Assembly (NCBI GenBank): GCA_035263165.1
Contig: DATFRN010000450.1
Span: forward strand, 17,152 to 81,151
Direction: 5' to 3'
DNA length: 64,000 nt
From: Acidimicrobiales bacterium
GTDB taxonomy: Bacteria; Actinomycetota; Acidimicrobiia; Acidimicrobiales; VFJN01
Part shown: in pieces, positions 1-64,000 of the stretch
How the letters are laid out: the number at the start of each line of letters is the position of its first letter
How positions within the stretch are numbered: the first letter of the stretch is position 1
The notes under the pieces: generated by a model
Database searches by the model: none
What the model was told of the DNA's origin: nothing
What the model saw: only the letters and a program-made list of their open reading frames with translations
Position numbers and translations under genes: made by a program

Positions 1-1188
1 GGCCTCGTGGGCGGGCAGGGCGTGGACCTCCTGGCCGCACACCGGGCACGCATCCCCCACCACCAGCTCGGGCACGAGGGCCCGGGCCCGCAGCTCGACC
101 AGGACCCGGTCCCGCTCGACCGTCGCCCCGGCGTGGGCGACCCGGGCCTCGGCCGCGGCCGCCTCGGCCGCCTCCTGTCCCCGCGCGGCCTCGCCGGCCG
201 CCGTCTCGCCCCTGGCCAGCGTCCCGGCCAGCTCGGCGGCGCGGGCGTGGTCGGCGCGGGCGGCGTCGAGGCCGGCCCGGTCGGGCAGCGCCGCCATCGC
301 CTCCTCGGCCGCGGTGACCGCCTCGGCCGCCTCCTCGTCCAGCTCCCGGCAGCGGGCCAGCATCCGGTCGGCCTCGGCCAGCTCGCCCGCCAGCTCGGGG
401 ACGCCGGCCGGCGGGGCCAGGCCGTCGAGCAGGCCGGCCCGGGCCGCGGCCTCCTCGGCCGCCGCCCGCTCGGCCGCCGCCGCGGCCACCCGGTCGTCCA
501 GGCCCGGCCGGGCCGCGGCCAGGCGGTCGCCCAGCTCGGCCAGCCCCGCCGCCCGCTCGGCGGCCGCGGCCCGGGCCTCGGGCGTCGCTCCCGCCAGCCG
601 TTCCAGCTGGCCGGCGGCCACGTCGGCCGCGTTGCGGTCGAGCGCGGCCCGCTGGCGGGCGGCCGACCCGACCCGGTCGTAGAGGCCGAGGTCGAGCAGC
701 CGGACCAGCAGGTCCTGGCGGGCGTTGGGCTTGTCGTGCAGGAAGCGGGCGAACTGCCCCTGGGGCAGGGACACGCACGTGGTGAAGTGCTCGAACCCCA
801 GCCCCAGCAGGTCGCCGACGGCCTCGGTCACCTCGTCGGCGGTACCGGCCAGCACCTCGTCGCCCCGCTGGAGCCGGGCCTCCCTGGTGGTCGCCCCGCC
901 CTTGGTGGCCCGCACCACCCGCACCGCGGTGTGGGCGACGCCGTCGACCGTGAAGTCGAGCCGGACCCGGGCCTCGGTGAGGTTCTGGCTGATGACCGGG
1001 GCCACGGCCCGGCGGTCGTCGAGCCGGGGCACCGTGCCGTAGAGGGCGAAGGTGACGGCGTCGATCACGCTGGTCTTGCCGGCACCGGTCGGCCCGACCA
1101 GGGCGAACAGGTCGACGCCGTCGAAGTCGACGATGGTCCGCGCCCGGAAGGCGGTGAAGCCGTCGACCTCCAGCCGGACCGGCCTCAC
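1..1188 (-). CDS. sbcC: SbcC/Rad50-family ATPase, N-terminal part (the gene's 3' end runs off the left edge of the window)
   Basis: Minus-strand translation from GTG at 1188 reads VRPVRLEVDGFTAFRARTIVDFDGVDLFALVGPTGAGKTSVIDAV..., with Walker A GPTGAGKTS followed by coiled-coil-like sequence. The GTG overlaps the sbcD stop (GTGA, 1185-1188). The gene is absent from the ORF track because it has no stop inside the window. The + ORF 7..1632 is its antisense shadow. Confidence 0.85.
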   Translation of the reverse strand, partial: MRPVRLEVDGFTAFRARTIVDFDGVDLFALVGPTGAGKTSVIDAVTFALYGTVPRLDDRRAVAPVISQNLTEARVRLDFTVDGVAHTAVRVVRATKGGATTREARLQRGDEVLAGTADEVTEAVGDLLGLGFEHFTTCVSLPQGQFARFLHDKPNARQDLLVRLLDLGLYDRVGSAARQRAALDRNAADVAAGQLERLAGATPEARAAAAERAAGLAELGDRLAAARPGLDDRVAAAAAERAAAEEAAARAGLLDGLAPPAGVPELAGELAEADRMLARCRELDEEAAEAVTAAEEAMAALPDRAGLDAARADHARAAELAGTLARGETAAGEAARGQEAAEAAAAEARVAHAGATVERDRVLVELRARALVPELVVGDACPVCGQEVHALPAHEA

Positions 1189-2339
1189 GGCGCGGACTCC
1201 AGGTCGTCGACCAGCTCGTCGAACAGCGCCAGCACGCGGTCGTCGTCCACCTCCTGCTCGGCCAGGTACTCGGCGAACAGGTCGTGGGGCGTGCGCCGCA
1301 GACGGTCGGGGTCGGCCGGCCTCCGGTCGTCGTCGCCGCCCCGCGGGGCGAGCACCACCTCGACGGCCTGGGGCACCCGCTCGCGCACCTCGTCGGCCAG
1401 GCCGGCCCGGGGCGCCTCGTCCAGCACGACCCGCAGGTGGTCGGCCTCGCCGGCCCCGGCCGCCGCGGCCAGGACGTCGACCAGCGTGCCCCGCACGGTC
1501 CGCAGCCGGCTGCCCGTGGCCAGCCGCACCGCCTCGACCGCGGCCGGCAGCCCGGGCCGGACGTCGACCACGTTGACGACCGGCTCGTTGGCCGTCTCAC
1601 CGAAGTCCAGCTGGAGGGGCGAGCCGCAGTAGTGCAGCGGGGCCGGACCGGGCACCAGCTGGGCCCGGTGCAGGTGGCCGAGCGCCACGTACTGGGCGGC
1701 GGGCGGGAAGGCGGCGGCCGGCACCCAGTAGTCGAACACCGTGTGGGCGCCCCGCTCACCGCCGCCCATCGTCCCGCCCATGACCATGAGGTGGGCGACC
1801 ACGATGTTGACGGCGCCGCCGTCGAACCCCTCGGTGAGCAGCCGCAGCAGCCGGGCCACCCGGTCGGCGTAGGCGGCGTGGGCCTCGGCGGCGTCGCCGG
1901 CCAGCAGCAGGTCGGCGGTCACGACGTAGCGCTGGGACGGGAACGGCAGCAGGGCGACGCGGGCCCGCTCGCCACCGGCCTCGACCTCCAGCACGCCGCC
2001 GTCGCGGGGCGGGCGGACGGCCGACGCCACCGTGATGCCGCTGGCCTCGGACAGCGGGGCCACCGCGGCCAGCCGGGCCGCCGAGTCGTGGTTGCCGGCC
2101 ACCACCACGACCGGCCGCCCGCCGGCGGCCAGGTCGAGCAGCGCCCGGTAGACGATCCGCTCCGACTCGGCCGACGGGGTGGCGGTGTCGAACAGGTCAC
2201 CGGCCACGATCACCAGGTCGACCGCCCGCTCGTCGGCGACGGCGGCGATCTCGGCCAGCACCGCCCGGTGCTCGGCGGCCCGGGACCGGCCCCGGATCGC
2301 CTTGCCCACGTGCCAGTCGGAGGTGTGGAGCAGGCGCAC
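1185..2339 (-). CDS. sbcD: SbcD/Mre11-family nuclease (calcineurin-like phosphoesterase)
   Basis: This is the C-terminal 384 aa of track ORF 1185..4118, starting at GTG 2339 (cac at 2337-2339). Motifs seen: LHTSDWHVG, VAGDLFD, VAGNHD, GHLH. Confidence 0.9.
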   Translation of the reverse strand: MRLLHTSDWHVGKAIRGRSRAAEHRAVLAEIAAVADERAVDLVIVAGDLFDTATPSAESERIVYRALLDLAAGGRPVVVVAGNHDSAARLAAVAPLSEASGITVASAVRPPRDGGVLEVEAGGERARVALLPFPSQRYVVTADLLLAGDAAEAHAAYADRVARLLRLLTEGFDGGAVNIVVAHLMVMGGTMGGGERGAHTVFDYWVPAAAFPPAAQYVALGHLHRAQLVPGPAPLHYCGSPLQLDFGETANEPVVNVVDVRPGLPAAVEAVRLATGSRLRTVRGTLVDVLAAAAGAGEADHLRVVLDEAPRAGLADEVRERVPQAVEVVLAPRGGDDDRRPADPDRLRRTPHDLFAEYLAEQEVDDDRVLALFDELVDDLESAP

Positions 2340-2344
2340 GGGAG

Positions 2345-4027
2345 CTACCCGGTGGGGAACCCGACGAACGGGTCGTCGGCGCCCGCCGCGCTGCCCGGCA
2401 CCGCCTCGCCGGCCCGGGTGGCCCAGGCCGGGAACGGGAACTGCACCACCAGCGGCACCGGCAGCTCGGGCTGGGACACGATCATCGTGCCCGGCTTGAC
2501 GATCGTGGCCCGGGCCCGCTGCACCGGGGGCAGGAAGCCGTACTCGCCCCGGCCGGCCTCGGCGGCGTCGAGCCGGCCCACCACCCGCACCGCGGAGTTG
2601 GCCACCACCCGCCGCTCGACCTCGCTGGCCGTCTGCTGGGCGCCGATGAGGATGATGCCGAGCGAGCGGCCCCGCTCGGCCACGTCGAGCAGGATCTCCT
2701 TGATCGGGCTCGACCCCTCGCGGGGCGCGTACTTGTTGAGCTCGTCGAGTACGACGAACTGGAGCGGGCGGGCCTGGCCGGAGCGCTCCTTGCGCTCGAA
2801 CGCCCGCCGCAGCACGACGCCCACGACGAAGCGCTGGGCCCGGTCGTTGAGGTTGTGGAGGTCGACCACCGTGACCTGGGCCCGCTCGAAGTCGACCCGG
2901 TGGGTCTCGGGGCGGGGCACGTCGGCCCGGATGAGGTGGCGCAGGTGCGGCCGGGCGCCGTGGAGGCGGCGGAGGAAGGCGTTGACCGTGCCCGCCCCGA
3001 TGGCCCGGCCGGCCCACTGGTCGGGGGCGTCGGGGTCGACCTTGTCGCTGACGAGCTCGACCAGGTCGTCGAAGGTGCGCACGACCCGGCCGTCGACGGC
3101 GACCGCCCCGTCGCCCACCGGCTCGGCGTCGCGCTTGAGCCGGGCGGTGACGTTGTGGACGACCATCGTGTACTGCTGGCGGTCGTCCTCGGCGTCGGCG
3201 AACAGGAACGGGAGCAGCTCGTCGGCGCAGAACTGCTCCAGCGTCCAGAAGAAGCTGGTGACGTCGCGGGGACGGGCGGCGACGTCGGGGCTGGCGTTGG
3301 GGTCGTCGCGGGTCGGCGGGGCGAAGAACGCCACCGAGGCGAACGGCCCGGCCGGCAGGCCCAGGTGGGCGTAGCGGGCCGGCTGGTCGTCGGGCAGGGC
3401 GACGTTGGCGTGGTCGAGGAAGAGCAGGTCCTCGCCCTTGACGTTGAAGATGAGCGCCTTGGTGTTGGCCGCCTCGCTGCCCAGCGCCCCCGAGTGGAAC
3501 AGGCTGTAGAGCAGGAAGGTGGCGTAGGTGGTCTTGGTGGCCACGCCGGAGACGCCGCTGATGTTGACGTGGGCGCCCCGGGTGCCGTCGAGGAACTCGA
3601 GGTTCAGGTAGAACGGCTCGTCGTCGCGGGACAGTCCGGCCGGCAGCCGCTGGCGCATCTGGCTGAACAGCAGGGCGTCGTCCCGCTCGGCCCCGGTGGC
3701 CTTGCGCACGGCCTCGCCGGGCAGCGGGGGCACGAAGATCTCGGGCTCGAACCGGGTGGCCAGCACCTGGGCGGCCTCGCTCACCTGGGCGGGCAGCACG
3801 CCCTCGGCGACCAGGAAGACGTCGGAGTCGAGCCGGGCGCCCTCGTGGGTGGCCCGCACCTGGGACACGACCCCGGCGATGCGCAGGGGCTGCCCGTCGG
3901 GCAGGACGCGGTCGACCACGACCACGTCGTCGAGCTGCAGGTAGGCGCCCTCGGCGACCCCGACCCAGAACTCGAGCGGCGTGGCCGGCTCGGTGCCGAT
4001 GACCAGGCCCGCGGGCGTGCCCTCCAT
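2345..4027 (-). CDS. HerA/FtsK-like (DUF87-type) ATPase
   Basis: This is the last 560 aa of track ORF 2345..5035, from ATG 4027 (MEGTPAGLVIGTEPATPLEF...). Walker B is FVVLDELNKYAP. The P-loop is atypical (NISGVSGVATKTTY). The stop lies 5 nt before the sbcD start. Confidence 0.75.
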   Translation of the reverse strand: MEGTPAGLVIGTEPATPLEFWVGVAEGAYLQLDDVVVVDRVLPDGQPLRIAGVVSQVRATHEGARLDSDVFLVAEGVLPAQVSEAAQVLATRFEPEIFVPPLPGEAVRKATGAERDDALLFSQMRQRLPAGLSRDDEPFYLNLEFLDGTRGAHVNISGVSGVATKTTYATFLLYSLFHSGALGSEAANTKALIFNVKGEDLLFLDHANVALPDDQPARYAHLGLPAGPFASVAFFAPPTRDDPNASPDVAARPRDVTSFFWTLEQFCADELLPFLFADAEDDRQQYTMVVHNVTARLKRDAEPVGDGAVAVDGRVVRTFDDLVELVSDKVDPDAPDQWAGRAIGAGTVNAFLRRLHGARPHLRHLIRADVPRPETHRVDFERAQVTVVDLHNLNDRAQRFVVGVVLRRAFERKERSGQARPLQFVVLDELNKYAPREGSSPIKEILLDVAERGRSLGIILIGAQQTASEVERRVVANSAVRVVGRLDAAEAGRGEYGFLPPVQRARATIVKPGTMIVSQPELPVPLVVQFPFPAWATRAGEAVPGSAAGADDPFVGFPTG

Positions 4028-4077
4028 GGGATGCGACGTTATCGGCGCCCCAGGGGTCGATCGGAGGATGCCCGATT

Positions 4078-4120
4078 CCGTGGACGTTTCTGGCTGACTC
4101 CCAACCAGAAACGTCCACGG
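4078..4120. promoter_or_regulatory. Perfect inverted repeat (16-nt arms, 11-nt loop) in the divergent herA / MTHFR-like intergenic region
   Basis: CCGTGGACGTTTCTGG (4078-4093), loop ctgactcccaa, CCAGAAACGTCCACGG (4105-4120). The repeat is locally AT-richer than its surroundings. It lies 51 nt from the herA ATG and 13 nt from the GTG at 4133. The structure is certain; its role as an operator versus an RNA hairpin is not. Confidence 0.5.
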
Positions 4121-4132
4121 AACGGTCCTACG

Positions 4133-4933
4133 GTGGCCCCCGTGCGCCGTCCCTTCGAGATCGTGTGCGAGATCGAGCCCGCCACCACGCCCGACCTGAC
4201 CCGGGTGCGGCACCAGATCGGCGTGCTGGCCCCGGTGGCGTCGGCGTTCCTCATCCCCGACAACCACATCGGCCGGGCCACCGTGTCCAGCGTGGCCGTG
4301 GCGCACGAGGTCCAGGCCATGGGCGGGCGGGCCATCGCCTGCCTCAACGCCCGCGACCGCAACCTGCTCGGCTTCCAGCGCGACCTGCTCACCGCGGCGG
4401 CCTACGGGGTCGAACGCTTCCTGTTCGTCTACGGCGACAAGCCCACCACCGGCGGGCGGACCAGCGAGCTCACCGTGCGGTCGATGGTCGAGACCGCCCG
4501 GGCGGCCGCCGAGCGGGCGCCGTTCGCCGGCCGGCCGCCGTTCGAGGTCGGGGTGGCCACCGGGCTGCGGCCGCTGCCGGCCTGGAAGCGGGCCGCCGAC
4601 TTCGTCTTCGTCCAGGTCGGGTTCTCGCTCGACCGGCTGCTGGCCTGGCGGGAGGCGACCGAGGTGGCGGGCGACGTCTACGCCGGCGTGATGGTGGTGG
4701 CGTCGCCGGCCATGGCCCGCGGCCTGGCGGCCACCGTGCCCGACATCGACGTCCCGCCCGGCCTGGTCGCCGCCCTGGCCGGCGACCCCGACGCCGGTGT
4801 CACCGCCGCGCTCGACCTGGTGGCCGGCATCGAGGCCAGCGGCGCGTTCGCCGGCGTCCACCTGGTCCCGGTGGGCCGCTACCGCCAGGTCGCCGCCCGC
4901 CTGGAAGGGCGCGGCCGCCTCGCCCGGGGGTGA
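4133..4933 (+). CDS. Methylenetetrahydrofolate reductase (MetF-like) family protein
   Basis: This is the C-terminal part of track ORF 2855..4933 from GTG 4133: VAPVRRPFEIVCEIEPATTPDLTRVRHQIG...FLIPDNHIGRATVSS...FVFVQVGFS. This fits the MTHFR TIM-barrel pattern. The start could instead be GTG 4142. Confidence 0.7.
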   Translation: MAPVRRPFEIVCEIEPATTPDLTRVRHQIGVLAPVASAFLIPDNHIGRATVSSVAVAHEVQAMGGRAIACLNARDRNLLGFQRDLLTAAAYGVERFLFVYGDKPTTGGRTSELTVRSMVETARAAAERAPFAGRPPFEVGVATGLRPLPAWKRAADFVFVQVGFSLDRLLAWREATEVAGDVYAGVMVVASPAMARGLAATVPDIDVPPGLVAALAGDPDAGVTAALDLVAGIEASGAFAGVHLVPVGRYRQVAARLEGRGRLARG

Positions 4934-4955
4934 CCCGGCGGCGTACGGTCCCGCC

Positions 4956-5666
4956 ATGTCCGACGCCCCCGGTCCCGTCACCACCACCGTCGAGGACGGC
5001 GTCGCCGTCGTCCGCTTCGACGACGGCAAGGCCAACGTCCTGTCCTACGCGGCGCTGAACGCGTTGGCCGCCGCCCTCGACCGGGCCGGGGCGGACGCCG
5101 ACGCCGTGTGCCTGGTGGGCCGGGAGGGCAAGCTCTCGGCCGGGTTCGACCTGGCCGTCATGACCGCCGGCCCCGACGCCGCCCGGGGCCTGGTCGCCCA
5201 GGGCTGCGACCTGCTCCTGCGGCTCTACGAGCACCCCCAGCCCGTGGTCGTCGCCGTCACCGGCCACGCCCTGGCCGCCGGGGCGCTGCTGGTGCTGGCC
5301 TGCGACGTGCGCATCGGCGCCGACGTGCCCGCCAAGATCGGGCTCAACGAGACCGCCATCGGGATGCCCCTGCCGCTGTTCGCCGTGGCCCTGGCCGAGG
5401 ACCGCCTGGCCCGCACCCACCTGAGCCGGGCGACCGTCACCGCCGAGATCTACGACCCGGCCGGGGCGGTCGCCGCCGGCTACCTGGACCGGGTCGTCCC
5501 GGTCGAGGCGGTCGAGGGCGAGGCCATCGTCGAGGCCCGCCGCCTGGCCGCCTACAGCACCACCGCCTACGGCCAGACCAAGCAGGTCCTCCGGGGCCCG
5601 ACCATCGCCCGGGTCCGGGCCGGCAACGAGGCCGACCTGGCCCGGTTCGCGGTCCAGCCCGGCTGA
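4956..5666 (+). CDS. Enoyl-CoA hydratase/crotonase family protein
   Basis: From ATG 4956: MSDAPGPVTTTVEDGVAVVRFDDGKANVLS...GKLSAGFDL...VTGHALAAGALLVLACDVRIG. Confidence 0.85.
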   Translation: MSDAPGPVTTTVEDGVAVVRFDDGKANVLSYAALNALAAALDRAGADADAVCLVGREGKLSAGFDLAVMTAGPDAARGLVAQGCDLLLRLYEHPQPVVVAVTGHALAAGALLVLACDVRIGADVPAKIGLNETAIGMPLPLFAVALAEDRLARTHLSRATVTAEIYDPAGAVAAGYLDRVVPVEAVEGEAIVEARRLAAYSTTAYGQTKQVLRGPTIARVRAGNEADLARFAVQPG

Positions 5667-5674
5667 CGGCCGGA

Positions 5675-5702
5675 CCCGGGGCGGGGTTGTCTCCGCCCCG
5701 GG
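5675..5702 (+). terminator. GC-rich stem-loop just after the crotonase stop
   Basis: CCCGGGGCGG, loop ggttgtct, CCGCCCCGGG: a 10-bp stem 9 nt after the TGA at 5664-5666. There is no clear U-tract. Confidence 0.4.
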
Positions 5703-5722
5703 GGGCCGGTAGCCATGGCCCC

Positions 5723-6016
5723 ATGCCCGCCACCTGCTCCCACCTCGACACCATCCAGCCCGTGACCCCCTCGTCCGAGGGCTGCGAGGACTGTCTGCGC
5801 ACGGGCGGCCGCTGGGTCCACCTGCGGGTGTGCCAGGCGTGCGGCCACGTCGGGTGCTGCGACAGCTCGCCCAACCGCCACGCCACCGCCCACTTCCACG
5901 CCACCGAGCACCCCATCGTCCGCTCCTACGAGCCGGGCGAGGACTGGTGGTGGTGCTACGCCGACGAGGTCGGCTTCGAGGTGCCCGGGGCCGAGCCGGC
6001 GCCGTCCCACCCCTGA
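5723..6016 (+). CDS. UBP-type zinc-finger domain protein (97 aa)
   Basis: MPATCSHLDTIQPVTPSSEGCEDCLRTGGRWVHLRVCQACGHVGCCDSSPNRHATAHFHATEHPIVRSYEPGEDWWWCY. The Cys/His spacing is typical of zf-UBP. Confidence 0.8.
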   Translation: MPATCSHLDTIQPVTPSSEGCEDCLRTGGRWVHLRVCQACGHVGCCDSSPNRHATAHFHATEHPIVRSYEPGEDWWWCYADEVGFEVPGAEPAPSHP

Positions 6017-6038
6017 CCGCGCCCGTACGATCCCGGCC

Positions 6039-6530
6039 ATGTCCGCCACCGACGAGTTGGTCGCCAACAACGCCGCCTACGCGTCCGGCTTCACCAAGGG
6101 CGACCTCGCCGCGCCCCCGAACCTGAAGGTGGCGGTGCTCGCGTGCATGGACGCCCGCTTCGACCCGGCCCGCGCCCTCGGGCTCCAGGAGGGCGACGCC
6201 CACGTCATCCGCAACGCCGGCGGGACCGTGACCGACGACGCCATCCGCTCGCTGCTCGTCAGCCAGCGGATGCTCGGGACCCGGGAGATCGTCGTCATCC
6301 ACCACACGGATTGCGGGATGCTCGGCTTCCGGGACGACGAGGCCGCGGCGGCGATCGAGGCCGAGACCGGCGTCCGGCCCCCCTTCGCGCTGGGGGCCTT
6401 CGGTGACCTGGAGGACGATGTCCGCCAGTCGGTCGCCCGGATCGAGGCCAGCCCGTTCCTGCCCCGGACCCGCAGCGTGCGGGGGTTCGTCTACGAGGTC
6501 GAGACCGGGCGCCTGCGCGAGGTCACCTGA
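6039..6530 (+). CDS. Beta-class carbonic anhydrase
   Basis: 163 aa. Zinc-ligand motifs: VLACMDARF and HHTDCGM. Confidence 0.9.
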   Translation: MSATDELVANNAAYASGFTKGDLAAPPNLKVAVLACMDARFDPARALGLQEGDAHVIRNAGGTVTDDAIRSLLVSQRMLGTREIVVIHHTDCGMLGFRDDEAAAAIEAETGVRPPFALGAFGDLEDDVRQSVARIEASPFLPRTRSVRGFVYEVETGRLREVT

Positions 6531-6581
6531 TCCGCCCCCGCCGGCCGCCCACCGGGGATAATGCGCCGGGAGGAGGTCGCC

Positions 6582-7586
6582 ATGCCCGCAACCGTCCGAC
6601 GCCGCCCCGCCCGGGCCCTGCTGGCCGCCGCGCTCGTCGCCGCCGTCGCCCTGGTCGCCGGGGCCCCCGCCGCCGGGGCCCAGGACCGGGCCGACCGCGA
6701 CAACCTGGTCGTGATCACGGGCCGGGCCGAGGTCCACCAGGGCGAGCGCTTCCACAACGTGGTCATCGCCGACGGGCCGGTCACCGTGGACGGCACCGTC
6801 ACCGACAACGTCGTGGCCCTCCACGGCGACGTCACGGTGAACGGCCTGGTCAGGAACGACGTCGTGGCCCTGGACGGCACGGTGACCGTGGCGTCCGGCG
6901 GGCGCATCGCCGGCGACGTCACCGCCCGCCACCGGCCGACGGTCGAGTCGGGCGGGCGATTCGACGGCTCGTGGGACCGCTGGAACCCCCAGGCCTGGAG
7001 CACGGCCACCACCATCCTCACCCGCCTGGCCCTGTGGCTCGCCGTCACGATCTCGACGCTGCTGCTCGGCCTGCTCCTCTACCTCCTCGCCCCCCGGGCG
7101 GCGTTCGCCGTGCACGAGGCCGCCGGATCCCGCGTCGGCGCCGCCATCGGCTGGGGGCTGCTGCTGGCGATCGGCCTGCCGCTGGCCGCCCTGATCGTGA
7201 CGGCGACCCTGATCGGCCTGCCCCTCGGGCTCGGGGTGCTGTTCGCGCTCGGGCTCATCTACGGCGCCGGCTACGTGGCGGCCGCCTGGCTGCTGGGCCG
7301 GACGATGGCCCGGCGCGCCCATCCGCTGCTGTCGTTCCTGGCCGGGTGGGGCATCCTGCGGGTGGTGGCCCTGGTGCCGGTGCTGGGCGGGCTGTGCTGG
7401 TTCGCCGCGGTCGTGATCGGGCTCGGGTCGATCGCCGTCGCCATCTGGCGGGCCCGGCACCCGGGCGACCGGATCCCGGTCGACGGCACCCCGCTCGCCC
7501 CGTCCCCGCCTCCGCCTCCGCCTGCGCCGCCGGCGCCGCCGGCTCCGACGCTGCCGGAATCGACCCCGCCTGCGCCGGGGTTCTAG
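6582..7586 (+). CDS. Membrane protein: signal peptide, bactofilin-like repeat region, polytopic TM region, poly-Pro tail
   Basis: GGAGG lies 7 nt before ATG 6582. The sequence has a signal-like LLAAALVAAVALVAGAPAAGA and repeated G(D/T)V(T/V)xxxVVAL(H/D)G(D/T)VTV units. It then has several hydrophobic helices and a C-terminal PSPPPPPPAPPAPPAP. Confidence 0.6.
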   Translation: MPATVRRRPARALLAAALVAAVALVAGAPAAGAQDRADRDNLVVITGRAEVHQGERFHNVVIADGPVTVDGTVTDNVVALHGDVTVNGLVRNDVVALDGTVTVASGGRIAGDVTARHRPTVESGGRFDGSWDRWNPQAWSTATTILTRLALWLAVTISTLLLGLLLYLLAPRAAFAVHEAAGSRVGAAIGWGLLLAIGLPLAALIVTATLIGLPLGLGVLFALGLIYGAGYVAAAWLLGRTMARRAHPLLSFLAGWGILRVVALVPVLGGLCWFAAVVIGLGSIAVAIWRARHPGDRIPVDGTPLAPSPPPPPPAPPAPPAPTLPESTPPAPGF

Positions 7587-7589
7587 CCG

Positions 7590-8666
7590 CTAGGGCGCCC
7601 GCCCGTCGTGGGCGGCGTGGAGCAGGTGGCGCACGTCGGGCGCCGAGACCGGCCGAGGGTTGGCGTCGACCTCCGCCACCACCAGCTCCGCCGCCTGGTC
7701 GAGGCCCGAGGCCGGCATCCCGATGGCGGCCAGGCTGGTGGGCGCGCCGGTGGCCACCGCCAGGTCGTGGAGCTGGGAGGCGGCGTAGACCGCCTCGGGC
7801 CGGCCGCCGAGCGACACGGCCACGCAGGCCAGCGCCTCGGGGGCCGCCACCGCGTTGAAGGCGGCGACGTAGGGCAGCAGCACCGCGTGGGCGGCCGCGT
7901 GGTCGAGGCCGAACGTGCCCCCGAGGACGTGGCACAGCTTGTGGTGCAGGCCGGTGCCGGCCACGGCCATCGCCGAGCCGGCCAGGTAGGCGCCGTAGAG
8001 CGCCCAGCCCCGGGCGGTCAGGTCGCCGGGCGCGGCCACCGCCGCCGGCAGGGCGCCGGACAGGGCCCGGATGGCCTCCTCGGCCTGGAGCGCCACCAGC
8101 GGGTCGACCGCCGGGGCGTAGAGGGCCTCGACGCAGTGGGCCAGGGCGTTGAACCCGCTGGTGGCCGTGGCCAGCGGCGGGAGCGTGACGCTGAGCGACG
8201 GGTCGTAGACGACCACCCGCGGCAGCGCCCGCAGGTCGCGCCCGGTCCGCTTGTGGGCGCCGGTGATGCCGAACACCGGGGTCATCTCCGACCCCGAGTA
8301 GGTGGTGGGCACCGCCAGCAGCGGCGCCCCCGACGCCACCGCCACCACCTTGCCCAGCCCGATGGCCGAGCCGCCGCCGACGCAGACGATGCCGTCGACG
8401 TCGGACTCGGTGGCCGCGGCCCGGGCGGCGGCCGCCAGGTCCTCCGGGACGTGCTGGCGGACCTCGCCGAAGGGCAGCGCGCACCGCCACCCCAGCGCCT
8501 CCGCGATGCCGTTGCCGGCGGCCCGGGCCGACGGCGTGGTGATGACCATGACCCGCTGCAGGCCGAGGTGCTCGACCTCGCCGGCCACGCGGTCGACGGC
8601 CCCCAGGCCGAAGACGACGCGGCCCGGCAGCGACTCGTGCTCGAAGGGCGTGACGCCCAGGCTCAT
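7590..8666 (-). CDS. Iron-containing alcohol dehydrogenase family protein (maleylacetate reductase-like)
   Basis: From ATG 8666: MSLGVTPFEHESLPGRVVFGLGA...VCVGGGSAIGLGK...GLHHKLCHVLGG. Confidence 0.8.
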   Translation of the reverse strand: MSLGVTPFEHESLPGRVVFGLGAVDRVAGEVEHLGLQRVMVITTPSARAAGNGIAEALGWRCALPFGEVRQHVPEDLAAAARAAATESDVDGIVCVGGGSAIGLGKVVAVASGAPLLAVPTTYSGSEMTPVFGITGAHKRTGRDLRALPRVVVYDPSLSVTLPPLATATSGFNALAHCVEALYAPAVDPLVALQAEEAIRALSGALPAAVAAPGDLTARGWALYGAYLAGSAMAVAGTGLHHKLCHVLGGTFGLDHAAAHAVLLPYVAAFNAVAAPEALACVAVSLGGRPEAVYAASQLHDLAVATGAPTSLAAIGMPASGLDQAAELVVAEVDANPRPVSAPDVRHLLHAAHDGRAP

Positions 8667-8874
8667 GCCCGCTCCCCGATGCTTCCCATCCCAGTTCCGA
8701 CTGCTGTCGGCGCCCCGCCGACCGGCCGCTGCGATCGCCGCGGCCGGCGCCCCCTCCGATTGCTCACCGCGCCCCCTCGTGCGGTCAGCCACGCTCTCTC
8801 GGTGGTCCCGAGCGTTCGCTAGGCGAACCTGCGTGCGCTGTGAGAAGCCATTCTCGGACCGCTAAGGCGACCTG

Positions 8875-10377
8875 TCAACCCGTCCCCGCCGCGAGGGACA
8901 GATCGCCCGCCGCGCCGGATCGAAGCTGGTCAAGAAGTCCAGTCTCCGCCTTGAGCGCCGTACGGGTCGCGCCGCTGAGGGCCCAGGGGCGCAGGCGGTC
9001 CGCCGCGGTGGCCAGCGCGCCGTCCCCGACCGCGCTGCGTGCCGCGGCCAGCGAGCGGTCGACGCCCACCACCACCGCGGTGGCCGCCAGCAGCTCGGCC
9101 AGGTCGGTGGCCAGCAGCGTGTCGCTGGCGGCCAGCTCGCTGAAGCCGAAGTCGATCATCCACACGGCCCCGTCGGCGGCCACGAACACGTTGGCCAGCC
9201 GCAGGTCGCGGTGGGCCAGGCGGTGGGCCCGCAGCAGCGCGACCTGCTCCCACACCTCCCCCAGCAGTCGGTCGTCGACCTCGGCGGCCTCGACCCGGTC
9301 GAGCGAGCGGCCGTCGATCGCCTCGTAGGCCAGCACGAACGACGCCGGCTCGGCCGTGGCCAGCGTGACGAACCGGGGCGTGCGCACGCCCAGGTCGCGG
9401 GCAGCCAGCGCCACCAGCGCCTCGTGCTCGACCGCCCGGCGCAGGGACAGGTAGCCGCTCTCGTCGCCCAGGTCGCGGGGGACGATGCGCCGGTAGAGGC
9501 GGAACAGCAGGTCGGCGCTGCGCTCGTCCCGGCCCAGCGACTTCACGAACAGCCGGCGGCCGTCCGCCGCCTCCGCGAACCAGGGCGTCGAGCCCCGGGC
9601 GTCCAGGCTGGCCTGGGTCAGCTTCCTGACCGGCACCCCCACCGCGGCCAGGCCGGCGGCGATGGCGTGGCCCCCCGCCCGGCGGGGCGGCGCCCCGAAG
9701 GCCAGGACGGCCAGCGCCCCCGCCAGCCAGCCCACCAGCAGCGCCCGCAGGGAGGCCAGGCCCACCGGCGCGATCAGCGACCGGCCCAGCATCACGCCGA
9801 TCACGACCAGCCAGGCCCAGCGCCGCCAGGACCGGCCCACCCACGGGGCGGCCGCGGTGGCCAGTGCCGCGGTCACGGCCACCGCCAGCTCGGTGGCCGT
9901 GGGGTGCCTGACGAACCAGTCGAGCACGTTGCTGCCGGTGGCCACGGGGGCGGCCGTGGGCTCCTCCGGCACCGAGAGGAGCCCGCCCAGCAGCAGGGCC
10001 AGGGCCACCCCCACCGCGCAGGACCGCAACGCCCGCCACCGCCGCTGCACCACCGTCACGACCGCGCCGCCGAGGAAGGCGACCAGGCCGATCAGCCAGG
10101 TCAGCTCGACCACCCCGGTGACCAGCCACGACGGCACGGTGTCCAGGCCGCTCGACAGGTCGTGGGCGTTGCGGACCACCTGGTCGCCGGCCAGCCACTG
10201 GACCAGCAGCAGCGCCACCAGCGCGGCGGCCGCCACCACCACGCGCAGGACGTCCGCCGGCGAGCGCTCGGCCGCGGCCGGCGGGCTCTCGGTCACCTCG
10301 ACGTCAGGAGCGACGGCGGGGGCGGGAGCGGCGGCGGTCGTGTCCACACCCGACCATGGCGCCGGTGAACGTGTCAC
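8875..10377 (-). CDS. Polytopic membrane protein with a C-terminal protein-kinase-like domain
   Basis: 500 aa, GTG start. The N-terminal half has multiple hydrophobic helices. The C-terminal half carries the catalytic-loop-like HRLAHRDLRLANVFV and MIDFGFSE. Confidence 0.65.
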   Translation of the reverse strand: MTRSPAPWSGVDTTAAAPAPAVAPDVEVTESPPAAAERSPADVLRVVVAAAALVALLLVQWLAGDQVVRNAHDLSSGLDTVPSWLVTGVVELTWLIGLVAFLGGAVVTVVQRRWRALRSCAVGVALALLLGGLLSVPEEPTAAPVATGSNVLDWFVRHPTATELAVAVTAALATAAAPWVGRSWRRWAWLVVIGVMLGRSLIAPVGLASLRALLVGWLAGALAVLAFGAPPRRAGGHAIAAGLAAVGVPVRKLTQASLDARGSTPWFAEAADGRRLFVKSLGRDERSADLLFRLYRRIVPRDLGDESGYLSLRRAVEHEALVALAARDLGVRTPRFVTLATAEPASFVLAYEAIDGRSLDRVEAAEVDDRLLGEVWEQVALLRAHRLAHRDLRLANVFVAADGAVWMIDFGFSELAASDTLLATDLAELLAATAVVVGVDRSLAAARSAVGDGALATAADRLRPWALSGATRTALKAETGLLDQLRSGAAGDLSLAAGTG

Positions 10378-10490
10378 TACATCACTCGGAACGGGTGACT
10401 GCCGTTGCCAACGGGCCCGGCAGCCTGGAACACTGCTCGCATCGGAGCCGGCCCACCGCGCTGGGTCCTGGTGTCGGGGGGAACATCGCC

Positions 10491-12647
10491 ATGCTCACGC
10501 GCCTTGCCCGCGGCTGCTACCGCCACCGCTGGCTCGTCCTGATCGGCTGGGCCGCCGCCCTGGCCGGTCTCGTGGTCGCCAGCTCGGCCTTCGGCGGCAA
10601 GTTCGTCAACGACTTCCGGCTGCCCGGGTCCGACAGCCAGGCGGCCGCCGACCTGCTCGACCACCACCACTTCTTCAAGCGGGCCGGCAAGACCGGCGAG
10701 GTCGTGTTCACGGCGAAGAACATCGACGCGCCCGAGGTGCGCCACGGCATGGAGCGCCTCGACGCCGAGCTCGAGAAGATCATCGCCCCCGGCGAGATCG
10801 TCACCCCCTACGACCCCGAGGGCGTCCACTTCGCCAACGACGAGCGCACGATCGCCTTCGCCTACCTGAGCATGAGCGAGCGGGGCGACGACGCCTACAA
10901 GGACGTCGCCGCACGGGCCCGGGCCGCGGTGGCGCGCGCCGACATCCCCGGCACCCAGGTCGAGCTGGGCGGGGCGGTGTTCGCCGAGGCGCCCAAGTTC
11001 TCCAGCGAGACCGTCGGCTACGTCGCCGCCCTGGTCGTGCTGCTCATCGCCTTCGGCTCGCTGCTGGCCGCCGGGCTGCCGCTGATCACCGCGTTCGCCG
11101 GGATCTTCGCCGGCATCACCCTCGTCACGCTGGTCGTGTCGGTCATGGGCATGCCCAGCTACGCGGCGGAGGCGGTGGCGATGATCGGCATCGGCGTCGG
11201 CATCGACTACGCGCTGTTCGTCGTCACCCGCTACCGGGAGGGCCTGGGCGAGGGCCTCGACCCCGAGGACGCCACCGTCCGGGCGATCGAGACCGCCGGG
11301 CGGGCGGTGCTCCTGGCCGGGAGCGTGGTGATCATCGCCGTGTTCGGCATGTTCACGGTGGGGCTGCCGATCATCCGGGGCCTGGCGGTGGGCATCGCCA
11401 TCGGCGTGTTCAGCACGATGGTGGCGGCGGTGACGCTGCTGCCGGCCATCTTCGGCTTCGTCGGCCGGCACATCGACGCCCTGGCCATCCCCCGGCTGTC
11501 CCGCACCGACGAGGCCGGCCGCCGGGCCCGCTGGCGGCGCTGGAGCCGCCGGGTGCAGGCGACGCCGTGGGCCTGGCTGGGCGGCGGCGCCGCGCTGCTG
11601 CTGGTGCTGGCCATCCCGGCGGTGCAGCTGCGGCAGGGGTTCGGCGACTCGGGCAACCGGCCGACCAGCGACACCACCCGGCGGGCCTACGACATCGTGT
11701 CCCGGGGGTTCGGGCCCGGCGCCAACGGGCCGCTCATCATCGCCGCCGAGCTGCCCGGTGGGCCCGGCGACTTCGAGCACCTCAGCACCATCCAGGACCA
11801 GCTCGGCCACGACCCGGCGGTCTACTGGGCCACGCCGCCGCTGCTCAACGACACCGGCGACGCCGCCGTGATGCAGGTCTTCCCGGCCGAGTCGCCCCAG
11901 TCCGAGGCGACGCAGGCGCTGGTCCACCGGCTCCGCAACGACATCGTGCCCCACCGGCTGGCCGGCACGGACATGACCGCCTACGTGGGCGGCGAGACCG
12001 CGGCGGCGGTCGACTTCAGCGAGTTCACCGCCGCCCGGCTCCCGCTGTTCACCCTGGCCGTGCTGTCGGTGTCGTTCCTGCTGCTGATGGTGATGTTCCG
12101 CAGCGTGCTGGTGCCGCTCAAGGCGGTGGTGCTCAACCTGCTGGCGCTGGGCGCGTGCTACGGCGTGCTCGTGGCGATCTTCCAGTGGGGCTGGGGGCTG
12201 TCGCTGCTCGGCGTGGGCCGGCCGGGGCCGATCGACGCCTGGGTGCCGATGATGCTGTTCGCCGTGATCTTCGGGCTGTCGATGGACTACGAGGTGTTCC
12301 TGCTGACCCGCATCCGCGAGGCCTACGACGACAGCGGCGACAACAGCGCGGCGGTGGCCGAGGGCGTGGCCAACACGGCCCGGGTCATCACCGCCGGGGC
12401 GGCCGTGATGTTCTGCGTGTTCGGGGCGTTCGTGCTGGGCTCGACCCGCTCGCTCAAGATGTTCGGCCTGGGCCTGGCCGTGGCCGTGCTGCTCGACGCC
12501 ACGGTCGTGCGCCTGGTCATGGTGCCGGCGACGATGGAGCTGCTGGGCGAGCGCAACTGGTGGCTGCCGAGCTGGCTCGACCGCCGGCTGCCGACGGTCC
12601 GCCGGGCGCCCGAGCCGGCGCCGCCCCGGGTGCCGGAGCCGGCCTAG
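10491..12647 (+). CDS. MMPL family (RND-type) transporter
   Basis: From ATG 10491: MLTRLARGCYRHRWLVLIGWAAALAG... The two-fold TM architecture has conserved IGVGIDYALFVVTRYRE and GLSMDYEVFLLTRIRE. Confidence 0.9.
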   Translation: MLTRLARGCYRHRWLVLIGWAAALAGLVVASSAFGGKFVNDFRLPGSDSQAAADLLDHHHFFKRAGKTGEVVFTAKNIDAPEVRHGMERLDAELEKIIAPGEIVTPYDPEGVHFANDERTIAFAYLSMSERGDDAYKDVAARARAAVARADIPGTQVELGGAVFAEAPKFSSETVGYVAALVVLLIAFGSLLAAGLPLITAFAGIFAGITLVTLVVSVMGMPSYAAEAVAMIGIGVGIDYALFVVTRYREGLGEGLDPEDATVRAIETAGRAVLLAGSVVIIAVFGMFTVGLPIIRGLAVGIAIGVFSTMVAAVTLLPAIFGFVGRHIDALAIPRLSRTDEAGRRARWRRWSRRVQATPWAWLGGGAALLLVLAIPAVQLRQGFGDSGNRPTSDTTRRAYDIVSRGFGPGANGPLIIAAELPGGPGDFEHLSTIQDQLGHDPAVYWATPPLLNDTGDAAVMQVFPAESPQSEATQALVHRLRNDIVPHRLAGTDMTAYVGGETAAAVDFSEFTAARLPLFTLAVLSVSFLLLMVMFRSVLVPLKAVVLNLLALGACYGVLVAIFQWGWGLSLLGVGRPGPIDAWVPMMLFAVIFGLSMDYEVFLLTRIREAYDDSGDNSAAVAEGVANTARVITAGAAVMFCVFGAFVLGSTRSLKMFGLGLAVAVLLDATVVRLVMVPATMELLGERNWWLPSWLDRRLPTVRRAPEPAPPRVPEPA

Positions 12648-13048
12648 CTCTCGGCCTCGGGGCGGTGGCAGACGGCCTCGACGTTGTTGCCGTCGGGGTC
12701 GCGCACGAAGCCGCCGTAGTAGTCGGGGTGGTACTCGGGCCAGACGCGGGGCGGGTGCAGCACCTCGGCGCCGGCGGCCACGGCGGCGTCGACGAACGCC
12801 CGCACGGTGGCCCGGTCGGCGGCCGAGAAGGCGATGTGCGACTCGCGGAAGCCCTCGCCGGTGGTGCGGGGGCCGAGCCAGAAGTCGGGCATCGGCGGCA
12901 CGCCGTAGCCGATGACCTCGCCGTACTCCAGGATCCGGGTCCCGCCGAGCGGCGCCAGCACCGCGTCGTAGAACGCCGCCGAGGCGCCGATGTCGGCGCA
13001 CTGGATGGACAGGTGGTCGAGCACGGCGCCCATCTTGGCGCGCGCCAT
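12644..13048 (-). CDS. VOC/glyoxalase family protein
   Basis: MARAKMGAVLDHLSIQCADIGASAAFYDAVL...HIAFSAAD...GFVRDPDGNNVEAV. ATG 13048 overlaps the upstream stop (TGATG). Confidence 0.85.
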   Translation of the reverse strand: MARAKMGAVLDHLSIQCADIGASAAFYDAVLAPLGGTRILEYGEVIGYGVPPMPDFWLGPRTTGEGFRESHIAFSAADRATVRAFVDAAVAAGAEVLHPPRVWPEYHPDYYGGFVRDPDGNNVEAVCHRPEAES

Positions 13049-13944
13049 CAGTTCAGCGCGGCGCGGGCGGCGGCGACCCGCTCGTCGGCGTGGGCGCGGG
13101 CGGCCGAGGCGGCGCCGGCCTTCTGGCGGGCCAGCTCGGCGGCCCGGCGGGCGGTGTCGGCCCGGCGGCGGGCGGCGTCGGCGTCCCGGTCGGCCTCGCG
13201 GGCGGCCTGCTCCGCGGCCCGCGCCCGGCCCTCCGCCTCGGCCTCGGCCTCGGCGGCCGCGGCGGCGGCCGTCTCCGCCCGGGCCAGCACGCGGTCGGCG
13301 GCGCCCTTGACCCGGCGGGGCGGGGCCGGCGCCTCCGCCTTCTTCGGCGCGGCCGCTGCCGCGGGCTTGCGGGGGATCCCGGCCCGGGGCCGCCGGGCGC
13401 GCGCCGGGCGCTCGGCCGGGGCAGCCGGGGCCGGGCCGCCGGCAGGCTCGGCCACCCCCAGCCCGCCCGCCGGCGGGATCGCGGCCAGGCGCCCGGCGGC
13501 CAGGTCGGCCAGCGCCGCCGGGTCCGACACGACCGCCAGCAGGGCCGGCTGCACCTGGTCCCGCGCCACGGGCTGGCCGTGGGCGACGGTGGCGGCCACA
13601 GCGGCCTCGACCACGCCCCCCTGGGTTGCCCGCAGCGCGGCCAGCGCCGACCGCAGGTCGCCGTCGCCCTCCTGGGCGGCGCCCAGCGCGGCGACCGCGG
13701 CCGCCAGCGCCTCGACGGCCGCCGGCTCGGCGGCGCGGGCCGCGTCGAGTGACCATGCCACCACGCTGGGCTTTCGCAGCGCCTTGACCGCCGCGGCGTC
13801 GTCGCGCCGCCCGGACGACCGCAACGAGCGGGCCAGCGCGTCCCGCCCCGCGACGAACCCCCCGAGCGGGCCCCCGTAGAGCGCCACGATGTCCTGGTCG
13901 GGAGGCAACTCTGCCGGAGGATCTCCCGTCGCCATGCGCTGCAC
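13048..13944 (-). CDS. Hypothetical Ala-rich protein with a coiled-coil-like tail
   Basis: 298 aa. The N-terminal part is non-degenerate (DIVALYGGPLGGFVAGRDALARSL...KPSVVAWSLDAARA). The C-terminal part is an AEAEAEAEGRARAAEQAAREADRDADAARRRAD-type charged repeat. No family recognised. Confidence 0.5.
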   Translation of the reverse strand: MQRMATGDPPAELPPDQDIVALYGGPLGGFVAGRDALARSLRSSGRRDDAAAVKALRKPSVVAWSLDAARAAEPAAVEALAAAVAALGAAQEGDGDLRSALAALRATQGGVVEAAVAATVAHGQPVARDQVQPALLAVVSDPAALADLAAGRLAAIPPAGGLGVAEPAGGPAPAAPAERPARARRPRAGIPRKPAAAAAPKKAEAPAPPRRVKGAADRVLARAETAAAAAAEAEAEAEGRARAAEQAAREADRDADAARRRADTARRAAELARQKAGAASAARAHADERVAAARAALN

Positions 13945-14024
13945 GTTATTGTCACCGGCGGGGCGGATCGATGCTGAGGGCTGGGGAACCCTCGCTGGTC
14001 AGCAAGAGCGAGCCCGGAGGGATC

Positions 14025-15221
14025 GTGTCGGTCTGCCGTCATACGTTGCTATTGCGTGTACTCATCGCCTCGGTCGTGCTCCTGGGGATCACGATCCCGG
14101 CCGCCCAGGCCGAGACGCCTCAGCAGCAGCAGGACCGGCTGCGGGCCCAGCGCTCCCAGGTCGCCAAGGACGTCGACGCGCTGAAGGCGGCCGACGCCAA
14201 GACCACGGCCGAGCTGGCCCGCCTCCAGGGCGAGCTGTCCCGGCGCCAGGCCACCGCCGACAAGGCCAACCGGGCCAAGGCCCGGGCCGACGCCGACCTC
14301 CGGGACGCCGAGGCCGCGGTCACCAAGGCCCGCAAGCGCTACAACACCCTGAACGCCCAGGCCGACGCGCTGGTGGTCCAGTCGTTCATCTCGCCGGGCG
14401 ACGAGGCGCTCGACCTCTTCAAGGCGGGCTCGCTCACCGACGCCGCCGTCAAGCGCTCGCTGGAGGAGATGCAGGCCGAGAGCGACGCCCGGCTCCTGCG
14501 CGACCTCACGTCGGCCCGCCACCGGCTGGACACCGACCAGGACCGCAAGGAGGAGGCGGCCTCCACGGCCGACGCCAGCGACGCCCGGGCGACCAAGGCC
14601 GTGCAGCAGATGAAGGCCGCCCGCGACAAGCAGCAGGCCTACGTGGCCAAGGTGCGCAAGCAGCTCGACGCGAAGCTGGCCGAGGCCGACGCGCTCAAGC
14701 AGGTCGACGCCGCCCTGTCCAAGCAGATCGCGGCGCAGCAGGCCGCCCTGGCCGCCCAGCTACCGCCGGCGCCGGCGTCGGGCGACGGCAGCCCGACCGC
14801 CATCGCCTCCGTCCCCGGTGGGTTGGCCACGGTCGCCTGCCCGGGGGGCGGCAGCATCACGGTGGCGGGGTCCATCGCCGACCAGGTGGCGGCCCTGCTG
14901 GGTGCGGCCAACGCCGACGGCGTGCAGCTCTGCGGCGGCGGCTACCGCGACCCGGCGGAGCAGATCGCCCTGCGCAAGGCCCACTGCGGCCCGACGAACT
15001 ACGACATCTACGAGAAGCCGTCGTCGGAGTGCGATCCGCCCACGGCACCGCCCGGCACGTCGCAGCACGAGGTGGGGCTGGCCATCGACTTCACCTGCAA
15101 CGGCGGCGGCGTGGTGACCACGGGCGACGTGTGCTGGGACTGGCTGTCAGCCCACGCGTCCGAGTACGGCCTCTACAACCTGCCCTCCGAGTCCTGGCAC
15201 TGGTCGACCACCGCCACCTAG
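14025..15221 (+). CDS. Secreted coiled-coil protein with a C-terminal M15B/VanY-type D-Ala-D-Ala carboxypeptidase domain
   Basis: GTG 14025 preceded by GGAGGG gives the signal peptide VSVCRHTLLLRVLIASVVLLGITIPAAQA. The track start at 13971 is the alternative. About 230 aa of heptad-like Q/A/K/D-rich sequence follows, then SQHEVGLAIDF and SESWHW (SxHxxGxAxD and ExxH motifs). Confidence 0.8.
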   Translation: MSVCRHTLLLRVLIASVVLLGITIPAAQAETPQQQQDRLRAQRSQVAKDVDALKAADAKTTAELARLQGELSRRQATADKANRAKARADADLRDAEAAVTKARKRYNTLNAQADALVVQSFISPGDEALDLFKAGSLTDAAVKRSLEEMQAESDARLLRDLTSARHRLDTDQDRKEEAASTADASDARATKAVQQMKAARDKQQAYVAKVRKQLDAKLAEADALKQVDAALSKQIAAQQAALAAQLPPAPASGDGSPTAIASVPGGLATVACPGGGSITVAGSIADQVAALLGAANADGVQLCGGGYRDPAEQIALRKAHCGPTNYDIYEKPSSECDPPTAPPGTSQHEVGLAIDFTCNGGGVVTTGDVCWDWLSAHASEYGLYNLPSESWHWSTTAT

Positions 15222-15232
15222 GCGGTGGTCGA
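15204..15232. terminator. Perfect 12-bp stem-loop spanning the stop codon, between convergent genes
   Basis: TCGACCACCGCC, loop accta, GGCGGTGGTCGA, followed by the palindrome CCGGTACCGG (15233-15242). Confidence 0.45.
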
Positions 15233-15316
15233 CCGGTACCGGTGGCCCCGCCGCCCGCCGCGCCCCCGACGGCGCCACCGGCGACGGGGCCCCGGCGACC
15301 GCCGGGGTCCTGCGGG

Positions 15317-15739
15317 TCAGGCCGGCGCGGCGGCGCTGCCGCCGCCGACGACCCGGGCCTTCATCGCCTCGAACTCCTCGTTCGTGATCGTCCCGCTGTC
15401 CCGCAGCTGGCCGAGGCGGGCCAGGTCGTCGACCGGGCCCGAGCCCGAGGTGCCCGCGGTGTCCCGCACATAGGCGTCGAACTGCTGCTGGGCCTCCCGG
15501 GCCTGCGTGGCCGAGCGCTCGGCCATGCCGCTGCCGCGGGCGATCAGGTAGATGAGCGATCCCACCAACGGGAAGATGATCAGCGCGATCACCCACAGCG
15601 CCTTGCCCCAACCGCCCGTCGACCGGTCGCGGAACAGGTCGCTGATGATGGCGATGAACACCCAGATGAACAGGATCAGGAAGAAGATCCAGATCGTCGT
15701 CCAGATCAGGTCCGACAGATGCACGTCGGCTAGAACCAC
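15317..15739 (-). CDS. PLD-nuclease-N-terminal (PLDc_N) membrane domain plus SHOCT domain protein
   Basis: 140 aa, GTG start. Motifs: IWIFFLILFIWVFIAIISDLF...GWGKALWVIALIIFPLVGSLIYL, and a C-terminal LARLGQLRDSGTITNEEFEAMKARV. Confidence 0.8.
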   Translation of the reverse strand: MVLADVHLSDLIWTTIWIFFLILFIWVFIAIISDLFRDRSTGGWGKALWVIALIIFPLVGSLIYLIARGSGMAERSATQAREAQQQFDAYVRDTAGTSGSGPVDDLARLGQLRDSGTITNEEFEAMKARVVGGGSAAAPA

Positions 15740-15838
15740 GGTGGCCTCCCGTCAGATGGGCGCCCGGCGGCGCCTTGTGGCCCCCAGCCGACATCGGGCC
15801 CGACCCCCGGGCGTCACCCCGCAAGGGTGATCTGGCGC

Positions 15839-16117
15839 TCAGTCGCCGCCCGCGGCGACCGCCGTGAACCGGCCGGCGTAGGGGTCCTCGACCGGGTCGA
15901 GCAGGGTGAGCCGGAAGGCGTGCCCGACGACGTCGGGATCGGCGAAGTCCCGCGACGGGCTGTGGACGAGCAGCGTGAGGGTCGTGCCGTCGCCGGCGAG
16001 CTCCCCCTCCTCCACCCGCTCGACATCGACGGTCACCAGCCACCGCCGCCGCCGGTCCCGCTGACGGCCGTCGACGACCGCCGCGCGCACCGTCCCCGTC
16101 AGGGTCACCGCGGCCAT
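15839..16117 (-). CDS. Small (92 aa) cytoplasmic hypothetical protein, in an immunity-like position
   Basis: MAAVTLTGTVRAAVVDGRQRDRRRRWLVTVDVERVEEGELAGDGTTLTLLVHSPSRDFADPDVVGHAFRLTLLDPVEDPYAGRFTAVAAGGD. ATG 16117 lies 2 nt after the stop of the upstream toxin-like gene. Confidence 0.55.
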   Translation of the reverse strand: MAAVTLTGTVRAAVVDGRQRDRRRRWLVTVDVERVEEGELAGDGTTLTLLVHSPSRDFADPDVVGHAFRLTLLDPVEDPYAGRFTAVAAGGD

Positions 16118-16119
16118 CG

Positions 16120-17349
16120 TCAGCTGACCGTCTTGCACACGGTCTTCATCGCCTTGAGCACCTCCTGGTAGAAGGGGATCTCCGCGCCGTAGGCGTTGAT
16201 CTCGTCGCTGATCCAGTCCGCGGCGTTGTTCCAGGCGGCCTGGAACTGGGGCGTCCCGGCCCCGAACTTCTTGCGCAGGGCCAGCGTATGGGCCTGGTGC
16301 ACCCCCTCGTGGATCTCCGTGCCCCGGGTCATGATCGGCTCGCACTTGGTCATCGGCTGGGCGGCGACGGTGACCGCCCCGGTCGAGCTCGTGCCCCCGG
16401 CCTGGGACGTCGTGATGCCCTGCTTGCCCAGCGAGGCGTCCACGCAGTTCTCGACGTCGTCGCCGGTGCGGATGCCCTTGCGGCCCCGGCACGCGGCGTA
16501 CTCGGCCGCCATCTTCCGGGCCCAGGCGATCGCCTCCCTGATCGCCTTCTCGCACCCGGCGCCGGTGGCGCCCTTGCAGTAGGACACGTCGACGTCGACG
16601 CCGCGCACGTCGACCACGAGGTTGGCCCCGAGGAAGCGGAAGATCGCCGTGCGCTGGTCGGGCGGGAACGTCTCGACCATGTCGACGACGCGGCGCAGGT
16701 CGTCGTGGCTCGGCGTGCCGGCCGCCCGCAGCTCGACCACCTTGCACGCCACGTCCATGCGGGGGCCGCCGCGCCCCGCGTTCGCCTTGACGACCGAGAA
16801 CCTGCCCGCCGTCTGCAGGCCCGACAGGACGGTCAGCAGCTCCGGCATCGCCCGGCCGTTGAGCACGAAGAAGGCGTCGTCGAGGGCCGTCGGGGCGACC
16901 GAGTCGAGCGCGTCGATGACGGCCTGCAGCGGCGCCTTCCCGACGACGGGTGGTGTCTGGCGGGCCACGACCACGTCGCCCGGCTCCTCGCCGTCGTGGA
17001 CCGCCCCGCCCCCGGCGCCGCAGCCGCACGTGCCGCCGCAGCCGCAGTCCCGCTGCACCGTCGCCGACGCCACCAGCCGCTGGACGGCGGCGTTGCCCCC
17101 CGCACCCTGGAGGAACCCGAGCAGGCGGGCCGCCCCGCCCGCATCGAGCCGGCCGAGGGCCGCGGGGGCCGCCACGCCCGGGGACCGGCGGCCGCCGGTC
17201 CGGAGGGCCGCCGGCTCGGCCCCCTCGCCGGGGGCCGGGTGGAGTCGCACGTCGGCGGCGTGCACCGCCCCAGTGTGCGGCCGCGACCGCCCGCTGTCCC
17301 GGCCCGGCGCACGGCCCGTCCGTGCAGACCTGGTTGCCCGATCGGGCAA
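16120..17349 (-). CDS. Cys-rich multi-domain protein with an N-terminal AGNxAVQRL motif and a C-terminal HExxH (putative metallopeptidase/toxin-like effector)
   Basis: LLGFLQGAGGNAAVQRLVASATVQRDCGCGGTCGCG (motif at nt 17074-17124). HEGVH is encoded at 16297-16311 (CAC GAG GGG GTG CAC on the minus strand). There are 11 Cys. The start is uncertain: 17349, or GTG near 17265. Confidence 0.65.
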   Translation of the reverse strand: MPDRATRSARTGRAPGRDSGRSRPHTGAVHAADVRLHPAPGEGAEPAALRTGGRRSPGVAAPAALGRLDAGGAARLLGFLQGAGGNAAVQRLVASATVQRDCGCGGTCGCGAGGGAVHDGEEPGDVVVARQTPPVVGKAPLQAVIDALDSVAPTALDDAFFVLNGRAMPELLTVLSGLQTAGRFSVVKANAGRGGPRMDVACKVVELRAAGTPSHDDLRRVVDMVETFPPDQRTAIFRFLGANLVVDVRGVDVDVSYCKGATGAGCEKAIREAIAWARKMAAEYAACRGRKGIRTGDDVENCVDASLGKQGITTSQAGGTSSTGAVTVAAQPMTKCEPIMTRGTEIHEGVHQAHTLALRKKFGAGTPQFQAAWNNAADWISDEINAYGAEIPFYQEVLKAMKTVCKTVS

Positions 17350-17355
17350 CCAGGC

Positions 17356-17694
17356 TCAGTCGCCGAGGTGCTCGCGGGCGACGCTCTTCGGGACGCACAT
17401 GCGCCAGGCGTCGAGGACCAGCTCGCGCATCTCGTCGGGGTCGAGGGCGTCCATGCGGGCGACGACCCAGTTGTAGCGCATGTCCCCGCGGCCGGGGAGC
17501 TGGAACTTGTCGGGCTCGGAGGCGACCAGCGCCTCCCGCTCCTCCTTCGGGAAGCCGAACCCCATCAACGTCTCGTCCCGGGAGAACGCCAGGTAGACGA
17601 TGCGCCCGATCCGGAACTTCACCCGGTCGCGCACCAGCGCCTCGGTCGTGCGGGGCAGGGTCAGCGCCAGCGCCCGTACCTCCTCGACGGTCAC
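17356..17694 (-). CDS. MmcQ/YjbR family DNA-binding protein
   Basis: VTVEEVRALALTLPRTTEALVRDRVKFRIGRIVYLAFSRDETLMGFGFPKEEREALV... GTG 17694 overlaps the upstream TGA (GTGA). Confidence 0.8.
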   Translation of the reverse strand: MTVEEVRALALTLPRTTEALVRDRVKFRIGRIVYLAFSRDETLMGFGFPKEEREALVASEPDKFQLPGRGDMRYNWVVARMDALDPDEMRELVLDAWRMCVPKSVAREHLGD

Positions 17695-18590
17695 CACGGC
17701 GGGTCCCGCCGGGGGACCGTGGCCGCCAGCGCGGCCAGGCAGGCGTCGCCGCCGGCCGCGTCGTCCAGCGAGAACGTGACCAGCCGCTGGTCGGGATGGT
17801 CGGCCACCTCGAGCACCACGTGGCGCAGCAGCATCTCGCCCGCCGCCGGGTGGCGCAGGCGCTTGGTGCCCCCGGCCATCGGCAGCACCTCGTGGCGGGG
17901 CCACCACCGGCGGACCTCGGGGCTGGCGTCGTGCAGCCGGGCGATCAGGTCGGCGAACGCCGGGTCGTCGGGGCGGCGGGCGGCGACCAGCCGGAAGCGG
18001 GCCAGCACGGCGTGGGCCTCCCGCTCCCACTCGACGTAGACCTGGCGGGCCTCGGGGGCGGTGAACACCCACCACAGCATGTTGCGGTCCTCGGGCGGGC
18101 GGGCCGGCCAGTCGGTGAACAGCGCCCGGGCCGCCCGGTTGGCGGCGAGCACGTCGGCGCGGCGGCCCTTGACGTAGGTCGGGTGGGGGTCGAGTCGGGC
18201 CACCAGGTCGGCCATCCCCGGTGCCAGCACCTCGGCCGCCGCCTCGCCGCCGTCGTCGTCGACCGGCAGCCGCTGGTGGGCCAGCACGTGGATCTGGTCG
18301 CGCTCGACCGGGCTGAGCCGCAGCGCCCGGGCCAGCGCGTCGAGCACCGCGGGCGAGGGCCGGACGTCCCGGGCCTGCTCGAGGAACGTGTAGTACGTCG
18401 CCGACACGCCCGCGAGCTGGGCCACCTCCTCCCGGCGCAGGCCACGGGTGCGGCGCCGGCTGCCGGGCGGCAGCCCGACGTCGGCCGGCTGGAGGCCCTC
18501 CCGGCGCGACCGCAGCAGCAGCGCCAGCTCCCGCCGGGGCGTGTTCGGCGCCGGCCGGCCGGGCGCGGCGGCGCCGTCGATGGCGGTCAC
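17691..18590 (-). CDS. XRE-type HTH regulator with an MmyB-like C-terminal domain
   Basis: LRREEVAQLAGVSATYYTFLEQARDVRPSPAVLDALARALRLS, then ...NMLWWVFTAPEARQVY. I prefer GTG 18590 over the track start at 18680, which would run into the divergent SDR start. Confidence 0.8.
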   Translation of the reverse strand: MTAIDGAAAPGRPAPNTPRRELALLLRSRREGLQPADVGLPPGSRRRTRGLRREEVAQLAGVSATYYTFLEQARDVRPSPAVLDALARALRLSPVERDQIHVLAHQRLPVDDDGGEAAAEVLAPGMADLVARLDPHPTYVKGRRADVLAANRAARALFTDWPARPPEDRNMLWWVFTAPEARQVYVEWEREAHAVLARFRLVAARRPDDPAFADLIARLHDASPEVRRWWPRHEVLPMAGGTKRLRHPAAGEMLLRHVVLEVADHPDQRLVTFSLDDAAGGDACLAALAATVPRRDPPW

Positions 18591-18674
18591 GGTCTCCCCC
18601 CGGAGCCTGGTACTGCGGATACCGGTAACGACCGGCTGTTTGTGTGCGGGCCCGTAGCGGGCAGGGTAGGCCCC

Positions 18675-19445
18675 GTGCAATCACTCCCCACCCTCGCAGG
18701 CACCGCCGCCCTGGTCACGGGCGCCTCCAGCGGCATCGGCCACGCCACCGCCCGCAGCCTCGCCTCCCGGGGCGCCGCCGTCGCCCTCGCCGCCCGCCGC
18801 ACCGAGCGCCTGGAGGAGCTCGCCAGCGACATCCGCTCCGGCGGCGGCTCGGCGGTCGTGATCCCCGCCGACGTCACCGACGAGAAGCAGGCCCGCGAGG
18901 CGGTCGCCCGCACGGTCGAGGTCCTCGGCCGGCTCGACACGCTGGTCAACAACGCCGGCGTGATGCTGCTCGGCCCCATCGTCGACGCCCCCGTCGAGGA
19001 GTGGCGGCGCATGGTCGAGCTCAACCTCGTCGGACTGCTCCACTGCACCCACGCCGCCCTCCCCCACCTGATCGACGCGGCCGCCACCGGTCAGCGCCGC
19101 GTCGCCGACGTGGTCAACATCAGCTCGGTGGCCGGCCGGGTGGCCCGGAACGGCAACGGCGTCTACACCGCCACCAAGCACGCGGTCGGCGCCTTCAGCG
19201 AGTCGCTGCGCCAGGAGCTGGCCGGCCGGCACGTGCGGGTGTCGCTGGTCGAGCCGGGCGCGACCGCCACCGAGCTCGCCAGCCACAACCGCCCCGAGAT
19301 CCGCGAGCGCATCGCCGGGCGCTTCGAGGGCGTCGAGCGGCTCACCTCCGAGGACATCGCCGACACGGTCGAGTTCATCGTCAGCCGGCCGTGGCACATG
19401 GCGGTGAACGAGGTGCTCGTGCGCCCCACCGAACAGGAGGGCTAG
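18675..19445 (+). CDS. SDR family oxidoreductase
   Basis: From GTG 18675: VQSLPTLAGTAALVTGASSGIGHA...NNAG...YTATKHA. Confidence 0.9.
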   Translation: MQSLPTLAGTAALVTGASSGIGHATARSLASRGAAVALAARRTERLEELASDIRSGGGSAVVIPADVTDEKQAREAVARTVEVLGRLDTLVNNAGVMLLGPIVDAPVEEWRRMVELNLVGLLHCTHAALPHLIDAAATGQRRVADVVNISSVAGRVARNGNGVYTATKHAVGAFSESLRQELAGRHVRVSLVEPGATATELASHNRPEIRERIAGRFEGVERLTSEDIADTVEFIVSRPWHMAVNEVLVRPTEQEG

Positions 19446-19449
19446 CCGC

Positions 19450-20085
19450 ATGGCCGGCGGCCCGGCGTACACCCGCCTCGCGGGCCTGAGCGTCGAGCGG
19501 CTGGCGGCGCTGAGCGACGGCATCTTCGCGGTGGTGATGACCCTGCTCGTGCTGGACCTGCACGCACCGGCCCGGGCGGCGGTCCGGGCGGAGGGCGGCC
19601 TCGCCCCCGCCCTCGGCCGCCTGTGGCCGAGCGTGGTCGCCTACCTCATGAGCTTCCTCACGCTCGGCATCTTCTGGCTCGCCCAGCAGGCCCAGCTGGC
19701 GGCCGACCGGCGCGGCGACCGCAACCTCACGTGGCTGCACCTGGGCCTCCTGCTCGGCGTCTCGCTGATGCCGTTCTCGACCGGACTGCTGGCCCGGTAC
19801 ATGGCCGACCGCCTGGCGCTCGGCCTGTACTGGGCCAACCTGCTGCTGGTCGGGGCCATGCTGCTGGCGTGCTGGCGCTACGCCCGGAGGGCCGGGCTGC
19901 TCACGCCGGCGGGCGAGGCCGACGCCTTCCCGATCAACCAACGGCGCATCATCCGGGCCCAGGCGCTCTACGCGGTCGCCGCGCTCGCCAGCCTGGTCAG
20001 CACCTATGTGAGCGTGGTCATCCTGGTGGCGCTCCAGCTCGACTCGGCGGTGTCGCCCCGCTGGGGGTTGCTCCGGCGGCTGTGA
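19450..20085 (+). CDS. TMEM175/DUF1211 family potassium-channel-like membrane protein
   Basis: VERLAALSDGIFAVVMTLLVLDL signature plus about 6 TM helices. Confidence 0.85.
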   Translation: MAGGPAYTRLAGLSVERLAALSDGIFAVVMTLLVLDLHAPARAAVRAEGGLAPALGRLWPSVVAYLMSFLTLGIFWLAQQAQLAADRRGDRNLTWLHLGLLLGVSLMPFSTGLLARYMADRLALGLYWANLLLVGAMLLACWRYARRAGLLTPAGEADAFPINQRRIIRAQALYAVAALASLVSTYVSVVILVALQLDSAVSPRWGLLRRL

Positions 20086-20104
20086 TCCGCGATTGACTGG
20101 GGTC

Positions 20105-20941
20105 ATGGACCTGCGCCGCATCGTGGTCGGCGTCGACGGCTCGGGTGCGGCCCGCCGAGCGCTGGCGGCCGCCCTGACCATCGCCGAGGGGGTCGGGGCC
20201 CAGGTCGTGGCCGTCCACGCCCTGGGCCTGCTCGATCATCTGCAGGACCCCGCGGACAGCGACGAGCAGTGGCGGGCGGACGTCCGCCGCCGGGTCGAGA
20301 CGACATGGTGCGCCCCCCTGCTGGCCGCCGGCGGGGGGCACCGGGTCGAGCTGCGGGACGGGCCCGCCCCCGACGTCGTGCTGGCGGTGGCGCAGGAGGA
20401 GTCGGCGGTCCTCATCATCGTGGGCAGCCGGGGCGTCGGCGCCGAGCCGACCCGGGCCCTCGGGTCGACCAGCCTGCGGTTGCTGGAGGCGTCCCGCATC
20501 CCGGTCCTGGTGGTGCCGGACGACGGCGCGACCCCGCCCCCGCCCGGCGCCGGGGCTCTGCAGCGGCGCATCCTGGCCGGGATCGACCCCGACGACCCGA
20601 CGCTGGGCGCCCTCGACCCGGCCGTCGCCATCGCCGCCACCGTGGGCGCGGAGCTCGTGTGCGTGGCCGCGGTGCCCGACGCCGGCACCGACGTGCGCCA
20701 CCTCCAGGTGGCGCTGGCCGACAGGGGACTGCCCCCGGCCGAGGTCGAGGTGGGCGACCCGGCGACGGTGGTCATGGCGGCCGCCGAGCGCCACGACGCC
20801 GACCTGGTGGCGGTGGGCACCCGCAACGGCGGCGGCCCGGTCGACCTGCTGCTCGGCAGCGTGGCCCGCACGGTCGCCGGTCGGGGGCGGCGCCCGACGC
20901 TGGTCGTCCCGACCACCTGGTCCGCCCCCGTCGCGGGCTGA
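20105..20941 (+). CDS. Tandem-domain universal stress protein
   Basis: MDLRRIVVGVDGS...LIIVGSRG and a second ILAGID...LVAVGTRNGGGPVDLLLGSVA. The track start at 20093 is TTG, so I prefer ATG 20105. Confidence 0.85.
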   Translation: MDLRRIVVGVDGSGAARRALAAALTIAEGVGAQVVAVHALGLLDHLQDPADSDEQWRADVRRRVETTWCAPLLAAGGGHRVELRDGPAPDVVLAVAQEESAVLIIVGSRGVGAEPTRALGSTSLRLLEASRIPVLVVPDDGATPPPPGAGALQRRILAGIDPDDPTLGALDPAVAIAATVGAELVCVAAVPDAGTDVRHLQVALADRGLPPAEVEVGDPATVVMAAAERHDADLVAVGTRNGGGPVDLLLGSVARTVAGRGRRPTLVVPTTWSAPVAG

Positions 20942-20947
20942 GGCCCG

Positions 20948-22006
20948 GTGGCGGACGCCGCGCCCGCCGCCGGCGAGCGGCCGTGGATCCTCCACGTCGA
21001 CCTGGACGAGTTCATCGCCGCGGTCGAGATCGCCCGGCGGCCCGAGCTGGCCGGCCGGCCGGTGGTGGTGGGCGGGGACGGCGACCCGACCCGGCGGGGC
21101 GTGGTCGGCACGGCCAACTACGCGGCCCGGGCGTTCGGGGTCGGGTCGGGGATGCCGCTGCGCACCGCGGCCCGGCGCTGCCCGGACGCCGTGTTCCTGC
21201 CCATGGACATGCCTGCCTACGAGGCGGCGTCGGAGGTCGTGATGGCCGCGCTGCGGGGGCTCGGGCTGCCCGTCGAGGTGCTCGGGCTGGACGAGGCGTT
21301 CGTGGGCGCCCGCACCGACGACCCCGAGGCGCTGGCCGCCCGCATCCGGGCCACGGTCGAGGCGGAGACGGGGTTCGTGTGCTCGGTCGGCATCGGCGAC
21401 AACAAGCTGCGGGCCAAGATGGCGACCGGGTTCGCCAAGCCGGCCGGCGTCTACCGGCTGACCCGGGAGACCTGGATGGCGGTGATGGGCGACCGGCCGA
21501 CCGAGGCGCTGCACGGCATCGGGCGCCGCACCGCCACCAAGCTGGCCGCCGAGGGGCTGACCACGGTGGCCGAGCTGGCGGCGGCCGACCACCGGGCGCT
21601 GGCCGCCCGGTTCGGGCCGACGATGGGGCCCTGGTACAAGGTGCTGGCGCTGGGGGCGGGCAACGCCGAGGTCCGCACCGAGCCGTGGCGGGCCCGCTCC
21701 CGCAGCCGGGAGACGACGTTCCAGGAGAACGTCGCCGACCCGGCCGCGCTGGCCGAGGTGGTGGCCGGGCTGGCGGCGCGGGTCGCCGAGGACGTGCGGG
21801 AGGAGCGGCGGCTGGTGGCCCGGGTCGGGGTCAAGGTGCGGTTCGCCCCGTTCTTCACCCAGTCGCGCAGCGTGGGGGTGCGGCCGCCCACCGGGGACGC
21901 CGCCGCCATCGCGGCCGCGGCGCGCGACGCGCTCGCGAAGTTCTCGCTCGGCCGGCCGGTGCGGCTGGTGGGCGTGCGGGCCGAGTTCGCCCCTGACCTG
22001 GGGTAG
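20948..22006 (+). CDS. dinB: DNA polymerase IV (Y-family)
   Basis: ILHVDLDEFIAAVE, LDEAFV, SVGIGDNKLRAKMA. Confidence 0.9.
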   Translation: MADAAPAAGERPWILHVDLDEFIAAVEIARRPELAGRPVVVGGDGDPTRRGVVGTANYAARAFGVGSGMPLRTAARRCPDAVFLPMDMPAYEAASEVVMAALRGLGLPVEVLGLDEAFVGARTDDPEALAARIRATVEAETGFVCSVGIGDNKLRAKMATGFAKPAGVYRLTRETWMAVMGDRPTEALHGIGRRTATKLAAEGLTTVAELAAADHRALAARFGPTMGPWYKVLALGAGNAEVRTEPWRARSRSRETTFQENVADPAALAEVVAGLAARVAEDVREERRLVARVGVKVRFAPFFTQSRSVGVRPPTGDAAAIAAAARDALAKFSLGRPVRLVGVRAEFAPDLG

Positions 22007-22032
22007 TGGGGGCCGGATGGGACGGGCGGCTA

Positions 22033-22986
22033 GTGTCGCGCACCGTGGGAGACGATTTCGTTCTGCTGGTGGGCTCGGCGAATCCCCGACTGGGGGCGGC
22101 GATCGCGGCGTATCTCGACCACCCCCTGTGCCAGGGGGAGACGCTGAAGTTCTCGGAGGGCAACCTGTTCGTCCGGGTCCCCGAGAACGTGCGTGAGCGC
22201 GACGTCTTCCTGATCCAGGGCACGGCCTTCCCGGCCAACGACAACTTCATGGAACTGCTGTTCTGGATCGACGCGCTCAAGCGGGCCAGCGCCGCGTCCG
22301 TGACCGTCGTGATGCCCTACTTCAGCTACGCCAAGGGCGACAAGAAGGACGAGCCCCGGGTGTCCATCCGGGCCCGGGTGTGCGCCGACGCCATCGAGGC
22401 GGCCGGGGCCGACCGGGTCGTCACCATGGACCTCCACGCCCCGCAGGTGCAGGGCTTCTTCCGGGTGCCGGTCGACGACCTCTACGCCATGCCGGTGCTG
22501 TGCGAGGCGATCATCGCCAAGGACCTGCGCGACCTGGTCGTGGTGGCGCCCGACGCCGGCTTCGCCAAGAAGGGGCGGCTCTACGCCCAGCGGCTGGGGG
22601 CGCCCCTCGCCATCGCCGACAAGCACCGGGCCGGGCACGACGAGCAGGCCGAGGTCGTCGACCTCATCGGCGACGTGAAGGGCCAGACGGCGCTCATCGT
22701 CGACGACTTCACCATCTCGGCCGGCACGCTCACCGACGCCGCCCGGGTGCTGGTCGACAAGGGAGCCAAGTCCGTCTACGCCGCCGTCAGCCACGGTCTG
22801 CTGGCCGGCAAGGCGATCGAGCGGCTCGACGACAGCCCGATCGAGCGGCTGTTCATGACCGACTCGGTCGAGACCCAGCCGGTGGCGTTCTCCGACAAGG
22901 TCGAGGTCATCTCGGTGGCGGGGCTGTTCGGCGAGGCGATCCGCCGGATCTCCCGCCGCGAGAGCATCAGCGTCCTGTTCGAGTAG
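22033..22986 (+). CDS. prs: Ribose-phosphate pyrophosphokinase
   Basis: LLVGSANPRLGAAIA, VVMPYFSYAKGDKK, MDLHAPQVQGFF, IVDDFTISAGT. Start is GTG 22033 or 22045; the track start at 22006 overlaps the dinB stop. Confidence 0.9.
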   Translation: MSRTVGDDFVLLVGSANPRLGAAIAAYLDHPLCQGETLKFSEGNLFVRVPENVRERDVFLIQGTAFPANDNFMELLFWIDALKRASAASVTVVMPYFSYAKGDKKDEPRVSIRARVCADAIEAAGADRVVTMDLHAPQVQGFFRVPVDDLYAMPVLCEAIIAKDLRDLVVVAPDAGFAKKGRLYAQRLGAPLAIADKHRAGHDEQAEVVDLIGDVKGQTALIVDDFTISAGTLTDAARVLVDKGAKSVYAAVSHGLLAGKAIERLDDSPIERLFMTDSVETQPVAFSDKVEVISVAGLFGEAIRRISRRESISVLFE

Positions 22987-23215
22987 CGAGCACCTCGCCC
23001 ACCCGGGCCAGCAGCGCCGCCCGGTCGGCGGGCGTGGCCGCGGGGACGCGGTCCCAGTCGCCGGCGCCCGGCGGGCGGATGTCCGCCTCCCGGCCGTCGC
23101 CCGCGCCGTGGAAGTGCAGGAACGGCCGGCCGGCCAGGTAGAAGTGCGGGGTCTTGCCCCGCTCCTCGAGCCCGTCGAGGCGGCGGAGGGCGGCGACGAG
23201 CTCGTCGTGGGTCAT
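22967..23215 (-). CDS. Small hypothetical protein (82 aa)
   Basis: MTHDELVAALRRLDGLEERGKTPHFYLAGRPFLHFHGAGDGREADIR... ATG 23215 overlaps the upstream stop (ATGA). Its 3' end overlaps the prs 3' end by 20 nt. Confidence 0.5.
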   Translation of the reverse strand: MTHDELVAALRRLDGLEERGKTPHFYLAGRPFLHFHGAGDGREADIRPPGAGDWDRVPAATPADRAALLARVGEVLATRTGR

Positions 23216-23754
23216 GCGAAGTCCCAGCGGGTGGCGCCCCAGGGCTCGGCGGCGGCGACGGCGTACACGGTGCGGGGGGTCACGCGGTAGAGGTACCACG
23301 GCGGGGGCCCGGCGCTCGGGGCGCTGTAGTCGGCGGTCAGGGCGCCGCCTTCGGCCCGGGCCGGCCAGCCGCCGGCCGCGTAGACAGCGGCGATGCGCTC
23401 GAGCTCGGCGTCGTCGGTCACCCGGTCGGCGACGCCCTCGACCACGATGTCGAGCTCGTCGGTGGCGACGCTGACGGTGCAGTGGGGGTCGAGGATCAGG
23501 TTGCGGGACTTACGGGTGCCGGGCCCCGAGGTGAAATAGACCCGGCCGTCGAGCCACTGGCCGCCGACGGCGACGACGTGGGGGCGGCCGTCGGGGTTGA
23601 CGGTGGCGATCCAGGTCGTGTGCCGGCCGGGCCCGCCGGTGCCGGGGGCCTGCGGGATCTCGCCGGTGAGGCGGTCGCGCACCCGGGCCCAGGCGAGGGG
23701 CGGGTTGTCGTAGCCGTCGAGGTTCCGCTCGGCTGTGGGTTCGAGTGGTTCCAT
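23212..23754 (-). CDS. Pyridoxamine 5'-phosphate oxidase-like (FMN/F420-binding split-barrel) family protein
   Basis: From ATG 23754: MEPLEPTAERNLDGY...TTWIATVNPDGRPHVVAVGGQWLDGRVYFTSGPGTRKSRNL. Confidence 0.75.
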   Translation of the reverse strand: MEPLEPTAERNLDGYDNPPLAWARVRDRLTGEIPQAPGTGGPGRHTTWIATVNPDGRPHVVAVGGQWLDGRVYFTSGPGTRKSRNLILDPHCTVSVATDELDIVVEGVADRVTDDAELERIAAVYAAGGWPARAEGGALTADYSAPSAGPPPWYLYRVTPRTVYAVAAAEPWGATRWDFA

Positions 23755-23842
23755 GCGATGAGCATTGCCGACCGGCGGCGTTTCATACAGCGCAACCCCA
23801 CTCAGAGGAGACACCGTGGCAACCGAGGCAACCGTTCCCGAG

Positions 23843-24253
23843 ATGAAGCTCGAGCTCGTGATCCTGCCGGTCGGCGACGTCGACCGGGCCAAGGAGTTCT
23901 ACGAGCAGAAGGCCGGCTTCCGGCTCGACGTCGACCACCGGGCGGGCGACGAGTTCCGGGTCGTGCAGATGACGCCGCCGGGATCGGCGTGCTCGATCAC
24001 GTTCGGCGTGGGCGTGACGCAGGGAGACCCGGGCAAGCTCCAGGGCCTGCACCTGGTCGTGACCGACATCGAGGCGACCCGCACCGCGCTGGTGGCCCGG
24101 GGCGTGGAGGTGAGCGAGCCGTTCCACTTCGGCGCCGAGGGCCAGACCCCTGGCCTCCACCCCGACCGCAGCGACTACGGCACGTTCGCGTCGTTCGCCG
24201 ACCCCGACGGCAACGGCTGGCTCCTCCAGGAGGTCCACCACCACGTCCGCTGA
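23843..24253 (+). CDS. VOC/glyoxalase-bleomycin resistance family protein
   Basis: MKLELVILPVGDVDRAKEFYEQKAGFRLDVDH...FADPDGNGWLLQE. GTG 23816 is an alternative start. Confidence 0.85.
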   Translation: MKLELVILPVGDVDRAKEFYEQKAGFRLDVDHRAGDEFRVVQMTPPGSACSITFGVGVTQGDPGKLQGLHLVVTDIEATRTALVARGVEVSEPFHFGAEGQTPGLHPDRSDYGTFASFADPDGNGWLLQEVHHHVR

Positions 24254-24282
24254 GGACGGCGCCGCGGCGGGGCGGGGCCGGC

Positions 24283-24678
24283 CTAGATGGCGGTGCCGAT
24301 GGCCAGGGCGGTGAGCATGGCCTCGGTGTCGATCGCGAAGTGGGCCTGGACCGCCCGGCCGTTGCGGATGGTCCAGCGGTGGACCTCGGGGAGGTCGAAC
24401 GAGGCGCCCGTGGCCCGGACCACGCCGCGGGTGCGGCCGACCTGGTAGACCTCGCCCTCCGCCATGAACAGGGTCTCGATCGCCACCGTCGAGTCGATCG
24501 TGCCCGTCAGCAGCTCGCCGAACCGGCCGAACCCGTCGTGGCCCACGAACCGCCCGCCCCAGGGCAGCGCGGCGTCCTGCGTGATCACCACCGACGGGTC
24601 GAGCAGGCCCTGCAGGGAATCGAAGTCCCGCTCGTCCAGCGCCCGGTAGATGGCCGCCACCACCTCGATCTCGTCCAT
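24283..24678 (-). CDS. SnoaL/NTF2-like family protein
   Basis: 131 aa: MDEIEVVAAIYRALDERDFDSLQGLLDPSVVITQ... It begins 5 nt after the BVMO stop. Confidence 0.7.
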   Translation of the reverse strand: MDEIEVVAAIYRALDERDFDSLQGLLDPSVVITQDAALPWGGRFVGHDGFGRFGELLTGTIDSTVAIETLFMAEGEVYQVGRTRGVVRATGASFDLPEVHRWTIRNGRAVQAHFAIDTEAMLTALAIGTAI

Positions 24679-24683
24679 GGGCC

Positions 24684-26672
24684 TCAGGTGGTGTCGCCGA
24701 AAACGAACTCGTCGGGGTCGGTCTGCGACGTCCGCTGCCAGTACTCCAGCAGCGTGAACGGCCAGTTCTGGGCGATGTGCCCCCGCTCGTTCTTGTACCA
24801 CGTGTTGACGTCGGACACGCCCCACGCCATGCGCCCGTTCTCGGCGTCGCAGCGCTCGTTGAACTCGTCGTGCACGTCCTTGCGCACCTCGACCGACGAG
24901 TGGCCGCCGGCCAGCACCCGCCCCAGCAGGTCGAGGATGTGCCGCACCCCGCACTCGCTGAAGTAGACGATCGACCCGTTGACCACGATGTTGGTGTTCG
25001 GCCCGTAGAGCATGAAGAAGTTGGGGAACCCCGGCGCCGTGACCCCCAGGTAGGCCCGGGCGTCGGGCCCCCACTGCTCGTGCAGGTCGCGGCCGTCCCG
25101 GCCGGCCACCCGCATCGGCGTCAGGAACTGCGACGCCGTGAACCCGGTGCCGTAGACGATGACGTCGGCGGCGATCTCCTCGCCGCCCACCAGCCGGATG
25201 CCGCCCTCGGTGATGCGGTCGATGCCCTCGGTCACCAGCCGGACGTTGTCCCGCTTGAGCGCCGACGCCCACACCCCGTTGTCGCGGATGATGCGCTTGG
25301 ACCCCGGGGGGTAGGTGGGGAGGACGGCCGCCAGCAGGTCGGGCCGGTCGCCGAACTCGGCCTCGATGTAGGCGGTGAACAGCTGGCGGACGATCTCGTT
25401 GGCCATGCTGACCGAGCGGCCCTCGCCGTCCCAGGAGGGGTCCACCGTCACGCCGGCCAGGGCACCGTCGCCCATGCGCCAGAAGATGCAGAACCGCTGG
25501 AACTCGCTGTAGGCGGGCACGTGCCGGTACAGCCACCGGAGGCCGGGGGCGACCTCGTCGTGGTAGTCGGGCGTCGGCCCCAGCCAGGCCGGCGTGCGCT
25601 GGAACACCACCAGCTCGCCGGCCTCCTTGGCCACCTCGGGGATGAGCTGCATGGCGGAGGCGCCGGTGCCGATGACGGCCACCCGCTTGCCGGCCAGCGG
25701 CACGTCCGACCGCCACCGGGCCGAGTGCCAGGACGGGCCGGCGAAGTCGTCGCGCCCGGGGATGTCGGGCAGCTTGGGCCGGTTGAGCTGGCCCACCGCG
25801 CTGATCACGGCCTGGGCGTGCAGGGTCTGCTCGCCCTCGGCGGTGCGCACCCGCACCGCCCAGCGCTGCGCGGCCTCGGACCAGTCCGCCGCCAGCACCT
25901 CGGTGCCGAAGCGGATCCGGTCGCGCAGCCCGAACACGTCGGTGCAGTCCCGGAAGTAGCCGTGCAGCACCGGCTGGGTCGAGTAGTGCAGCGGCCAGTC
26001 GTGGCGCTGGGCGAACGAGTAGCTGTAGTTGTGGTTGGGGTTGTCGACCCGGCAGCCGGGATAGCCGTTCTCCCACCAGGTGCCGCCCACGTCGTCGTCC
26101 TTGTCGACCACCAGGAACGGCACGCCGGCCTGGTCGAGCCGGCGGGCGGCCAGCAGCCCGGACATGCCGGCCCCGATGACCAGCACCGAGAAGTCGGCGT
26201 CGGGCGCCACGTCGGCCTTGTGCCAGGTGGGGGCCCGCCGGTCCTCGCCGCGGTGGGCCAGCTCCTCCTCCAGCAGCGGCAGGTAGGGGCCCATCTCGCT
26301 GCCCGCCACCGCGAACTCCAGGATGCGCAGCACGTCGGCGTCCCCGGGCACCGGGGCGGGCACGCAGCCGCCGTCCCGGAACCGGATCAGCGCGGCCAGC
26401 GCCCGCTCGCGGATCTCGGCCTGCTGCTCGGGCGTGAGACCGGCCTGGGGCAGCGCCCCCAGCATCGGGTCGGGCCGCAGGTGCTCGACCAGCAGGGACA
26501 TGTCACCCGTCGAGTACGCCAGCGCCGGCAGCAGCGGCGGCAGCTCCGCCTCCTCGAGGATGGCCGCCAGCTGCTCGTCGGACTCGGTGATCGTCTCGAT
26601 CTCCCCGACGAACGGGCTGGCGGTGCCCGTGATGGCCCCGGCCGTGGATGGACGCCTTCCCTCGTCTCCCAT
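24684..26672 (-). CDS. Baeyer-Villiger-type flavin monooxygenase with an N-terminal extension
   Basis: VIGAGMSGL, GGTWWENGYPGCRVD, BVMO fingerprint FAGPSWHSARW (FxGxxxHxxxW), VIGTGASAMQ. Confidence 0.9.
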   Translation of the reverse strand: MGDEGRRPSTAGAITGTASPFVGEIETITESDEQLAAILEEAELPPLLPALAYSTGDMSLLVEHLRPDPMLGALPQAGLTPEQQAEIRERALAALIRFRDGGCVPAPVPGDADVLRILEFAVAGSEMGPYLPLLEEELAHRGEDRRAPTWHKADVAPDADFSVLVIGAGMSGLLAARRLDQAGVPFLVVDKDDDVGGTWWENGYPGCRVDNPNHNYSYSFAQRHDWPLHYSTQPVLHGYFRDCTDVFGLRDRIRFGTEVLAADWSEAAQRWAVRVRTAEGEQTLHAQAVISAVGQLNRPKLPDIPGRDDFAGPSWHSARWRSDVPLAGKRVAVIGTGASAMQLIPEVAKEAGELVVFQRTPAWLGPTPDYHDEVAPGLRWLYRHVPAYSEFQRFCIFWRMGDGALAGVTVDPSWDGEGRSVSMANEIVRQLFTAYIEAEFGDRPDLLAAVLPTYPPGSKRIIRDNGVWASALKRDNVRLVTEGIDRITEGGIRLVGGEEIAADVIVYGTGFTASQFLTPMRVAGRDGRDLHEQWGPDARAYLGVTAPGFPNFFMLYGPNTNIVVNGSIVYFSECGVRHILDLLGRVLAGGHSSVEVRKDVHDEFNERCDAENGRMAWGVSDVNTWYKNERGHIAQNWPFTLLEYWQRTSQTDPDEFVFGDTT

Positions 26673-26705
26673 GGCCGGACTCTAACCAGGGATGGTTCCG
26701 ACGGC

Positions 26706-27992
26706 TCAGCCCAGGACGCCCTTGGCCACGTCGAGCGGGCGGTCGAGGCGGACGACGATGAACTCGTCCTCGTCGGCCCTGTCCGGCGCCCGTCCACCGG
26801 CGCCGGGGAAGTTGTTGTCGTTGAGCAGGGACAGCGTGTTGCGGTCCTCGATCGCCACCGACTCGATGGTCACGAACGGGAAGGTGAAGAAGTCGCCGAA
26901 GCCGCCCACCTTGCCCGGGTCGGGCACGGCCAGCAGGTTGACCAGCAGGTCCTTGTCCACGTAGCCGTCGTGGTCGCGGTCGCGCAGGTCGATCAGGTAC
27001 ACCGCCTTGAGCCGGGCGGCCGGCCCCGAGGACTGGTCCCGCTCGATGGCCAGCATCTGGTGGTCGTTGACCGCCACCAGGTCGCCGATCGAGTCGCTGG
27101 GGAACTCGAGCCGGTACCGGAACACGTCGCCGGTGAACCGGGCCCTGCCCTTGCGGTCGAGGTCGGCCCGGAAGATGCGCAGGTCGGCGCCGAGCCCGGC
27201 GGCGGTGTCCTCGGCCACCGGCCCCTCCAGCATCGGGTACAGCGTGCGCCCGTCGGGCGACATGGCCATGCCCTCGAAGCCCTTGGAGTTGGCCAGGTTG
27301 GGCGTCTCGCCGGGGGCCAGGGTCGGGCTGGACGGCGACTTCACGCCGGGCGTCGGCACCGGCGCCGACAGCAGCCGGCCGTGGTCGTCGGTGTGGAGCA
27401 GGAACGGGCCGAACTCCTCGCCGAACCAGAACGTGCCGTCGGGGGCGATCTCCATCGACTCGATGTCGAAGTCCCAGCCGGTCAGCACGCGGTCGGGCGC
27501 CGGGCACGTGTAGCCGGCGGGCAGCGTCGCCGCCGCCGTGCAGCCGCCGTCCCGCCAGATCGTCCACGGGACGCGGTGGTCGGGGTCGGACAGCCCGAAG
27601 CCGCCGTCGAGCGCGGTCGTCACGCCGGTGGTGGTGTCGGGCCGGATGCGGTGGACCCGCAGCTCGAAGTCCTGGCTGTTGGCCTTGCTGCCGAACCCGT
27701 TGTCGCTCATCACCAGGTAGGTGCCGTCGCCGTTGCGGTGCACGGCCGAGAAGCCCTGGACCGGCTGGCCGGGGAAGGGGGCGGCGATCGGGGTGGTGAT
27801 GCCGGTGAAGAAGCCGGAGGCGTCGCTGCCCGGCCGGTAGGTCTCGGCCGGCAGCACCGACCGCCCGACCAGGCGGGCCTGCTGGACGGCCTCGGGACGG
27901 GTGTCGCCGGTGCCGCCCGCGGCGGCGCCGGCGGCGACACCGAGGGCCAGGGCGAGCGCCACCGCGCCCGCCGGAAGGGTCGTGCGCTGCAT
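26706..27992 (-). CDS. Secreted esterase-like-activity-of-phytase family protein
   Basis: From ATG 27992: the signal peptide MQRTTLPAGAVALALALGVAAGAAAG, then SDNGFG...SKGFEGMAMSPDG...NDNNFP. Confidence 0.75.
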   Translation of the reverse strand: MQRTTLPAGAVALALALGVAAGAAAGGTGDTRPEAVQQARLVGRSVLPAETYRPGSDASGFFTGITTPIAAPFPGQPVQGFSAVHRNGDGTYLVMSDNGFGSKANSQDFELRVHRIRPDTTTGVTTALDGGFGLSDPDHRVPWTIWRDGGCTAAATLPAGYTCPAPDRVLTGWDFDIESMEIAPDGTFWFGEEFGPFLLHTDDHGRLLSAPVPTPGVKSPSSPTLAPGETPNLANSKGFEGMAMSPDGRTLYPMLEGPVAEDTAAGLGADLRIFRADLDRKGRARFTGDVFRYRLEFPSDSIGDLVAVNDHQMLAIERDQSSGPAARLKAVYLIDLRDRDHDGYVDKDLLVNLLAVPDPGKVGGFGDFFTFPFVTIESVAIEDRNTLSLLNDNNFPGAGGRAPDRADEDEFIVVRLDRPLDVAKGVLG

Positions 27993-28091
27993 GGGGCGCA
28001 GGGGACCACGCCGGGGTGACGCGGGACTGGCCGACCGGTGACCCCGGCCGGCCAGTCGCCTGAACAATGGGAGAACGCCCCGCCCGCGGGA

Positions 28092-28469
28092 TCAGGGGAA
28101 GTTGGTGTCGATGTGGATGGTCTGGCTGTTGGTCCAGCCCGTCGAGCTCGGCTCGTAGATCACCTGGACGTTGCCGCCCTGGTGGAACTCGAACTGCCAG
28201 CGGCGGTCTGCACCGCAGTTGAAGCCCGTGTGGACCACGTAGTAGTTCGTGTCGCCGGCCAGGATCGTGTCGGAACTGCTGCCGATCACGTTCCACCATC
28301 CGCCCTGGATCTTCACCTTGCTGCCCGACCAGTCGACCGTCGAGTCGACCGTGTCGCGGTTGTGGAGCTCGACATTGACGTTGCAGGCGGCGAACGCGGG
28401 GGTCGCGTGGAACCCCACGACGCTCGCGATCGCCAGTGCGGCGGACGCCGCCATCGTCCGGATCTTCAT
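28092..28469 (-). CDS. Small secreted hypothetical protein (125 aa), beta-rich, with lower GC
   Basis: GGAGGTG lies 6 nt before ATG 28469. Signal peptide is MKIRTMAASAALAIASVVGFHATPAFA. The mature part is N/T/S/W/Y-rich with 2 Cys. The gene is visibly AT-richer than its neighbours. Confidence 0.7.
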   Translation of the reverse strand: MKIRTMAASAALAIASVVGFHATPAFAACNVNVELHNRDTVDSTVDWSGSKVKIQGGWWNVIGSSSDTILAGDTNYYVVHTGFNCGADRRWQFEFHQGGNVQVIYEPSSTGWTNSQTIHIDTNFP

Positions 28470-28687
28470 GGCCCACCTCCGTGGGAGTCGCTGTCGCGGC
28501 CACCTCGGCCGCCCGGCCAGGCTCGGGTGGGGGCGTGAACGAGGCGCGAACCACGACCACGCTGCGGAGTGGGTTAAGCGCGACTAGGAGTGGGGTTAAC
28601 GTTCCTCTAAGTGACGTTCATCCTTTGACATGCGCTCTCAGCGCGCGGAGACTCGCCCGTGGGCGGCACGAGGGGACGGGGGTCTCC

Positions 28688-29254
28688 ATGCGAGTCATGC
28701 GAGTGGCGTTTGCAGTCGCGCTCGGCTGCGGATTGGCGGTGGCCTGGGCCGGTCCCGGCGCCCTCGCCGACTCCGGCCCCGGTGGGGGCGGCGGCCGGGA
28801 CGGCGGCGGCGGGGTCCGCGACGTCCAGGTGCGGGACGACTGCGACCCGGCGACGTTCAACGCCCAGCTGGGTGGCGGGGCCTGCGTCGGCAACGGCGAC
28901 ACCACCTTCGCCCAGTTCCAGGCCCGCCTGAACCCGACGGACTTCGGCGACGGCCACTGGAAGTTCAACCCCGACCGGTCCGACATCCACCGCGGCGAGG
29001 CGCTGCACCCGTTCAACCGGGGCGGCGAGACCCACACCTTCACGCCGGTGGCCCAGTTCGGCGCCGGCTGCGTGGCCCCGCTCAACCAGCCCCTCGGGCT
29101 GACCGACCCCCCGGTGGCCGACTGCAGCACGGTGCTGACCACCACCGCGCTGGCGCCGGGCCAGAGCCGGACGCTGACGAACCTGGCGCCGGGCGTCCAC
29201 CGGTACCAGTGCATGATCCATCCCTGGATGCGCTCGACCATCACGGTCAGATAG
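28688..29254 (+). CDS. Secreted cupredoxin-like (blue-copper) protein
   Basis: MRVMRVAFAVALGCGLAVAWAGPGALA signal peptide. Candidate His ligands occur upstream (ETHTF, GVHRY), and the C-terminal ligand cluster is YQCMIHPWMRSTITV (C-x2-H-x2-M). Confidence 0.7.
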   Translation: MRVMRVAFAVALGCGLAVAWAGPGALADSGPGGGGGRDGGGGVRDVQVRDDCDPATFNAQLGGGACVGNGDTTFAQFQARLNPTDFGDGHWKFNPDRSDIHRGEALHPFNRGGETHTFTPVAQFGAGCVAPLNQPLGLTDPPVADCSTVLTTTALAPGQSRTLTNLAPGVHRYQCMIHPWMRSTITVR

Positions 29255-29331
29255 CCGGCGAGCCCCCGGCGGTCCTCGGCCGCGGCTCGGGTGACAGGCG
29301 CCCGGGTCGCGGTCGAGGTCGTTTTCCGGGT

Positions 29332-31023
29332 CTACGAGCCGTCGCCCATGAACCCGAGCCCCGGCGGCGGCGCGACCGACCGGGGCGGCGCCGGGTCGAG
29401 GGCGAAGACCCGGGTGGTGCGGCCCTCGTCGGTGGTGGCGTAGGCGAGGCGGAGCCCGGCGGGCGGTGGCCCGTCGAGCAGCGGCAGGACCTGGGGCCGC
29501 ACCCGGCCGGCGCTGGTCTGGTCGACCACCAGCCAGCGGGCGCCGTAGTGGCGGGCGAAGGCGAGGATCCCGTCGAGGTCGGCGTAGGGCATGGCCAGGG
29601 TCGGGCGGTGGGCGTAGTACTCCACGACGAAGCTGCGCATCATCACCCGGTCGCCCGGGGCCGTGTGGGCGGCGACCCACTCGCCGGCCCGGCGCTGGTC
29701 GGTGTGGTCGACCGGGTGCCACCAGCCACCGTCGCCGACGAAGGCGCCGAGCGACGCGGCCAGCAGGACCGCCCCGAGGGCCGCCGCCGCGGGCCGTCGC
29801 CGGCGCGGGACGACCTCGGCCAGCCCGACGCCGGCCAGGACCACGGCGACCGCCACGGTGACGACCAGGTAGCGGGGCTGGACGAAGAAGGCCAGGGAGG
29901 TGGCCACCGGCGCCAGGCCGGCGGCCACCAGGAGGCGGACCGGCCCGCGGCGCCGGTGGCGCCGGCCGGCCCGGACGGCCAGGAGCCACACCGGCACCGG
30001 CAGCAGCCACCAGGCCCCGACGTTCCGGGCCAGCTCGACGACGTTGGTGGCGAGGATGCCGGCGTACCCGCCGGGATCGTCGCGGGCCAGTGCGGTCAGC
30101 GGCCGGTGCGCGGCGGGGACCCGCCAGGTGTCGCCGACCGGCGAGTACAGCACCCGGTCCCGGGCCTCCCGGTCGCCCCGGGCGACGGCGGCCCACGCCT
30201 CGATCGACACGTCCTGGGCCTTGGCGGTCAGCTCCCACCGCCCGGTGTTGCCGTGCAGGTAGGCGGCATAGGGCGCCACGCACAGGGCCAGCGGCACCAG
30301 GAAGGCGGCCAGCGGCGCCCCGAGCGCGGCCGGCGACCGGGGCCGGGCCCGCCAGGCGGTGACCGCCACCGCGGTGGCCAGCGGGAGCGCCAGGAGCAGG
30401 CCCTCGGGGCGGGCCAGGTAGGCCAGGCCCAGGCTGGTGCCCGCCGCGGCCGTGCGGGCCAGGCGCCGGGCGCCCCGGTGGTCGGCGGCGGAGACCGTCC
30501 ACCAGGCGGCCACGACCACCAGCAGCGCGTACTCCGCCTCGCTGCCCGCGCCGCGGGCGGCCGGGGTCGTGGCCAGGCCCGGGGCCAGGGCCGCCAGCCA
30601 GGCGGTGGCCAGGCCGGCCCGCGGGCCCCCGATGCGCCGGCCCAGCAGCGCCAGCGGCACGATGAGCGCGGTGCCGGACAGCCAGGTCAGCACCACGGTC
30701 CCCGTGTGGGGGTCGGGCACCACCTCGCCCGCCGCGCCCAGCAGCGCCGGGATCAGCGGCGGGAAGTGCAGCTCGGGCCGCCCATCCCGGGCGAAGCCGT
30801 CCCCCGCCACCAGCGACAGCCCGGAGGCCAGGTAGGCGGTCTCGTCGGTGGACGGGGCGTCGTCGGTGGCGCCGATCCCCACCCGTAGCGCCAGGCCGGC
30901 CAGCAGCGCCGCCGCCACCGCCAGCCAGAACCGGCGCCGGCCCGGGGCCCGGGCCGGCGCCGCGACCGTCGCCGGGGCGGGCGGCGCGGGCGCGGCCGGC
31001 CGCAGCGTCGTTGCCGCAGACAT
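29332..31023 (-). CDS. GT-C fold glycosyltransferase (ArnT/PMT, GT39/83-like) membrane protein
   Basis: 563 aa and polytopic. First-loop motif is DDAPSTDETAYLASG. The C-terminal domain is soluble. Confidence 0.7.
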   Translation of the reverse strand: MSAATTLRPAAPAPPAPATVAAPARAPGRRRFWLAVAAALLAGLALRVGIGATDDAPSTDETAYLASGLSLVAGDGFARDGRPELHFPPLIPALLGAAGEVVPDPHTGTVVLTWLSGTALIVPLALLGRRIGGPRAGLATAWLAALAPGLATTPAARGAGSEAEYALLVVVAAWWTVSAADHRGARRLARTAAAGTSLGLAYLARPEGLLLALPLATAVAVTAWRARPRSPAALGAPLAAFLVPLALCVAPYAAYLHGNTGRWELTAKAQDVSIEAWAAVARGDREARDRVLYSPVGDTWRVPAAHRPLTALARDDPGGYAGILATNVVELARNVGAWWLLPVPVWLLAVRAGRRHRRRGPVRLLVAAGLAPVATSLAFFVQPRYLVVTVAVAVVLAGVGLAEVVPRRRRPAAAALGAVLLAASLGAFVGDGGWWHPVDHTDQRRAGEWVAAHTAPGDRVMMRSFVVEYYAHRPTLAMPYADLDGILAFARHYGARWLVVDQTSAGRVRPQVLPLLDGPPPAGLRLAYATTDEGRTTRVFALDPAPPRSVAPPPGLGFMGDGS

Positions 31024-31126
31024 GCGTGCGGCACCGTACGGACCGCCGGTGGCCGCCCGGTGACCCCCGAGCCCCGCCCCGGTGACGCCGGGGCGATGAT
31101 TCGGCGAACACCGCGAGCAGGGACGA

Positions 31127-31606
31127 TCAGCCGGCGGCCGCGGCCCGCAGCCGGGCCAGCTGGCGGGCGAACTCCTCGCCGTCCAGCGCCGGCGGTCCCT
31201 CCCACGCCACCGGCAGCGGCCGCCCCGGGGCCGGGTCCTCGGGGTAGCGCGGGATCACGTGGGTGTGGACGTGGGGCACGGAGTTCCCGAGCAGCTGGTA
31301 GTTGAGGTGGCAGGGCCCGAACACGGCCCGGATGGCCCGCCCCGCCGCCCGCACGTCCCGCCAGTACCCGGCCAGCTCGTCGTCGGTCAGGTCGATCGGG
31401 TCGGCCACGTGCCGGCCCCGGAACATCACCACGGAGTAGCCCGCCGAGAAGGGCCGCCGCTGGAGGTAGGCGTCGGCCGCCTCCCCGGCCAGGTAGCGGG
31501 CGCCCCACTCGTCCTCGTCCGCGCCCTGCCGGATCAGTCCGCACATGGGGCAGCCGTCCCCGTCCCGCCAGGTGAACCACTGCTCCGGCCACGTCTGCTC
31601 GCTCAT
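31127..31606 (-). CDS. HIT family protein
   Basis: Histidine triad VPHVHTHVIPR, with CPMC near the N-terminus. Confidence 0.9.
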   Translation of the reverse strand: MSEQTWPEQWFTWRDGDGCPMCGLIRQGADEDEWGARYLAGEAADAYLQRRPFSAGYSVVMFRGRHVADPIDLTDDELAGYWRDVRAAGRAIRAVFGPCHLNYQLLGNSVPHVHTHVIPRYPEDPAPGRPLPVAWEGPPALDGEEFARQLARLRAAAAG

Positions 31607-31719
31607 CCCGCCATCGTGCCCGCGATCGCGGGGATGGGGGTTTCGGACTTACCGGCGGTAGCCTCACGGGCGCCGCCGGTCGCCGCCGTTGGACCGGCCC
31701 GCAGCGAGGGGGAATCGCC

Positions 31720-32604
31720 ATGCGTCGTCGTCGTGCCTGGATCGCAGCCGCGCTGTCGCTGGTGCTCGTGCTGGTCGCCGGGGGCTGCGACCTGCTGGCG
31801 ACGCCCACCGATCCGGGGCCGCTGCGCTACCGGGACGCGATCTTCACGGGGGTCACCAAGACCGCCGACATCAGCTACGGCCACGCCGTCGACCAGGACG
31901 GCGTCGACAACAACCTCACCCTCGACATGTACCAGCCCGCGGGCGACACCGCGCGGGCGCGGCCGGCCATCGTCTGGGTCCACGGCGGCAGCTTCAAGGG
32001 CGGGAGCAAGACGTCCGGCGAGCTGGTGGACGAGGCCAACTACTTCGCCCAGCGGGGCTACGTGAACGTCTCGATCAACTACCGCCTCTGGTCGGGCGGG
32101 TGCCCGGGCACCGACATCCCCAAGTGCGTCACCGCCATCATCCAGGCCCAGCAGGACGCCCAGACCGCCGTCCGCTTCCTGCGCCAGAACGCGGCCGCCT
32201 ACCGCATCGACCCGGACCGGATCGCCATCGGCGGCTCGTCGGCCGGGGCCATCACCGCGCTCAACGTCGGCTTCTCACCAGAGAACCCCGGCCCGGGCGA
32301 CCACCAGGGCTTCTCGTCGGCCGTGCGGGCCGTCCAGTCGCTGTCCGGCGCCCAGATCGCCAGCAGCCCGATCAACCCCGGCGACGCCCCCGCCCTGCTG
32401 TTCCACGGCACCGCGGATCCGCTCGTCGCCTACTCCTCGGCCCAGCACACCGCCGACGTGGCCAACCAGAGCGGGGTGCCGGCCGTCCTCGTGACCTGGG
32501 AGGGCGCCGGCCACGTGCCCTACACCGAGCACCGCACCGAGATCCTGACGGACACGAGCAACTTCTTCTACTGGCAGCTCAGCCTGGCCGACGCGGCCCG
32601 CTAG
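31720..32604 (+). CDS. Alpha/beta hydrolase (carboxylesterase-like) lipoprotein
   Basis: Lipobox LVAGGC, oxyanion VWVHGGSF, nucleophile elbow GGSSAG. Confidence 0.85.
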   Translation: MRRRRAWIAAALSLVLVLVAGGCDLLATPTDPGPLRYRDAIFTGVTKTADISYGHAVDQDGVDNNLTLDMYQPAGDTARARPAIVWVHGGSFKGGSKTSGELVDEANYFAQRGYVNVSINYRLWSGGCPGTDIPKCVTAIIQAQQDAQTAVRFLRQNAAAYRIDPDRIAIGGSSAGAITALNVGFSPENPGPGDHQGFSSAVRAVQSLSGAQIASSPINPGDAPALLFHGTADPLVAYSSAQHTADVANQSGVPAVLVTWEGAGHVPYTEHRTEILTDTSNFFYWQLSLADAAR

Positions 32605-33550
32605 CCGCCGCGGGCGGCGCGTCGCCGACCGGCACCACGTCGACGCGGGTGATGGCCTCCTCGCGGGAGGTCAGGTCGCGCTCGATCCCCGCCACCAGCG
32701 CCTCGACCTCGGCGCCGGTCAGCCCGTCGTCGACGTCGACCCGGGCCACCACCCACACCTCGGACGGCCCGGTGAAGCTCACCACCAGGTCGCGCAGGCC
32801 CACCACCCCCGGCCACCCCTCCAGCATCCGGGCGATGCGCTCCTTGCCGGCCGGCGACACCTCCTCGCCCACCAGGAAGTCCCGGTTGCGGGACACCAGG
32901 AACCAGGCCACCCCGGCCAGCACGATGCCGATGGCGATCGAGGCCACCGCGTCGGGGACGACCGACCCGGTGATCTCGTGGAGCCCGATGCCCACGAAGG
33001 CGATCACGTTGCCGATGAGGGCGGCGGCGTCCTCGGCGAACACGGCCCGGGTGGTGGGGTCGGAGGTGAGCCGGACGTGCTCGAGCACGCCCCGCTCCAG
33101 CTCGGCCGCCTCGCCCTTGAGCTGGCGTGACGCCTGGGCGAACGAGATCGCCTCCAGCGTGAAGGCCACGGCCAGCACGACGTAGGCCACGGCGAACGAG
33201 GTGGCCTCGTTGGGCGCGAACAGCTCGTGGATGCCCTGGAGGATGGCCACCACCGAGCCGACGACGAACACGCCGATGGCGGCCAGCAGCGCCCAGAAGT
33301 AGGCCTCCCGGCCCCGGCTGAGGTGCCCGGGCTCGGCCCGGTGGCTGCGGCGCTGGCCGACCAGCAGCAGCACCTCGTTGCCGGTGTCGGCCACCGAGTG
33401 CACCGTCTCGGCGAACATGGCCGTCGAGCCGGTGATGACCGCCGCCACCGCCTTGGCCAGCGCGATGCCGGCGTTGGCCAGCAGCGCCACGATCACGGTG
33501 CGGAGGCTCTCGTCGCGGGTCGGCTCGCTCGGCTCGCTCACGGTCACCAT
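32579..33550 (-). CDS. Cation diffusion facilitator family transporter
   Basis: From ATG 33550: ...AVITGSTAMFAETVHSVADTGNEVLLL... with 6 TM helices and a C-terminal cytoplasmic domain. Confidence 0.9.
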   Translation of the reverse strand: MVTVSEPSEPTRDESLRTVIVALLANAGIALAKAVAAVITGSTAMFAETVHSVADTGNEVLLLVGQRRSHRAEPGHLSRGREAYFWALLAAIGVFVVGSVVAILQGIHELFAPNEATSFAVAYVVLAVAFTLEAISFAQASRQLKGEAAELERGVLEHVRLTSDPTTRAVFAEDAAALIGNVIAFVGIGLHEITGSVVPDAVASIAIGIVLAGVAWFLVSRNRDFLVGEEVSPAGKERIARMLEGWPGVVGLRDLVVSFTGPSEVWVVARVDVDDGLTGAEVEALVAGIERDLTSREEAITRVDVVPVGDAPPAAASGPRRPG

Positions 33551-33582
33551 CTTCCCCGCCTGCGGTCGGCCAGACTCTGGCC

Positions 33583-34260
33583 GTGCCCAAGCCACGCGCC
33601 CGCCACGTCGCTCCGCGGGACTCGACCTGGTGGGACCCCGCCGACCGGGGCTGGTGGATCGCGGTGCTGTTCGCGGTGGGGGCGACGTGCTTCGCGCTCG
33701 GCGCCGCCCCCGGCTACGTGGACGCGGTGGGCGTGCCGGCCGACGGTGTCACGTTCTTCGTGGGCTCGCTGTTCTTCACCAGTGCCGCCGCGCTCCAGTT
33801 CCTGGAGGTGGCCGGCCGGCGCGCCGCCGACCCGGTCGACTGGTGGGCGGGGGCCGTCCAGCTGGCCGGCACCCTGCTGTTCAACGTCAGCACCGGCGTC
33901 GCCATGGCCCAGCACCTCACCGCCCGCCAGGAGGACCGGCTGGTGTGGCGGCCCGACGCCTTCGGGTCGATCGCGTTCCTGGTGGCCAGCGGCCTCGCCT
34001 GGTGGGCCACCTGCCGGGGCTGGTGGTCGTGGCGGCCCCGCGACCTGTCGTGGTCGATCGCCGCCCTCAACCTGGCCGGGTCGATCGCCTTCGGCGTCTC
34101 GGCCGTGGCGTCCTACGTCGTGCCCACCGAGGACCAGCCCCGCAACGTCGCGCTGATGAACCTGGGAACGTTCGTCGGCGCCCTGTGCTTCCTGGCCGGC
34201 GCCCTGCTCCTGCTGCCCGAGCGCACCCGGGCGCCGGCGCTAGCGTCGTCGCGTGCTTGA
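33583..34260 (+). CDS. Integral membrane protein (YrhK-like repeats)
   Basis: 225 aa, GTG start. Repeated FxxGSxxF / aromatic-rich TM pairs: FFVGSLFFTSAAALQF, GSIAFLVASGLAWW, GTFVGALCFLAGALL. Confidence 0.6.
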   Translation: MPKPRARHVAPRDSTWWDPADRGWWIAVLFAVGATCFALGAAPGYVDAVGVPADGVTFFVGSLFFTSAAALQFLEVAGRRAADPVDWWAGAVQLAGTLLFNVSTGVAMAQHLTARQEDRLVWRPDAFGSIAFLVASGLAWWATCRGWWSWRPRDLSWSIAALNLAGSIAFGVSAVASYVVPTEDQPRNVALMNLGTFVGALCFLAGALLLLPERTRAPALASSRA

Positions 34261-35077
34261 CCGCGAACGGGCCGGATTCAACCAGCGAGTCCTGACCGGG
34301 CTGCTCGACGACGGGCTGCTGCGCCGGGACATGTCGGTGCTGGTCTCGTGCGGGGGCGACACCGACCGCGAGGTCCTCCAGGCCTGCGGGTTCGCCGACG
34401 TCACGATCACCAACGTCGACGCCAGCGGCGAGGACGACCGCTACGCCCCCTACGCCTGGGCCTACCAGGACGCCGAGGCGCTGACGGCCGACGACGAGTC
34501 CTACGACGTAGCCCTGGTCAGCGCCGGCCTCCACCACTGCCACTCGCCCCACCGGGCGCTGCTCGAGCTGTACCGGGTGGCCCGGGTGGCCGCGGTGGTG
34601 TTCGAGGCGGCCGACAGCGCGCTGATGCGGGCGGCGGTGCGGGCGTCGCTGGCCGCCGACTACGAGGTCAGCGCCGTCGCCCACCAGAGCCTGCGGGGCG
34701 GGGGCGTGGCCAACTCCGAGGTGCCCAACTTCGTCTACCGGTGGACGCCACGGGAGGTCGAGAAGACCGTCGCCTCCTACGCCCCCCACGCCCGCCACCG
34801 CATCCACTACTTCCACGACCTGGAGCTGCCGTCGTCGCTGCTCCAGCTCGAGCGCACCTCGACCCGGGGCCGGCTGGTCCGGGCGGCCCGGCCGTTCGTC
34901 ACCGGTCTGGCCCGGGTGTTCCCCAGCCAGGCCAACCTGCTCGGGTTCGTGATCTGCAAGCCCCGGCTGCCCGAGGACCTCCAGCCGTGGATGACGCTGG
35001 TCGACGGGCGGCCCGCCCCCGACGCCGCCGCCATCGGCGAGCGCTACCGCATCGGCGGCGACATCGACGTCGGCTGA
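34253..35077 (+). CDS. Putative class I SAM-dependent methyltransferase
   Basis: VLVSCGGDTDREVL...DVTITNVD...YDVALVSAGLHH resembles motifs I to III. GTG 34253 overlaps the upstream gene by 8 nt. Confidence 0.55.
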   Translation: MLDRERAGFNQRVLTGLLDDGLLRRDMSVLVSCGGDTDREVLQACGFADVTITNVDASGEDDRYAPYAWAYQDAEALTADDESYDVALVSAGLHHCHSPHRALLELYRVARVAAVVFEAADSALMRAAVRASLAADYEVSAVAHQSLRGGGVANSEVPNFVYRWTPREVEKTVASYAPHARHRIHYFHDLELPSSLLQLERTSTRGRLVRAARPFVTGLARVFPSQANLLGFVICKPRLPEDLQPWMTLVDGRPAPDAAAIGERYRIGGDIDVG

Positions 35078-35176
35078 CCGAAATCGCCGGGCCCCCGGCC
35101 GGCGGCCCGGTACCATCGCCGCCATGTCACGCGAGCTGTCCTGGCGTGCGGAGGCCACCCGCCTCAACGGCTGATT

Positions 35177-35211
35177 CCGCCGCTTCCTGACTGCGTCGAA
35201 GGAAGCGGCGG
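35177..35211 (+). promoter_or_regulatory. Stem-loop in the 5' leader of the GTPase gene
   Basis: CCGCCGCTTCC, 13-nt loop, GGAAGCGGCGG. It sits directly after a 16-codon mini-ORF (35124-35174) and 65 nt before ATG 35276. Confidence 0.3.
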
Positions 35212-35275
35212 GTGGCACGGCGCGCCGGTGTGGCGCGCGGCGATGCTCCCGCCCCGAGCGTGAAGGAGCGTCGCG

Positions 35276-36208
35276 ATGCCGATGCCGCATCGGACCTTTC
35301 GCCAGGTCATCAAGCGCCGCCTCGTGGGCAAGGAGGGGTCGGCGCGCACCCGGGAGCTGCGGGCGATCCTCGCCGAGCTGCCCGACTACCGCAACGGCCC
35401 CTACGCCGACCTGCGCAAGTGGGTCAACGGCCAGCTGGTCGAGACCGACCGGCGCACCGGCGCCACCCACCGGGACTCGATCGCCGTCCGCCGCCAGGGC
35501 GCGGCCCAGGTGGCCGTGGTCGGCGCGCCCAACGCCGGCAAGTCCAGCCTGCTCCAGGCCCTGTCGGACGTGCAGATCCGCACGGGGGACTACGCGTTCA
35601 CCACCACCCGGCCGGTGCCGGCCGTGATCCGGGCCGGGGGTGTACTCCTGCAGCTGGTCGAGATCCCCGGCCTCATCGCCGGGGCGGCCGAGGGCCGGGG
35701 CGGGGGCCGGGCGCTGCTGAGCGTGCTGCGCACGGCCGACGCCATGGTCCTGTGCCACGACCTGTCCCGGCCGCCCGCCGAGCTCGACGGGCTGCGGGCC
35801 GAGCTGGCCGCGGCCGCCATCGACCTGCCCACGCTGGTGGCCGGCACCCGGGCCGACGAGGCGGCACCGGGCGCGGCCGACCGGCTACGCCGCCACCTGG
35901 GCGACCTGCCGGTCGTCGAGGTGTCGGTCCTCGACGACGCCGCGCTCGACGCCCTGCGGGACGCCGTGTGGGGCCTCACCGGGCTGGTGCGCATCCATCT
36001 GCGCCACCAGGGCGAGACCACCCCCGAGCCGGTGGCGCTGCCGCCGCCGGTCACCGTGGCCGACGTGGCCCTGGCCATCCACAAGGACCTGGGCCGCCGG
36101 TGCCGGGGCGCCCGCCTGTGGGGCGGCTCGGCCCGCTTCGCCGGCCAGCGCGTCGGTCCCGCCCACCCGCTGGAGGACGGCGACACGGTCGAGATCGTGG
36201 AGGCGTGA
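35276..36208 (+). CDS. OBG/DRG-like GTPase with a C-terminal TGS domain
   Basis: GAAGGAG lies 8 nt upstream of the start. G1 is GAPNAGKSS and G3 is VEIPG. The C-terminal region is VTVADVALAIHKDLG...GQRVGPAHPLEDGDTVEIV. I saw no canonical NKxD; the sequence reads GTRAD. Confidence 0.8.
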   Translation: MPMPHRTFRQVIKRRLVGKEGSARTRELRAILAELPDYRNGPYADLRKWVNGQLVETDRRTGATHRDSIAVRRQGAAQVAVVGAPNAGKSSLLQALSDVQIRTGDYAFTTTRPVPAVIRAGGVLLQLVEIPGLIAGAAEGRGGGRALLSVLRTADAMVLCHDLSRPPAELDGLRAELAAAAIDLPTLVAGTRADEAAPGAADRLRRHLGDLPVVEVSVLDDAALDALRDAVWGLTGLVRIHLRHQGETTPEPVALPPPVTVADVALAIHKDLGRRCRGARLWGGSARFAGQRVGPAHPLEDGDTVEIVEA

Positions 36209-36217
36209 CCCCGGGCG

Positions 36218-37090
36218 CTAGCGCCAGTCGAGCCGCTCGAGGATGGCCTCGTCGCCCTGGTAGGGCTCGGTGGCGCGGGGCCAGTGGACCACCAGGTCGG
36301 TGACCCCGGCCGCGCCGTAGGCGTCGACCGCCTCGCGGAAGGCGGCCGGGGACGCCAGGCACTCGTCCAGGCGGGGGCCGGCGAGGACCAGGCGGTCGAG
36401 CGTCGCCGGGTCGCGGCCCTCGGCGGCGCAGATGTCGGCCAGCTCGGCCCACTGGCGGGCCACCACCGCCGCGCCCGCCTCGGGGCCGAGGGCCGGACCG
36501 GTGTGGTCGCGGTCGCCGTTGGTGACCCACACGTCGCCGTGGCGGGCCACGACCCGCATCCCCCGGGGCCGGGTGGCGGCCACGGCGAAGGGCAGGCGGG
36601 GCCGCTGCACGCAGCCCGGGTAGGTGCGGGCCTCGTCGGCCCGCCACCACCGCCCGTCGTAGCTGACCTCGGGCTCCCGCAGCAGCCGGTCGAGCATGTC
36701 GACGAACTCGGCGAAGCGGGCGGCCCGCTCCCCCGGGCTCCACGGCGGCTCGCCGAGGATCGTCGTGTCGAACCCCAGCCCGCCCGACCCGATCCCGAGC
36801 GTGATGCGGCCGCCGCTGATGTCGTCCAGGCTGATCAGCTCGCGGGCGAAGGGCACGGGGTGGCGGAAGGTGGGCGAGGCCACCAGCGTGCCGAGGCGGA
36901 TGGTGCTCGTGACCGCGGCGGCCGCCGCCAGCGTGGGCACGGCGCCGAACCAGGTGGCGTCGCGCAGCGACCGCCAGGCCAGGTGGTCGTAGGTCCAGGC
37001 GTGGTCGAAGCCGAGCCGCTCGGCCCGCCGCCACCGCCCGGCGGCGGTCGCCCAGCGGTCGTCGGGCATGATCAGGACGCCGACCCGCAT
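36218..37090 (-). CDS. LLM-class (luciferase-like, probably F420-dependent) oxidoreductase
   Basis: From ATG 37090: MRVGVLIMPDDRW...FDHAWTYDHL...RITLGIGSGG. The ATG overlaps the upstream stop (TGATG). Confidence 0.85.
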   Translation of the reverse strand: MRVGVLIMPDDRWATAAGRWRRAERLGFDHAWTYDHLAWRSLRDATWFGAVPTLAAAAAVTSTIRLGTLVASPTFRHPVPFARELISLDDISGGRITLGIGSGGLGFDTTILGEPPWSPGERAARFAEFVDMLDRLLREPEVSYDGRWWRADEARTYPGCVQRPRLPFAVAATRPRGMRVVARHGDVWVTNGDRDHTGPALGPEAGAAVVARQWAELADICAAEGRDPATLDRLVLAGPRLDECLASPAAFREAVDAYGAAGVTDLVVHWPRATEPYQGDEAILERLDWR

Positions 37091-37968
37091 CAGAACACCG
37101 GCTCCTCCCACCAGGGGTAGCCGGCGGGAAGGTCGGCCGGCACCCGGCCGGGGAACTCCGGCGCCCGCTTCTCCAGGAAGCTGGTCACGCCCTCCCGCAC
37201 GTCGGCGCCCCGGCCGAGGGCGTCGATGAAGGCCGAGTCGACCCGGTGGGCCGACATCGGGTGGGGCTCGCCCAGCATGTGCCAGAGCATGGCCCGGGTG
37301 AGCGTGACCGAGACCGCCGACGTGGTCGACGCGATCTCCCCGGCCAGGGCCCGGGCCGCGGGCAGCAGGTCGTCGGGCTCGTGGACGGAGCGCACCAGCC
37401 CGGCGGCCAGCGCCTCGTCGGCCCCGAACACCCGGCCGGTGGCGCACCACTCCATGGCCCGGCTGATGCCGACCACCCGGGGCAGGAACCACGACGAGCA
37501 GGCCTCGGGCACCAGGCCCCGCCGGGCGAAGACGAAGCCGAAGCGGGCGGTGCTCGACGCCAGGCGCACGTCGAAGGGCAGGGTCATGGTCACGCCCACG
37601 CCCACCGAGGGCCCGTTGATCGCCCCGATCACCGGCTTGGTGCAGGCGAAGAAGCGCAGCGCCACCAGGCCGCCCTCGTCCCGCCGCCGGCCGTCGGGCA
37701 TGCGCACGGCACCGTCGGCGCCGGGCTCCGGTGCCCGCCGGGCGTCGAACGTGTCGCCGCCCGCGGCCAGGTCGGCCCCGGCGCAGAAGCCCCGCCCCCG
37801 GCCGGTCACGATGACGGCCCGGACGCCGGGGTCGCCGTCCACCTCGTCGAGCGCCGCGACCAGCTCGCGGTGCATGGTCGGGGTGAAGGCGTTGAGGCGG
37901 TCGGGGCGGTCGAGCGTGATGGTGGCCACGCCCCCGTCCACCCGGTAGTCGATCTGGGTGTAGGTCAC
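37090..37968 (-). CDS. Enoyl-CoA hydratase/isomerase family protein
   Basis: GVATITLDRPDRLNAF, GRGFCAGADL, INGPSVGVGVTM. Confidence 0.9.
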   Translation of the reverse strand: MTYTQIDYRVDGGVATITLDRPDRLNAFTPTMHRELVAALDEVDGDPGVRAVIVTGRGRGFCAGADLAAGGDTFDARRAPEPGADGAVRMPDGRRRDEGGLVALRFFACTKPVIGAINGPSVGVGVTMTLPFDVRLASSTARFGFVFARRGLVPEACSSWFLPRVVGISRAMEWCATGRVFGADEALAAGLVRSVHEPDDLLPAARALAGEIASTTSAVSVTLTRAMLWHMLGEPHPMSAHRVDSAFIDALGRGADVREGVTSFLEKRAPEFPGRVPADLPAGYPWWEEPVF

Positions 37969-38010
37969 GGCGCCGACCCTAGGGACCGGCCTGCCCTCCC
38001 GGGCAACCCG

Positions 38011-40034
38011 TCACCAGGCCAGCCGGTCGGCCAGCCCCGCGGGCTCGACGGCGGGCCGGCGCCCGGCCGCCAACCAGGCGCCGGCCACGGCCACCAGCGG
38101 CACCGCCACGGTCACGGCCAGGAGGACCGGCGGCACCACGAACGGGATCGGCGGCAGGTCGAAGGGGTCGCCCCGCCGGCCGGTGGCGTTGTAGGCGTCG
38201 ATGCCGGCGTGCACGGCGGCCAGCCCCACCGCCGTGCCGGCGGGCACGGCCACCAGGGACAGGACCGCGGCCTGCCACGCCGCCACCCGGCGCAGCACCG
38301 TCGCCGGGGCGCCGACCACCTCGAGCAGGTCCTCCTCGGCCCGGCCGGTGAGCGCGGCCAGCCGCAGAGCGATGAACAGAGCCACCAGCGACACCAGGGC
38401 GACCAGCCCGGCCCCGACCCGCACGTCGGTCGGGGTCTGGACGGCGACCGCGCCGCTGCCGTCGAGGCGCCCGTCCGCGAACAGGTTCACGACGGGGGCG
38501 TCGCCCGTCTCGGCGCGGAGCGTGAGAGTGACCCCGTGGGGCGTGACGTGCGGCGTCGCGTGGACGAGCGCCAGGAGCCGGTTCAGGTCGGCCCTCCGGG
38601 CCCGGCCCGGCAGGCCGACCACGAGGCCGTCGGCCAGCCGGCCGGCTCGCTCGGGCCCGACGGCGCCGGTGGCCCGCCACCAGGTGGCGGCGACGTCGGG
38701 CGCGAGCAGCACGGCGGGCAGGTCGCGCGGGACGCGGCGTGACTGGACCACCACCGCCGGCAGGCTCACGTTCCCCGGCGCATCGCCGGGGGCCGGGTCG
38801 AGCCCGATCGGCGCCAGCTCGACCCGGCCGCCGCGCACCACGGTGGGGTCGAGCGCCAGAGCTCGGCCGACGACCAGATCGCCGGCGCGGCGTTCGAGGC
38901 CGAGCGCGGCCAACAGTTCGGGCGTGGCCACCCCCACCGACCGGGGGGCCGGGACGGTGGGATCGCCGACGGCGGTGGCCGGCACGGCCAGCACCCGCCC
39001 CAGGTGGGCGCCGGGGAACGCGGCCCGGACCCGGGTCACCAGCCCGTCGGGGACCGTCCCGCTCCGGGCCTCGTCGGCCACGAAGTCCGGCAGCCGCCGG
39101 GACAGCCACGAGGTGCTCGGGTCGGCGTTCACGAGCAGCTGGTCGGAGCCCAGCCCGGTGGTGAACTGGTAGCGGGCCGTGAGCCGCGCCCGGCGATCCT
39201 CCTCCCGCCGGGCCAGGCCCAGGCCGAGCACCGCGTTGACGGTCACCACCAGGGCGGCGCACGCGCCGAGCGCAGCCGCAGGGGAGACGAGCCGGCGGCG
39301 CCGGGCCAGCAGGGCCCCGGCCAGCGGGGTGGCCGTGCCGGGCAGGCGGGCCAGCGCCCCGGCCGCTCCGTCGACGATCACCGGCACCGCCAGCAGCAGC
39401 CCGCCGGCCGCCAGGGCCAGCGCCGGCCAGAGGAGGAGGTCGAGCATGAAGAAGTCGCTCGCCGACGCGCCCAGCCCGGCGGCCACCACGACGGCGGCCC
39501 CGCCCGCCAGCAGAAGGGCGAGGCGGGCCGCCAGCGGCCGCACGCCGCTGCGGGGGCCAGGCCCCTGGGCGTCGAGCACGGTGACCGTGCGCCGCAGCCG
39601 CCCGACGACCAGGCCGAGCGCCGCCGGCACGAGCGTGGCCGTCGCCACGGTCGCCCCGACCGCCACGCCCCCCGAGCCGAGCGCCCGGCCGGCGAGGGCG
39701 CCGAGCGCCAGCCCGGGCCCGAGGGCGGCCAGGCCGACCATCACGGCCTCGGCCGCCACCGTCAGCCGCCGCTGGCGGGGCCGAGCGCCGAGCAGGTGGA
39801 CGACCGCCGCGGCCCGCAGCTGTCGGCGGTCGACGGCGGCCCCGGTGGCCGCGGCGACCACGGCGGCCAGCACGACGCCGTTGGTGACGCAGGCGTCGGC
39901 GTAACGCCCGGCCGAGCCGCTGCCGGCCACCAGGCCCAGCGCCGCCGCCATCCCGCCCACCGCGGTGAGGGTGCGGGCCGGGCTGACCGCCAGGCCGGCC
40001 CTGGCCACCGACACGCTGGTGGCCACCGTGCCGG

Positions 40035-40038
<4 letters not shown>
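38011..40038 (-). CDS. Large FtsX-like ABC transporter permease
   Basis: 675 aa from GTG 40038 (GTGA overlap with the ATPase stop). It has N- and C-terminal TM bundles and a large central extracytoplasmic region. The assignment is by context and topology only. Confidence 0.65.
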
Positions 40039-40729
<691 letters not shown>

Positions 40730-40733
<4 letters not shown>

Positions 40734-41254
40734 GGGGTGCTCCTTCCGCCGGAGAGCCGGTCGACGCACAGGTCGAGCCAGCGCAGGTCGGCCTCGACCC
40801 GCACGGCCTGGGCGTCGGCGACCAGGCGCGCCGCCAGGTCGTCGCCGCCGGCCCGCTGATCGCGCCGCAGGTCGTGCAGGGTGGACAGCAGCTGGTGGCG
40901 CTGGGCGTCGATCAGGGCCAGGGCGGTGGTCGGGCCGCGCCGGGCGGCCAGCAGCACCTTCATCACCAGCTCGTCGCGGGGCGGGCTGTCGCTGCCGATC
41001 GGCGCCCGCAGCCAGGCCTCGACCTCGGCGCGCCCGGCGCCCGTGAGCCGGTAGGGGCGGCGCCGCTCGTCGTCGCCGGCCCCGGGGTCGGGCTCGACCA
41101 GCCCGTCGCGCGCCAGGCGCTCGAGCGTCGTGTAGATCTGGCCGGTGTTGAGCCGCCACAGCTCGCCGGTCGACGCCTCGAACGCCGCCTTGAGCTCGTA
41201 CCCGTGCCGGGGCCGCTCGGCCAGCAGGGTCAGCAACCCCTCCCGCACCGCCAT
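40730..41254 (-). CDS. PadR family transcriptional regulator
   Basis: LLTLLAERPRHGYELKAAFEASTGELWRLNTGQIYTTLERLARDGLV. Confidence 0.9.
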
Positions 41255-41271
41255 GCGGGCACCATCGCGCC

Positions 41272-41302
41272 TGACTACTCGGTAGTCAATACTCGGTAGT
41301 CA
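41272..41302. promoter_or_regulatory. Candidate PadR operator: a palindrome plus a direct copy upstream of the padR-ABC operon
   Basis: TGACTAC-tcg-GTAGTCA (41272-41288). ACTCGGTAGTCA occurs again at 41291-41302, one helical turn plus (14 nt) after its first copy at 41277-41288. The site lies 18-48 nt upstream of the padR ATG (41254) and is AT-richer than its surroundings. Confidence 0.5.
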
Positions 41303-41304
41303 GT

Positions 41305-41901
41305 TCAGCCCTCCGGGGGCGGGCGGCGCTCCAGCGCGGCCTCGAACACCGCGGCCACGTCGTCGGCGTAGGCGCTGGTGACCTCCAGGCCCAGCTGGAC
41401 GACCGACATGAGCAGCGACATCACCAGGGCGACCATGCCGTTGGCCATCGAGGCCGGGTCGATGTCGGGGCGGATGGTGCCGGCCAACTGCTCGGCGGCC
41501 ATGCGCTCGGCGCACACCTTGCGCAGCTCGGCCAGGACCGGGATGTCGAGCACGCGGCTGGTGACCTCGGGCTCGAGCCCGGCCAGCAGCCGGCGGGCGA
41601 GGGGGTGGCGGTCGACGGCCAACACCAGGGTCTCCAGCAGCGTCTGGCGCCAGTCGGGCAGGCCGGGCTGCTCGAACACGCCCGACAGCGCCTCGTGGAT
41701 GACGCCGGCGGCGTCCTCGTCGGCGGCCGCCAGGAACAGCGCCTCCTTGTTGGGGAAGTAGGCGTAGGGCACGGTGCCGCCGACCCCGGCGGCGCGGGCG
41801 ATGTCGGCCACCGACGTGGCCCGGTAGCCGTCGCTGCCGAAGCGGGTGATGGCGGCGTCGAGGATCTCCCGCCGCGTCTGCTCCCCCTTGCCCATGGTCA
41901 C
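41305..41901 (-). CDS. TetR/AcrR family transcriptional regulator
   Basis: TRREILDAAITRFGSDGYRATSVADIARAAGVGGTVPYAYFPNKEALF. Confidence 0.9.
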   Translation of the reverse strand: MTMGKGEQTRREILDAAITRFGSDGYRATSVADIARAAGVGGTVPYAYFPNKEALFLAAADEDAAGVIHEALSGVFEQPGLPDWRQTLLETLVLAVDRHPLARRLLAGLEPEVTSRVLDIPVLAELRKVCAERMAAEQLAGTIRPDIDPASMANGMVALVMSLLMSVVQLGLEVTSAYADDVAAVFEAALERRPPPEG

Positions 41902-41970
41902 ATCCTACCGGTAAGCCAAGCCTGAATTGAGTAGTTGAGCGAATCTCTCAGATCATGCTACCCTGACGGC

Positions 41971-42849
41971 GTGCCCCAGACCAGCAACGCCGATCGCACG
42001 GTCCCCACCCGGCGCATCTCCTTCGAGGCGTCGCTGCGCGACCTGCCCAAGCACTTCGCCGCCGACGGCGACATCATCCTCAGCCACCTGACCGCCACCC
42101 TCTCCGGCCTGTTCCCCGACGGCGAGGACTTCTTCGTCCGCTCCGTGCGTCACTACCGCGACCGCATCGAGGACCCCGACCTGCGCCGCCAGGTCGCCGG
42201 CTTCATCGGCCAGGAGGCGGTCCACGGCCGCGAGCACCGGGTCCTCAACGACCGCCTGGCCGAGCTCGGCTACCCCACCAAGCGCATAGAGCGCTTCACC
42301 CGGTGGGGGCTCGAGACCCGTGAGCGGATCGCCCCCGCCGCGGCCAACCTGGCCGCCACCGCCGCCCTCGAGCACTTCACCGCCACGCTGGCCGAGGTGC
42401 TGCTGTCCGACCCCGACGCCCGCGAGCTGTTCGGCCACGACGAGGTGCGCAACCTGTTCCTCTGGCACGCGCTCGAGGAGTCCGAGCACAAGGCCGTCGC
42501 CTTCGACGTCTACAAGGCCGTGGGCGGCAGCGAGCGCATGCGGGTGTGGACCATGCAGGGCCTGCGCTTCGGTTTCGTGGCCGTCCTGGCGGTCCAGGTG
42601 ACGATCTCGATCCTCGGCGACCGCGACGCCTGGCGGCCGGGCCGGCTGCGCCGCAGCTGGCGCACGTTCCGCCGCTCGCCCATCGCCACCCGGGCCGTGT
42701 GGGACCGGCTGCACGACTACTGCCGCCCCGACTTCCACCCCGACGACTGGGACGCCACCGAGCTGGTGGCCCGGTGGCGGGGTGAGCTGTTCGGCGAACA
42801 TGGCACGCTGAATGACAAAATTGCGTCGCCGTCGACACCCGCCGCCTGA
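41971..42849 (+). CDS. Metal-dependent hydrolase family protein (PF10118-like)
   Basis: FIGQEAVHGREH, ALEHFTA, WHALEESEHKAVAFDV. GTG 41971 is preferred; the track start at 41935 is TTG. Confidence 0.7.
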   Translation: MPQTSNADRTVPTRRISFEASLRDLPKHFAADGDIILSHLTATLSGLFPDGEDFFVRSVRHYRDRIEDPDLRRQVAGFIGQEAVHGREHRVLNDRLAELGYPTKRIERFTRWGLETRERIAPAAANLAATAALEHFTATLAEVLLSDPDARELFGHDEVRNLFLWHALEESEHKAVAFDVYKAVGGSERMRVWTMQGLRFGFVAVLAVQVTISILGDRDAWRPGRLRRSWRTFRRSPIATRAVWDRLHDYCRPDFHPDDWDATELVARWRGELFGEHGTLNDKIASPSTPAA

Positions 42850-42858
42850 GAGGACCGC

Positions 42859-44388
<1,530 letters not shown>

Positions 44389-44430
44389 CTGCCCGATGCG
44401 CCGGTGACGGGCGCGTCGTACAACGGACCC

Positions 44431-45660
44431 ATGACCGACCTCGACCTCCCCTGGGGCGGCTGGGACGCGGCCACCCGCGACGACCCCTGGGCCCTGTTCG
44501 CCTCCGTGCGGGCGGCCAGCCCGGTGTGCCCGGTGCGGCTGGCCGACGGGCACGACGCCTGGCTGGTGGCCGGCCACGACGCCGCCCGCCGGGCGCTCAA
44601 CGACCCGGCCCTGTCCAAGGACATGCTGGCCGCGCTGGCCGGCGACCCCGACGTGGTGGCCGAGGGCCTGCCCGGCCCCGCCTTCGCCCGCCACATGCTG
44701 GCCGTCGACCCGCCGGACCACACCCGGCTGCGGCGGCTGGTGGCCCGGGCGTTCGTCCCGTCCCGCGTCGCCGCCCTGGAGCCGGCCATCTCGGCGCTGG
44801 CCGCGGGTCTGCTCGACGACCTGGCCGCCGCCGGCGCCGGCGGGGCGCCGGTCGACCTGGTGGCCGGGTTCGCCCTCCCGCTGCCCTACCGGGTGATCAG
44901 CGAGATGCTGGGCGTGCCCGAGCCGGCCCGGACCGAGCTCTACGGGGCGTTCCGGACGCTGCTGGCGCCGTGGGCGGGCGACCCCCCGCCCGAGGCGTTG
45001 GTTGCGTCGGCCACGATCGTCGGCCACCTGGAGGCGCTGGTCGACGCCAAGCGGGACGCCCCCGGCGACGACCTGGTCAGCGTGCTGGTGGCGGCGAGCG
45101 ACGACGGCGACCGCCTGACCCGCCGGGAGCTGCTGTCGAGCGTGTTCCAGCTGTACGTCGCCGGCCACGACACCACGACCAGCCTCATCGGCAACGGGGT
45201 GGTCGCCCTGCTCGCCCACCCCGACCAGCTCGCCGGGCTGGTGGCGGACCCGGCGGGCTGGCCGGCGGCGGTCGAGGAGCTGGTGCGCTACGACGCCCCG
45301 GTCCCCCACGCCACCTTCCGGGTGACGACCCGGCCGGTCGACGTGGGCGGGGTCGAGATCCCGGCCGGGCGCCAGGTCCTCGTCTGCCTGGCTGCCGCCA
45401 ACCGGGATCCCGACCACCACCCGACCCCGGACGCCCTGGACGTGGCGCGGGCGCCGCAGCCGCACCTGGGCTTCGGCCACGGCATCCACTTCTGCCTGGG
45501 CGCCCCGCTGGCCCGCCTCCAGGCCCGCATCGCCTTCGCCGCCCTGTTCGGCCGGTTCCCCGGCCTCCGCCTGGCGGTCCCCCGCCGGGCCCTGGCCTGG
45601 AGCCACGGCGACGGGCTGGTCCTGCGGGGCCTGGACGCCCTGCCGGTGGTGCTGGGTTAG
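44431..45660 (+). CDS. Cytochrome P450
   Basis: AGHDTT (I-helix), EELVRY (ExxR), heme loop FGHGIHFCLGAPLA. GTG 44404 is an alternative start. Confidence 0.9.
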   Translation: MTDLDLPWGGWDAATRDDPWALFASVRAASPVCPVRLADGHDAWLVAGHDAARRALNDPALSKDMLAALAGDPDVVAEGLPGPAFARHMLAVDPPDHTRLRRLVARAFVPSRVAALEPAISALAAGLLDDLAAAGAGGAPVDLVAGFALPLPYRVISEMLGVPEPARTELYGAFRTLLAPWAGDPPPEALVASATIVGHLEALVDAKRDAPGDDLVSVLVAASDDGDRLTRRELLSSVFQLYVAGHDTTTSLIGNGVVALLAHPDQLAGLVADPAGWPAAVEELVRYDAPVPHATFRVTTRPVDVGGVEIPAGRQVLVCLAAANRDPDHHPTPDALDVARAPQPHLGFGHGIHFCLGAPLARLQARIAFAALFGRFPGLRLAVPRRALAWSHGDGLVLRGLDALPVVLG

Positions 45661-46097
45661 GCGGCGAGCGCCGCCAGCAGGACCAGCACCACCGTCGTCA
45701 CGGCCAGGAGGCCGTGGAGCACGACGACGGCCACGGGGAACGCCTGCTCGGCGGTCGCCGCGGCGGGCACGGCGGCCGGCGCCGGCCCGGCGGGGACAGC
45801 TGCGACCTGCTGCCGCCGCCCGGCCAGCCACCGGAGGAAGAGCGAGAACCCGAGCAGGGCCACCGGCACCAGGATGATCAGGGCGGCCCAGGCCGCGCCC
45901 GATGAGTCGCTGGCCAGGTAGGCGAGCCAGACGACGAGGCCCGCGACGGCCAGCAGGACGTGGCCGAACACGGCGGCCGGGGGGAAGTGGGTGCTGTCGC
46001 CGGGCGACCGGAGCGCGCCCCGCGCGATCCAGGTGGCGAGGAGGACGAACCCCCCGACGGCGGTGATCAGCCAGGTGATCAGCGCGGCGATGTCCAT
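45657..46097 (-). CDS. Small integral membrane protein (4 TM)
   Basis: MDIAALITWLITAVGGFVLLATWIARG... ATG 46097 overlaps the upstream stop. Confidence 0.6.
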   Translation of the reverse strand: MDIAALITWLITAVGGFVLLATWIARGALRSPGDSTHFPPAAVFGHVLLAVAGLVVWLAYLASDSSGAAWAALIILVPVALLGFSLFLRWLAGRRQQVAAVPAGPAPAAVPAAATAEQAFPVAVVVLHGLLAVTTVVLVLLAALAA

Positions 46098-46639
46098 CAG
46101 TGATCTCCCTTGTCGGTGTAACCGGAGGACTGGGTGGCCTCGTCCGCGACGCGCACGCCGTAGCGGAAGGTCAGGCGTCCGCCCAGCCAGCCGCCCCCGC
46201 CGGCCAGCGCCAGCGCCACGGCGGACAGCACGAACGGCCCGACCGGGGTGGGCCGGGCCGAGTCGAGGTCGCCGTGGCGCAGCAGCAGCGACACGGCGAA
46301 CAGCGCGGTGGCCGTGAGGACCACGCCCATGTGGAGCAGGGCGGTGCGGAAGGCGGCGGTGCCGGTGGGCACGGCCGCCAGGTCGATCACGCCGACCGAG
46401 GCGGCCAGCAGCGCGCCGACCAGGCCGAGGGCGACCAGCCAGTAGGCCCCGGTGGCGAAGGCCCGCGCGTCGGCGCCGTTGGCGACGCGCGAGGCCACGT
46501 CGAAGCACAGGCTGGCCACCCACGCCCCGAGCGGGACGGTCACGAGGACCGGGTGGAGCGGGTGGCCGTAGGGACCGGCCAGGCCGGTGACCGGGTGCTT
46601 GGCCCGGTTCATCCGCTCCCGCACGTCTGTAACGATCAT
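46097..46639 (-). CDS. DUF2231-like membrane protein
   Basis: HPLHPVLVTVPLGAWVASLCFD plus a further 3 TM helices. Start is ATG 46639, or TTG 46642. Confidence 0.7.
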   Translation of the reverse strand: MIVTDVRERMNRAKHPVTGLAGPYGHPLHPVLVTVPLGAWVASLCFDVASRVANGADARAFATGAYWLVALGLVGALLAASVGVIDLAAVPTGTAAFRTALLHMGVVLTATALFAVSLLLRHGDLDSARPTPVGPFVLSAVALALAGGGGWLGGRLTFRYGVRVADEATQSSGYTDKGDH

Positions 46640-46642
46640 CAA

Positions 46643-46694
46643 ACTTGACTATAGAAGACCGGACCCCTGTAGCGTCAAGTATTTTCTACGGTAG
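46643..46694. promoter_or_regulatory. AT-rich divergent promoter region with inverted repeats
   Basis: ACTTGAC (46643-46649), 24-nt spacer, GTCAAGT (46674-46680), and CTACgGTAG (46686-46694). It lies between the DUF2231 gene and the HTH regulator gene. Confidence 0.35.
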
Positions 46695-46703
46695 ATTCTC
46701 GGT

Positions 46704-47426
46704 GTGAGCCGTGCAGACCTCGACGAGCAGATCGCCGGCGTCGCCTCCCTGGCCGAGCCGCAGCGGCGCAACCTCTACCGCTACGTGGTGGCCCAGGACC
46801 GCCCCGTCGGCAAGGACGAGGCCGCCACCGCGCTGGGCCTGGCGCGCTCGGTCGCCACCTTCCACCTCGACCGGCTGGTGGCCGACGGCCTGCTGGCCAC
46901 CGAGTACCGCCGGCTCACCGGCCGCACCGGCCCGGGCGCCGGGCGGCCGGCCAAGCTCTACCGGCGGGCCGACCGCGAGATCGCGGTGAACCTCCCCGCC
47001 CGCGACTACGGCCTGGCCGCCGACGTGCTGGCCACCGCCGTCTCCGCCGCCGAGGAGGCGGGCACGCCAGTGGCCGACGCGCTGGCCGGCGCCGCCGCCG
47101 ACCGGGGCCGGCGGCTCGGGGCCGAGGTGGCCCGGCGCCTGCCCCGCACGGCGGACCGGGGCGACGTGGTCGACGCCGCCCTGGAGGTGCTCGACGAGCA
47201 GGGCTACGAGCCCCGCCGCCAGGGCGACGAGGTCGTGATGGCCAACTGCCCGTTCCACGCCCTGGTCGAGGACCACCGCAGCCTGGTGTGCGGCATGAAC
47301 CTCGACCTGCTGGACGGCATGACGTCGGCGCTGCCGCCGGGCATCCTGGCCGCCCGCCTGGACCCGTCCGACGACGCCTGCTGCGTGCGCATCAGCGTGC
47401 GGGAGGCGCCGGCAGCGCCCGACTGA
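46704..47426 (+). CDS. Winged-helix (ArsR-like) transcriptional regulator with a Cys-containing C-terminal domain
   Basis: GTG start. LAEPQRRNLYRYVVAQDRPVGKDEAATALGLARSVATFHLDRLVADGLL, then C-terminal NCPFH...VCGMN...DDACCV. Confidence 0.8.
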   Translation: MSRADLDEQIAGVASLAEPQRRNLYRYVVAQDRPVGKDEAATALGLARSVATFHLDRLVADGLLATEYRRLTGRTGPGAGRPAKLYRRADREIAVNLPARDYGLAADVLATAVSAAEEAGTPVADALAGAAADRGRRLGAEVARRLPRTADRGDVVDAALEVLDEQGYEPRRQGDEVVMANCPFHALVEDHRSLVCGMNLDLLDGMTSALPPGILAARLDPSDDACCVRISVREAPAAPD

Positions 47427-49221
47427 GGTCGGTGGCGAGCGTGCTCTCCACCCGGCGGGCCCAGTTGTGGATCTGGCGGCGCAGCTTGTCGGCGTCCACG
47501 CCCGCCGGCGGGTTGTCGTAGTAGTCGACGAGCCGGGCCACCGTCGCCCGGCGCAGGTCGGCCCCCGCCTTCTGGTAATAGGTGGCCAGCGGGGTCCAGG
47601 TCGGCCGCTGGGGCAGCGGCAGCAGCATGTACTGGTGGAAGTAGCCGCGGAAGTCCTCGGTCCACTGGCGGAGCTCCTGGTCGTCGTTGCTGCCGCCCTC
47701 CCGCGCCACCAGCTGGAGCTCGTGCTGGGCGTACTGGCGGGTCGTGAGCCAGGTGTTCGGGTTCAGTGAGTTCGGGCCGATGATGGCGAAGCGGCGGTCG
47801 CCGGCCCGGAAGTTGTAGCCGACGTTGTCGCCGACCGGGCGGGGCACCTCGTCCCGCGTGCGCGGCCACCGCTTCTTGCCGTTGAGCGCGGCGTCGAAGT
47901 TGATCACCGGGATCTGGGCGTAGTCGTCCGGGTGGACGGCGTCGCCGTGCGAGGTGCCGGCCGCCTGCACGGTGATGCCCAGCTCGCACAGGGCCTGTTG
48001 GGCCAGCGCGGCCATGGCCGCCTGGCCGTGCTGCTGGGCCGCCTCCACCCCGGCCTTCCACTGGTCGGGGGTGAGGGCCTGGCACGACTGGCCGCCAGTG
48101 GCCGGACCGGCGGGTCCGGCGGGCCGGACCTGGGTGGCGCCGCCGCCGACGCAGCGCTGGAGGCGGAGGCCGGCGCGGAGGCGGGGCATGACGCCCTCGA
48201 TCCGGTCGGGGGCGGCGCCCGTCCACCGGGACACGACCGCGCCGACGGCCGCCCGGTCGGCGTCCTCCTCCAGCGCGGCGACCGAGCCTCCCCCGCCGCC
48301 GCCCGCCTCCTGCTGGCCGACGTGGGCCAGCTCGTGGGCGATGAGGGCGTCACCGACGAGGCTGCCCGGGTCGTACTCGCCGGGCAAGAAGGCGATGTCG
48401 GGGCCGACCGTGAAGGCCCGCGCCCCCATCCGGCCGGCCAGCTCGCCGGCCCCGGCGCCGGTGTGGACCCGCACGGCGGAGAAGTCCCGGCCGTAGGCCG
48501 CCTCCATCGGCGCCCGCACCGCGGCGTCGAGCGGGCGGCCGTCGCCGAGGCCCCGCCGCACCACGCGGGCGTCGCCCGGGGTGGCGCCGCCGTCGCGCAG
48601 CTTGAACAGGGCGCTGACCAGGCCGCCCACCGCCGACAGGACACGCCCGACCACGCCGGCGGCCGGCGCCGGGGCCTCCCCCGCCGCCCGGGCCCGGGCG
48701 GCGACGCCGGCGGCGGCGATCCAGCGCCGGGCGTCGGGGCCGTCGACGCCGGGCAGGTTCTCCCGCAGCGACCGCAGCAGGCCGGCCGTGTCCTGGGCCT
48801 CGAGGTCGGCGAACGCGGCGGGCAGGTTGACCGCGGCGTCGGCGCGGGCCAGCGGGCCGGCCCCGGCCAGGGCGCCCTCCACCTCGGCGCGCAGGGCGGC
48901 CAGGAACGGCGTGCGCCGCATCTGGCCCGGGGCGGGCTCGGCGCCGTCGTCGACCACGGGGTCGACCGCCCCGGCGGTGGCGTCCGCCTGGCGGCCGGCA
49001 TCCACCCCGGCCAGCAGCCGCTGGACCCCGTGGTTGCCGGCCGCCCGCTGGAGTTGGCCGACCAGGGTGGCCCGGGTCCCGCCGCCCCCGGGACCGGCCA
49101 GGCGGCGGTCGCCCAGCAGCTCGGGCGGCAGCCGGTCGGGCCCGGCGGGCGCCGGTGGGGGACGCACCGGCGCGGGCGCGTCCCGGTCGTCGCGCCGGCG
49201 GCCGTCCCTGCGCCCGGTCAC
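47392..49221 (-). CDS. DUF4157 (eCIS-core, HExxH) domain protein with an unknown ~300-aa C-terminal domain (polymorphic-toxin-like)
   Basis: 609 aa from GTG 49221 (GTGA overlap with the upstream stop). The N-terminal motif is [18 protein letters not shown]. The DUF4157 core is [77 protein letters not shown] (nt 48310-48546). The rest of track ORF 47392..51531 is antisense junk. Confidence 0.85.
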
Positions 49222-50372
49222 GCCCCGCCGCCCCCCGGGCCGGCGGCCACGTGGTAGACGCCGCCGGCCGACAGGTGGGCGTCCCGGGGCCGGCCACCGG
49301 GGCCGACGGCGGCGGCCATCCGGCCCAGCGCCGCGGCCTCGGCGCGCCGCAGCGGCGGGCCCGGCGCCGGCCGGGAGAAGGCGTAGTGGCAGCGCACGCC
49401 GCCCCGCCCGTCGTCGCGGTGGGAGGCCGACACCCGCACGCCGAGCGGGGTGGTGGCGGCCACGAGCCCGCCCCGGGCCGCCTCGGCCCCCCGGACGAGC
49501 CGGGCCACCGCCAGGGCGTGCGCGGGATGGCGCACGCGGCCCGCGCCCGCCCGGGCGGCGACGAGGGCGACGCCGGCGGCCACCGCCACGCCCGCCGCCA
49601 GCGCCACGCCGGCGGGCACCGCCCGCCAGCCGGCCGCCGCGGCCAGCCCACCGGCCGCGACCACCGCGACCGCCGTCCACTGGGCCTCGGACAGCCCGGC
49701 GGCGTAGGGGCGGCCCGGGTCGCCCCGCAGCGGCTCCAGCCAGAAGCGCACGGCCATGTGGGCCAGGAGGTAGACGGCCAGCGCGGTCCCGGGCGGCGCC
49801 CCGCCCAGCACGACCGCCACAGCCGCCAGGGCCATCGCGAGGAGGGCACCCGCCTCCAGGGCGGGCACGGGCAGCAGGGTCACGCCGGCGTACTCGACCG
49901 GCAGGCCCTCGCCCACGTGGCGGGCGCCGTAGCGCACGCCCCGGGCGGCGGGGCGCCCGTGGCAGCACCCGGCGACCAGGCAGCCGACCCGCCCGCAGGC
50001 CAGGAAGACGGCCAGCCCGGGCGCGGCCACGTCGAGCGAGGCGAGCACCGGCTGGCGGGCCAGCGCCAGCATCCCGGCGGCTGCCGCCAGCGCCGCCACC
50101 TCGGCGTGGAAGCACACCAGCCGGGCGTGCCCGGCCACCGCCGCCTCCGCCGCGGCCACGGCCAGCAGCGCGCCGACCATGGCCCCCGCCAGCGCCAGGA
50201 CCAGCCACCCGGGGCGGCCGGCCGCCCGGGCCAGGGCCAGCGTCCAGCCGGCGGCCAGGACCAGCCCGGCGGCCCCGCACACGGTGAACCCGGACCAGCG
50301 CCCGCCCGGCCCCACCCGCACCCAGCGCTCCGGGAGCCGGCTGGCCGGCCCGTGTGCGTGACGAGCGTCCAC
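49218..50372 (-). CDS. Prolipoprotein diacylglyceryl transferase (Lgt) family membrane protein with a ~130-aa C-terminal extension
   Basis: [63 protein letters not shown] resemble Lgt motifs. The start is uncertain; GTG 50372 is proposed. GC is extremely high. Confidence 0.6.
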
Positions 50373-50547
50373 AACCGCCTCCGCTGCCGCTCCACCACCG
50401 ACCGTCGCCGATCCGGCCCACCCCGGGCAGTGCCGCCGGTGAGGCCGGAGGGGCAGATCCGCGTGCCCGATCGGGCAGCCCGGCAGGCGGGATGCCGCGG
50501 AGGGTGGGCCGGTTGCGCGAGCGTGGAGGCAGGACGCAGCGAGCGAG

Positions 50548-51597
50548 GTGCGCGTGAGCCAACTGGCGACCATCGACCGGCGGGCGGCGACCTGGGGTGT
50601 CATCGCCGTGCTCGTGGCGCTGGCGATCGCCGTGCTCGGCAGCGGCAATCTGCGCTGGTTCGACGCGGCCCTGGTCGGCTACCTGTTCGGCACCCTCTTC
50701 GCCATCTTCGCCGTGGTCTACCGCTACCTCATCTGGCTGCGGCGGCCGCCCACGGCCCGGCTCAACCGCCGGGGCTGGGAGGCGTTCCGCCGGCCCGGCC
50801 GCCGGGGCCGCAACGCCGCGGCCCTGCCCGGCCTGGTGGTGACCAACCTGGCGCTCCAGTCGTTCATCCGGGGCCGCTCCAAGCTGCGGTGGCTGGCCCA
50901 CCAGCTGATCTTCTGGGGCTGCGTGCTCGCCGGCCTGGTGACGTTCCCGCTGGTCTTCGGCCTGCTCCACTTCCAGTCGGTGGGCCAGAACGCCCGGGAG
51001 TACCAGGCGTTCGGCGGCAGCCTCGGCACGTTCACCTTCGACAGCCGCAGCGTGTTCGGCTGGATCGTCTTCCACCTGCTCGACATCGCCGCCGTCCTCG
51101 TGCTGGCCGGCGTGTTCGTCTTCCTCGGCCGCCGCCTGCGCGACCCGGGGGCGCTGGCCACCGAGCGGTCGAACGACTTCCTCGCCCTGGCCGGCCTGTT
51201 CGCGGTGTCGGTGACGGGCCTGGCGTTGACCGCCTCCAACCTGTGGATGGACGGCCGCTTCTACGTCTTCCTCACCACCATCCACGCCATCACGGTGATC
51301 CTCGGGCTGATGTACATCCCGTTCGGCAAGCTGTTCCACATCTTCCAGCGGCCGGCCAACCTCGGCGTCGCCTACTACAAGCGCGAGGGCGTGGCCGGCC
51401 CCCAGCAGGCCTGCGCCCGCTGCGGGGACGAGTTCGCCTCGCAGCTCCAGATGACCGACCTCAAGGAGGTGCTCCCCCAGGTGGGCTTCGACTACTCGGT
51501 TCCCCACGGCGGCGGCAACTACCAGGACCACTGCCCGCGGTGCCGGCGGGCGCTCGTGGCCCTGGCCCAGTCGCGGGCGGTCGGAGGCTTCGGCTGA
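50548..51597 (+). CDS. NarI/DsrM-like di-heme cytochrome b membrane subunit with a C-terminal 2x CxxC tail
   Basis: 5-6 TM helices. [41 protein letters not shown], and the C-terminal CARCGDEF...HCPRCRRAL. Confidence 0.75.
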
Positions 51598-53834
51598 TGG
51601 CCCGTCCCCCGGTCAGCGAGGAGGAGCTGGTCGCCCGGTACGGCCCCCACCTCAACCAGGCGCCGCCCGGCGGGTGGAACGCCGGCATCGAGGCCGACCG
51701 CGAGGTCCACACCCACTGCTGCTTCTGCGGCCAGCAGTGCGGGATCGTCCTGAAGGTCCGCGACGACGAGGTCGTCGGGTTCGAGCCGTGGTACGAGTTC
51801 CCGTTCAACGAGGGCAAGCTCTGCCCGAAGGGCGTCAAGCGCTACCTCCAGAACGCCCACCCCGACCGGCTGCTCGACCCGCTGGAGCGCGACCCGTCGG
51901 CGCCGGGCGGCTTCCGGACCGTGACGTGGGACCACGCCCTCGACCGCACGGTGGCCGAGATCCGCCGCATCCAGGCCGAGCACGGCAACGACGCCTTCGC
52001 CATGCTGTCGGGTGTCTCGCTCGACAACGAGAAGTCGTACCTGATCGGCAAGTTCGCCCGGCTGGCCCTCGGCACCGCCAACCTCGACTACAACGGCCGG
52101 CTCTGCATGGTCTCGGCCGGCGTCGCCAACAAGCGGGCGCTCGGCATCGACCGCGCGTCGAACCCGTGGAGCGACATCCCCCTGGCCGACGTCGTGTTCG
52201 TCATCGGGGCCAACATCGCCGAGTGCGCCCCCATCACCACCAGCTGGATCTGGCGGGCCCGGGACAACGGCGCCAAGCTCATCGTCGCCGACCCCCGGGT
52301 GACGCCGACCGCCCGCACCGCCGACCTGTTCCTCGGCCTGCGGCCGGGCACCGACTCGGCCCTGCTGGGCGCCATGCTCCACGTGCTGATCGAGCGGGAC
52401 TGGCTCGACCACGACTTCATCCGCGACCACACCGCCGGGTTCGAGGAGGCGGCCGAGGCCGTCCGGGACCACACGCCGCAGTGGGCCGAGGGGATCACGG
52501 GCGTCCCCGCGGCCCGCATCGAGCAGGCGGCCGAGTGGTGGGGCACGTCCCGGACCGGGATGCTGATGCACGCCCGGGGCCTCGAGCACCACAGCAAGGG
52601 CGTCGAGAACGTGTGGGCCTGCATCAACCTCGGCCTGGCCACCGGCAAGTACGGCAAGCCGGGCTGCGGCGTCACCACCATCACCGGGCAGGGCAACGGC
52701 CAGGGCGGCCGCGAGCACGGCCACAAGTGCGACCAGCTGCCGGGCAACCGCGACATCACCAACCCCGAGCACCGGGCCTACGTGGCCTCGGTGTGGGGGT
52801 GCGAGGTGGACGACATCCCCGGCAAGGGCCTGACCGCCCAGGAGATCGTCGAGGCCATCCACCGGGGCGAGATCAAGGGTCTGCTGTCGATCTGCTTCAA
52901 CCCGGTCGTCTCGCTGCCCGACACGACGTTCACCAAGGAGGCGCTCGACAAGCTGGAGTTCTACGCGGTCATCGACTTCTTCCTGCCCGAGACCGGCTTC
53001 CACGCCGACGTCGTGCTGCCCGGGTCGCTCCACGAGGAGGACGAGGGCACCTCCACCACCGTCGAGGGCCGGGTGGTGAAGCTCAACCCGTCCAAGACCC
53101 CGCCCGGACGGGCCCGGCTCGACTGGGAGATCATCTGCGACCTCGCCGGCCGGCTGGGCAAGGGCCACTACTTCCCCTACGACAACCCCCAGGAGATCTT
53201 CGACGAGCTGCGGGTGGCGTCCAAGGGCGGGGCCGCCGACTATGCCGGCATCACCTGGGAGCGCATCGAGGACGAGCTGGGCGTGTTCTGGCCCTGCCCC
53301 GAGGAGGGCCACCCGGGCACGCCCCGGCTCTACGAGGGCGGCCGCTTCCCCACCCCGGACGGCCGGGGCCGGTTCAACCCCGTCCGCTACCGCCCGCCGG
53401 CGGAGGTGGTCGACGACGAGTACCCCGTGTGGCTCACGACCGGGCGGGTGGTGAGCCAGTACCTGTCGGGGACCCAGACCCGGCGCATCGGGCCGCTGGT
53501 CGCCCAGTACCCCGAGCCGCTGTGCGAGATCCATCCCCGGCTGGCCGAGGAGCTGGGCGTCGCCACCGGCGACGTCGTGCGGGTCACCTCCCGGCGGGCC
53601 TCGATGACCCTGCCGGCCAAGGTGGTCGCCACCATCCGGCCCGACACCGTGTTCATCCCCTACCACTGGGCCGGCGACCGGGCGGCCAACCAGCTCACCA
53701 ACCGGGCGCTCGACCCGCTGTCGAAGATCCCCGAGTACAAGGTGTCGGCGGTGCGGGTCGAGCGGGTCGGCCCGCCCGGCACGGCGGTGGTCGACGAGCG
53801 GGACATGGACCTCGTGGAACGGGAGGACGGCTGA
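51597..53834 (+). CDS. Molybdopterin (bis-MGD) oxidoreductase catalytic subunit, Nas/Nap-type, with no Tat signal of its own
   Basis: The ATG overlaps the upstream TGA (TGATG). The N-terminal 4Fe-4S motif is [11 protein letters not shown]...GKLCPKG. The Cys-ligand region is [15 protein letters not shown]. The N-terminus [12 protein letters not shown] has no RR motif. Confidence 0.9.
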
Positions 53835-54508
53835 TGGTCAGCGTGCCGGTGTCGATCGGCGTCAAGCGCAGTCCCGCCACCCGCCCGGTGGCCGGGGCGT
53901 TCGGCGACAGCATCTTCGTCATCGACCAGAGCCGCTGCATCGGCTGCAAGGCCTGCGTCCAGGCCTGCGAGGAGTGCGGCACGCACCGGGGCACCACGAT
54001 GATCCACCTGGAGGAGATCGACCGGGCGGCCACCACCCAGACGGCCCCGATGGTGTGCATGCACTGCGAGGACCCGACCTGCGCCGAGGTGTGCCCGGCC
54101 GACGCCATCAAGCAGAACGAGGACGGCATCGTGCAGTCGTCGCTCAAGCCCCGCTGCATCGGCTGCTCGAACTGCGTGCTGGCCTGCCCCTTCGGCGTGC
54201 CCAAGTACGTGTCGGCCTACGACCAGATGATGAAGTGCGACATGTGCTACGACCGCACCTCGGTCGGGCAGAAGCCGATGTGCGCGTCGGTGTGCCCGAG
54301 CGAGGCGCTGTGGTTCGGCACGCCCGAGGAGTTCGCCGCCGGCCGCACCGGGACGCTGGTCAACGAGTGGTGGTTCGGGAGCCAGTACGTCGCCACCAAG
54401 GTGCGGGCGGTGGCCCACGAGCCCGGCGCCATCGACGTGCTGGCCGCCGAGGGCGCCCGGCCCTGGCAGGACGACCCGTTCGGCCTCGACGAGATCGGGG
54501 CAGCGTGA
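53834..54508 (+). CDS. 4Fe-4S dicluster (DmsB/HybA-like) electron-transfer subunit
   Basis: [44 protein letters not shown]...CASVCP. The ATG overlaps the upstream TGA. Confidence 0.9.
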
Positions 54509-55023
54509 CCCGGGTCCCGCTGCCCGATCCGGTGTGGCGGCAGGACTTCCCGCTCACCTCGGCGGGCGAGGACGAGGTGACCCGGCGCGAGTTCGTCCGC
54601 TACCTGGTGCTGGCCTCCGGCGGGTTCGCGGCCGGCAACGTGGGGATCGCCCTGTGGTCGTCGCTGCGGTCGATCAACGAGGGCGAGCCCCGGCCGATCG
54701 TCGCCCTCGCCGACGTGCCCGAGGGCACGGCCCACCTGTTCGACTACCCGTCACAGGCCGACCCGGCCATCCTGGTCCACCTGCCGGGCGGCGAGCTGCG
54801 GGCCTTCTCCCAGAAGTGCACGCACCTCGGCTGCGTCGTCTACTACCAGGCGGGCAAGGGGGAGATGGTGTGCCCGTGCCACGAGGGCCACTTCTCCGCC
54901 ACCACCGGCGACGTGCTGGCCGGGCCGCCCCAGCGGCCGCTCGGGCGCATCGACGTCGAGGTGCGGGACGGCACCGTGTGGGCGCTGGCCGCCGAGGGCG
55001 AGGGCGAGGAGGCGCACCGATGA
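54505..55023 (+). CDS. Rieske [2Fe-2S] protein with a Tat-like signal/anchor
   Basis: GTGA overlap at the start. [26 protein letters not shown] is a twin-Arg motif followed by a hydrophobic helix. Cluster boxes are CTHLGC and CPCHEG. Confidence 0.85.
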
Positions 55024-55274
55024 CCGGCACGCCCACGATCCCGCCCCGGGACCTGCCCCCCCACCGCGGCGGTCCCCGCCGGGCCCGGGCCCGCCGCGAG
55101 GTGCCCGCCGCGCTCGGCGTGTTCGTGGTCGTGCTGCTGTCGCTCCAGGTGTTCCTGCTGACGGTCGGGCTGGACGCCCTGCTGGCCGACGACGACGGCC
55201 TGGCCTGGGTCACGGCCGGGCTGTCCCTGCTGCTGGCCGCCGGCTCCGCCGCCTTCTACCGGTTCCTGAAGTGA
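55020..55274 (+). CDS. Small two-TM membrane protein (84 aa)
   Basis: ATGA overlap upstream and GTGA overlap downstream. VPAALGVFVVVLLSLQVFLLTVGL and WVTAGLSLLLAAGSAAFY. Confidence 0.55.
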   Translation: MTGTPTIPPRDLPPHRGGPRRARARREVPAALGVFVVVLLSLQVFLLTVGLDALLADDDGLAWVTAGLSLLLAAGSAAFYRFLK

Positions 55275-55900
55275 CGGTCGACGAGGAGCCCCGGCGGCCG
55301 GGGCCGATCGGCGGCGACATGGCCGCCATCGTGTTCGGCCTGGCCCGCCGGGCGCGCCTCACCTCCCTGGTCGAGCGGTACGACTCCACGCTGATCCTCG
55401 GGCTGTTCGCCTTCGTCAACGGGCTGATCGCCATCGGGATCATGGCCTTCGTCGCCTTCGTGACCGGCCAGCCGTTCGTGTTCCCGTCGCTGGGGCCGAC
55501 CGCCTTCCTGCTCTTCTACACGCCGCTGCTGGCGGCGGCCTGCCCCCGCAACACGGTGTGCGGGCACGCCATCGGCGCCGCCGCCGGCTACCTGGCGTTG
55601 GTGCTCTTCGGGCTGACCGACGCGGCGCCGGCGCTGGCCACCAGCGTGACCGGGGCCCGCGTCGGCGCGGCCGCCCTGTCGCTCGGGCTCACCAGCGGCG
55701 CCATGGTGTGGGCCCGGGTGCCCCACCCGCCGGCCGGGGCGACGACGCTGATCGTGTCGCTCGGCATCTTCCACGAGCCGAAGCAGCTGGCCGTGCTCAT
55801 GCTGGCGGTCGTGCTGCTGGTGGTGCAGGGGTTCGTCATCAACCGGCTGGCCGGGATCCCTTACCCGGTCTGGTCGCCGCGCCCGGCCGACGGGCCATGA
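55271..55900 (+). CDS. HPP family membrane protein
   Basis: 209 aa. ...ARVPHPPAGATTLIV... (HPP motif) with 4-5 TM helices. Confidence 0.8.
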   Translation: MTVDEEPRRPGPIGGDMAAIVFGLARRARLTSLVERYDSTLILGLFAFVNGLIAIGIMAFVAFVTGQPFVFPSLGPTAFLLFYTPLLAAACPRNTVCGHAIGAAAGYLALVLFGLTDAAPALATSVTGARVGAAALSLGLTSGAMVWARVPHPPAGATTLIVSLGIFHEPKQLAVLMLAVVLLVVQGFVINRLAGIPYPVWSPRPADGP

Positions 55901-55927
55901 GCGCGGCCAGCAGGGCGAGGGCGGCCT

Positions 55928-58900
55928 TCACCACGACCCCGGGATCTCGACGACCTCGCGGTAGGCCACGACCGTCGAGGACGCCGCCGTGCCGTGGTCG
56001 TCGACCGTGACCGGCTCGGCGTCCTCGATCACCACCCGGCGGTCGGCGCCGCTGGTGGGCAGGTCGACCACGCCCGTGTAGACCGCGGCGCCCGTGGCGG
56101 ACGCCGGGGAGAGGACCACGGTCGCCACGTCGTGCCAGCGGAGGTCGGGGTCGCTGACCCCGGTGTCCGCCTCCTGGGTGATCACCCGGACCTGGTTACC
56201 GGCGGCCAGGCCGGACAGCCGCACCGACGCCCGGCCGGCGCCGGGCGCCACCTGCGCCACCGTCACCTCCCGGAGCGCCCCCAGGCGCACCGGGGCGACC
56301 TCGACGGTGGGCGACAGGTTCAGGCCGGGGACGGCGTTGGGCTGGTAGCGGCACACCGCCAGCTGGACGAACGGCCGGTAGCCCACGTCGTCGCCGGCGT
56401 CGACCAGCACGTCGGCCATCCACAGCTTGCGCTCGGGGTCGAACGTCACCTCGTAGCCGGCCACGTCGAGGTCCCCGTCGAGCACCCCGTCGGGGAACGC
56501 GGCCAGCGTCGGGTCGCCGGACGGCCCCGGCCCGTCGACGATCGGGTCGCGACCCCAACGGGTCAGGCCGTCGCCGACCGCCACGCCGAGCAGCTCGCCG
56601 GTGCCGCTGTCGAACCAGGGCCGGTCGAGGAGCAGGCGCACGACCCGGCCGTCGTGGCTGACGGTGATGGCGGTCTCCGTCGGCGTGACCGTCCGCTGGA
56701 CCGCCGGGACGGCCGCGACCACGACGGGCGGGGCGGGGGCGGCCGACGCCGGGACGTCCACCGAGAACCGCTGTCCGTTCCTCGCCTCCAGCGACAGCCG
56801 GCTGACCGGGCGGGGGATGAACTCGACCCGGCACGGGGTGCCCGGAGGCAGCGCGGCGTCGTCGAGGATGGTGAGCGTGCCGTCGCGGGAGACGCGGAAC
56901 TGCGTGCCCCGTGCCATCGTGGCGCCGTCCTCCCGGCGGGTGAGCACCACCGAGGCGGGCACCACGCCCTCGGCGTGCAGCGCCAGCGGGGCGGCCGGGT
57001 CGGCGGCGAAGTCGATCCGCTCGGTGAAGTAGCGGCTGAACCGGCAGAAGCCCTCGGCCACCACGTCGACCACCCGCCGCCGGGTGTCGCCCAGCTCCAG
57101 CGACGTGGCGTCCAGGCTCGGGGGGTCGTCGCCGTCGACCGGGATCTGCACGTCGGCCACGATCCGCTTGGTGACCTGGTCGACGGGCCCGTCCGTCGCC
57201 GGGTCGTCGACGGTGTCGACCCAACTGCTGCGCAGCACGGCGTGCTCGGTGGTGGGCCGGTGCACGGCCAGCGTGCCGCCGAGCACCACGTCGGTCTGCC
57301 CGGCCTCGGTCCGGTCGCCGGTCATCGAGCGGAGCCGCGGCGGGTCGATCGGCAGCCGCACGGCGTGCACGAGGCTGATCGGCCGCCGGGGCGAGATCGC
57401 CTGGTTGAGGCCGCGGCGGGCGGCGGCCCGCGCCGCGGGGTCGAGGTCCTGGGCCAGCGCCATGTGATCGATCAGGTCGGGCGCCGGCGCCGAGGCCAGC
57501 TCGGCGGTCGCCACCGTGCCCGGGGGCAGCTCCACGGTCACCCGGCGGTCGGCGGCCGAGGTCGTCGGGGCGCCGGTGCCGGCCCGCAGCTCGAGCTGGG
57601 CCGCCTCGACGTCGGGCCAGGTCCCGTAGGACACCAGCTCGGGGTCGGCGGGCACGCCGCCCGGCAACCCGATGAGCGCGGCCCGCCGGGCCACGGGGTC
57701 GGCCAGGTAATCGACGGGTGGCTTGAGCGGGCCCTCGGTCACCTCGTCGCCGACCAGCGCCCCGCCGGCCACCAGCTCGCCGGTCTCGGGGTCGACGAGG
57801 GTCTGGTCGGACAGCGACACGGCGTCGCGGGCGACCAGCAGCTGGTAGGACTCGGGCGTCTTGTCGTTGCCGCCGCCCGGCAGGTCGTGGCGCTCCAGCC
57901 GGCTCTGACTGATGCGGGGCGGGAACAGCAGGCGGTCGGTGGGCGCGATGTCCGAGGTGGGCTGGTCCAGCTCGCTGCGGATGACCAGCACGTCGGGGAG
58001 GTCGCCCACGCCGGGGTCGGGCCGGGACGCCCGCCGCACCGGCAGCGGCGGCACCAGCGGCGCCAGCCGGCCGAACTGGGTGGGCGGCGCCTCGCCCCCG
58101 GGCGGCGGCACGTCGGCCAGCGCCGGGCCGTTGCCGGCCAGGTCGACGCAGCGGGCGCGCAGCTTGTAGGTCCGCCCGTAGCGCAGCTTGGGCAGCGTGC
58201 CCGGCACGTGGGCGTACTCGACGCCCACGCGGGCGGGGCCGTCGCCCGGCCCGTTCGGGGTCCGCGCCACGACCTCGCCGGCGCCGGTCGAGCTGGCGCC
58301 GACGCGGGGGGTGGAGAGGCTCCACCCTCCCCAGGTCACGACCTGGTCGTCGACCCGCCAGGCCGTCGTGTCCCGGGCCTCGACCTTGGGCGCCGGCTTG
58401 CTGCCCTCCTGGTGGTAGACCACCCCGCTGCCCCCGGTCACGTGCTGCTCGGTGCCGTCGGTGCTCAGCGCGATCGACCCCCAGCCCTCGTCGGGTGGCG
58501 GCAGCACCGTGAGCTTGGTGTTGCGGGGGAACACATAGCCGTCGGGTACCTGGCGGTCGTGCAGCGACAGCCGGTCTGGCGCCACGTCGTCGGCCACGTC
58601 GCAGCGGTAGCCGGCGGTGACGTCCTCGGCGAACAGCTGCGGCGGCACGGCGTTGGGCGTGCTGGTCAGCCAGGCGTCGATGCCGTCCTCGATCTGGCGC
58701 TGGCGGGCCAGCCGGCGCCGCAGGACGTCGTCCAGGTCGCCGCACACGAGCGAGAGGCCCCCCTCCAGCAGCGCCGGGACCTCGATGCCGGCGTCGGGGT
58801 CGGAGGCCGCCGCCACCGCGTCGGCCATCTGGCCGACCTGGGTGATGGCGTTGAGCCGGTCGAGCTGGGCGACCGCGTACTTGGCGCCGCCGAGCGCCAG

Positions 58901-59662
58901 CCAGTCGGTGACCCGGAACTCGGGCTGGTCGACCCTGGCCTTGAACGCGCCGTCGACGGCCACCCGCATCGGCACCTCGTCGTGCGGCGTGAGCCCGACC
59001 TTGGCCGGCCAGGTGGTGCGCACGGCGATCGTGGTGACGGGGGCCCCGCCGGGCGGCAGGGTGATCTCCAGGTCGAACACGAGCCCCAGCCCCCGCATCA
59101 GGAACGGGTGGGCGCCGAGCGCGCCCAGCTGGTCGTGGAACTCCTTGGACGGTGCCCCCGGGGTCTCGCCGTCGCCGACCTGGCCCATCCAGTCCTGCGC
59201 CGCCGGCAGCACCGTGTCGAGCAGCGGGCCCGCCGCCGCCCGCACCTCGGCCCGGGTGGCGCGGCCGCCGCCGACGGCGGCCCGGTCCCGCGCCAGGGCC
59301 ATCACCTGCTCGGACAACTCGGCCGAGTCGATGGCCGTGAGGTCGAGGCGCGACCGGTCCCGGAACGTGTACGGCGCGACCGGCACGGCCCGGGGGTCGC
59401 CGAAGGTGGCCCGCCACACCCGGGGGTCGACCGGGGGCGACACCACCGTGGTGGTGGCGCCGGGCCGCACCTTGCCGTTGACGAGGGGCGTGAACGCCAG
59501 CGGCGGGCCGCCGGCCACGAACGCGCCCCAGTCGGCGACGTCGGGGTAGTCGGCGAGCGCGCCCGCCTCCCGCAGCCGGGGGGACAGGTGGACGGAGAGG
59601 AACAGGGTGGCGCCGCTGCGGCCGTTGGGCAGCGGGGTGACGACGAGGTGGTGCACAGGCAT
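55928..59662 (-). CDS. Giant hypothetical protein B (1244 aa), no recognised domain
   Basis: Clean single-frame translation: MPVHHLVVTPLPNGRSGATLFLSVHLSPRL...LRYGRTYKLRARCVDLAGNG...VAYREVVEIPGSW. AAGGGA lies 7 nt before the ATG. I saw no signal peptide, TM helix, P-loop or HExxH. Confidence 0.8.
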   Translation of the reverse strand: MPVHHLVVTPLPNGRSGATLFLSVHLSPRLREAGALADYPDVADWGAFVAGGPPLAFTPLVNGKVRPGATTTVVSPPVDPRVWRATFGDPRAVPVAPYTFRDRSRLDLTAIDSAELSEQVMALARDRAAVGGGRATRAEVRAAAGPLLDTVLPAAQDWMGQVGDGETPGAPSKEFHDQLGALGAHPFLMRGLGLVFDLEITLPPGGAPVTTIAVRTTWPAKVGLTPHDEVPMRVAVDGAFKARVDQPEFRVTDWLALGGAKYAVAQLDRLNAITQVGQMADAVAAASDPDAGIEVPALLEGGLSLVCGDLDDVLRRRLARQRQIEDGIDAWLTSTPNAVPPQLFAEDVTAGYRCDVADDVAPDRLSLHDRQVPDGYVFPRNTKLTVLPPPDEGWGSIALSTDGTEQHVTGGSGVVYHQEGSKPAPKVEARDTTAWRVDDQVVTWGGWSLSTPRVGASSTGAGEVVARTPNGPGDGPARVGVEYAHVPGTLPKLRYGRTYKLRARCVDLAGNGPALADVPPPGGEAPPTQFGRLAPLVPPLPVRRASRPDPGVGDLPDVLVIRSELDQPTSDIAPTDRLLFPPRISQSRLERHDLPGGGNDKTPESYQLLVARDAVSLSDQTLVDPETGELVAGGALVGDEVTEGPLKPPVDYLADPVARRAALIGLPGGVPADPELVSYGTWPDVEAAQLELRAGTGAPTTSAADRRVTVELPPGTVATAELASAPAPDLIDHMALAQDLDPAARAAARRGLNQAISPRRPISLVHAVRLPIDPPRLRSMTGDRTEAGQTDVVLGGTLAVHRPTTEHAVLRSSWVDTVDDPATDGPVDQVTKRIVADVQIPVDGDDPPSLDATSLELGDTRRRVVDVVAEGFCRFSRYFTERIDFAADPAAPLALHAEGVVPASVVLTRREDGATMARGTQFRVSRDGTLTILDDAALPPGTPCRVEFIPRPVSRLSLEARNGQRFSVDVPASAAPAPPVVVAAVPAVQRTVTPTETAITVSHDGRVVRLLLDRPWFDSGTGELLGVAVGDGLTRWGRDPIVDGPGPSGDPTLAAFPDGVLDGDLDVAGYEVTFDPERKLWMADVLVDAGDDVGYRPFVQLAVCRYQPNAVPGLNLSPTVEVAPVRLGALREVTVAQVAPGAGRASVRLSGLAAGNQVRVITQEADTGVSDPDLRWHDVATVVLSPASATGAAVYTGVVDLPTSGADRRVVIEDAEPVTVDDHGTAASSTVVAYREVVEIPGSW

Positions 59663-59675
59663 GTCGGGGTCCCTT

Positions 59676-62495
59676 TCAGGCGAAGGCGTCGCAGTACTCG
59701 TCCCAGACGTCCTCCGGGGAGTAGCGATCGACGAACGATGATCCGGCGGTGGCGCGGGCGGCCCGGGCGTTGCCCTGGCCGTCGCCCATCTCGATCTCCT
59801 GGCGGCCGATCGGCACCGACCCGCCGGCGGCCTTGCCGAGGAAGGTGTCGACGCAGTAGTTGATCGTGCCCTTGAGCACCATCACCTCGGTGGCCGACTC
59901 GTAGGTCAGGCTGGCCACGATCGAGGCGCTGACCGAGACGAGGCCGAGCACGTCGATCGCGCCCTCCAGCGACACGGCGCCGGTGAAGGTCACCTCGCGG
60001 CCCGACAGCTTCCAGTCCGCCGCCAGGCGCAGGGTGAAGCTGGCGCTGGCGACGAAGATGTCGAAGTCGAGCATCTCCCAGTAGACCGACACCCCCATCG
60101 ACGTGGTGGGCGGGACGGGCTGGTCCTTGCCGTTGAACGCCAGCGCCAGCTCGAGCCAGAAGGTGGCCCCGAACATCAGCACGTCGATGTCGATGGGGCT
60201 GGACCGGCGCCCGATCCCCACCGCCAGCGAGCCGTCGCCCTCGCCGAGGGGTAGGTCGAGGCCGAGCAGGACGGAGAAGTTCTTGAGCTCGGCCACGCCC
60301 AGCGGGACGTCGGGCACGGTGAGCGAGCTGTCCAGGTCGACGACGTCGCCCACGATCTTCAGGTCGACGTTCCCCATCCCCAGCTTGTCGACCAGGGCCA
60401 TCAGCAGGGACAGGAGGCCGCTGAAGTCCCACGACCGGATGCTGGGGACGATGTCGGACGAGCCGTCCGAGCTGATCGTGCCGACCAGCGAGGCGAAGTC
60501 GGCCGTGACCACCGCCGGGTGCACCTCGGGCGGGAAGTCGAGGAAGAAGTTCTCCAGCCGCAGCTCGGTCTCGAACGACGCCTCGATGCTGTCGTCGAGG
60601 CTGGCCACCGTGGTCACGTGGAGGCAGCACGTGGTCTTGCCGGGGTCGGTGCGGAACCCGACCGCGTCGAGGTCGTGCAGCGTCGGGCAGAAGGTGTACT
60701 CGACGGTCACCGTGTTGCCGTCGACCGTGATCTCGGTGCCGGGCAGGCTGTCCTCGATCGTCTCGATCACGGCCTCCAGCAGGATGTTGCCGATGATCTT
60801 GGAGGCGTCGCCGAGCAGCTGGTCGACGGTCCAGGTATCGGTGGGCGAGTCGATGTCGAGGCTGGCGCCGACGGTCTGGTTGAAGACCTCGGCCACCATC
60901 TCGTACTGCGCCACCCCGCCCACCGGGCTGTCGCCACCGATCAGCGACGTCACCCTCTCGGCCAGATCGAGGAACGCCAGGTCGAAGTTCCCGGTGAGGT
61001 CGTTGCCGGCCTGGAGCCAACGCTCGTGGAGGGTCGCCCGGACGAGCTGGCCGGTGGCGCCGGTGGGCGAGCCGACCTGTTCGTGGACGACGTCGGCGTC
61101 CTCCAGCGCGCCGAAGACCGCGGGCGAGCGCGCCGCCTCCAGGTCGGCCGCCGCCGTGCCGTCCGCGGGCCCCTCCCAGGCCAGCCGGAACCGGTGGGTG
61201 GCCCGGGACGGCCGGCCCCCGCCGACCGGGTCGGCGTAGGCCACCCGCTGGCCGCCGAGGTCGACCTCGCGGCGGGACAGGCGGTCGACGGCGGCGGCGA
61301 TGGCCCCTGCGGGGGAGCCGTCGGCGCCGGTCTCGTAGGCGTGGTCGTCGTCGATGAACGTGGCCGGGAGCGAGAACGCCACCGTCTCGCCGGCGCGGTC
61401 GGTGCAGTGGTAGTCGACGACCAGGTCGGCGCCGCCGTCGGTGGCCACGACGTCGGACACCCCGTCGACGCCGGTCAGTGGGACCAGCTTGACCGGCGTC
61501 GTCTCGCTGGTGGTGGCGGTCAGGCTGACCAGCGGCAGGCCCCGGCCGTCGTCGCGGGCGCCGGTCCGGTCGCCGGCCACGGTCGGCTCGACGATGGTGA
61601 GGAAGCTCTGGACCCGCAGGGCGGCGGCCTGCTCGCCGTCGGTGTCGTCGACGATCACCCGCTCGGACGTCTCGGCGATCGCGGCCCGGTGCCCGAACGG
61701 CAACAGGTAGCCGAGGGCCTGGACCTGGACCTTCACGTCCCGCCCGGCCGCCATGGCGTGGTCGTAGAGCGCGACGCCGAGGTCGGCGGCCCACTCGCCG
61801 TGGAGGGCTGCGGTGGCGCCCGAGGAGGACAGCCACAGCCGCCGCGCGGCCAGCGGCGCGACCTGGGTGGTGTTGTCCACGATGGCGGCCCGGTCGTCCG
61901 CGTCGGGCAGCGGGTTGTCCTGCTCCGTGAGGAGGTCCTCGGCGGTGGCCTGGATGGCGGCCAGCTCGACGGTGCCCGGCTCCCCGCCCGCCGGCTCGAC
62001 GCGGGCGGTCCACACCTCGACGGTGGGGCCGGCGGCGACCGGCAGGCGGGGGGCGGCCAGCCGGGCGGCGGACACGGGGCTGAGCCACAGGCCGGTGGGG
62101 ACCTCCAGGGCGGTGACCGTGCCGTCGGGGGGATCCTCGGACGCCTGTCCCGTCAGCCCCGCGGTGGCCTCGGCCGCGGCCAGGATGCCGTCGACCGTGA
62201 ACGGGAAGGGGTCGACCACGGGCACGACCACGACGCTGGGGCCGGCGGCGACGTGGTCGACGCCCGCGACCGGCACCGCCTGGGTGTCGCCGAAGGCGGC
62301 CTCGGCGCTGTGCTGGGACCCGAAGGTGAGCCGCATCTGCGATTCGGGGCCCAAGGGACGCACCGTGTCGCCGTCGAGCTCGGCGGCGACCAGCTCGACC
62401 ACGATGTCGAGCTGGTCCTCGCTCCGCACCAGCCGGCGCACGGTGACGTCCGTCTCGGCCCGCCCGAAGCTCTCTCGTACCTCTGTGCTGACCAT
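59676..62495 (-). CDS. Giant hypothetical protein A (939 aa), no recognised domain
   Basis: MVSTEVRESFGRAETDVTVRRLV...LGYLLPFGHRAAIAETSERVIV...SFVDRYSPEDVWDEYCDAFA. It is acidic and V/T/D/G/L-rich. It ends 13 nt before gene B. Confidence 0.8.
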   Translation of the reverse strand: MVSTEVRESFGRAETDVTVRRLVRSEDQLDIVVELVAAELDGDTVRPLGPESQMRLTFGSQHSAEAAFGDTQAVPVAGVDHVAAGPSVVVVPVVDPFPFTVDGILAAAEATAGLTGQASEDPPDGTVTALEVPTGLWLSPVSAARLAAPRLPVAAGPTVEVWTARVEPAGGEPGTVELAAIQATAEDLLTEQDNPLPDADDRAAIVDNTTQVAPLAARRLWLSSSGATAALHGEWAADLGVALYDHAMAAGRDVKVQVQALGYLLPFGHRAAIAETSERVIVDDTDGEQAAALRVQSFLTIVEPTVAGDRTGARDDGRGLPLVSLTATTSETTPVKLVPLTGVDGVSDVVATDGGADLVVDYHCTDRAGETVAFSLPATFIDDDHAYETGADGSPAGAIAAAVDRLSRREVDLGGQRVAYADPVGGGRPSRATHRFRLAWEGPADGTAAADLEAARSPAVFGALEDADVVHEQVGSPTGATGQLVRATLHERWLQAGNDLTGNFDLAFLDLAERVTSLIGGDSPVGGVAQYEMVAEVFNQTVGASLDIDSPTDTWTVDQLLGDASKIIGNILLEAVIETIEDSLPGTEITVDGNTVTVEYTFCPTLHDLDAVGFRTDPGKTTCCLHVTTVASLDDSIEASFETELRLENFFLDFPPEVHPAVVTADFASLVGTISSDGSSDIVPSIRSWDFSGLLSLLMALVDKLGMGNVDLKIVGDVVDLDSSLTVPDVPLGVAELKNFSVLLGLDLPLGEGDGSLAVGIGRRSSPIDIDVLMFGATFWLELALAFNGKDQPVPPTTSMGVSVYWEMLDFDIFVASASFTLRLAADWKLSGREVTFTGAVSLEGAIDVLGLVSVSASIVASLTYESATEVMVLKGTINYCVDTFLGKAAGGSVPIGRQEIEMGDGQGNARAARATAGSSFVDRYSPEDVWDEYCDAFA

Positions 62496-62553
62496 GGGCG
62501 AGCACGCTCGGCGCCGGCCGTTAACCGCCCGCGAACGGGGCGGACCTCCCCGC

Positions 62554-63099
62554 CTACCAGGGGTCGCCGGGCCGATCGTCGCAGGTCAGGGGCAGGTCGA
62601 GGGCCAGGCCGGCGCTGGGGCCGAAGCGCAGGACCATCACGGCGTCGTCGTCGTCCGGGGTGGGCTCGCGGCCGGCGGGGCGCGCCACGGAGGTCGGTCC
62701 CCGCCAGCGCTCCCAGCCGAGCCGGGCGTAGAACCCGTGGCGCCCGGTGGCGAGCGCCCCCACCTCGGCGGCGCCCCGGACCAGCTCGCCGGCCCGGGCC
62801 ATCACGGTCGACCCGACGCCCCGGCCCTGCCGTGCGGGCGCCGTGGCCACGGCCTCGACGTACCCGGCCCGCAGCGCCCGCTCGCCGGCCACCAGCACCC
62901 GCCCGACCACCGCGGCGTGGCCCACGACGCTGCGGTCGCCGTCGCCCCGGTCGTCGAGAGCGAGCACGTGCACCCCGCCGAGCGCGTGGTCCCAGTCGTC
63001 GTCGCCGAACTCCCCGCCGAACGCGTCGACCAGCAGCGCCCGGACCGCGGCCAGCTCGCCGGCCGTCAGCTGCCCGGTGGCGGCGGTGCGGATCTCCAC
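62554..63099 (-). CDS. GNAT acetyltransferase resembling aminoglycoside 2'-N-acetyltransferase AAC(2')-I
   Basis: 181 aa from GTG 63099: ...FGGEFGDDDWDHALGGVHVLA...AGYVEAVATAPARQGRGVGSTVM...GFYARLGWERWRGPTSV...TPDDDDAVMVL...LTCDDRPGDPW. From memory it aligns with mycobacterial AAC(2')-Ic along its whole length. Confidence 0.8.
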   Translation of the reverse strand: MEIRTAATGQLTAGELAAVRALLVDAFGGEFGDDDWDHALGGVHVLALDDRGDGDRSVVGHAAVVGRVLVAGERALRAGYVEAVATAPARQGRGVGSTVMARAGELVRGAAEVGALATGRHGFYARLGWERWRGPTSVARPAGREPTPDDDDAVMVLRFGPSAGLALDLPLTCDDRPGDPW

Positions 63100-64000
63100 T
63101 ACGGCAACAGCCCGGCCACCACGGTGTCGGGGAAGTAGCGGTGGTGGCGGGCGCCGGTCACCTCGTAGATCGCCGTGCCCGTGCGGCCGTCGTCGGCGCG
63201 GAAGCGGACCTGGTTGAGCCCGCCCCGGTGGAACGGCTCGTAGGGCCGGTCGAAGGTGCCCTCGGCCTCGACCGCGATGCGGCGCCCGCCCTCGAGCGTG
63301 AACGTCGCCGTGCCGGCGATGCCGGCCACGTCCTCGCCGTTGGTGCCGTAGGCGGCCGGCCCGCCGTCGGCGCCCCGCCAGGCGAGCTCGTGGGCGAAGT
63401 CGACCACGGGCACCGGGTCGGACCCGTCGGCGCCGGCCCAGCAGCCGTCGGTGTAGACGCGGGCGCCGTTGGCCAGCTCCCAGTGCCACACGCCGAGGAA
63501 CCCGTCCTCGAACTGGAGCTGGAGCCACATCCACAGCGGGCAGCGGCCGTGGTCGCGCACGCCCCACGAGTGGTCGCGCTGGCCGGTCCAGCCGTCGACC
63601 TCCCGGGTGTCGCCGCCGACCGTGTAGGTGCCCGTGTAGCGGCCCGACTGGAGGATGTGCGACTGGTCCCAGACCAGGCCGTCCGCCGCCCGCATCGTGC
63701 CCCGCCGCAGCCCGTAGGCCCGGGTGCGGGCGGTGAAGGTGAGGTCGAGGCCGATCGCCGCCGCCTCGGGGTCGGCCCAGAGGCGCAGCTCCTTCCACGG
63801 CTCGACCACCTCGACGCTCGCCCCCGACACCGCGGTCGTGTGGGGGTCGCCGTCGTCGGGGCGGGCGAGCACGCCGAGGATCTGCTCGCCGCCGACCCGG
63901 CCCATCTGGAGCGAGTCGACCAGCGCCGCCGCCGGCCGGTGGGCCATGGTGAAGAACACGACGTCGCCGTCGCCGGCGGGGTCGTGCAGCTCGAAGAAGT
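63099..64000 (-). CDS. Hypothetical protein, 5' end probably beyond the window
   Basis: The track ORF 63099..63959 stays open upstream to the window edge (…FFELHDPAGDGDVVFFTMAHRP…). W/G/D-rich and beta-like: GRCPLWMWLQLQFEDGFLGVWHWELANG. The stop overlaps the GNAT GTG by 1 nt. Confidence 0.55.
   Translation of the reverse strand, partial: FFELHDPAGDGDVVFFTMAHRPAAALVDSLQMGRVGGEQILGVLARPDDGDPHTTAVSGASVEVVEPWKELRLWADPEAAAIGLDLTFTARTRAYGLRRGTMRAADGLVWDQSHILQSGRYTGTYTVGGDTREVDGWTGQRDHSWGVRDHGRCPLWMWLQLQFEDGFLGVWHWELANGARVYTDGCWAGADGSDPVPVVDFAHELAWRGADGGPAAYGTNGEDVAGIAGTATFTLEGGRRIAVEAEGTFDRPYEPFHRGGLNQVRFRADDGRTGTAIYEVTGARHHRYFPDTVVAGLLP

Follow-up and report, generated by a model that had tools for sequence, protein, structure and literature searches.

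A putative two-gene toxin-immunity cassette with a predicted HExxH peptidase domain and an OB-like partner protein in an Acidimicrobiales chromosome

A run of four tightly packed genes in an Acidimicrobiales genome raises two questions: whether the genes act together as a new regulator-toxin module, as a preliminary description had it, and what the large protein and the small ORF at the end of the run are likely to do. The window, i.e., the whole stretch of DNA that was analysed, comprises 64 kb with a GC content of 75%. A re-check of the sequence confirmed the positions of all four genes on the minus strand together with their junctions and motifs. These are real genes, with a third-position GC of 0.96-0.98 in each ORF. 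The features referred to below are as follows, with residues numbered along the longest ORF of the large gene.

17691..18590, minus strand: MmyB-like transcription regulator (HTH_31 + MLTR_LBD), 299 aa from GTG 18590
17356..17694, minus strand: YjbR/MmcQ-family protein, 112 aa (Pfam YjbR PF04237, 1.4e-9)
17329..17354, minus strand: perfect hairpin of 26 nt, CCTGGTTGCCC-GATC-GGGCAACCAGG, one base past the YjbR stop
16120..17265, minus strand: large effector-like protein, 381 aa from the probable start GTG 17265, 409 aa from TTG 17349; third-position GC 0.97
16942..17265, minus strand: disordered N-terminal leader of the large protein, with the LQGAGGNAAVQRL motif and the CGCGGTCGCG Cys cluster
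16615..16941, minus strand: helical middle domain, aa 137-245, 'LNGRAMxxLL...GGPRM...PPDQR'
16123..16614, minus strand: C-terminal domain of about 164 aa, aa 246-409, a predicted gluzincin-type zinc peptidase toxin domain
15839..16117, minus strand: small partner protein, 92 aa, OB-like five-stranded barrel, pI 5.0

We find that the four genes are two units and not one module. Unit 1 consists of the MmyB gene and the YjbR gene, joined by the overlap GTGA at 17691-17694, in which the MmyB stop overlaps the YjbR GTG start, as described before. The regulator belongs to the MmyB-like family by definition, with Pfam matches to MLTR_LBD (PF17765, 6.6e-49) and HTH_31 (PF13560, 6.2e-12). Upstream of its GTG 18590 stands GGGGGGAGACC, and this start agrees with the 299-aa call in L003, a contig that carries the same arrangement. 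Next to the MmyB gene, in divergent orientation, lies a short-chain dehydrogenase gene (PF00106 in L003). Unit 2 consists of the gene of the large protein (16120 to about 17265) and the 92-aa ORF (15839-16117). The reported 2-nt gap between them was recovered as CG at 16118-16119, between the stop of the large ORF and the ATG of the small one. Close downstream of this pair, Pfam detects a VanY-type cell-wall peptidase gene in the window.

The junction between the two units needs revision. The letters of the reported 6-nt gap, GCCTGG at 17350-17355, are present, but the gap exists only if the large ORF starts at TTG 17349; likewise, 409 aa is the length of the maximal ORF from this TTG. The starts of homologues and of another gene call lie about 28-33 codons past TTG 17349, and GTG 17265 is probably the start of the gene, giving 381 aa. 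With this start, about 90 nt separate the YjbR gene from the large gene. The hairpin lies in this interval, with TTG 17349 inside its stem. At 0 mismatches its 20-nt core occurs only once, where chance would give 0.01 matches, and the RNA minimum-energy fold shows the hairpin as a stem of 12 pairs. It is likely to mark a boundary between transcripts, or a regulatory site, where the two units meet. A scan for consensus promoters found no sites, and a terminator scan found two, neither of them between the genes of interest.

A single four-gene module, with an effector-immunity pair controlled or assisted by the MmyB regulator and the YjbR DNA-binding-type protein, could draw on the common strand of all four genes, on the 4-nt overlap of the first two, and on the recurrence of the arrangement in L003. 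Yet L003 is 99-100% identical to the window and thus represents the same species, so that it lends no independent support to the four-gene string, and neither gene occurs next to the pair in any of the other 12 loci. Synteny in relatives had been proposed as the test of the module, and it speaks against it. Together with the strong hairpin just past the YjbR stop, the distance to the probable start of the large gene and the divergent dehydrogenase gene that the MmyB gene faces, this makes the module very improbable. Genes 1 and 2 fit the MmyB-like regulators and the YjbR/MmcQ proteins, respectively, and their link to the effector-like pair is confined to this species; judged from the loci compared, they are neighbours in one species and lie outside the conserved pair. 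The first reading is corrected accordingly: no new regulator-toxin module is present here.

The remaining question concerns the pair itself. Searches of Pfam, NCBIfam, PADLOC and PDB gave no match for the large or the small protein, and close homologues of the large protein number ten among 5.8 billion proteins. A profile search with the large protein gave 241 matches among 1.84 billion representatives, in which the C-terminal and the middle domain turn up separately in multi-domain proteins. The large protein has three parts. The previously noted N-terminal motif (aa 80-92, nt 17074-17112), the following Cys cluster (aa 102-111, nt 17017-17046) and a total of 11 Cys in the 409-aa ORF were all recovered. 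Both motifs fall into a leader for which AF2 gives a pLDDT below 50 (residues 1-136), and over the first 108 residues encoded from GTG 17265, G, A, P and R account for 56%. The LQRxxGNxAV motif also stands N-terminal of eCIS_core/DUF4157 in many other proteins, several of which then show a 'QRxCxC...C' cluster. By this sequence likeness, the N-terminal motif is a leader typical of eCIS_core/DUF4157 proteins. DUF4157 itself is absent: up to E = 0.1, PF13699 matches neither the protein nor the genes next to it. A check for export signals of the Sec, Tat or T7SS type was negative, as a hydrophobic segment, RRx##, YxxxD/E and WxG are all missing.

The middle domain is modelled with a pLDDT of about 90 or higher [AF2 model]. 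Proteins with HopA1, GH46, Ntox4 or VanY-like domains at their ends give a match to this part alone (profile positions about 60-210). On the strength of these profile matches it is a reusable module, found after DUF4157 or after the leader and combined with other C-terminal domains. The earlier comparison of the large protein with polymorphic or secreted toxins is thus well founded as far as its layout is concerned: the protein is modular, and its parts are recombined in other proteins.

The C-terminal domain carries the HEGVH motif, located as previously given at aa 347-351 (nt 16297-16311), and DEINAY at 16189-16206. H347, E348 and H351 are invariant in 94/94 relatives. The residue at E383, 31 residues past H351, is acidic in 93 of them (E in 83, D in 10), and A386 is A or S in all 94. 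In the AF2 model, HExxH lies in a predicted helix (337-362) and E383 in another (376-408), both with a pLDDT of about 90 or higher; for the conserved GxTSSxGxVTV stretch just ahead of the active-site helix, model confidence is low. A metallopeptidase-like fold around HEGVH had been named as one of the checks, and the outcome is divided: the model places HExxH on a helix and an acidic residue on a following one, and Foldseek with the model of the large protein found neither a metallopeptidase nor any other significant match (best E = 1.1 among solved and 0.25 among viral structures). No zincin fold or family profile is recognisable for the domain. Its profile has no match among PDB sequences, and a comparison of 15 family members with Pfam at E up to 5, toxin metallopeptidase models included, returned noise only. 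From the invariant residues and the modelled helices, the C-terminal domain is predicted to be a zinc endopeptidase.

The small ORF encodes a confidently modelled OB-like barrel (AF2 pLDDT 91.4). An NCBI record of a 99%-identical protein starts it three codons later, giving 89 aa. It has 68 homologues and is conserved at 48-62% identity, with RDRxRRWLVT, LVHSP and PYxG invariant; it is roughly as conserved as the toxin domain and less diversified than many immunity families. The actinobacterial small proteins have no signal peptides, while the Rhs-linked ones bear hydrophobic N-terminal extensions.

What ties the two proteins together is their joint occurrence. Loci were searched with alignments A1 and A6, the broad C-terminal-domain alignment A4 being too diverse. 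The small ORF lies directly downstream of the large gene in 13 out of 13 independent loci, Rhs and DUF4157 contexts included, and to the 2-nt gap in the window correspond 4-nt overlaps in four relatives. The C-terminal domain ends Rhs proteins, where it follows DPxGL junctions; at L022, RHS_repeat is found in an ORF of at least 1329 aa. A small-ORF homologue follows it there, at the Rhs locus L018 (hhalign 97.3%, E = 2.8e-11) and at L020 and L021. Profile searches also detect the domain at the end of eCIS_core/DUF4157 proteins, and at the DUF4157 locus L019 it occurs with the small partner, adjoining Tail_P2_I and Amidase_3 genes. At L026, a divergent relative of the domain lies within a gp25/Baseplate_J/DUF4280 operon and has no small-ORF homologue. 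Across three delivery architectures, these loci show that the partner tracks the toxin domain and not the N-terminus. The small beta-type ORF, which had been likened to an immunity gene from its position, does behave like one, being conserved, translationally coupled and linked to the HExxH domain, and it is predicted from these comparisons to be a cognate immunity protein or inhibitor. Two fused proteins, P0186 and P0117, were considered as a decayed toxin with retained immunity; they were set aside as assembly artefacts because their contig is full of split genes.

Polymorphic toxins are recognised by toxin ends that are recombined onto different N-terminal modules and by a downstream immunity gene that tracks the toxin domain (Zhang et al. 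2012, PMC3482391), and the family of the window pair shows both. We therefore hold, with moderate confidence, that the pair is a two-gene toxin-immunity cassette of the polymorphic-toxin kind, situated in an ordinary Acidimicrobiales chromosomal neighbourhood. Under this reading, zinc would be bound by H347 and H351 and, as third ligand, by E383 on the helix that follows, with E348 as the catalytic base. The 92-aa barrel protein would be made by translational coupling; inside the producing cell it would attach to the C-terminal domain and inhibit it, plausibly via the invariant VHSP/PYxG face. The leader would pass the large protein on to a machine for injection or export whose genes would lie elsewhere in the genome.

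The distribution of the pair bears on two competing explanations. Full-length relatives are rare and patchy (6 out of 185,579 species genomes), and the flanking genes differ at every locus, one of which adjoins an integrase. The actinobacterial copies are single and located in housekeeping contexts, e.g., between rapZ/whiA and uvrC in Actinorhabdospora filicis. Neither the C-terminal-domain family nor that of the small protein has relatives in 2.9 million viral contigs. Sheath, tube, gp25, baseplate and AAA genes were not found in the 64-kb window, by Pfam on the window genes scanned and by tblastn with tail-like queries. In the actinobacterial loci, no tail-like genes were found up to about 10 kb from the pair, which for L013, L014 and L016, searched by tblastn only, is a weak negative.

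The large protein could be a zinc peptidase that serves the cell itself and is no weapon, with the small protein as its inhibitor or chaperone. It would work for instance in envelope or protein processing, with leader and middle domain serving localisation or regulation. The single copies among housekeeping genes would fit such a role, as would the lack of an export signal and of nearby injection-system or secretion genes, the good conservation of the partner and the VanY-type gene close downstream. We nevertheless regard it as unlikely, since the same C-terminal domain ends Rhs and eCIS_core/DUF4157 proteins, which are toxin positions in the published framework (PMC3482391), since the N-terminal module is common to proteins ending in Ntox4 or HopA1, and since so patchy an occurrence, with flanking genes that vary from locus to locus, is unlike a housekeeping function.

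To an equally low degree we would credit an intracellular cassette of the toxin-antitoxin, abortive-infection or programmed-cell-death type, in which both proteins would remain in the cytoplasm and the peptidase would kill or arrest its own cell once the small protein is lost or inactivated. Cytoplasmic contractile systems have been described in Streptomyces, and a variant of this explanation might tie the cassette to them. The tight translational coupling, the absence of signal peptides from both actinobacterial proteins, the different insertion context in each genome and the integrase beside one locus are in line with it. In turn, neither protein matches a PADLOC defence model or occurs in the viral contigs, and the long disordered leader and the middle domain, which recur in injection-system cargo and in Ntox4/HopA1 proteins, have no role in a simple toxin-antitoxin pair. 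The signal-like extensions on the Rhs-linked partners furthermore point to action outside the cytoplasm in those lineages.

Returning to the polymorphic-toxin cassette, its closest counterparts are the eCIS-associated toxins with eCIS_core/DUF4157 ('PVC-metallopeptidase' toxins, EATs, AlgoCIS Cgo1/Cgo2), which likewise consist of a disordered leader followed by a variable C-terminal toxin domain (PMC3482391, PMC8213781, PMC11297309, preprint 10.64898/2026.05.27.728243). The window protein shares the leader motif with many of them and the Cys cluster with several, and at L019, beside a tail-like gene, a DUF4157 protein has this C-terminal domain together with the small partner. Such toxins are defined as lying within about ten genes of an eCIS operon and having DUF4157 in the protein or at most two positions away (PMC8213781, PMC11297309). 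In contrast, the window protein and its neighbours lack DUF4157 and the 64-kb window holds no detected eCIS operon; the disordered N-terminal loading region is present, and disordered N-termini load cargo into AlgoCIS (preprint 10.64898/2026.05.27.728243). Many PVC-type toxins have no adjacent immunity gene (PMC3482391), whereas the C-terminal domain of the window type nearly always has an adjacent small gene. It is also not detectably related to the PVC-metallopeptidase DUF4157 with its HExxHxxQ...E signature. A diverged second DUF4157 copy, as described in some Rhs proteins by Zhang et al. (PMC3482391), was tried as its origin and rejected at this depth (hhalign probability 2.4%, 12 columns aligned).

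A more far-reaching idea, which we consider doubtful though a little less so than the two competing explanations, is that the LQRxxGNxAVQRL leader, its Cys cluster and the helical 'LNGxAM' middle domain constitute a self-sufficient, DUF4157-free targeting module. In Actinomycetota it would send unlinked orphan cargo, here a new zinc-peptidase toxin with a TIMP-like OB-fold inhibitor, into a contractile injection system, possibly one of the cytoplasmic kind that acts in cell death, or along an export route not yet described and encoded elsewhere.

The second group of counterparts are Rhs/YD-repeat toxins with metallopeptidase ends (Tox-MPTase1-5, Tox-HopH1, Tox-ALF; PMC3482391). Relatives of the window domain share with them an HExxH domain in toxin position after a DPxGL-type junction and a small cognate gene immediately downstream; the window protein differs in having no Rhs repeats, and no Pfam toxin metallopeptidase model matches the domain. 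For the small protein, the OB-fold metalloprotease inhibitors of the TIMP/netrin type (NTR, C345C) offer an analogy only, namely a small OB-like barrel of five strands in the position that an inhibitor of a zinc peptidase would have. Its best superpositions include C3 C345C domains (TM 0.62-0.66) and TIMP-2, none of them significant (best E = 0.08). Unlike TIMP, it has neither an N-terminal Cys of the TIMP type nor disulfides, and the modelled resemblance may be generic to OB barrels.

If the predictions hold, an uncatalogued toxin-domain family with a clean HExxH...E signature and an uncatalogued OB-like partner family join the polymorphic-toxin repertoire. One and the same pair travels on three vehicles, namely on Rhs proteins, on DUF4157/eCIS cargo and, in actinobacteria, on a form that lacks DUF4157. 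Cargo recognition is an open point in CIS work, and the conserved leader, which is shared with DUF4157 proteins, offers a concrete, mutable candidate for the recognition signal. With Actinorhabdospora filicis NBRC 111898, a cultured strain is among the hosts of the pair, which makes these predictions testable.

The four closely packed ORFs on the minus strand have a third-position GC content of 0.96-0.98, which in such a GC-rich genome (75% GC in the window) marks all of them as real genes:

17691-18590 (-): MmyB-type regulator
17356-17694 (-): YjbR protein
16120 to ~17265 (-): large protein, initially read as 409 aa
15839-16117 (-): small protein, 92 aa, directly 3' of the large gene

As an observation, the preliminary description is accurate, and every coordinate it gave was reproduced. 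The MmyB stop codon and the YjbR start codon share GTGA (17691-17694), gaps of 6 nt (17350-17355) and 2 nt (16118-16119) separate the following genes, and the large protein carries the motif LQGAGGNAAVQRL at residues 80-92, the cluster CGCGGTCGCG at residues 102-111, HEGVH at nt 16297-16311 and 11 cysteines overall (residue numbers follow the 409-aa reading throughout). Pfam assigns the first gene to the MmyB-type regulators (MLTR_LBD, 6.6e-49, together with HTH_31) and the second to YjbR (1.4e-9), while the 409-aa and 92-aa proteins have no match in Pfam, NCBIfam or PADLOC. An Acidimicrobiales MAG has an annotated counterpart of the small protein that is 99% identical, which puts the window in Actinomycetota.

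All four genes had been proposed to form one module, which should then be syntenic in relatives. In a tblastn search of the window proteins against all loci, the large and small genes occur together in 13 of 13 independent loci, and MmyB and YjbR were found only in L003, a contig that is 99-100% identical to the window and hence of the same species. The two-gene pair therefore survives this comparison and the four-gene string does not, so that a four-gene module is not supported by gene order. The likelier regulatory partner of MmyB/YjbR is a short-chain dehydrogenase gene (PF00106), which lies divergent from the MmyB gene in L003. Such a gene is also found in the window at ~18700-19445 (+), divergent from the MmyB regulator.

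The pair itself is rare. A search of 5.8 billion clustered proteins gave the large protein just 10 close homologues, and 6 of 185,579 species genomes encode a full-length relative; the hosts are Acidimicrobiales, two Mycobacteriales MAGs, Actinorhabdospora filicis NBRC 111898, one Actinomycetota MAG and one MAG labelled Dehalococcoidaceae. Two of these six genomes are A. filicis GCA_030269765.1, whose homologue of the large protein is 362 aa long, and Acidimicrobiales CAVUBW01. In every recovered contig a small ORF of 80-112 aa lies directly 3' of the large gene, and in four relatives the two reading frames share 4 nt. The small-ORF homologues share 48-62% identity, with invariant RDRxRRWLVT, LVHSP and PYxG motifs. 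The flanking genes differ at each locus (glutamate dehydrogenase; integrase; acetyltransferase; rapZ/whiA and uvrC; thiolase genes).

The start of the large gene requires a correction. A perfect 26-nt hairpin, CCTGGTTGCCC-GATC-GGGCAACCAGG, with an 11-bp stem, a 4-nt loop and no T-tract, occupies 17329-17354 (-), one base past the YjbR stop. TTG 17349, the start codon of the 409-aa reading, sits within its stem. In homologues, and in a separate gene call, the start is approximately 28-33 codons further in, and a GGGG run stands just 5' of GTG 17265. Consequently, the large protein likely comprises 381 aa from GTG 17265, so that yjbR and the large gene are some 90 nt apart with a strong stem-loop in the interval, and the boundary on which the preliminary description relied is doubtful. 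The hairpin could be a terminator or an operator. A copy of its 20-nt core with three mismatches occurs at 50461-50480, some 33 kb away, inside or beside a gene for a QmoC/TmcC-like membrane protein.

The AlphaFold2 model of the large protein, built on an 11-sequence alignment, is disordered over residues 1-136 (pLDDT below 50) and mostly reaches a pLDDT of about 90 or higher over residues 137-409. Helices make up nearly all of this confident part, along with a small hairpin at 246-253. The loop of residues 315-332 is modelled with low confidence, yet its GGTSSTGAVTV sequence is highly conserved. A profile search against 1.84 billion representative proteins returned 241 hits. The last ~160 residues and residues ~137-245 were hit independently, the former at the C-terminal end of numerous proteins of 200-720 aa, the latter within other, longer proteins. 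According to Pfam scans, eCIS_core (PF13699, formerly DUF4157) precedes the matched segment in nearly all of these proteins. C-terminal to the middle domain, other proteins have HopA1, a GH46 chitosanase domain or transmembrane-rich ends, and those without DUF4157 have Ntox4 or a VanY-like peptidase. The N-terminal motif described above for the window protein, LQRxxGNxAV, recurs at positions 8-60 of many of these DUF4157 proteins, N-terminal to the DUF4157 domain, and in several of them a 'QRxCxC...C' cluster follows it. Since this leader and the middle domain are shared, the window protein can be described as a cargo-class leader plus middle module without DUF4157.

The C-terminal domain is also found after Rhs-type DPxGL junctions, and the small gene goes with this domain and not with the N-terminal part. 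Behind an Rhs protein (P0036, L018) comes an ORF of 160 aa, and the small-ORF profile aligns to its C-terminal half (hhalign 97.3%, E = 2.8e-11). In L022 the C-terminal domain ends an RHS-repeat protein with a length of 1329 aa or more, and a 133-aa small-protein homologue comes next. The DUF4157 protein P0022, whose gene has a Tail_P2_I baseplate-type gene and an Amidase_3 gene upstream of it, is followed by a clear homologue, '...DPLHRDRILRWLV...LIHSPSKTF...', and the partner gene likewise follows the C-terminal domain at L020 and L021. Within the polymorphic-toxin framework, a gene that tracks a C-terminal domain across unrelated delivery scaffolds shows the defining behaviour of an immunity gene (PMC3482391). 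The earlier reading as an effector with its immunity protein has comparative evidence in its favour. The pair is a new toxin-domain family with a new partner family within the known polymorphic toxin-immunity class, and its form in the window is an unusual DUF4157-less, stand-alone actinobacterial one; the biochemical steps of this reading we infer. The two Rhs-linked partners (L018 1962-2444; L022 4001-4399) have hydrophobic, signal- or lipoprotein-like N-terminal extensions, which are absent from the actinobacterial and eCIS-linked partners. These extensions hint that the toxin may act in the envelope of diderm targets.

A divergent C-terminal-domain relative of 301 aa heads an operon with DUF4280 (PAAR-like), gp25 and two Baseplate_J genes (L026 1272-10023), where no small-protein partner stands beside it. 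Its position there is within the structural part of the contractile-system locus, not at the toxin end. Two proteins in which a truncated C-terminal domain is fused to the small protein, P0186 (L027 6001-6510) and P0117, are probably frameshift or assembly artefacts and not natural fusions, given the many split genes on the contig.

The C-terminal domain is a probable zinc peptidase. Across the 94 relatives aligned over the active-site region, H347, E348 and H351 are invariant (94/94), E383 is matched by Glu 83 times and by Asp 10 times, every sequence has Ala or Ser at A386, and 75 have Asp at D382. The resulting signature, HExxH-(31)-[D]ExxA[Y/R], is the gluzincin pattern as established for zincins in general, and has its two halves on the predicted helices 337-362 and 376-408 (AlphaFold2). 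The assignment stays at probable because the conserved HExxH...E is joined by neither a fold nor a profile match: neither the PDB (best E = 1.1) nor BFVD gave a significant Foldseek match to the model, and no peptidase profile matches the domain. Five of its six cysteines are conserved in most relatives; they are lost in several actinobacterial members. A relationship of the domain to DUF4157 was not detectable (hhalign probability 2.4%).

The model of the small protein, built with 62 sequences, is confident (pLDDT 91.4) and shows a barrel of five strands, the third and fourth separated by a short helix, i.e., an OB topology, and the protein is mildly acidic (pI 5.0). The Foldseek matches, to OB-fold proteins, were all weak (E at least 0.08). 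Among these weak matches, complement C345C/netrin-type domains superpose best (TM 0.62-0.66), and TIMP-2 is also included. An OB-type barrel that blocks a zinc peptidase would be a suggestive analogy for the small protein, though one that does not count as evidence.

Neither Sec, Tat nor T7SS-type signals were found in the large protein, and tail-like or secretion genes were found neither in the 64-kb window nor in the ~10 kb flank recovered for most actinobacterial loci (L013, L014 and L016 by tblastn only). In the literature DUF4157 marks eCIS, with a role that is not known (PMC8213781; PMC11297309), and loading of AlgoCIS cargo needs a disordered N-terminal region, not DUF4157 (preprint 10.64898/2026.05.27.728243). 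The large protein might be an orphan cargo of an injection system encoded elsewhere in the genome, a tentative proposal that we hold to be somewhat improbable.

Further features of the window are the following:

13971-15221 (+): VanY-type D-Ala-D-Ala carboxypeptidase with a long coiled-coil N-terminal region (Pfam)
15317-15739 (-): small SHOCT/PLDc_N membrane protein (Pfam)
55928-59881 (-): ORF of 1317 aa
59676-62585 (-): ORF of 969 aa
2345-5044 (-): ORF of 899 aa
6531-7586 (+): ORF of 351 aa

The first two lie directly downstream of the pair and occur elsewhere only in the same-species contig. The four very large ORFs show a strong coding signal (GC3 0.91-0.97) and have no Pfam or NCBIfam match, and the 1317-aa and 969-aa ORFs overlap by approximately 200 nt as maximal ORFs. 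The stretch 13000-13500, where a glyoxalase-type gene meets a ~298-aa Ala/Arg-rich ORF, reaches 86% GC, and both of its strands contain many overlapping ORFs rich in Arg, Pro and Gly.

What the first reader, a model, noticed from the sequence alone, without database searches (positions are those of the whole stretch)
50548..55900. Six translationally coupled genes: NarI-like cytochrome b, Nas/Nap-type Mo subunit, 4Fe-4S subunit, Tat-Rieske protein, mini-TM protein and HPP protein
Seen in the sequence:
- All five junctions overlap: TGATG at 51595-51599, TGATG at 53832-53836, GTGA at 54505-54508, ATGA at 55020-55023 and GTGA at 55271-55274.
- The catalytic subunit has the CxxCxxxC…C 4Fe-4S motif and a GRLCMVSAG Cys-ligand region like Nas/Nap nitrate reductases. 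It has no twin-arginine signal.
- The Rieske protein does carry TRREFVRYL followed by a hydrophobic helix.
- The membrane subunit is NarI/DsrM-like with an extra 2x CxxC tail.

Established knowledge:
- Rieske partners of MopB enzymes are known for arsenite oxidase, where the large subunit hitch-hikes on the Rieske Tat signal. That enzyme has a different cofactor and ligand pattern.
- Assimilatory Nas/NarB normally uses soluble donors.
- HPP proteins have been implicated in nitrite transport.

Inference: this may be a quinol-linked nitrate or other oxyanion reductase with a non-textbook subunit composition and ambiguous topology (cytoplasmic, or Tat-hitch-hiked to the outside). I cannot exclude that this cluster type is already described.
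Basis: partly seen in the sequence, partly recalled or inferred. Interest (0 to 1): 0.6.

Follow-up and report, generated by a model that had tools for sequence, protein, structure and literature searches.

The report
Membrane nitrate reductase with Rieske subunit
The six genes are a real, widely conserved operon for an undescribed membrane-bound molybdenum enzyme, most likely a nitrate reductase. It pairs an "assimilatory-type" catalytic subunit with a NarI-like cytochrome b, an exported Rieske protein and an interchangeable nitrate/nitrite transporter, and current pipelines mislabel it as assimilatory or hypothetical.

Summary
Six co-oriented genes with overlapping stop/start codons encode a dihaem-type cytochrome b, a Cys-ligated Nas-like Mo-bisPGD subunit, a four-cluster ferredoxin, a Tat-motif bc-type Rieske protein, a 2-TM DUF6755 protein and an HPP protein.

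The first five form a fixed cassette. It is found in at least 490 species genomes of Actinomycetota, Binatia, Deinococcota, Acidobacteriota and Bacillota. HPP is not a core subunit.

All 54 loci with enough flank carry exactly one of three unrelated anion transporters: HPP, SLAC1/TDT or NarK. In Acidobacteriota the NarK domain is fused in frame to the cytochrome b. Recurrent neighbours are RIC/YtfE, Rrf2 and Crp/Fnr regulators.

This points to nitrate/nitrite as substrate and product, and to a cytoplasmic active site. Only the Rieske protein carries an invariant twin-arginine motif and disulfide cysteines, so it most likely sits on the outer face.

Best reading: a NarGHI-like quinol:nitrate redox loop built from a NasC-sister catalytic subunit, with an extra outer-face Rieske centre whose role is unexplained.

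PGAP and JGI give only generic or assimilatory names, and ten full-text searches found no description. I rate it a new variant of a known kind, with high interest.

The parts
50548..51597 (+). Membrane anchor. Six-TM cytochrome-b-like protein with a NarI/EtfD-like fold and a cytoplasmic Cys4 (2x CxxC) tail. The alternative start GTG 50554 gives 347 aa.
   Evidence: - Sequence matches are weak: Pfam Nitrate_red_gam 21.5 bits (below cut-off), TmcC/QmoC/HmcE partial hits.
- AF2 model: pLDDT 84.7, pTM 0.77, six TM helices.
- Foldseek best matches are EtfD 9ojn and NarI 1q16_C/1y5i_C.
- Invariant residues: H118, H246, H264, C289, C292, C329, C332. H176 is conserved in at least 90%.
- The loop 59-119 has 15 K+R against 1 D+E.
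- In Acidobacteriota it is fused C-terminally to a 12-TM NarK domain, so its N-terminus is cytoplasmic.
- The 347-aa gene call comes from a 99%-identical contig.
51597..53834 (+). Catalytic Mo-bisPGD subunit (745 aa) of the Nas/Fdh/Nap branch, with Cys-Met at the Mo-ligand position and no signal peptide.
   Evidence: - Pfam finds Molybdop_Fe4S4, Molybdopterin and Molydop_binding.
- Best NCBIfam match is NasC at 783.7 bits (cut-off 1100). Fdh-alpha scores 597 (cut-off 666), NapA 251, NarG 43.
- The same pattern holds in Binatia, Deinococcus, Acidobacteria and Brevibacillus.
- C41, C44, C48, C76, C170 and M171 are invariant.
- 0 of 70 orthologues have an RR motif.
- The closest solved structures are FDHs, which carry C/U-H at the aligned position.
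53834..54508 (+). Four-cluster ferredoxin (224 aa), the electron wire between anchor and catalytic subunit.
   Evidence: - Fer4_11 scores 76 bits. DmsB, FdhB and HybA-like NCBIfam hits are all below their cut-offs.
- There are four Cys groups. Twelve Cys of groups II-IV are invariant and group I is nearly so.
- No credible Tat motif. Only 3 of 63 show a chance RR directly abutting the first cluster.
54505..55023 (+). bc/b6f-type Rieske [2Fe-2S] protein (172 aa). It has a conserved cytoplasmic N-tail, an invariant twin-arginine motif, one moderately hydrophobic helix and a variable tether.
   Evidence: - Pfam Rieske 43 bits; UCR_Fe-S_N Tat signal weak.
- Best NCBIfam hits are PetC and QcrA. Best PDB hits are b6f/bc Rieske proteins and the Thermus Rieske.
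- R27, R28, C105, H107, C110, C123, C125, H126 and F15 are invariant in 65 orthologues.
- RR is present in 65 of 65. Median hydropathy of the following segment is 1.55.
55020..55274 (+). Small 2-TM hairpin protein (84 aa, DUF6755). It is the fifth core subunit and its role is unknown.
   Evidence: - DUF6755 scores 25.2 bits against a cut-off of 27.
- PGAP names the Deinococcus orthologue 'DUF6755 family protein'.
- It is detectable after the Rieske gene in most actinobacterial loci. It is also present in Acidobacteria (L066:11344-11601) and in Brevibacillus as a 61-aa TM ORF.
- Q43 is invariant.
55271..55900 (+). HPP-family membrane protein (209 aa), a putative nitrite/anion transporter. It is an accessory replaced in other lineages by SLAC1/TDT or NarK.
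   Evidence: - TM_HPP scores 84.8 bits.
- It is present in about 27 of the 83 distinct loci fetched by then.
- It is mutually exclusive with SLAC1/TDT (12 loci) and NarK (18 loci) among the 54 well-flanked loci.
- The HPP family was shown to transport nitrite in cyanobacteria and chloroplasts (Maeda et al. 2014, as cited in PMC7438415).

Best explanation
The operon encodes a five-subunit, membrane-bound nitrate reductase plus a dedicated anion transporter.

**Shown**
- A fixed cassette of cytochrome b, Nas-like Mo subunit, four-cluster ferredoxin, Rieske protein and 2-TM protein is conserved in order and in translational coupling across five phyla.
- The cassette is always adjacent to one nitrate/nitrite-type transporter, or fused to one.

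**Inferred**
- The Mo subunit and the ferredoxin have no export signal. They sit on the cytoplasmic face of a NarI-fold dihaem cytochrome b.
- They probably dock on its large, arginine-rich conserved loops and its Cys4 tail.
- Menaquinol is oxidised at the outer face of the cytochrome b and releases protons outside.
- Electrons cross the membrane through two b haems. The proposed ligands are H176/H246 on the outer side and H118/H264 on the inner side.
- Electrons then run through four [4Fe-4S] clusters and FS0 to the Cys-ligated Mo-bisPGD, which reduces nitrate to nitrite in the cytoplasm. This is a NarGHI-type redox loop.
- HPP here, and SLAC1/TDT or NarK elsewhere, supplies nitrate or removes nitrite.
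- The Rieske domain is exported by Tat and stays anchored by its signal helix on the outer face, next to the outer haem and quinol site.
- Its most likely role is as part of the quinol-oxidising site, as first electron acceptor in the manner of a Qo site. This step is the least supported.
- Physiologically the enzyme is dissimilatory or redox-balancing rather than assimilatory. Its neighbours are nitrosative-stress genes, not nitrite-to-ammonium genes.
For: **Conservation**
- 490 GTDB species genomes encode a relative of the cytochrome b.
- The order cytb-MopB-FeS-Rieske holds in every locus that is long enough.
- It also holds on Deinococcus megaplasmids and in Brevibacillus laterosporus.
- Flanking genes are otherwise unrelated.

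**Substrate**
- NasC is the best model for the Mo subunit in five phyla, at 784-872 bits.
- Cys170-Met171 is invariant. Formate dehydrogenases have His at that position.
- 54 of 54 well-flanked loci carry exactly one of HPP, NarK or SLAC1/TDT.
- 14 of 16 acidobacterial loci have an in-frame NarK-cytb fusion.
- At least 120 independent gene calls of 723-770 aa confirm the fusion.
- The fused MFS domain hits only NarU and NarK in the PDB. It keeps both substrate arginines and nitrate signature 1.
- Its AF2 model matches NarK best.
- The Brevibacillus MFS passes the NarK family cut-off, 322 against 312.

**Context**
- RIC/YtfE occurs in 25 loci and scores above its equivalog cut-off. Rrf2 occurs in 11 loci and Crp/Fnr in 10.
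- YwiC-like, NnrS-like and NapH-like genes also recur.
- No nitrite reductase recurred among the neighbour clusters I annotated.

**Topology**
- 0 of 70 MopB and no credible FeS orthologue has a Tat motif, while 65 of 65 Rieske orthologues do.
- The Rieske protein has both bc-type disulfide cysteines invariant.
- The cytochrome b charge distribution and the 12-TM NarK fusion both place its N-terminus, its big loop and its Cys4 tail in the cytoplasm.
- Its fold is closest to EtfD and NarI. By established knowledge, the partners of both are cytoplasmic.
Against: - There is no biochemical or genetic datum for any member.
- A NarGHI-type loop needs no Rieske centre. A high-potential [2Fe-2S] placed ahead of b haems is thermodynamically awkward, so the model leaves one invariant subunit without a necessary role.
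- The Mo subunit is below every curated cut-off, so the substrate is inferred from context and one motif.
- The functions of HPP and SLAC1/TDT in bacteria are largely untested.
- Tat hitch-hiking of MopB and FeS on the Rieske signal is not excluded by sequence alone.
- Haem ligation is inferred. H176 is replaced by Asn in Brevibacillus.
- The NarI fold match has weak E-values of 0.014-0.1.
- Most hosts are regarded as aerobes.
Confidence: 0.55

Rival explanations
1. Outward-facing enzyme. MopB and the ferredoxin bind the Rieske precursor in the cytoplasm and are exported together by Tat hitch-hiking, as AioA is on AioB. Quinol is oxidised by the cytochrome b, and electrons pass from Rieske to ferredoxin to Mo on the outer face. 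This resembles haloarchaeal pNar with NarB/NarC, or Nap.
For: - The Rieske protein is the only subunit with a Tat motif, and the motif is invariant.
- A chain of Rieske, ferredoxin and Mo on one side gives the Rieske centre a simple role.
- By established knowledge there are precedents: AioAB hitch-hiking, and haloarchaeal NarGH working with a Rieske/cytochrome b pair.
Against: - An external nitrate reductase needs no nitrate/nitrite transporter. Yet 54 of 54 loci have one, and Acidobacteriota fuse NarK to the anchor.
- The most conserved soluble-facing parts of the cytochrome b are cytoplasmic: the loop 59-119 and the Cys4 tail.
- Known NarI-fold anchors, including EtfD, dock cytoplasmic partners (plus established knowledge).
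- The Rieske segment after RR is a 20-residue helix with no AxA site, which is typical of an uncleaved anchor.
Confidence: 0.15
2. Reverse direction: a nitrite-oxidising or detoxifying complex. Cytoplasmic nitrite is oxidised to nitrate at the Mo site. Electrons leave through the ferredoxin and b haems to the outer-face Rieske centre, then to cytochrome c or an oxidase, with the membrane potential assisting. The transporter exports nitrate or imports nitrite.
For: - Rieske centres are typical of high-potential, oxidative chains such as Aio and bc complexes. In this model the Rieske centre is a natural exit point on the outer face.
- Neighbours are nitrosative-stress genes: RIC/YtfE, Rrf2, Crp/Fnr and NnrS-like.
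- Hosts are mostly aerobes.
- By established knowledge, Nitrobacter NXR also oxidises nitrite on the cytoplasmic side with help from the membrane potential.
Against: - All known nitrite oxidoreductases are Asp-ligated NarG-type enzymes. To my knowledge no Cys-ligated Nas/Nap-type enzyme is known to oxidise nitrite.
- The cassette encodes no cytochrome c or other acceptor.
- NarK-type partners are classically associated with nitrate reduction.
Confidence: 0.12
3. The same inward-facing complex, but with an assimilatory role. It would be a quinol-dependent replacement for NADH- or ferredoxin-dependent Nas, feeding nitrite to a nitrite reductase encoded elsewhere.
For: - NasC is the closest model for the catalytic subunit.
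- JGI pipelines name it 'assimilatory nitrate reductase catalytic subunit'.
- The hosts are aerobic heterotrophs.
- NasC already works with a Rieske-type partner, NasG, in Paracoccus (PMC3475470).
Against: - No nirBD, nirA, glnA or ntcA-type gene recurs beside the cassette in the loci examined.
- The recurrent neighbours are NO-stress genes and regulators.
- Channel-type partners (HPP, SLAC1/TDT) suit anion efflux down the membrane potential better than uptake (inference).
- The Rieske protein here is exported and bc-type, not NirD/NasG-type.
Confidence: 0.1
4. A reductase for another oxyanion, such as chlorate/perchlorate, selenate, tellurite or sulfite-related compounds. The transporters would move that anion.
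For: - The Mo subunit is below all curated cut-offs.
- By established knowledge the SLAC1/TDT family includes TehA (tellurite resistance) and sulfite efflux pumps.
- NapA enzymes show chlorate and perchlorate promiscuity (PMC12769810).
Against: - The NarK domains keep the nitrate-binding arginines and signature motif, and match only NarK and NarU.
- HPP is linked to nitrite.
- The neighbours are N-oxide stress genes.
- No chlorite dismutase or selenium/tellurium gene recurs nearby.
Confidence: 0.05

Closest known systems
Respiratory membrane-bound nitrate reductase NarGHI (with NarK)
   Same: - The predicted architecture is the same. A cytoplasm-facing Mo-bisPGD subunit and a four-cluster ferredoxin sit on a NarI-fold dihaem cytochrome b that oxidises quinol at the outer face.
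- Both are functionally coupled to a NarK-type nitrate/nitrite porter.
   Different: - The catalytic subunit is a 745-aa Cys-ligated NasC-sister protein, not the roughly 1,250-aa Asp-ligated NarG. The NarG model scores 43 bits against a cut-off of 1084.
- The ferredoxin is DmsB/FdhB-like. The NarH model scores 40 bits against 524.
- No NarJ is encoded.
- The anchor has six TM helices and a Cys4 tail.
- There are two extra invariant subunits: an exported Rieske protein and a 2-TM DUF6755 protein.
- In Acidobacteriota NarK is fused to the anchor.
Assimilatory nitrate reductases NasC/NasA/NarB, including the NasC-NasG(Rieske)-NasB system of Paracoccus
   Same: - NasC is the best-scoring family for the catalytic subunit, with the same FS0 motif and Cys-Met Mo-ligand region.
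- There is no signal peptide.
- A Rieske-type partner exists in the Paracoccus system (PMC3475470).
   Different: - The score is 784-872 bits, below the NasC cut-off of 1100, in all five phyla.
- The enzyme is membrane-anchored through a ferredoxin and a cytochrome b, rather than soluble with an NADH or ferredoxin donor.
- The Rieske protein is bc/b6f-type with a Tat motif and disulfide cysteines, not NirD/NasG-type.
- It is not clustered with nirBD.
Haloarchaeal pNar (NarGH with Rieske NarB and cytochrome b NarC)
   Same: A nitrate reductase is teamed with a Tat-exported Rieske protein and a cytochrome b instead of, or in addition to, a plain NarI anchor.
   Different: - pNar has a NarG-type catalytic subunit with its own Tat signal and faces outward.
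- Its cytochrome b is bc1-type. Here the cytochrome is NarI/EtfD-like, and the Mo subunit lacks any signal.
- This comparison rests on established knowledge and was not tested here.
Arsenite oxidase AioAB (and iodate reductase IdrAB)
   Same: A MopB subunit without a signal peptide is paired with a Tat-signal Rieske subunit.
   Different: - The MopB clade differs. The AioA model scores 160 bits against a cut-off of 359.
- By established knowledge Aio has a [3Fe-4S] centre and no protein ligand to Mo. Here the full four-Cys FS0 motif and the Cys ligand are present.
- Aio has no four-cluster ferredoxin, no cytochrome b and no transporter.
- Aio is periplasmic.
NarI-family transmembrane redox modules: Tmc/Hmc, QmoABC, DsrMK, HdrED, mycobacterial EtfD
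   Same: - The cytochrome b gives its best sequence hits to TmcC, QmoC and HmcE and its best fold hit to EtfD.
- By established knowledge these modules link the quinone pool, or periplasmic carriers, to cytoplasmic Fe-S proteins. Tmc and Hmc have redox partners on both faces, as is inferred here.
   Different: - All scores are far below the cut-offs (33 against 240-300 bits).
- The partners here are a Rieske protein and a molybdoenzyme, not cytochrome c3 or CCG-domain proteins.
- The Cys4 tail is specific to this family.

Membership tests
NarGHI respiratory nitrate reductase | NarG-type catalytic subunit (TIGR01580, about 1,200 aa, Asp ligand) | tested here: not met
   The NarG model scores 42.9 bits against a cut-off of 1084. 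The protein is 745 aa with a Cys-Met ligand region.
NarGHI respiratory nitrate reductase | NarH-type ferredoxin subunit (TIGR01660) | tested here: not met
   39.9 bits against a cut-off of 524. It is a 224-aa DmsB/FdhB-like four-cluster protein.
NarGHI respiratory nitrate reductase | NarI dihaem cytochrome b anchor (PF02665) | tested here: inconclusive
   Pfam scores 21.5 bits against a cut-off of 22.9, over 57 residues only. The AF2 model matches NarI chains with prob 0.97-1.0 but E 0.05-0.4 and TM 0.43-0.51. Four conserved His are placed suitably. Haem content is not testable here.
NarGHI respiratory nitrate reductase | NarJ assembly chaperone encoded with the enzyme | tested here: not met
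   No further conserved gene lies within or beside the cassette in the loci examined. This rests on clustering of flanking ORFs, not on a NarJ model.
Assimilatory nitrate reductase NasC/NasA/NarB | Catalytic subunit passes the NasC or NasA equivalog model | tested here: not met
   NasC scores 783.7 bits in the window and 785-872 bits in four other phyla, against a cut-off of 1100. Haloarchaeal NasA scores 354-405 bits against 1000.
Assimilatory nitrate reductase NasC/NasA/NarB | Soluble enzyme with an NAD(P)H, ferredoxin or flavodoxin donor, usually clustered with nirBD/nirA | tested here: not met
   The gene is always embedded between a membrane cytochrome b and a four-cluster ferredoxin. No recurrent nitrite reductase neighbour was found.
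Periplasmic nitrate reductase Nap | NapA with its own twin-arginine signal, passing the NapA model | tested here: not met
   NapA scores 242-251 bits against cut-offs of 904-930. 0 of 70 orthologues have an RR motif.
Periplasmic nitrate reductase Nap | NapB/NapC c-type cytochromes or NapGH partners | tested here: not met
   None lies in the cassette. A NapH-like gene occurs near five acidobacterial loci only.
Formate dehydrogenase (FdhF/Fdh-alpha) | (Se)Cys-His pair at the Mo/W ligand position, and passing TIGR01591 | tested here: not met
   Cys170-Met171 is invariant. The aligned FDH structures have C/U-H. TIGR01591 scores 593-661 bits against a cut-off of 666.
Arsenite oxidase AioAB | AioA-type large subunit (TIGR02693) | tested here: not met
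   160 bits against a cut-off of 359. The complete four-Cys FS0 motif and the Cys ligand are present.
Arsenite oxidase AioAB | Small Rieske subunit with a Tat signal | tested here: met
   RR is invariant and followed by a hydrophobic segment. However, the AioB model scores only 31 bits against 95.7, and the PetC and QcrA models score higher.
Rieske/cytochrome b (bc1/b6f) complexes | bc-type Rieske protein with the cluster boxes CTHLGC / CPCH and the disulfide cysteines | tested here: met
   C105, H107, C110, C123, C125 and H126 are invariant. The best PDB hits are b6f/bc Rieske proteins. Scores are still below the family cut-offs, for example PetC 48.5 against 250.
Rieske/cytochrome b (bc1/b6f) complexes | bc-type cytochrome b and a cytochrome c1/f | tested here: not met
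   No bc-type cytochrome b family was hit. The membrane subunit is NarI/EtfD-like. No c-type cytochrome gene is in the cassette.
NNP (NarK) nitrate/nitrite porters (accessory or fused partner, not in this window) | NarK family model, the two substrate arginines and the nitrate signature motif | tested here: met
   The Brevibacillus MFS scores 322 bits against a cut-off of 312. The Deinococcus and acidobacterial domains score 210-272 bits, below the cut-off. The alignment to NarU keeps both Arg residues and GLGNxG. NarK is the best Foldseek match.
HPP family (nitrite transport) | TM_HPP domain with the HPP motif | tested here: met
   PF04982 scores 84.8 bits against a cut-off of 27.2. The VPHPPAG motif is in the sequence. 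Transport activity is not testable here.

The most novel reading that the evidence does not exclude
The complex is a new kind of transmembrane redox machine. A bc-type Rieske centre with a mobile head sits on the outer face, and a Nas-type molybdoenzyme sits on the inner face. They are joined by a NarI-fold dihaem cytochrome b that is physically coupled to a nitrate/nitrite porter. The Rieske centre would not be decorative. One possibility is that it forms a Qo-like, possibly bifurcating, menaquinol site on a non-bc cytochrome. The other is that it is a second electron port connecting periplasmic high-potential carriers to cytoplasmic nitrate/nitrite chemistry. That port could work in either direction, including membrane-potential-assisted nitrite oxidation in non-nitrifiers.
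Probability: 0.3. Interest if true: 0.9.

Novelty: new variant of a known kind. Interest (0 to 1): 0.75.

Why it matters
- **A possible fourth architecture.** Prokaryotic nitrate reductases are taught as three types: Nar, Nap and Nas. This cassette would be a fourth. It has a Nas-type catalytic subunit wired into the membrane like Nar, with a Rieske protein that none of the three has.
- **Abundant hosts.** It occurs in at least 490 species genomes and thousands of metagenome proteins. The lineages include abundant soil and water groups: Acidobacteriota, Acidimicrobiia, Binatia and Deinococcus.
- **Mislabelling.** KEGG-style pipelines count its catalytic subunit as 'assimilatory nitrate reductase'. 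PGAP calls its anchor 'hypothetical protein' or, wrongly, 'MFS transporter'. Metagenomic nitrogen-cycle budgets may therefore assign a dissimilatory, nitrite-producing activity to assimilation, or miss it altogether.
- **Unusual features.** The NarK-anchor fusion would be a rare case of a substrate porter covalently joined to a respiratory reductase. A Rieske centre on a NarI-fold cytochrome bears on how quinol-oxidising sites evolved.
- **Testable.** Cultured carriers make it directly testable. These include Brevibacillus laterosporus, several Deinococcus species, Actinomarinicola tropica and Desertimonas flava.

Tried and rejected
1. **Exact look-up of the window's MopB.** It is not on record. 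The source organism is therefore known only by similarity: a 99%-identical cytochrome b on ENA contig ERZ27257142 with the same flanks, and closest named relatives in Acidimicrobiales.
2. **Formate dehydrogenase reading.** FDHs are the best PDB hits. I rejected this because the essential His after the ligand Cys is Met in all 70 orthologues, and the whole context is nitrate/nitrite.
3. **Aio-like reading.** Rejected on model scores and on the complete FS0 and Cys ligand.
4. **NasG/NirD-type Rieske.** Rejected. No NirD model was hit, and the best matches are PetC, QcrA and b6f Rieske structures.
5. **Apparent cytochrome b-MopB fusion proteins (P0381, P0379, P0461).** These would have proved a cytoplasmic MopB. 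Their sequences contain frameshifted, garbled stretches, so they are assembly artefacts and not evidence.
6. **One Rieske-mini-TM single ORF (L015).** It is a single case from a long-read MAG and was not used.
8. **Promoter and terminator scan of 50000-56300.** It found nothing above background.
9. **Literature.** Ten full-text searches found no description of this cassette. They included 'DUF6755' (0 papers) and combinations of Rieske, NasC, NarK, HPP, SLAC1, molybdopterin and the host taxa. The nearest texts are generic (PMC12769810 methods) or concern NasC-NasG (PMC3475470). Subscription-only papers were not searched.

Full report

The region lies in a window of about 72-83% G+C. It holds six co-oriented ORFs.

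HMM searches confirm the domain calls.
- The 745-aa protein has Molybdop_Fe4S4, Molybdopterin and Molydop_binding domains.
- The 224-aa protein is a Fer4_11 ferredoxin with four cysteine groups.
- The 172-aa protein is a Rieske protein at 43 bits, with a weak hit to the bc1 Rieske Tat-signal family.
- The 84-aa protein is DUF6755, at 25.2 bits against a cut-off of 27.
- The 209-aa protein is TM_HPP at 85 bits.

The 349-aa membrane protein is only weakly NarI-like by sequence. Pfam gives 21.5 bits against a cut-off of 22.9, and TmcC and QmoC match at E about 1e-7. phmmer finds nothing in the PDB. An independent gene call on a 99%-identical contig starts this gene six bases later, at GTG 50554.

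**2. Is it more than chance?**

- The catalytic subunit and the membrane protein each have more than 120 database clusters at 78-99% identity.
- A scan of one genome per species found 490 genomes that encode a relative of the membrane protein.
- In the 80 best loci, plus three reached through the Mo subunit, the order cytochrome b, Mo subunit, ferredoxin, Rieske holds wherever the contig is long enough.
- The flanks are otherwise unrelated.
- The hosts span Acidimicrobiia, Nitriliruptoria, Binatia, Deinococcus and Acidobacteriota.
- A plasmid search added Deinococcus megaplasmids and Brevibacillus laterosporus.
- The small 2-TM protein is also present in Acidobacteria and Brevibacillus, where tblastn had missed it.
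- The 1-nt and 4-nt gene overlaps are themselves conserved.

The core is therefore a five-gene cassette. HPP follows it in only about 27 of the 83 distinct loci fetched by then.

**3. What the surroundings say**

I clustered all flanking ORFs and annotated the recurrent ones.

*Transporters*
- Where HPP is absent, the gene in the same slot is a SLAC1/TDT anion channel (14 loci).
- Alternatively it is a NarK-family MFS porter. It lies downstream in Deinococcus and Nitriliruptoria and upstream in Brevibacillus, where it passes the NarK family cut-off.
- In 14 of 16 acidobacterial loci the NarK-like domain is fused in frame to the N-terminus of the cytochrome b.
- A database search with one such fusion returned at least 120 independent gene calls of 723-770 aa. 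JGI names them 'MFS transporter, NNP family, nitrate/nitrite transporter'.
- The fused MFS domain hits only NarU and NarK in the PDB. It keeps both substrate-binding arginines and the GLGNxG signature.
- Its AlphaFold model (pLDDT 83.3, pTM 0.75, twelve helices before the cytochrome domain) matches NarK structures best.
- I then counted only loci with at least 1.3 kb on both sides. All 54 of 54 carry exactly one of the three families: HPP 24, NarK 18, SLAC1/TDT 12. They never co-occur.

Three unrelated anion transporters substituting for each other is strong contextual evidence. One of them is a bona fide nitrate/nitrite porter, and another belongs to a family shown to move nitrite (Maeda et al. 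2014, cited in PMC7438415). Together they indicate that the enzyme handles nitrate or nitrite, and that its substrate or product must cross the membrane.

*Other neighbours*
- The iron-sulfur repair protein RIC/YtfE occurs in 25 loci, above its equivalog cut-off.
- Rrf2 regulators occur in 11 loci and Crp/Fnr regulators in 10.
- In Acidobacteria there are also YwiC-like, NnrS-like and NapH-like genes.
- No nitrite-to-ammonium reductase recurred among the clusters I annotated.

**4. The catalytic subunit**

- In the window and in four other phyla the best model is always NasC, at 784-872 bits. This is always below the curated cut-off of 1100.
- Fdh-alpha follows at 593-661 bits (cut-off 666). 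NapA scores about 250-336 bits and NarG 43 bits.
- The closest solved structures are formate dehydrogenases, but they have Cys/Sec-His where this family has an invariant Cys170-Met171.
- From my own knowledge, Cys-Met is the Nap/Nas pattern.

The subunit is therefore a distinct sister clade of NasC. It is not a member of any curated family.

**5. Topology**

- None of 70 Mo subunits has a twin-arginine motif. Their N-terminus is a conserved non-signal extension, MA[RK]PP..YGPHLN..PPGGW.
- The ferredoxins have no credible Tat motif either.
- All 65 Rieske proteins have RR, mostly as TRREF, followed by a moderately hydrophobic segment of about 20 residues without a cleavage motif.
- The Rieske proteins carry the two extra cysteines that form the disulfide of bc-type Rieske proteins. 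Those proteins reside on the outer face (the last point is established knowledge).
- The Rieske N-tail before RR contains a conserved PxWxxDF motif. This suggests the tail stays in the cytoplasm and contacts other subunits.
- For the cytochrome b, hydropathy and charge, the AlphaFold model and the 12-TM NarK fusion agree on six TM helices with both termini inside.
- This places the 60-residue arginine-rich loop and the invariant Cys4 tail in the cytoplasm. A small three-stranded sheet lies outside.
- The four conserved histidines sit in pairs near the two faces: H118/H264 inside and H176/H246 outside.
- Foldseek places the model nearest to mycobacterial EtfD and to NarI, with high probability but weak E-values.
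- By established knowledge, both of those pass electrons between the quinone pool and cytoplasmic Fe-S partners.

Together with the obligatory transporter, this favours a split topology. The Mo subunit and ferredoxin would be inside, and the Rieske domain outside.

**6. Mechanism**

The most economical model is a NarGHI-type redox loop.
1. Menaquinol is oxidised at the outer face.
2. Electrons cross on two b haems.
3. They run through four [4Fe-4S] clusters and FS0.
4. They reach a Cys-ligated Mo-bisPGD, which reduces nitrate in the cytoplasm.
5. The co-encoded transporter exchanges nitrate and nitrite.

Shown: the composition, its conservation, the transporter linkage, the motif pattern and the sidedness signals.

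Inferred: haem binding, quinol as donor, the docking face, the direction of catalysis and the physiological role.

The model does not need the Rieske protein, although that protein is invariant. I suggest it forms part of the outer quinol site. This is the weakest step.

I keep three rivals open.
- Tat hitch-hiking of the whole soluble module, giving an outward-facing enzyme.
- Reverse operation as a nitrite oxidiser, with the Rieske centre as the electron exit.
- The same complex serving assimilation.

**7. Comparison with what is known**

- It works most like NarGHI with NarK, but it fails the NarG and NarH membership tests.
- Its catalytic subunit looks most like NasC, but it fails the equivalog cut-off and the soluble, nirBD-linked context.
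- NasC does have a known Rieske partner, NasG (PMC3475470). That partner is a soluble NirD-type ferredoxin, unlike the exported bc-type protein here.
- It shares a Tat-Rieske partner with arsenite oxidase, and a Rieske plus cytochrome b with haloarchaeal pNar. It differs from both in the clade of the Mo subunit, the type of cytochrome and the sidedness.

RefSeq names the six Deinococcus genes as follows:
- 'MFS transporter' (this is the cytochrome b, misnamed)
- 'molybdopterin oxidoreductase family protein'
- '4Fe-4S dicluster domain-containing protein'
- 'Rieske 2Fe-2S domain-containing protein'
- 'DUF6755 family protein'
- 'nitrate/nitrite transporter'

No curated functional model exists. 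Ten full-text searches found no description. I cannot exclude one in literature that was not searchable.

**8. Verdict**

The evidence sharpens it in four ways.
- The substrate couple is very probably nitrate/nitrite.
- The active site is probably cytoplasmic.
- HPP is one of three interchangeable transporters.
- The cassette is widespread, horizontally mobile and unnamed. Its mobility shows in two ways. Copies sit on megaplasmids between IS elements. Identity between Binatia and Acidimicrobiia is about 80%.

I class it as a new variant of a known kind. It is a molybdenum nitrate reductase of the complex iron-sulfur molybdoenzyme type. It carries a real unexplained element, the outer-face Rieske centre, which could make it more than that.

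Noticed in passing
window 47392-49200 (-), ORF formally extending to 51531: This gene encodes a protein with an eCIS core domain (PF13699, 101 bits). The 1379-aa ORF is a high-GC artefact. The independent call on the near-identical contig L084 is 609 aa.
   Followed up: partly
window 55928-59662 (-) and 59676-62495 (-): Two very large ORFs (1244 and 939 aa) lie directly downstream of the operon on the other strand. Neither has any Pfam hit at E<=0.01. They may relate to the nearby eCIS-core gene, but they remain unexplained.
   Followed up: no
L085 (Deinococcus wulumuqiensis pDrdI) 8926-10038; also P0189 (Iamia sp.): RefSeq/PGAP names the cytochrome b subunit 'MFS transporter', although it has no MFS domain. 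The name was probably propagated from the acidobacterial NarK-cytochrome b fusion proteins.
   Followed up: partly
L085 3853-5617 and 1-376; L001/L002 compared with the window: The Deinococcus copies sit on megaplasmids next to IS6 and Tn3 transposases. The Mo subunit is about 80% identical between Binatia and Acidimicrobiia. The cassette appears to move horizontally between phyla.
   Followed up: partly
L024 ('Hyphomicrobium sp.' MAG) and L010 ('Burkholderiales' MAG): Contigs binned as Proteobacteria carry actinobacterial-like copies with 72-83% identity in the cytochrome b. This could be misbinning or recent transfer.
   Followed up: no
window 46704-47426 (+): An ArsR-like HTH protein (240 aa, HTH_20 at 21.8 bits) has a Cys-containing C-terminal domain. 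Distant relatives (25-31% identity; 62% in L030) lie next to the cassette in seven other loci. A related HTH family occurs in about 11-16 loci. It may be a regulator of the operon.
   Followed up: partly
L013, L019, L033 (for example L033:12855-14141, minus strand): A CLC-family channel gene (PF00654, 171 bits) lies near three HPP-type cassettes. This is a fourth anion-channel family in the neighbourhood.
   Followed up: no
L062, L064, L065 (for example L064:13478-15028): Deinococcus loci carry a GAF + Trans_reg_C + BTAD regulator directly after the narK gene.
   Followed up: no
L015 11045-11725: The Rieske protein and the mini-TM protein read as one continuous ORF in a single long-read MAG. 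This could be a real fusion or an indel error.
   Followed up: no
window 49218-50648 (-): An LGT-like ORF (prolipoprotein diacylglyceryl transferase, 59.6 bits) formally overlaps the start of the cytochrome b gene by about 100 nt. The independent call is 384 aa and ends the overlap, leaving an intergenic region of about 180 nt for the operon's promoter.
   Followed up: partly
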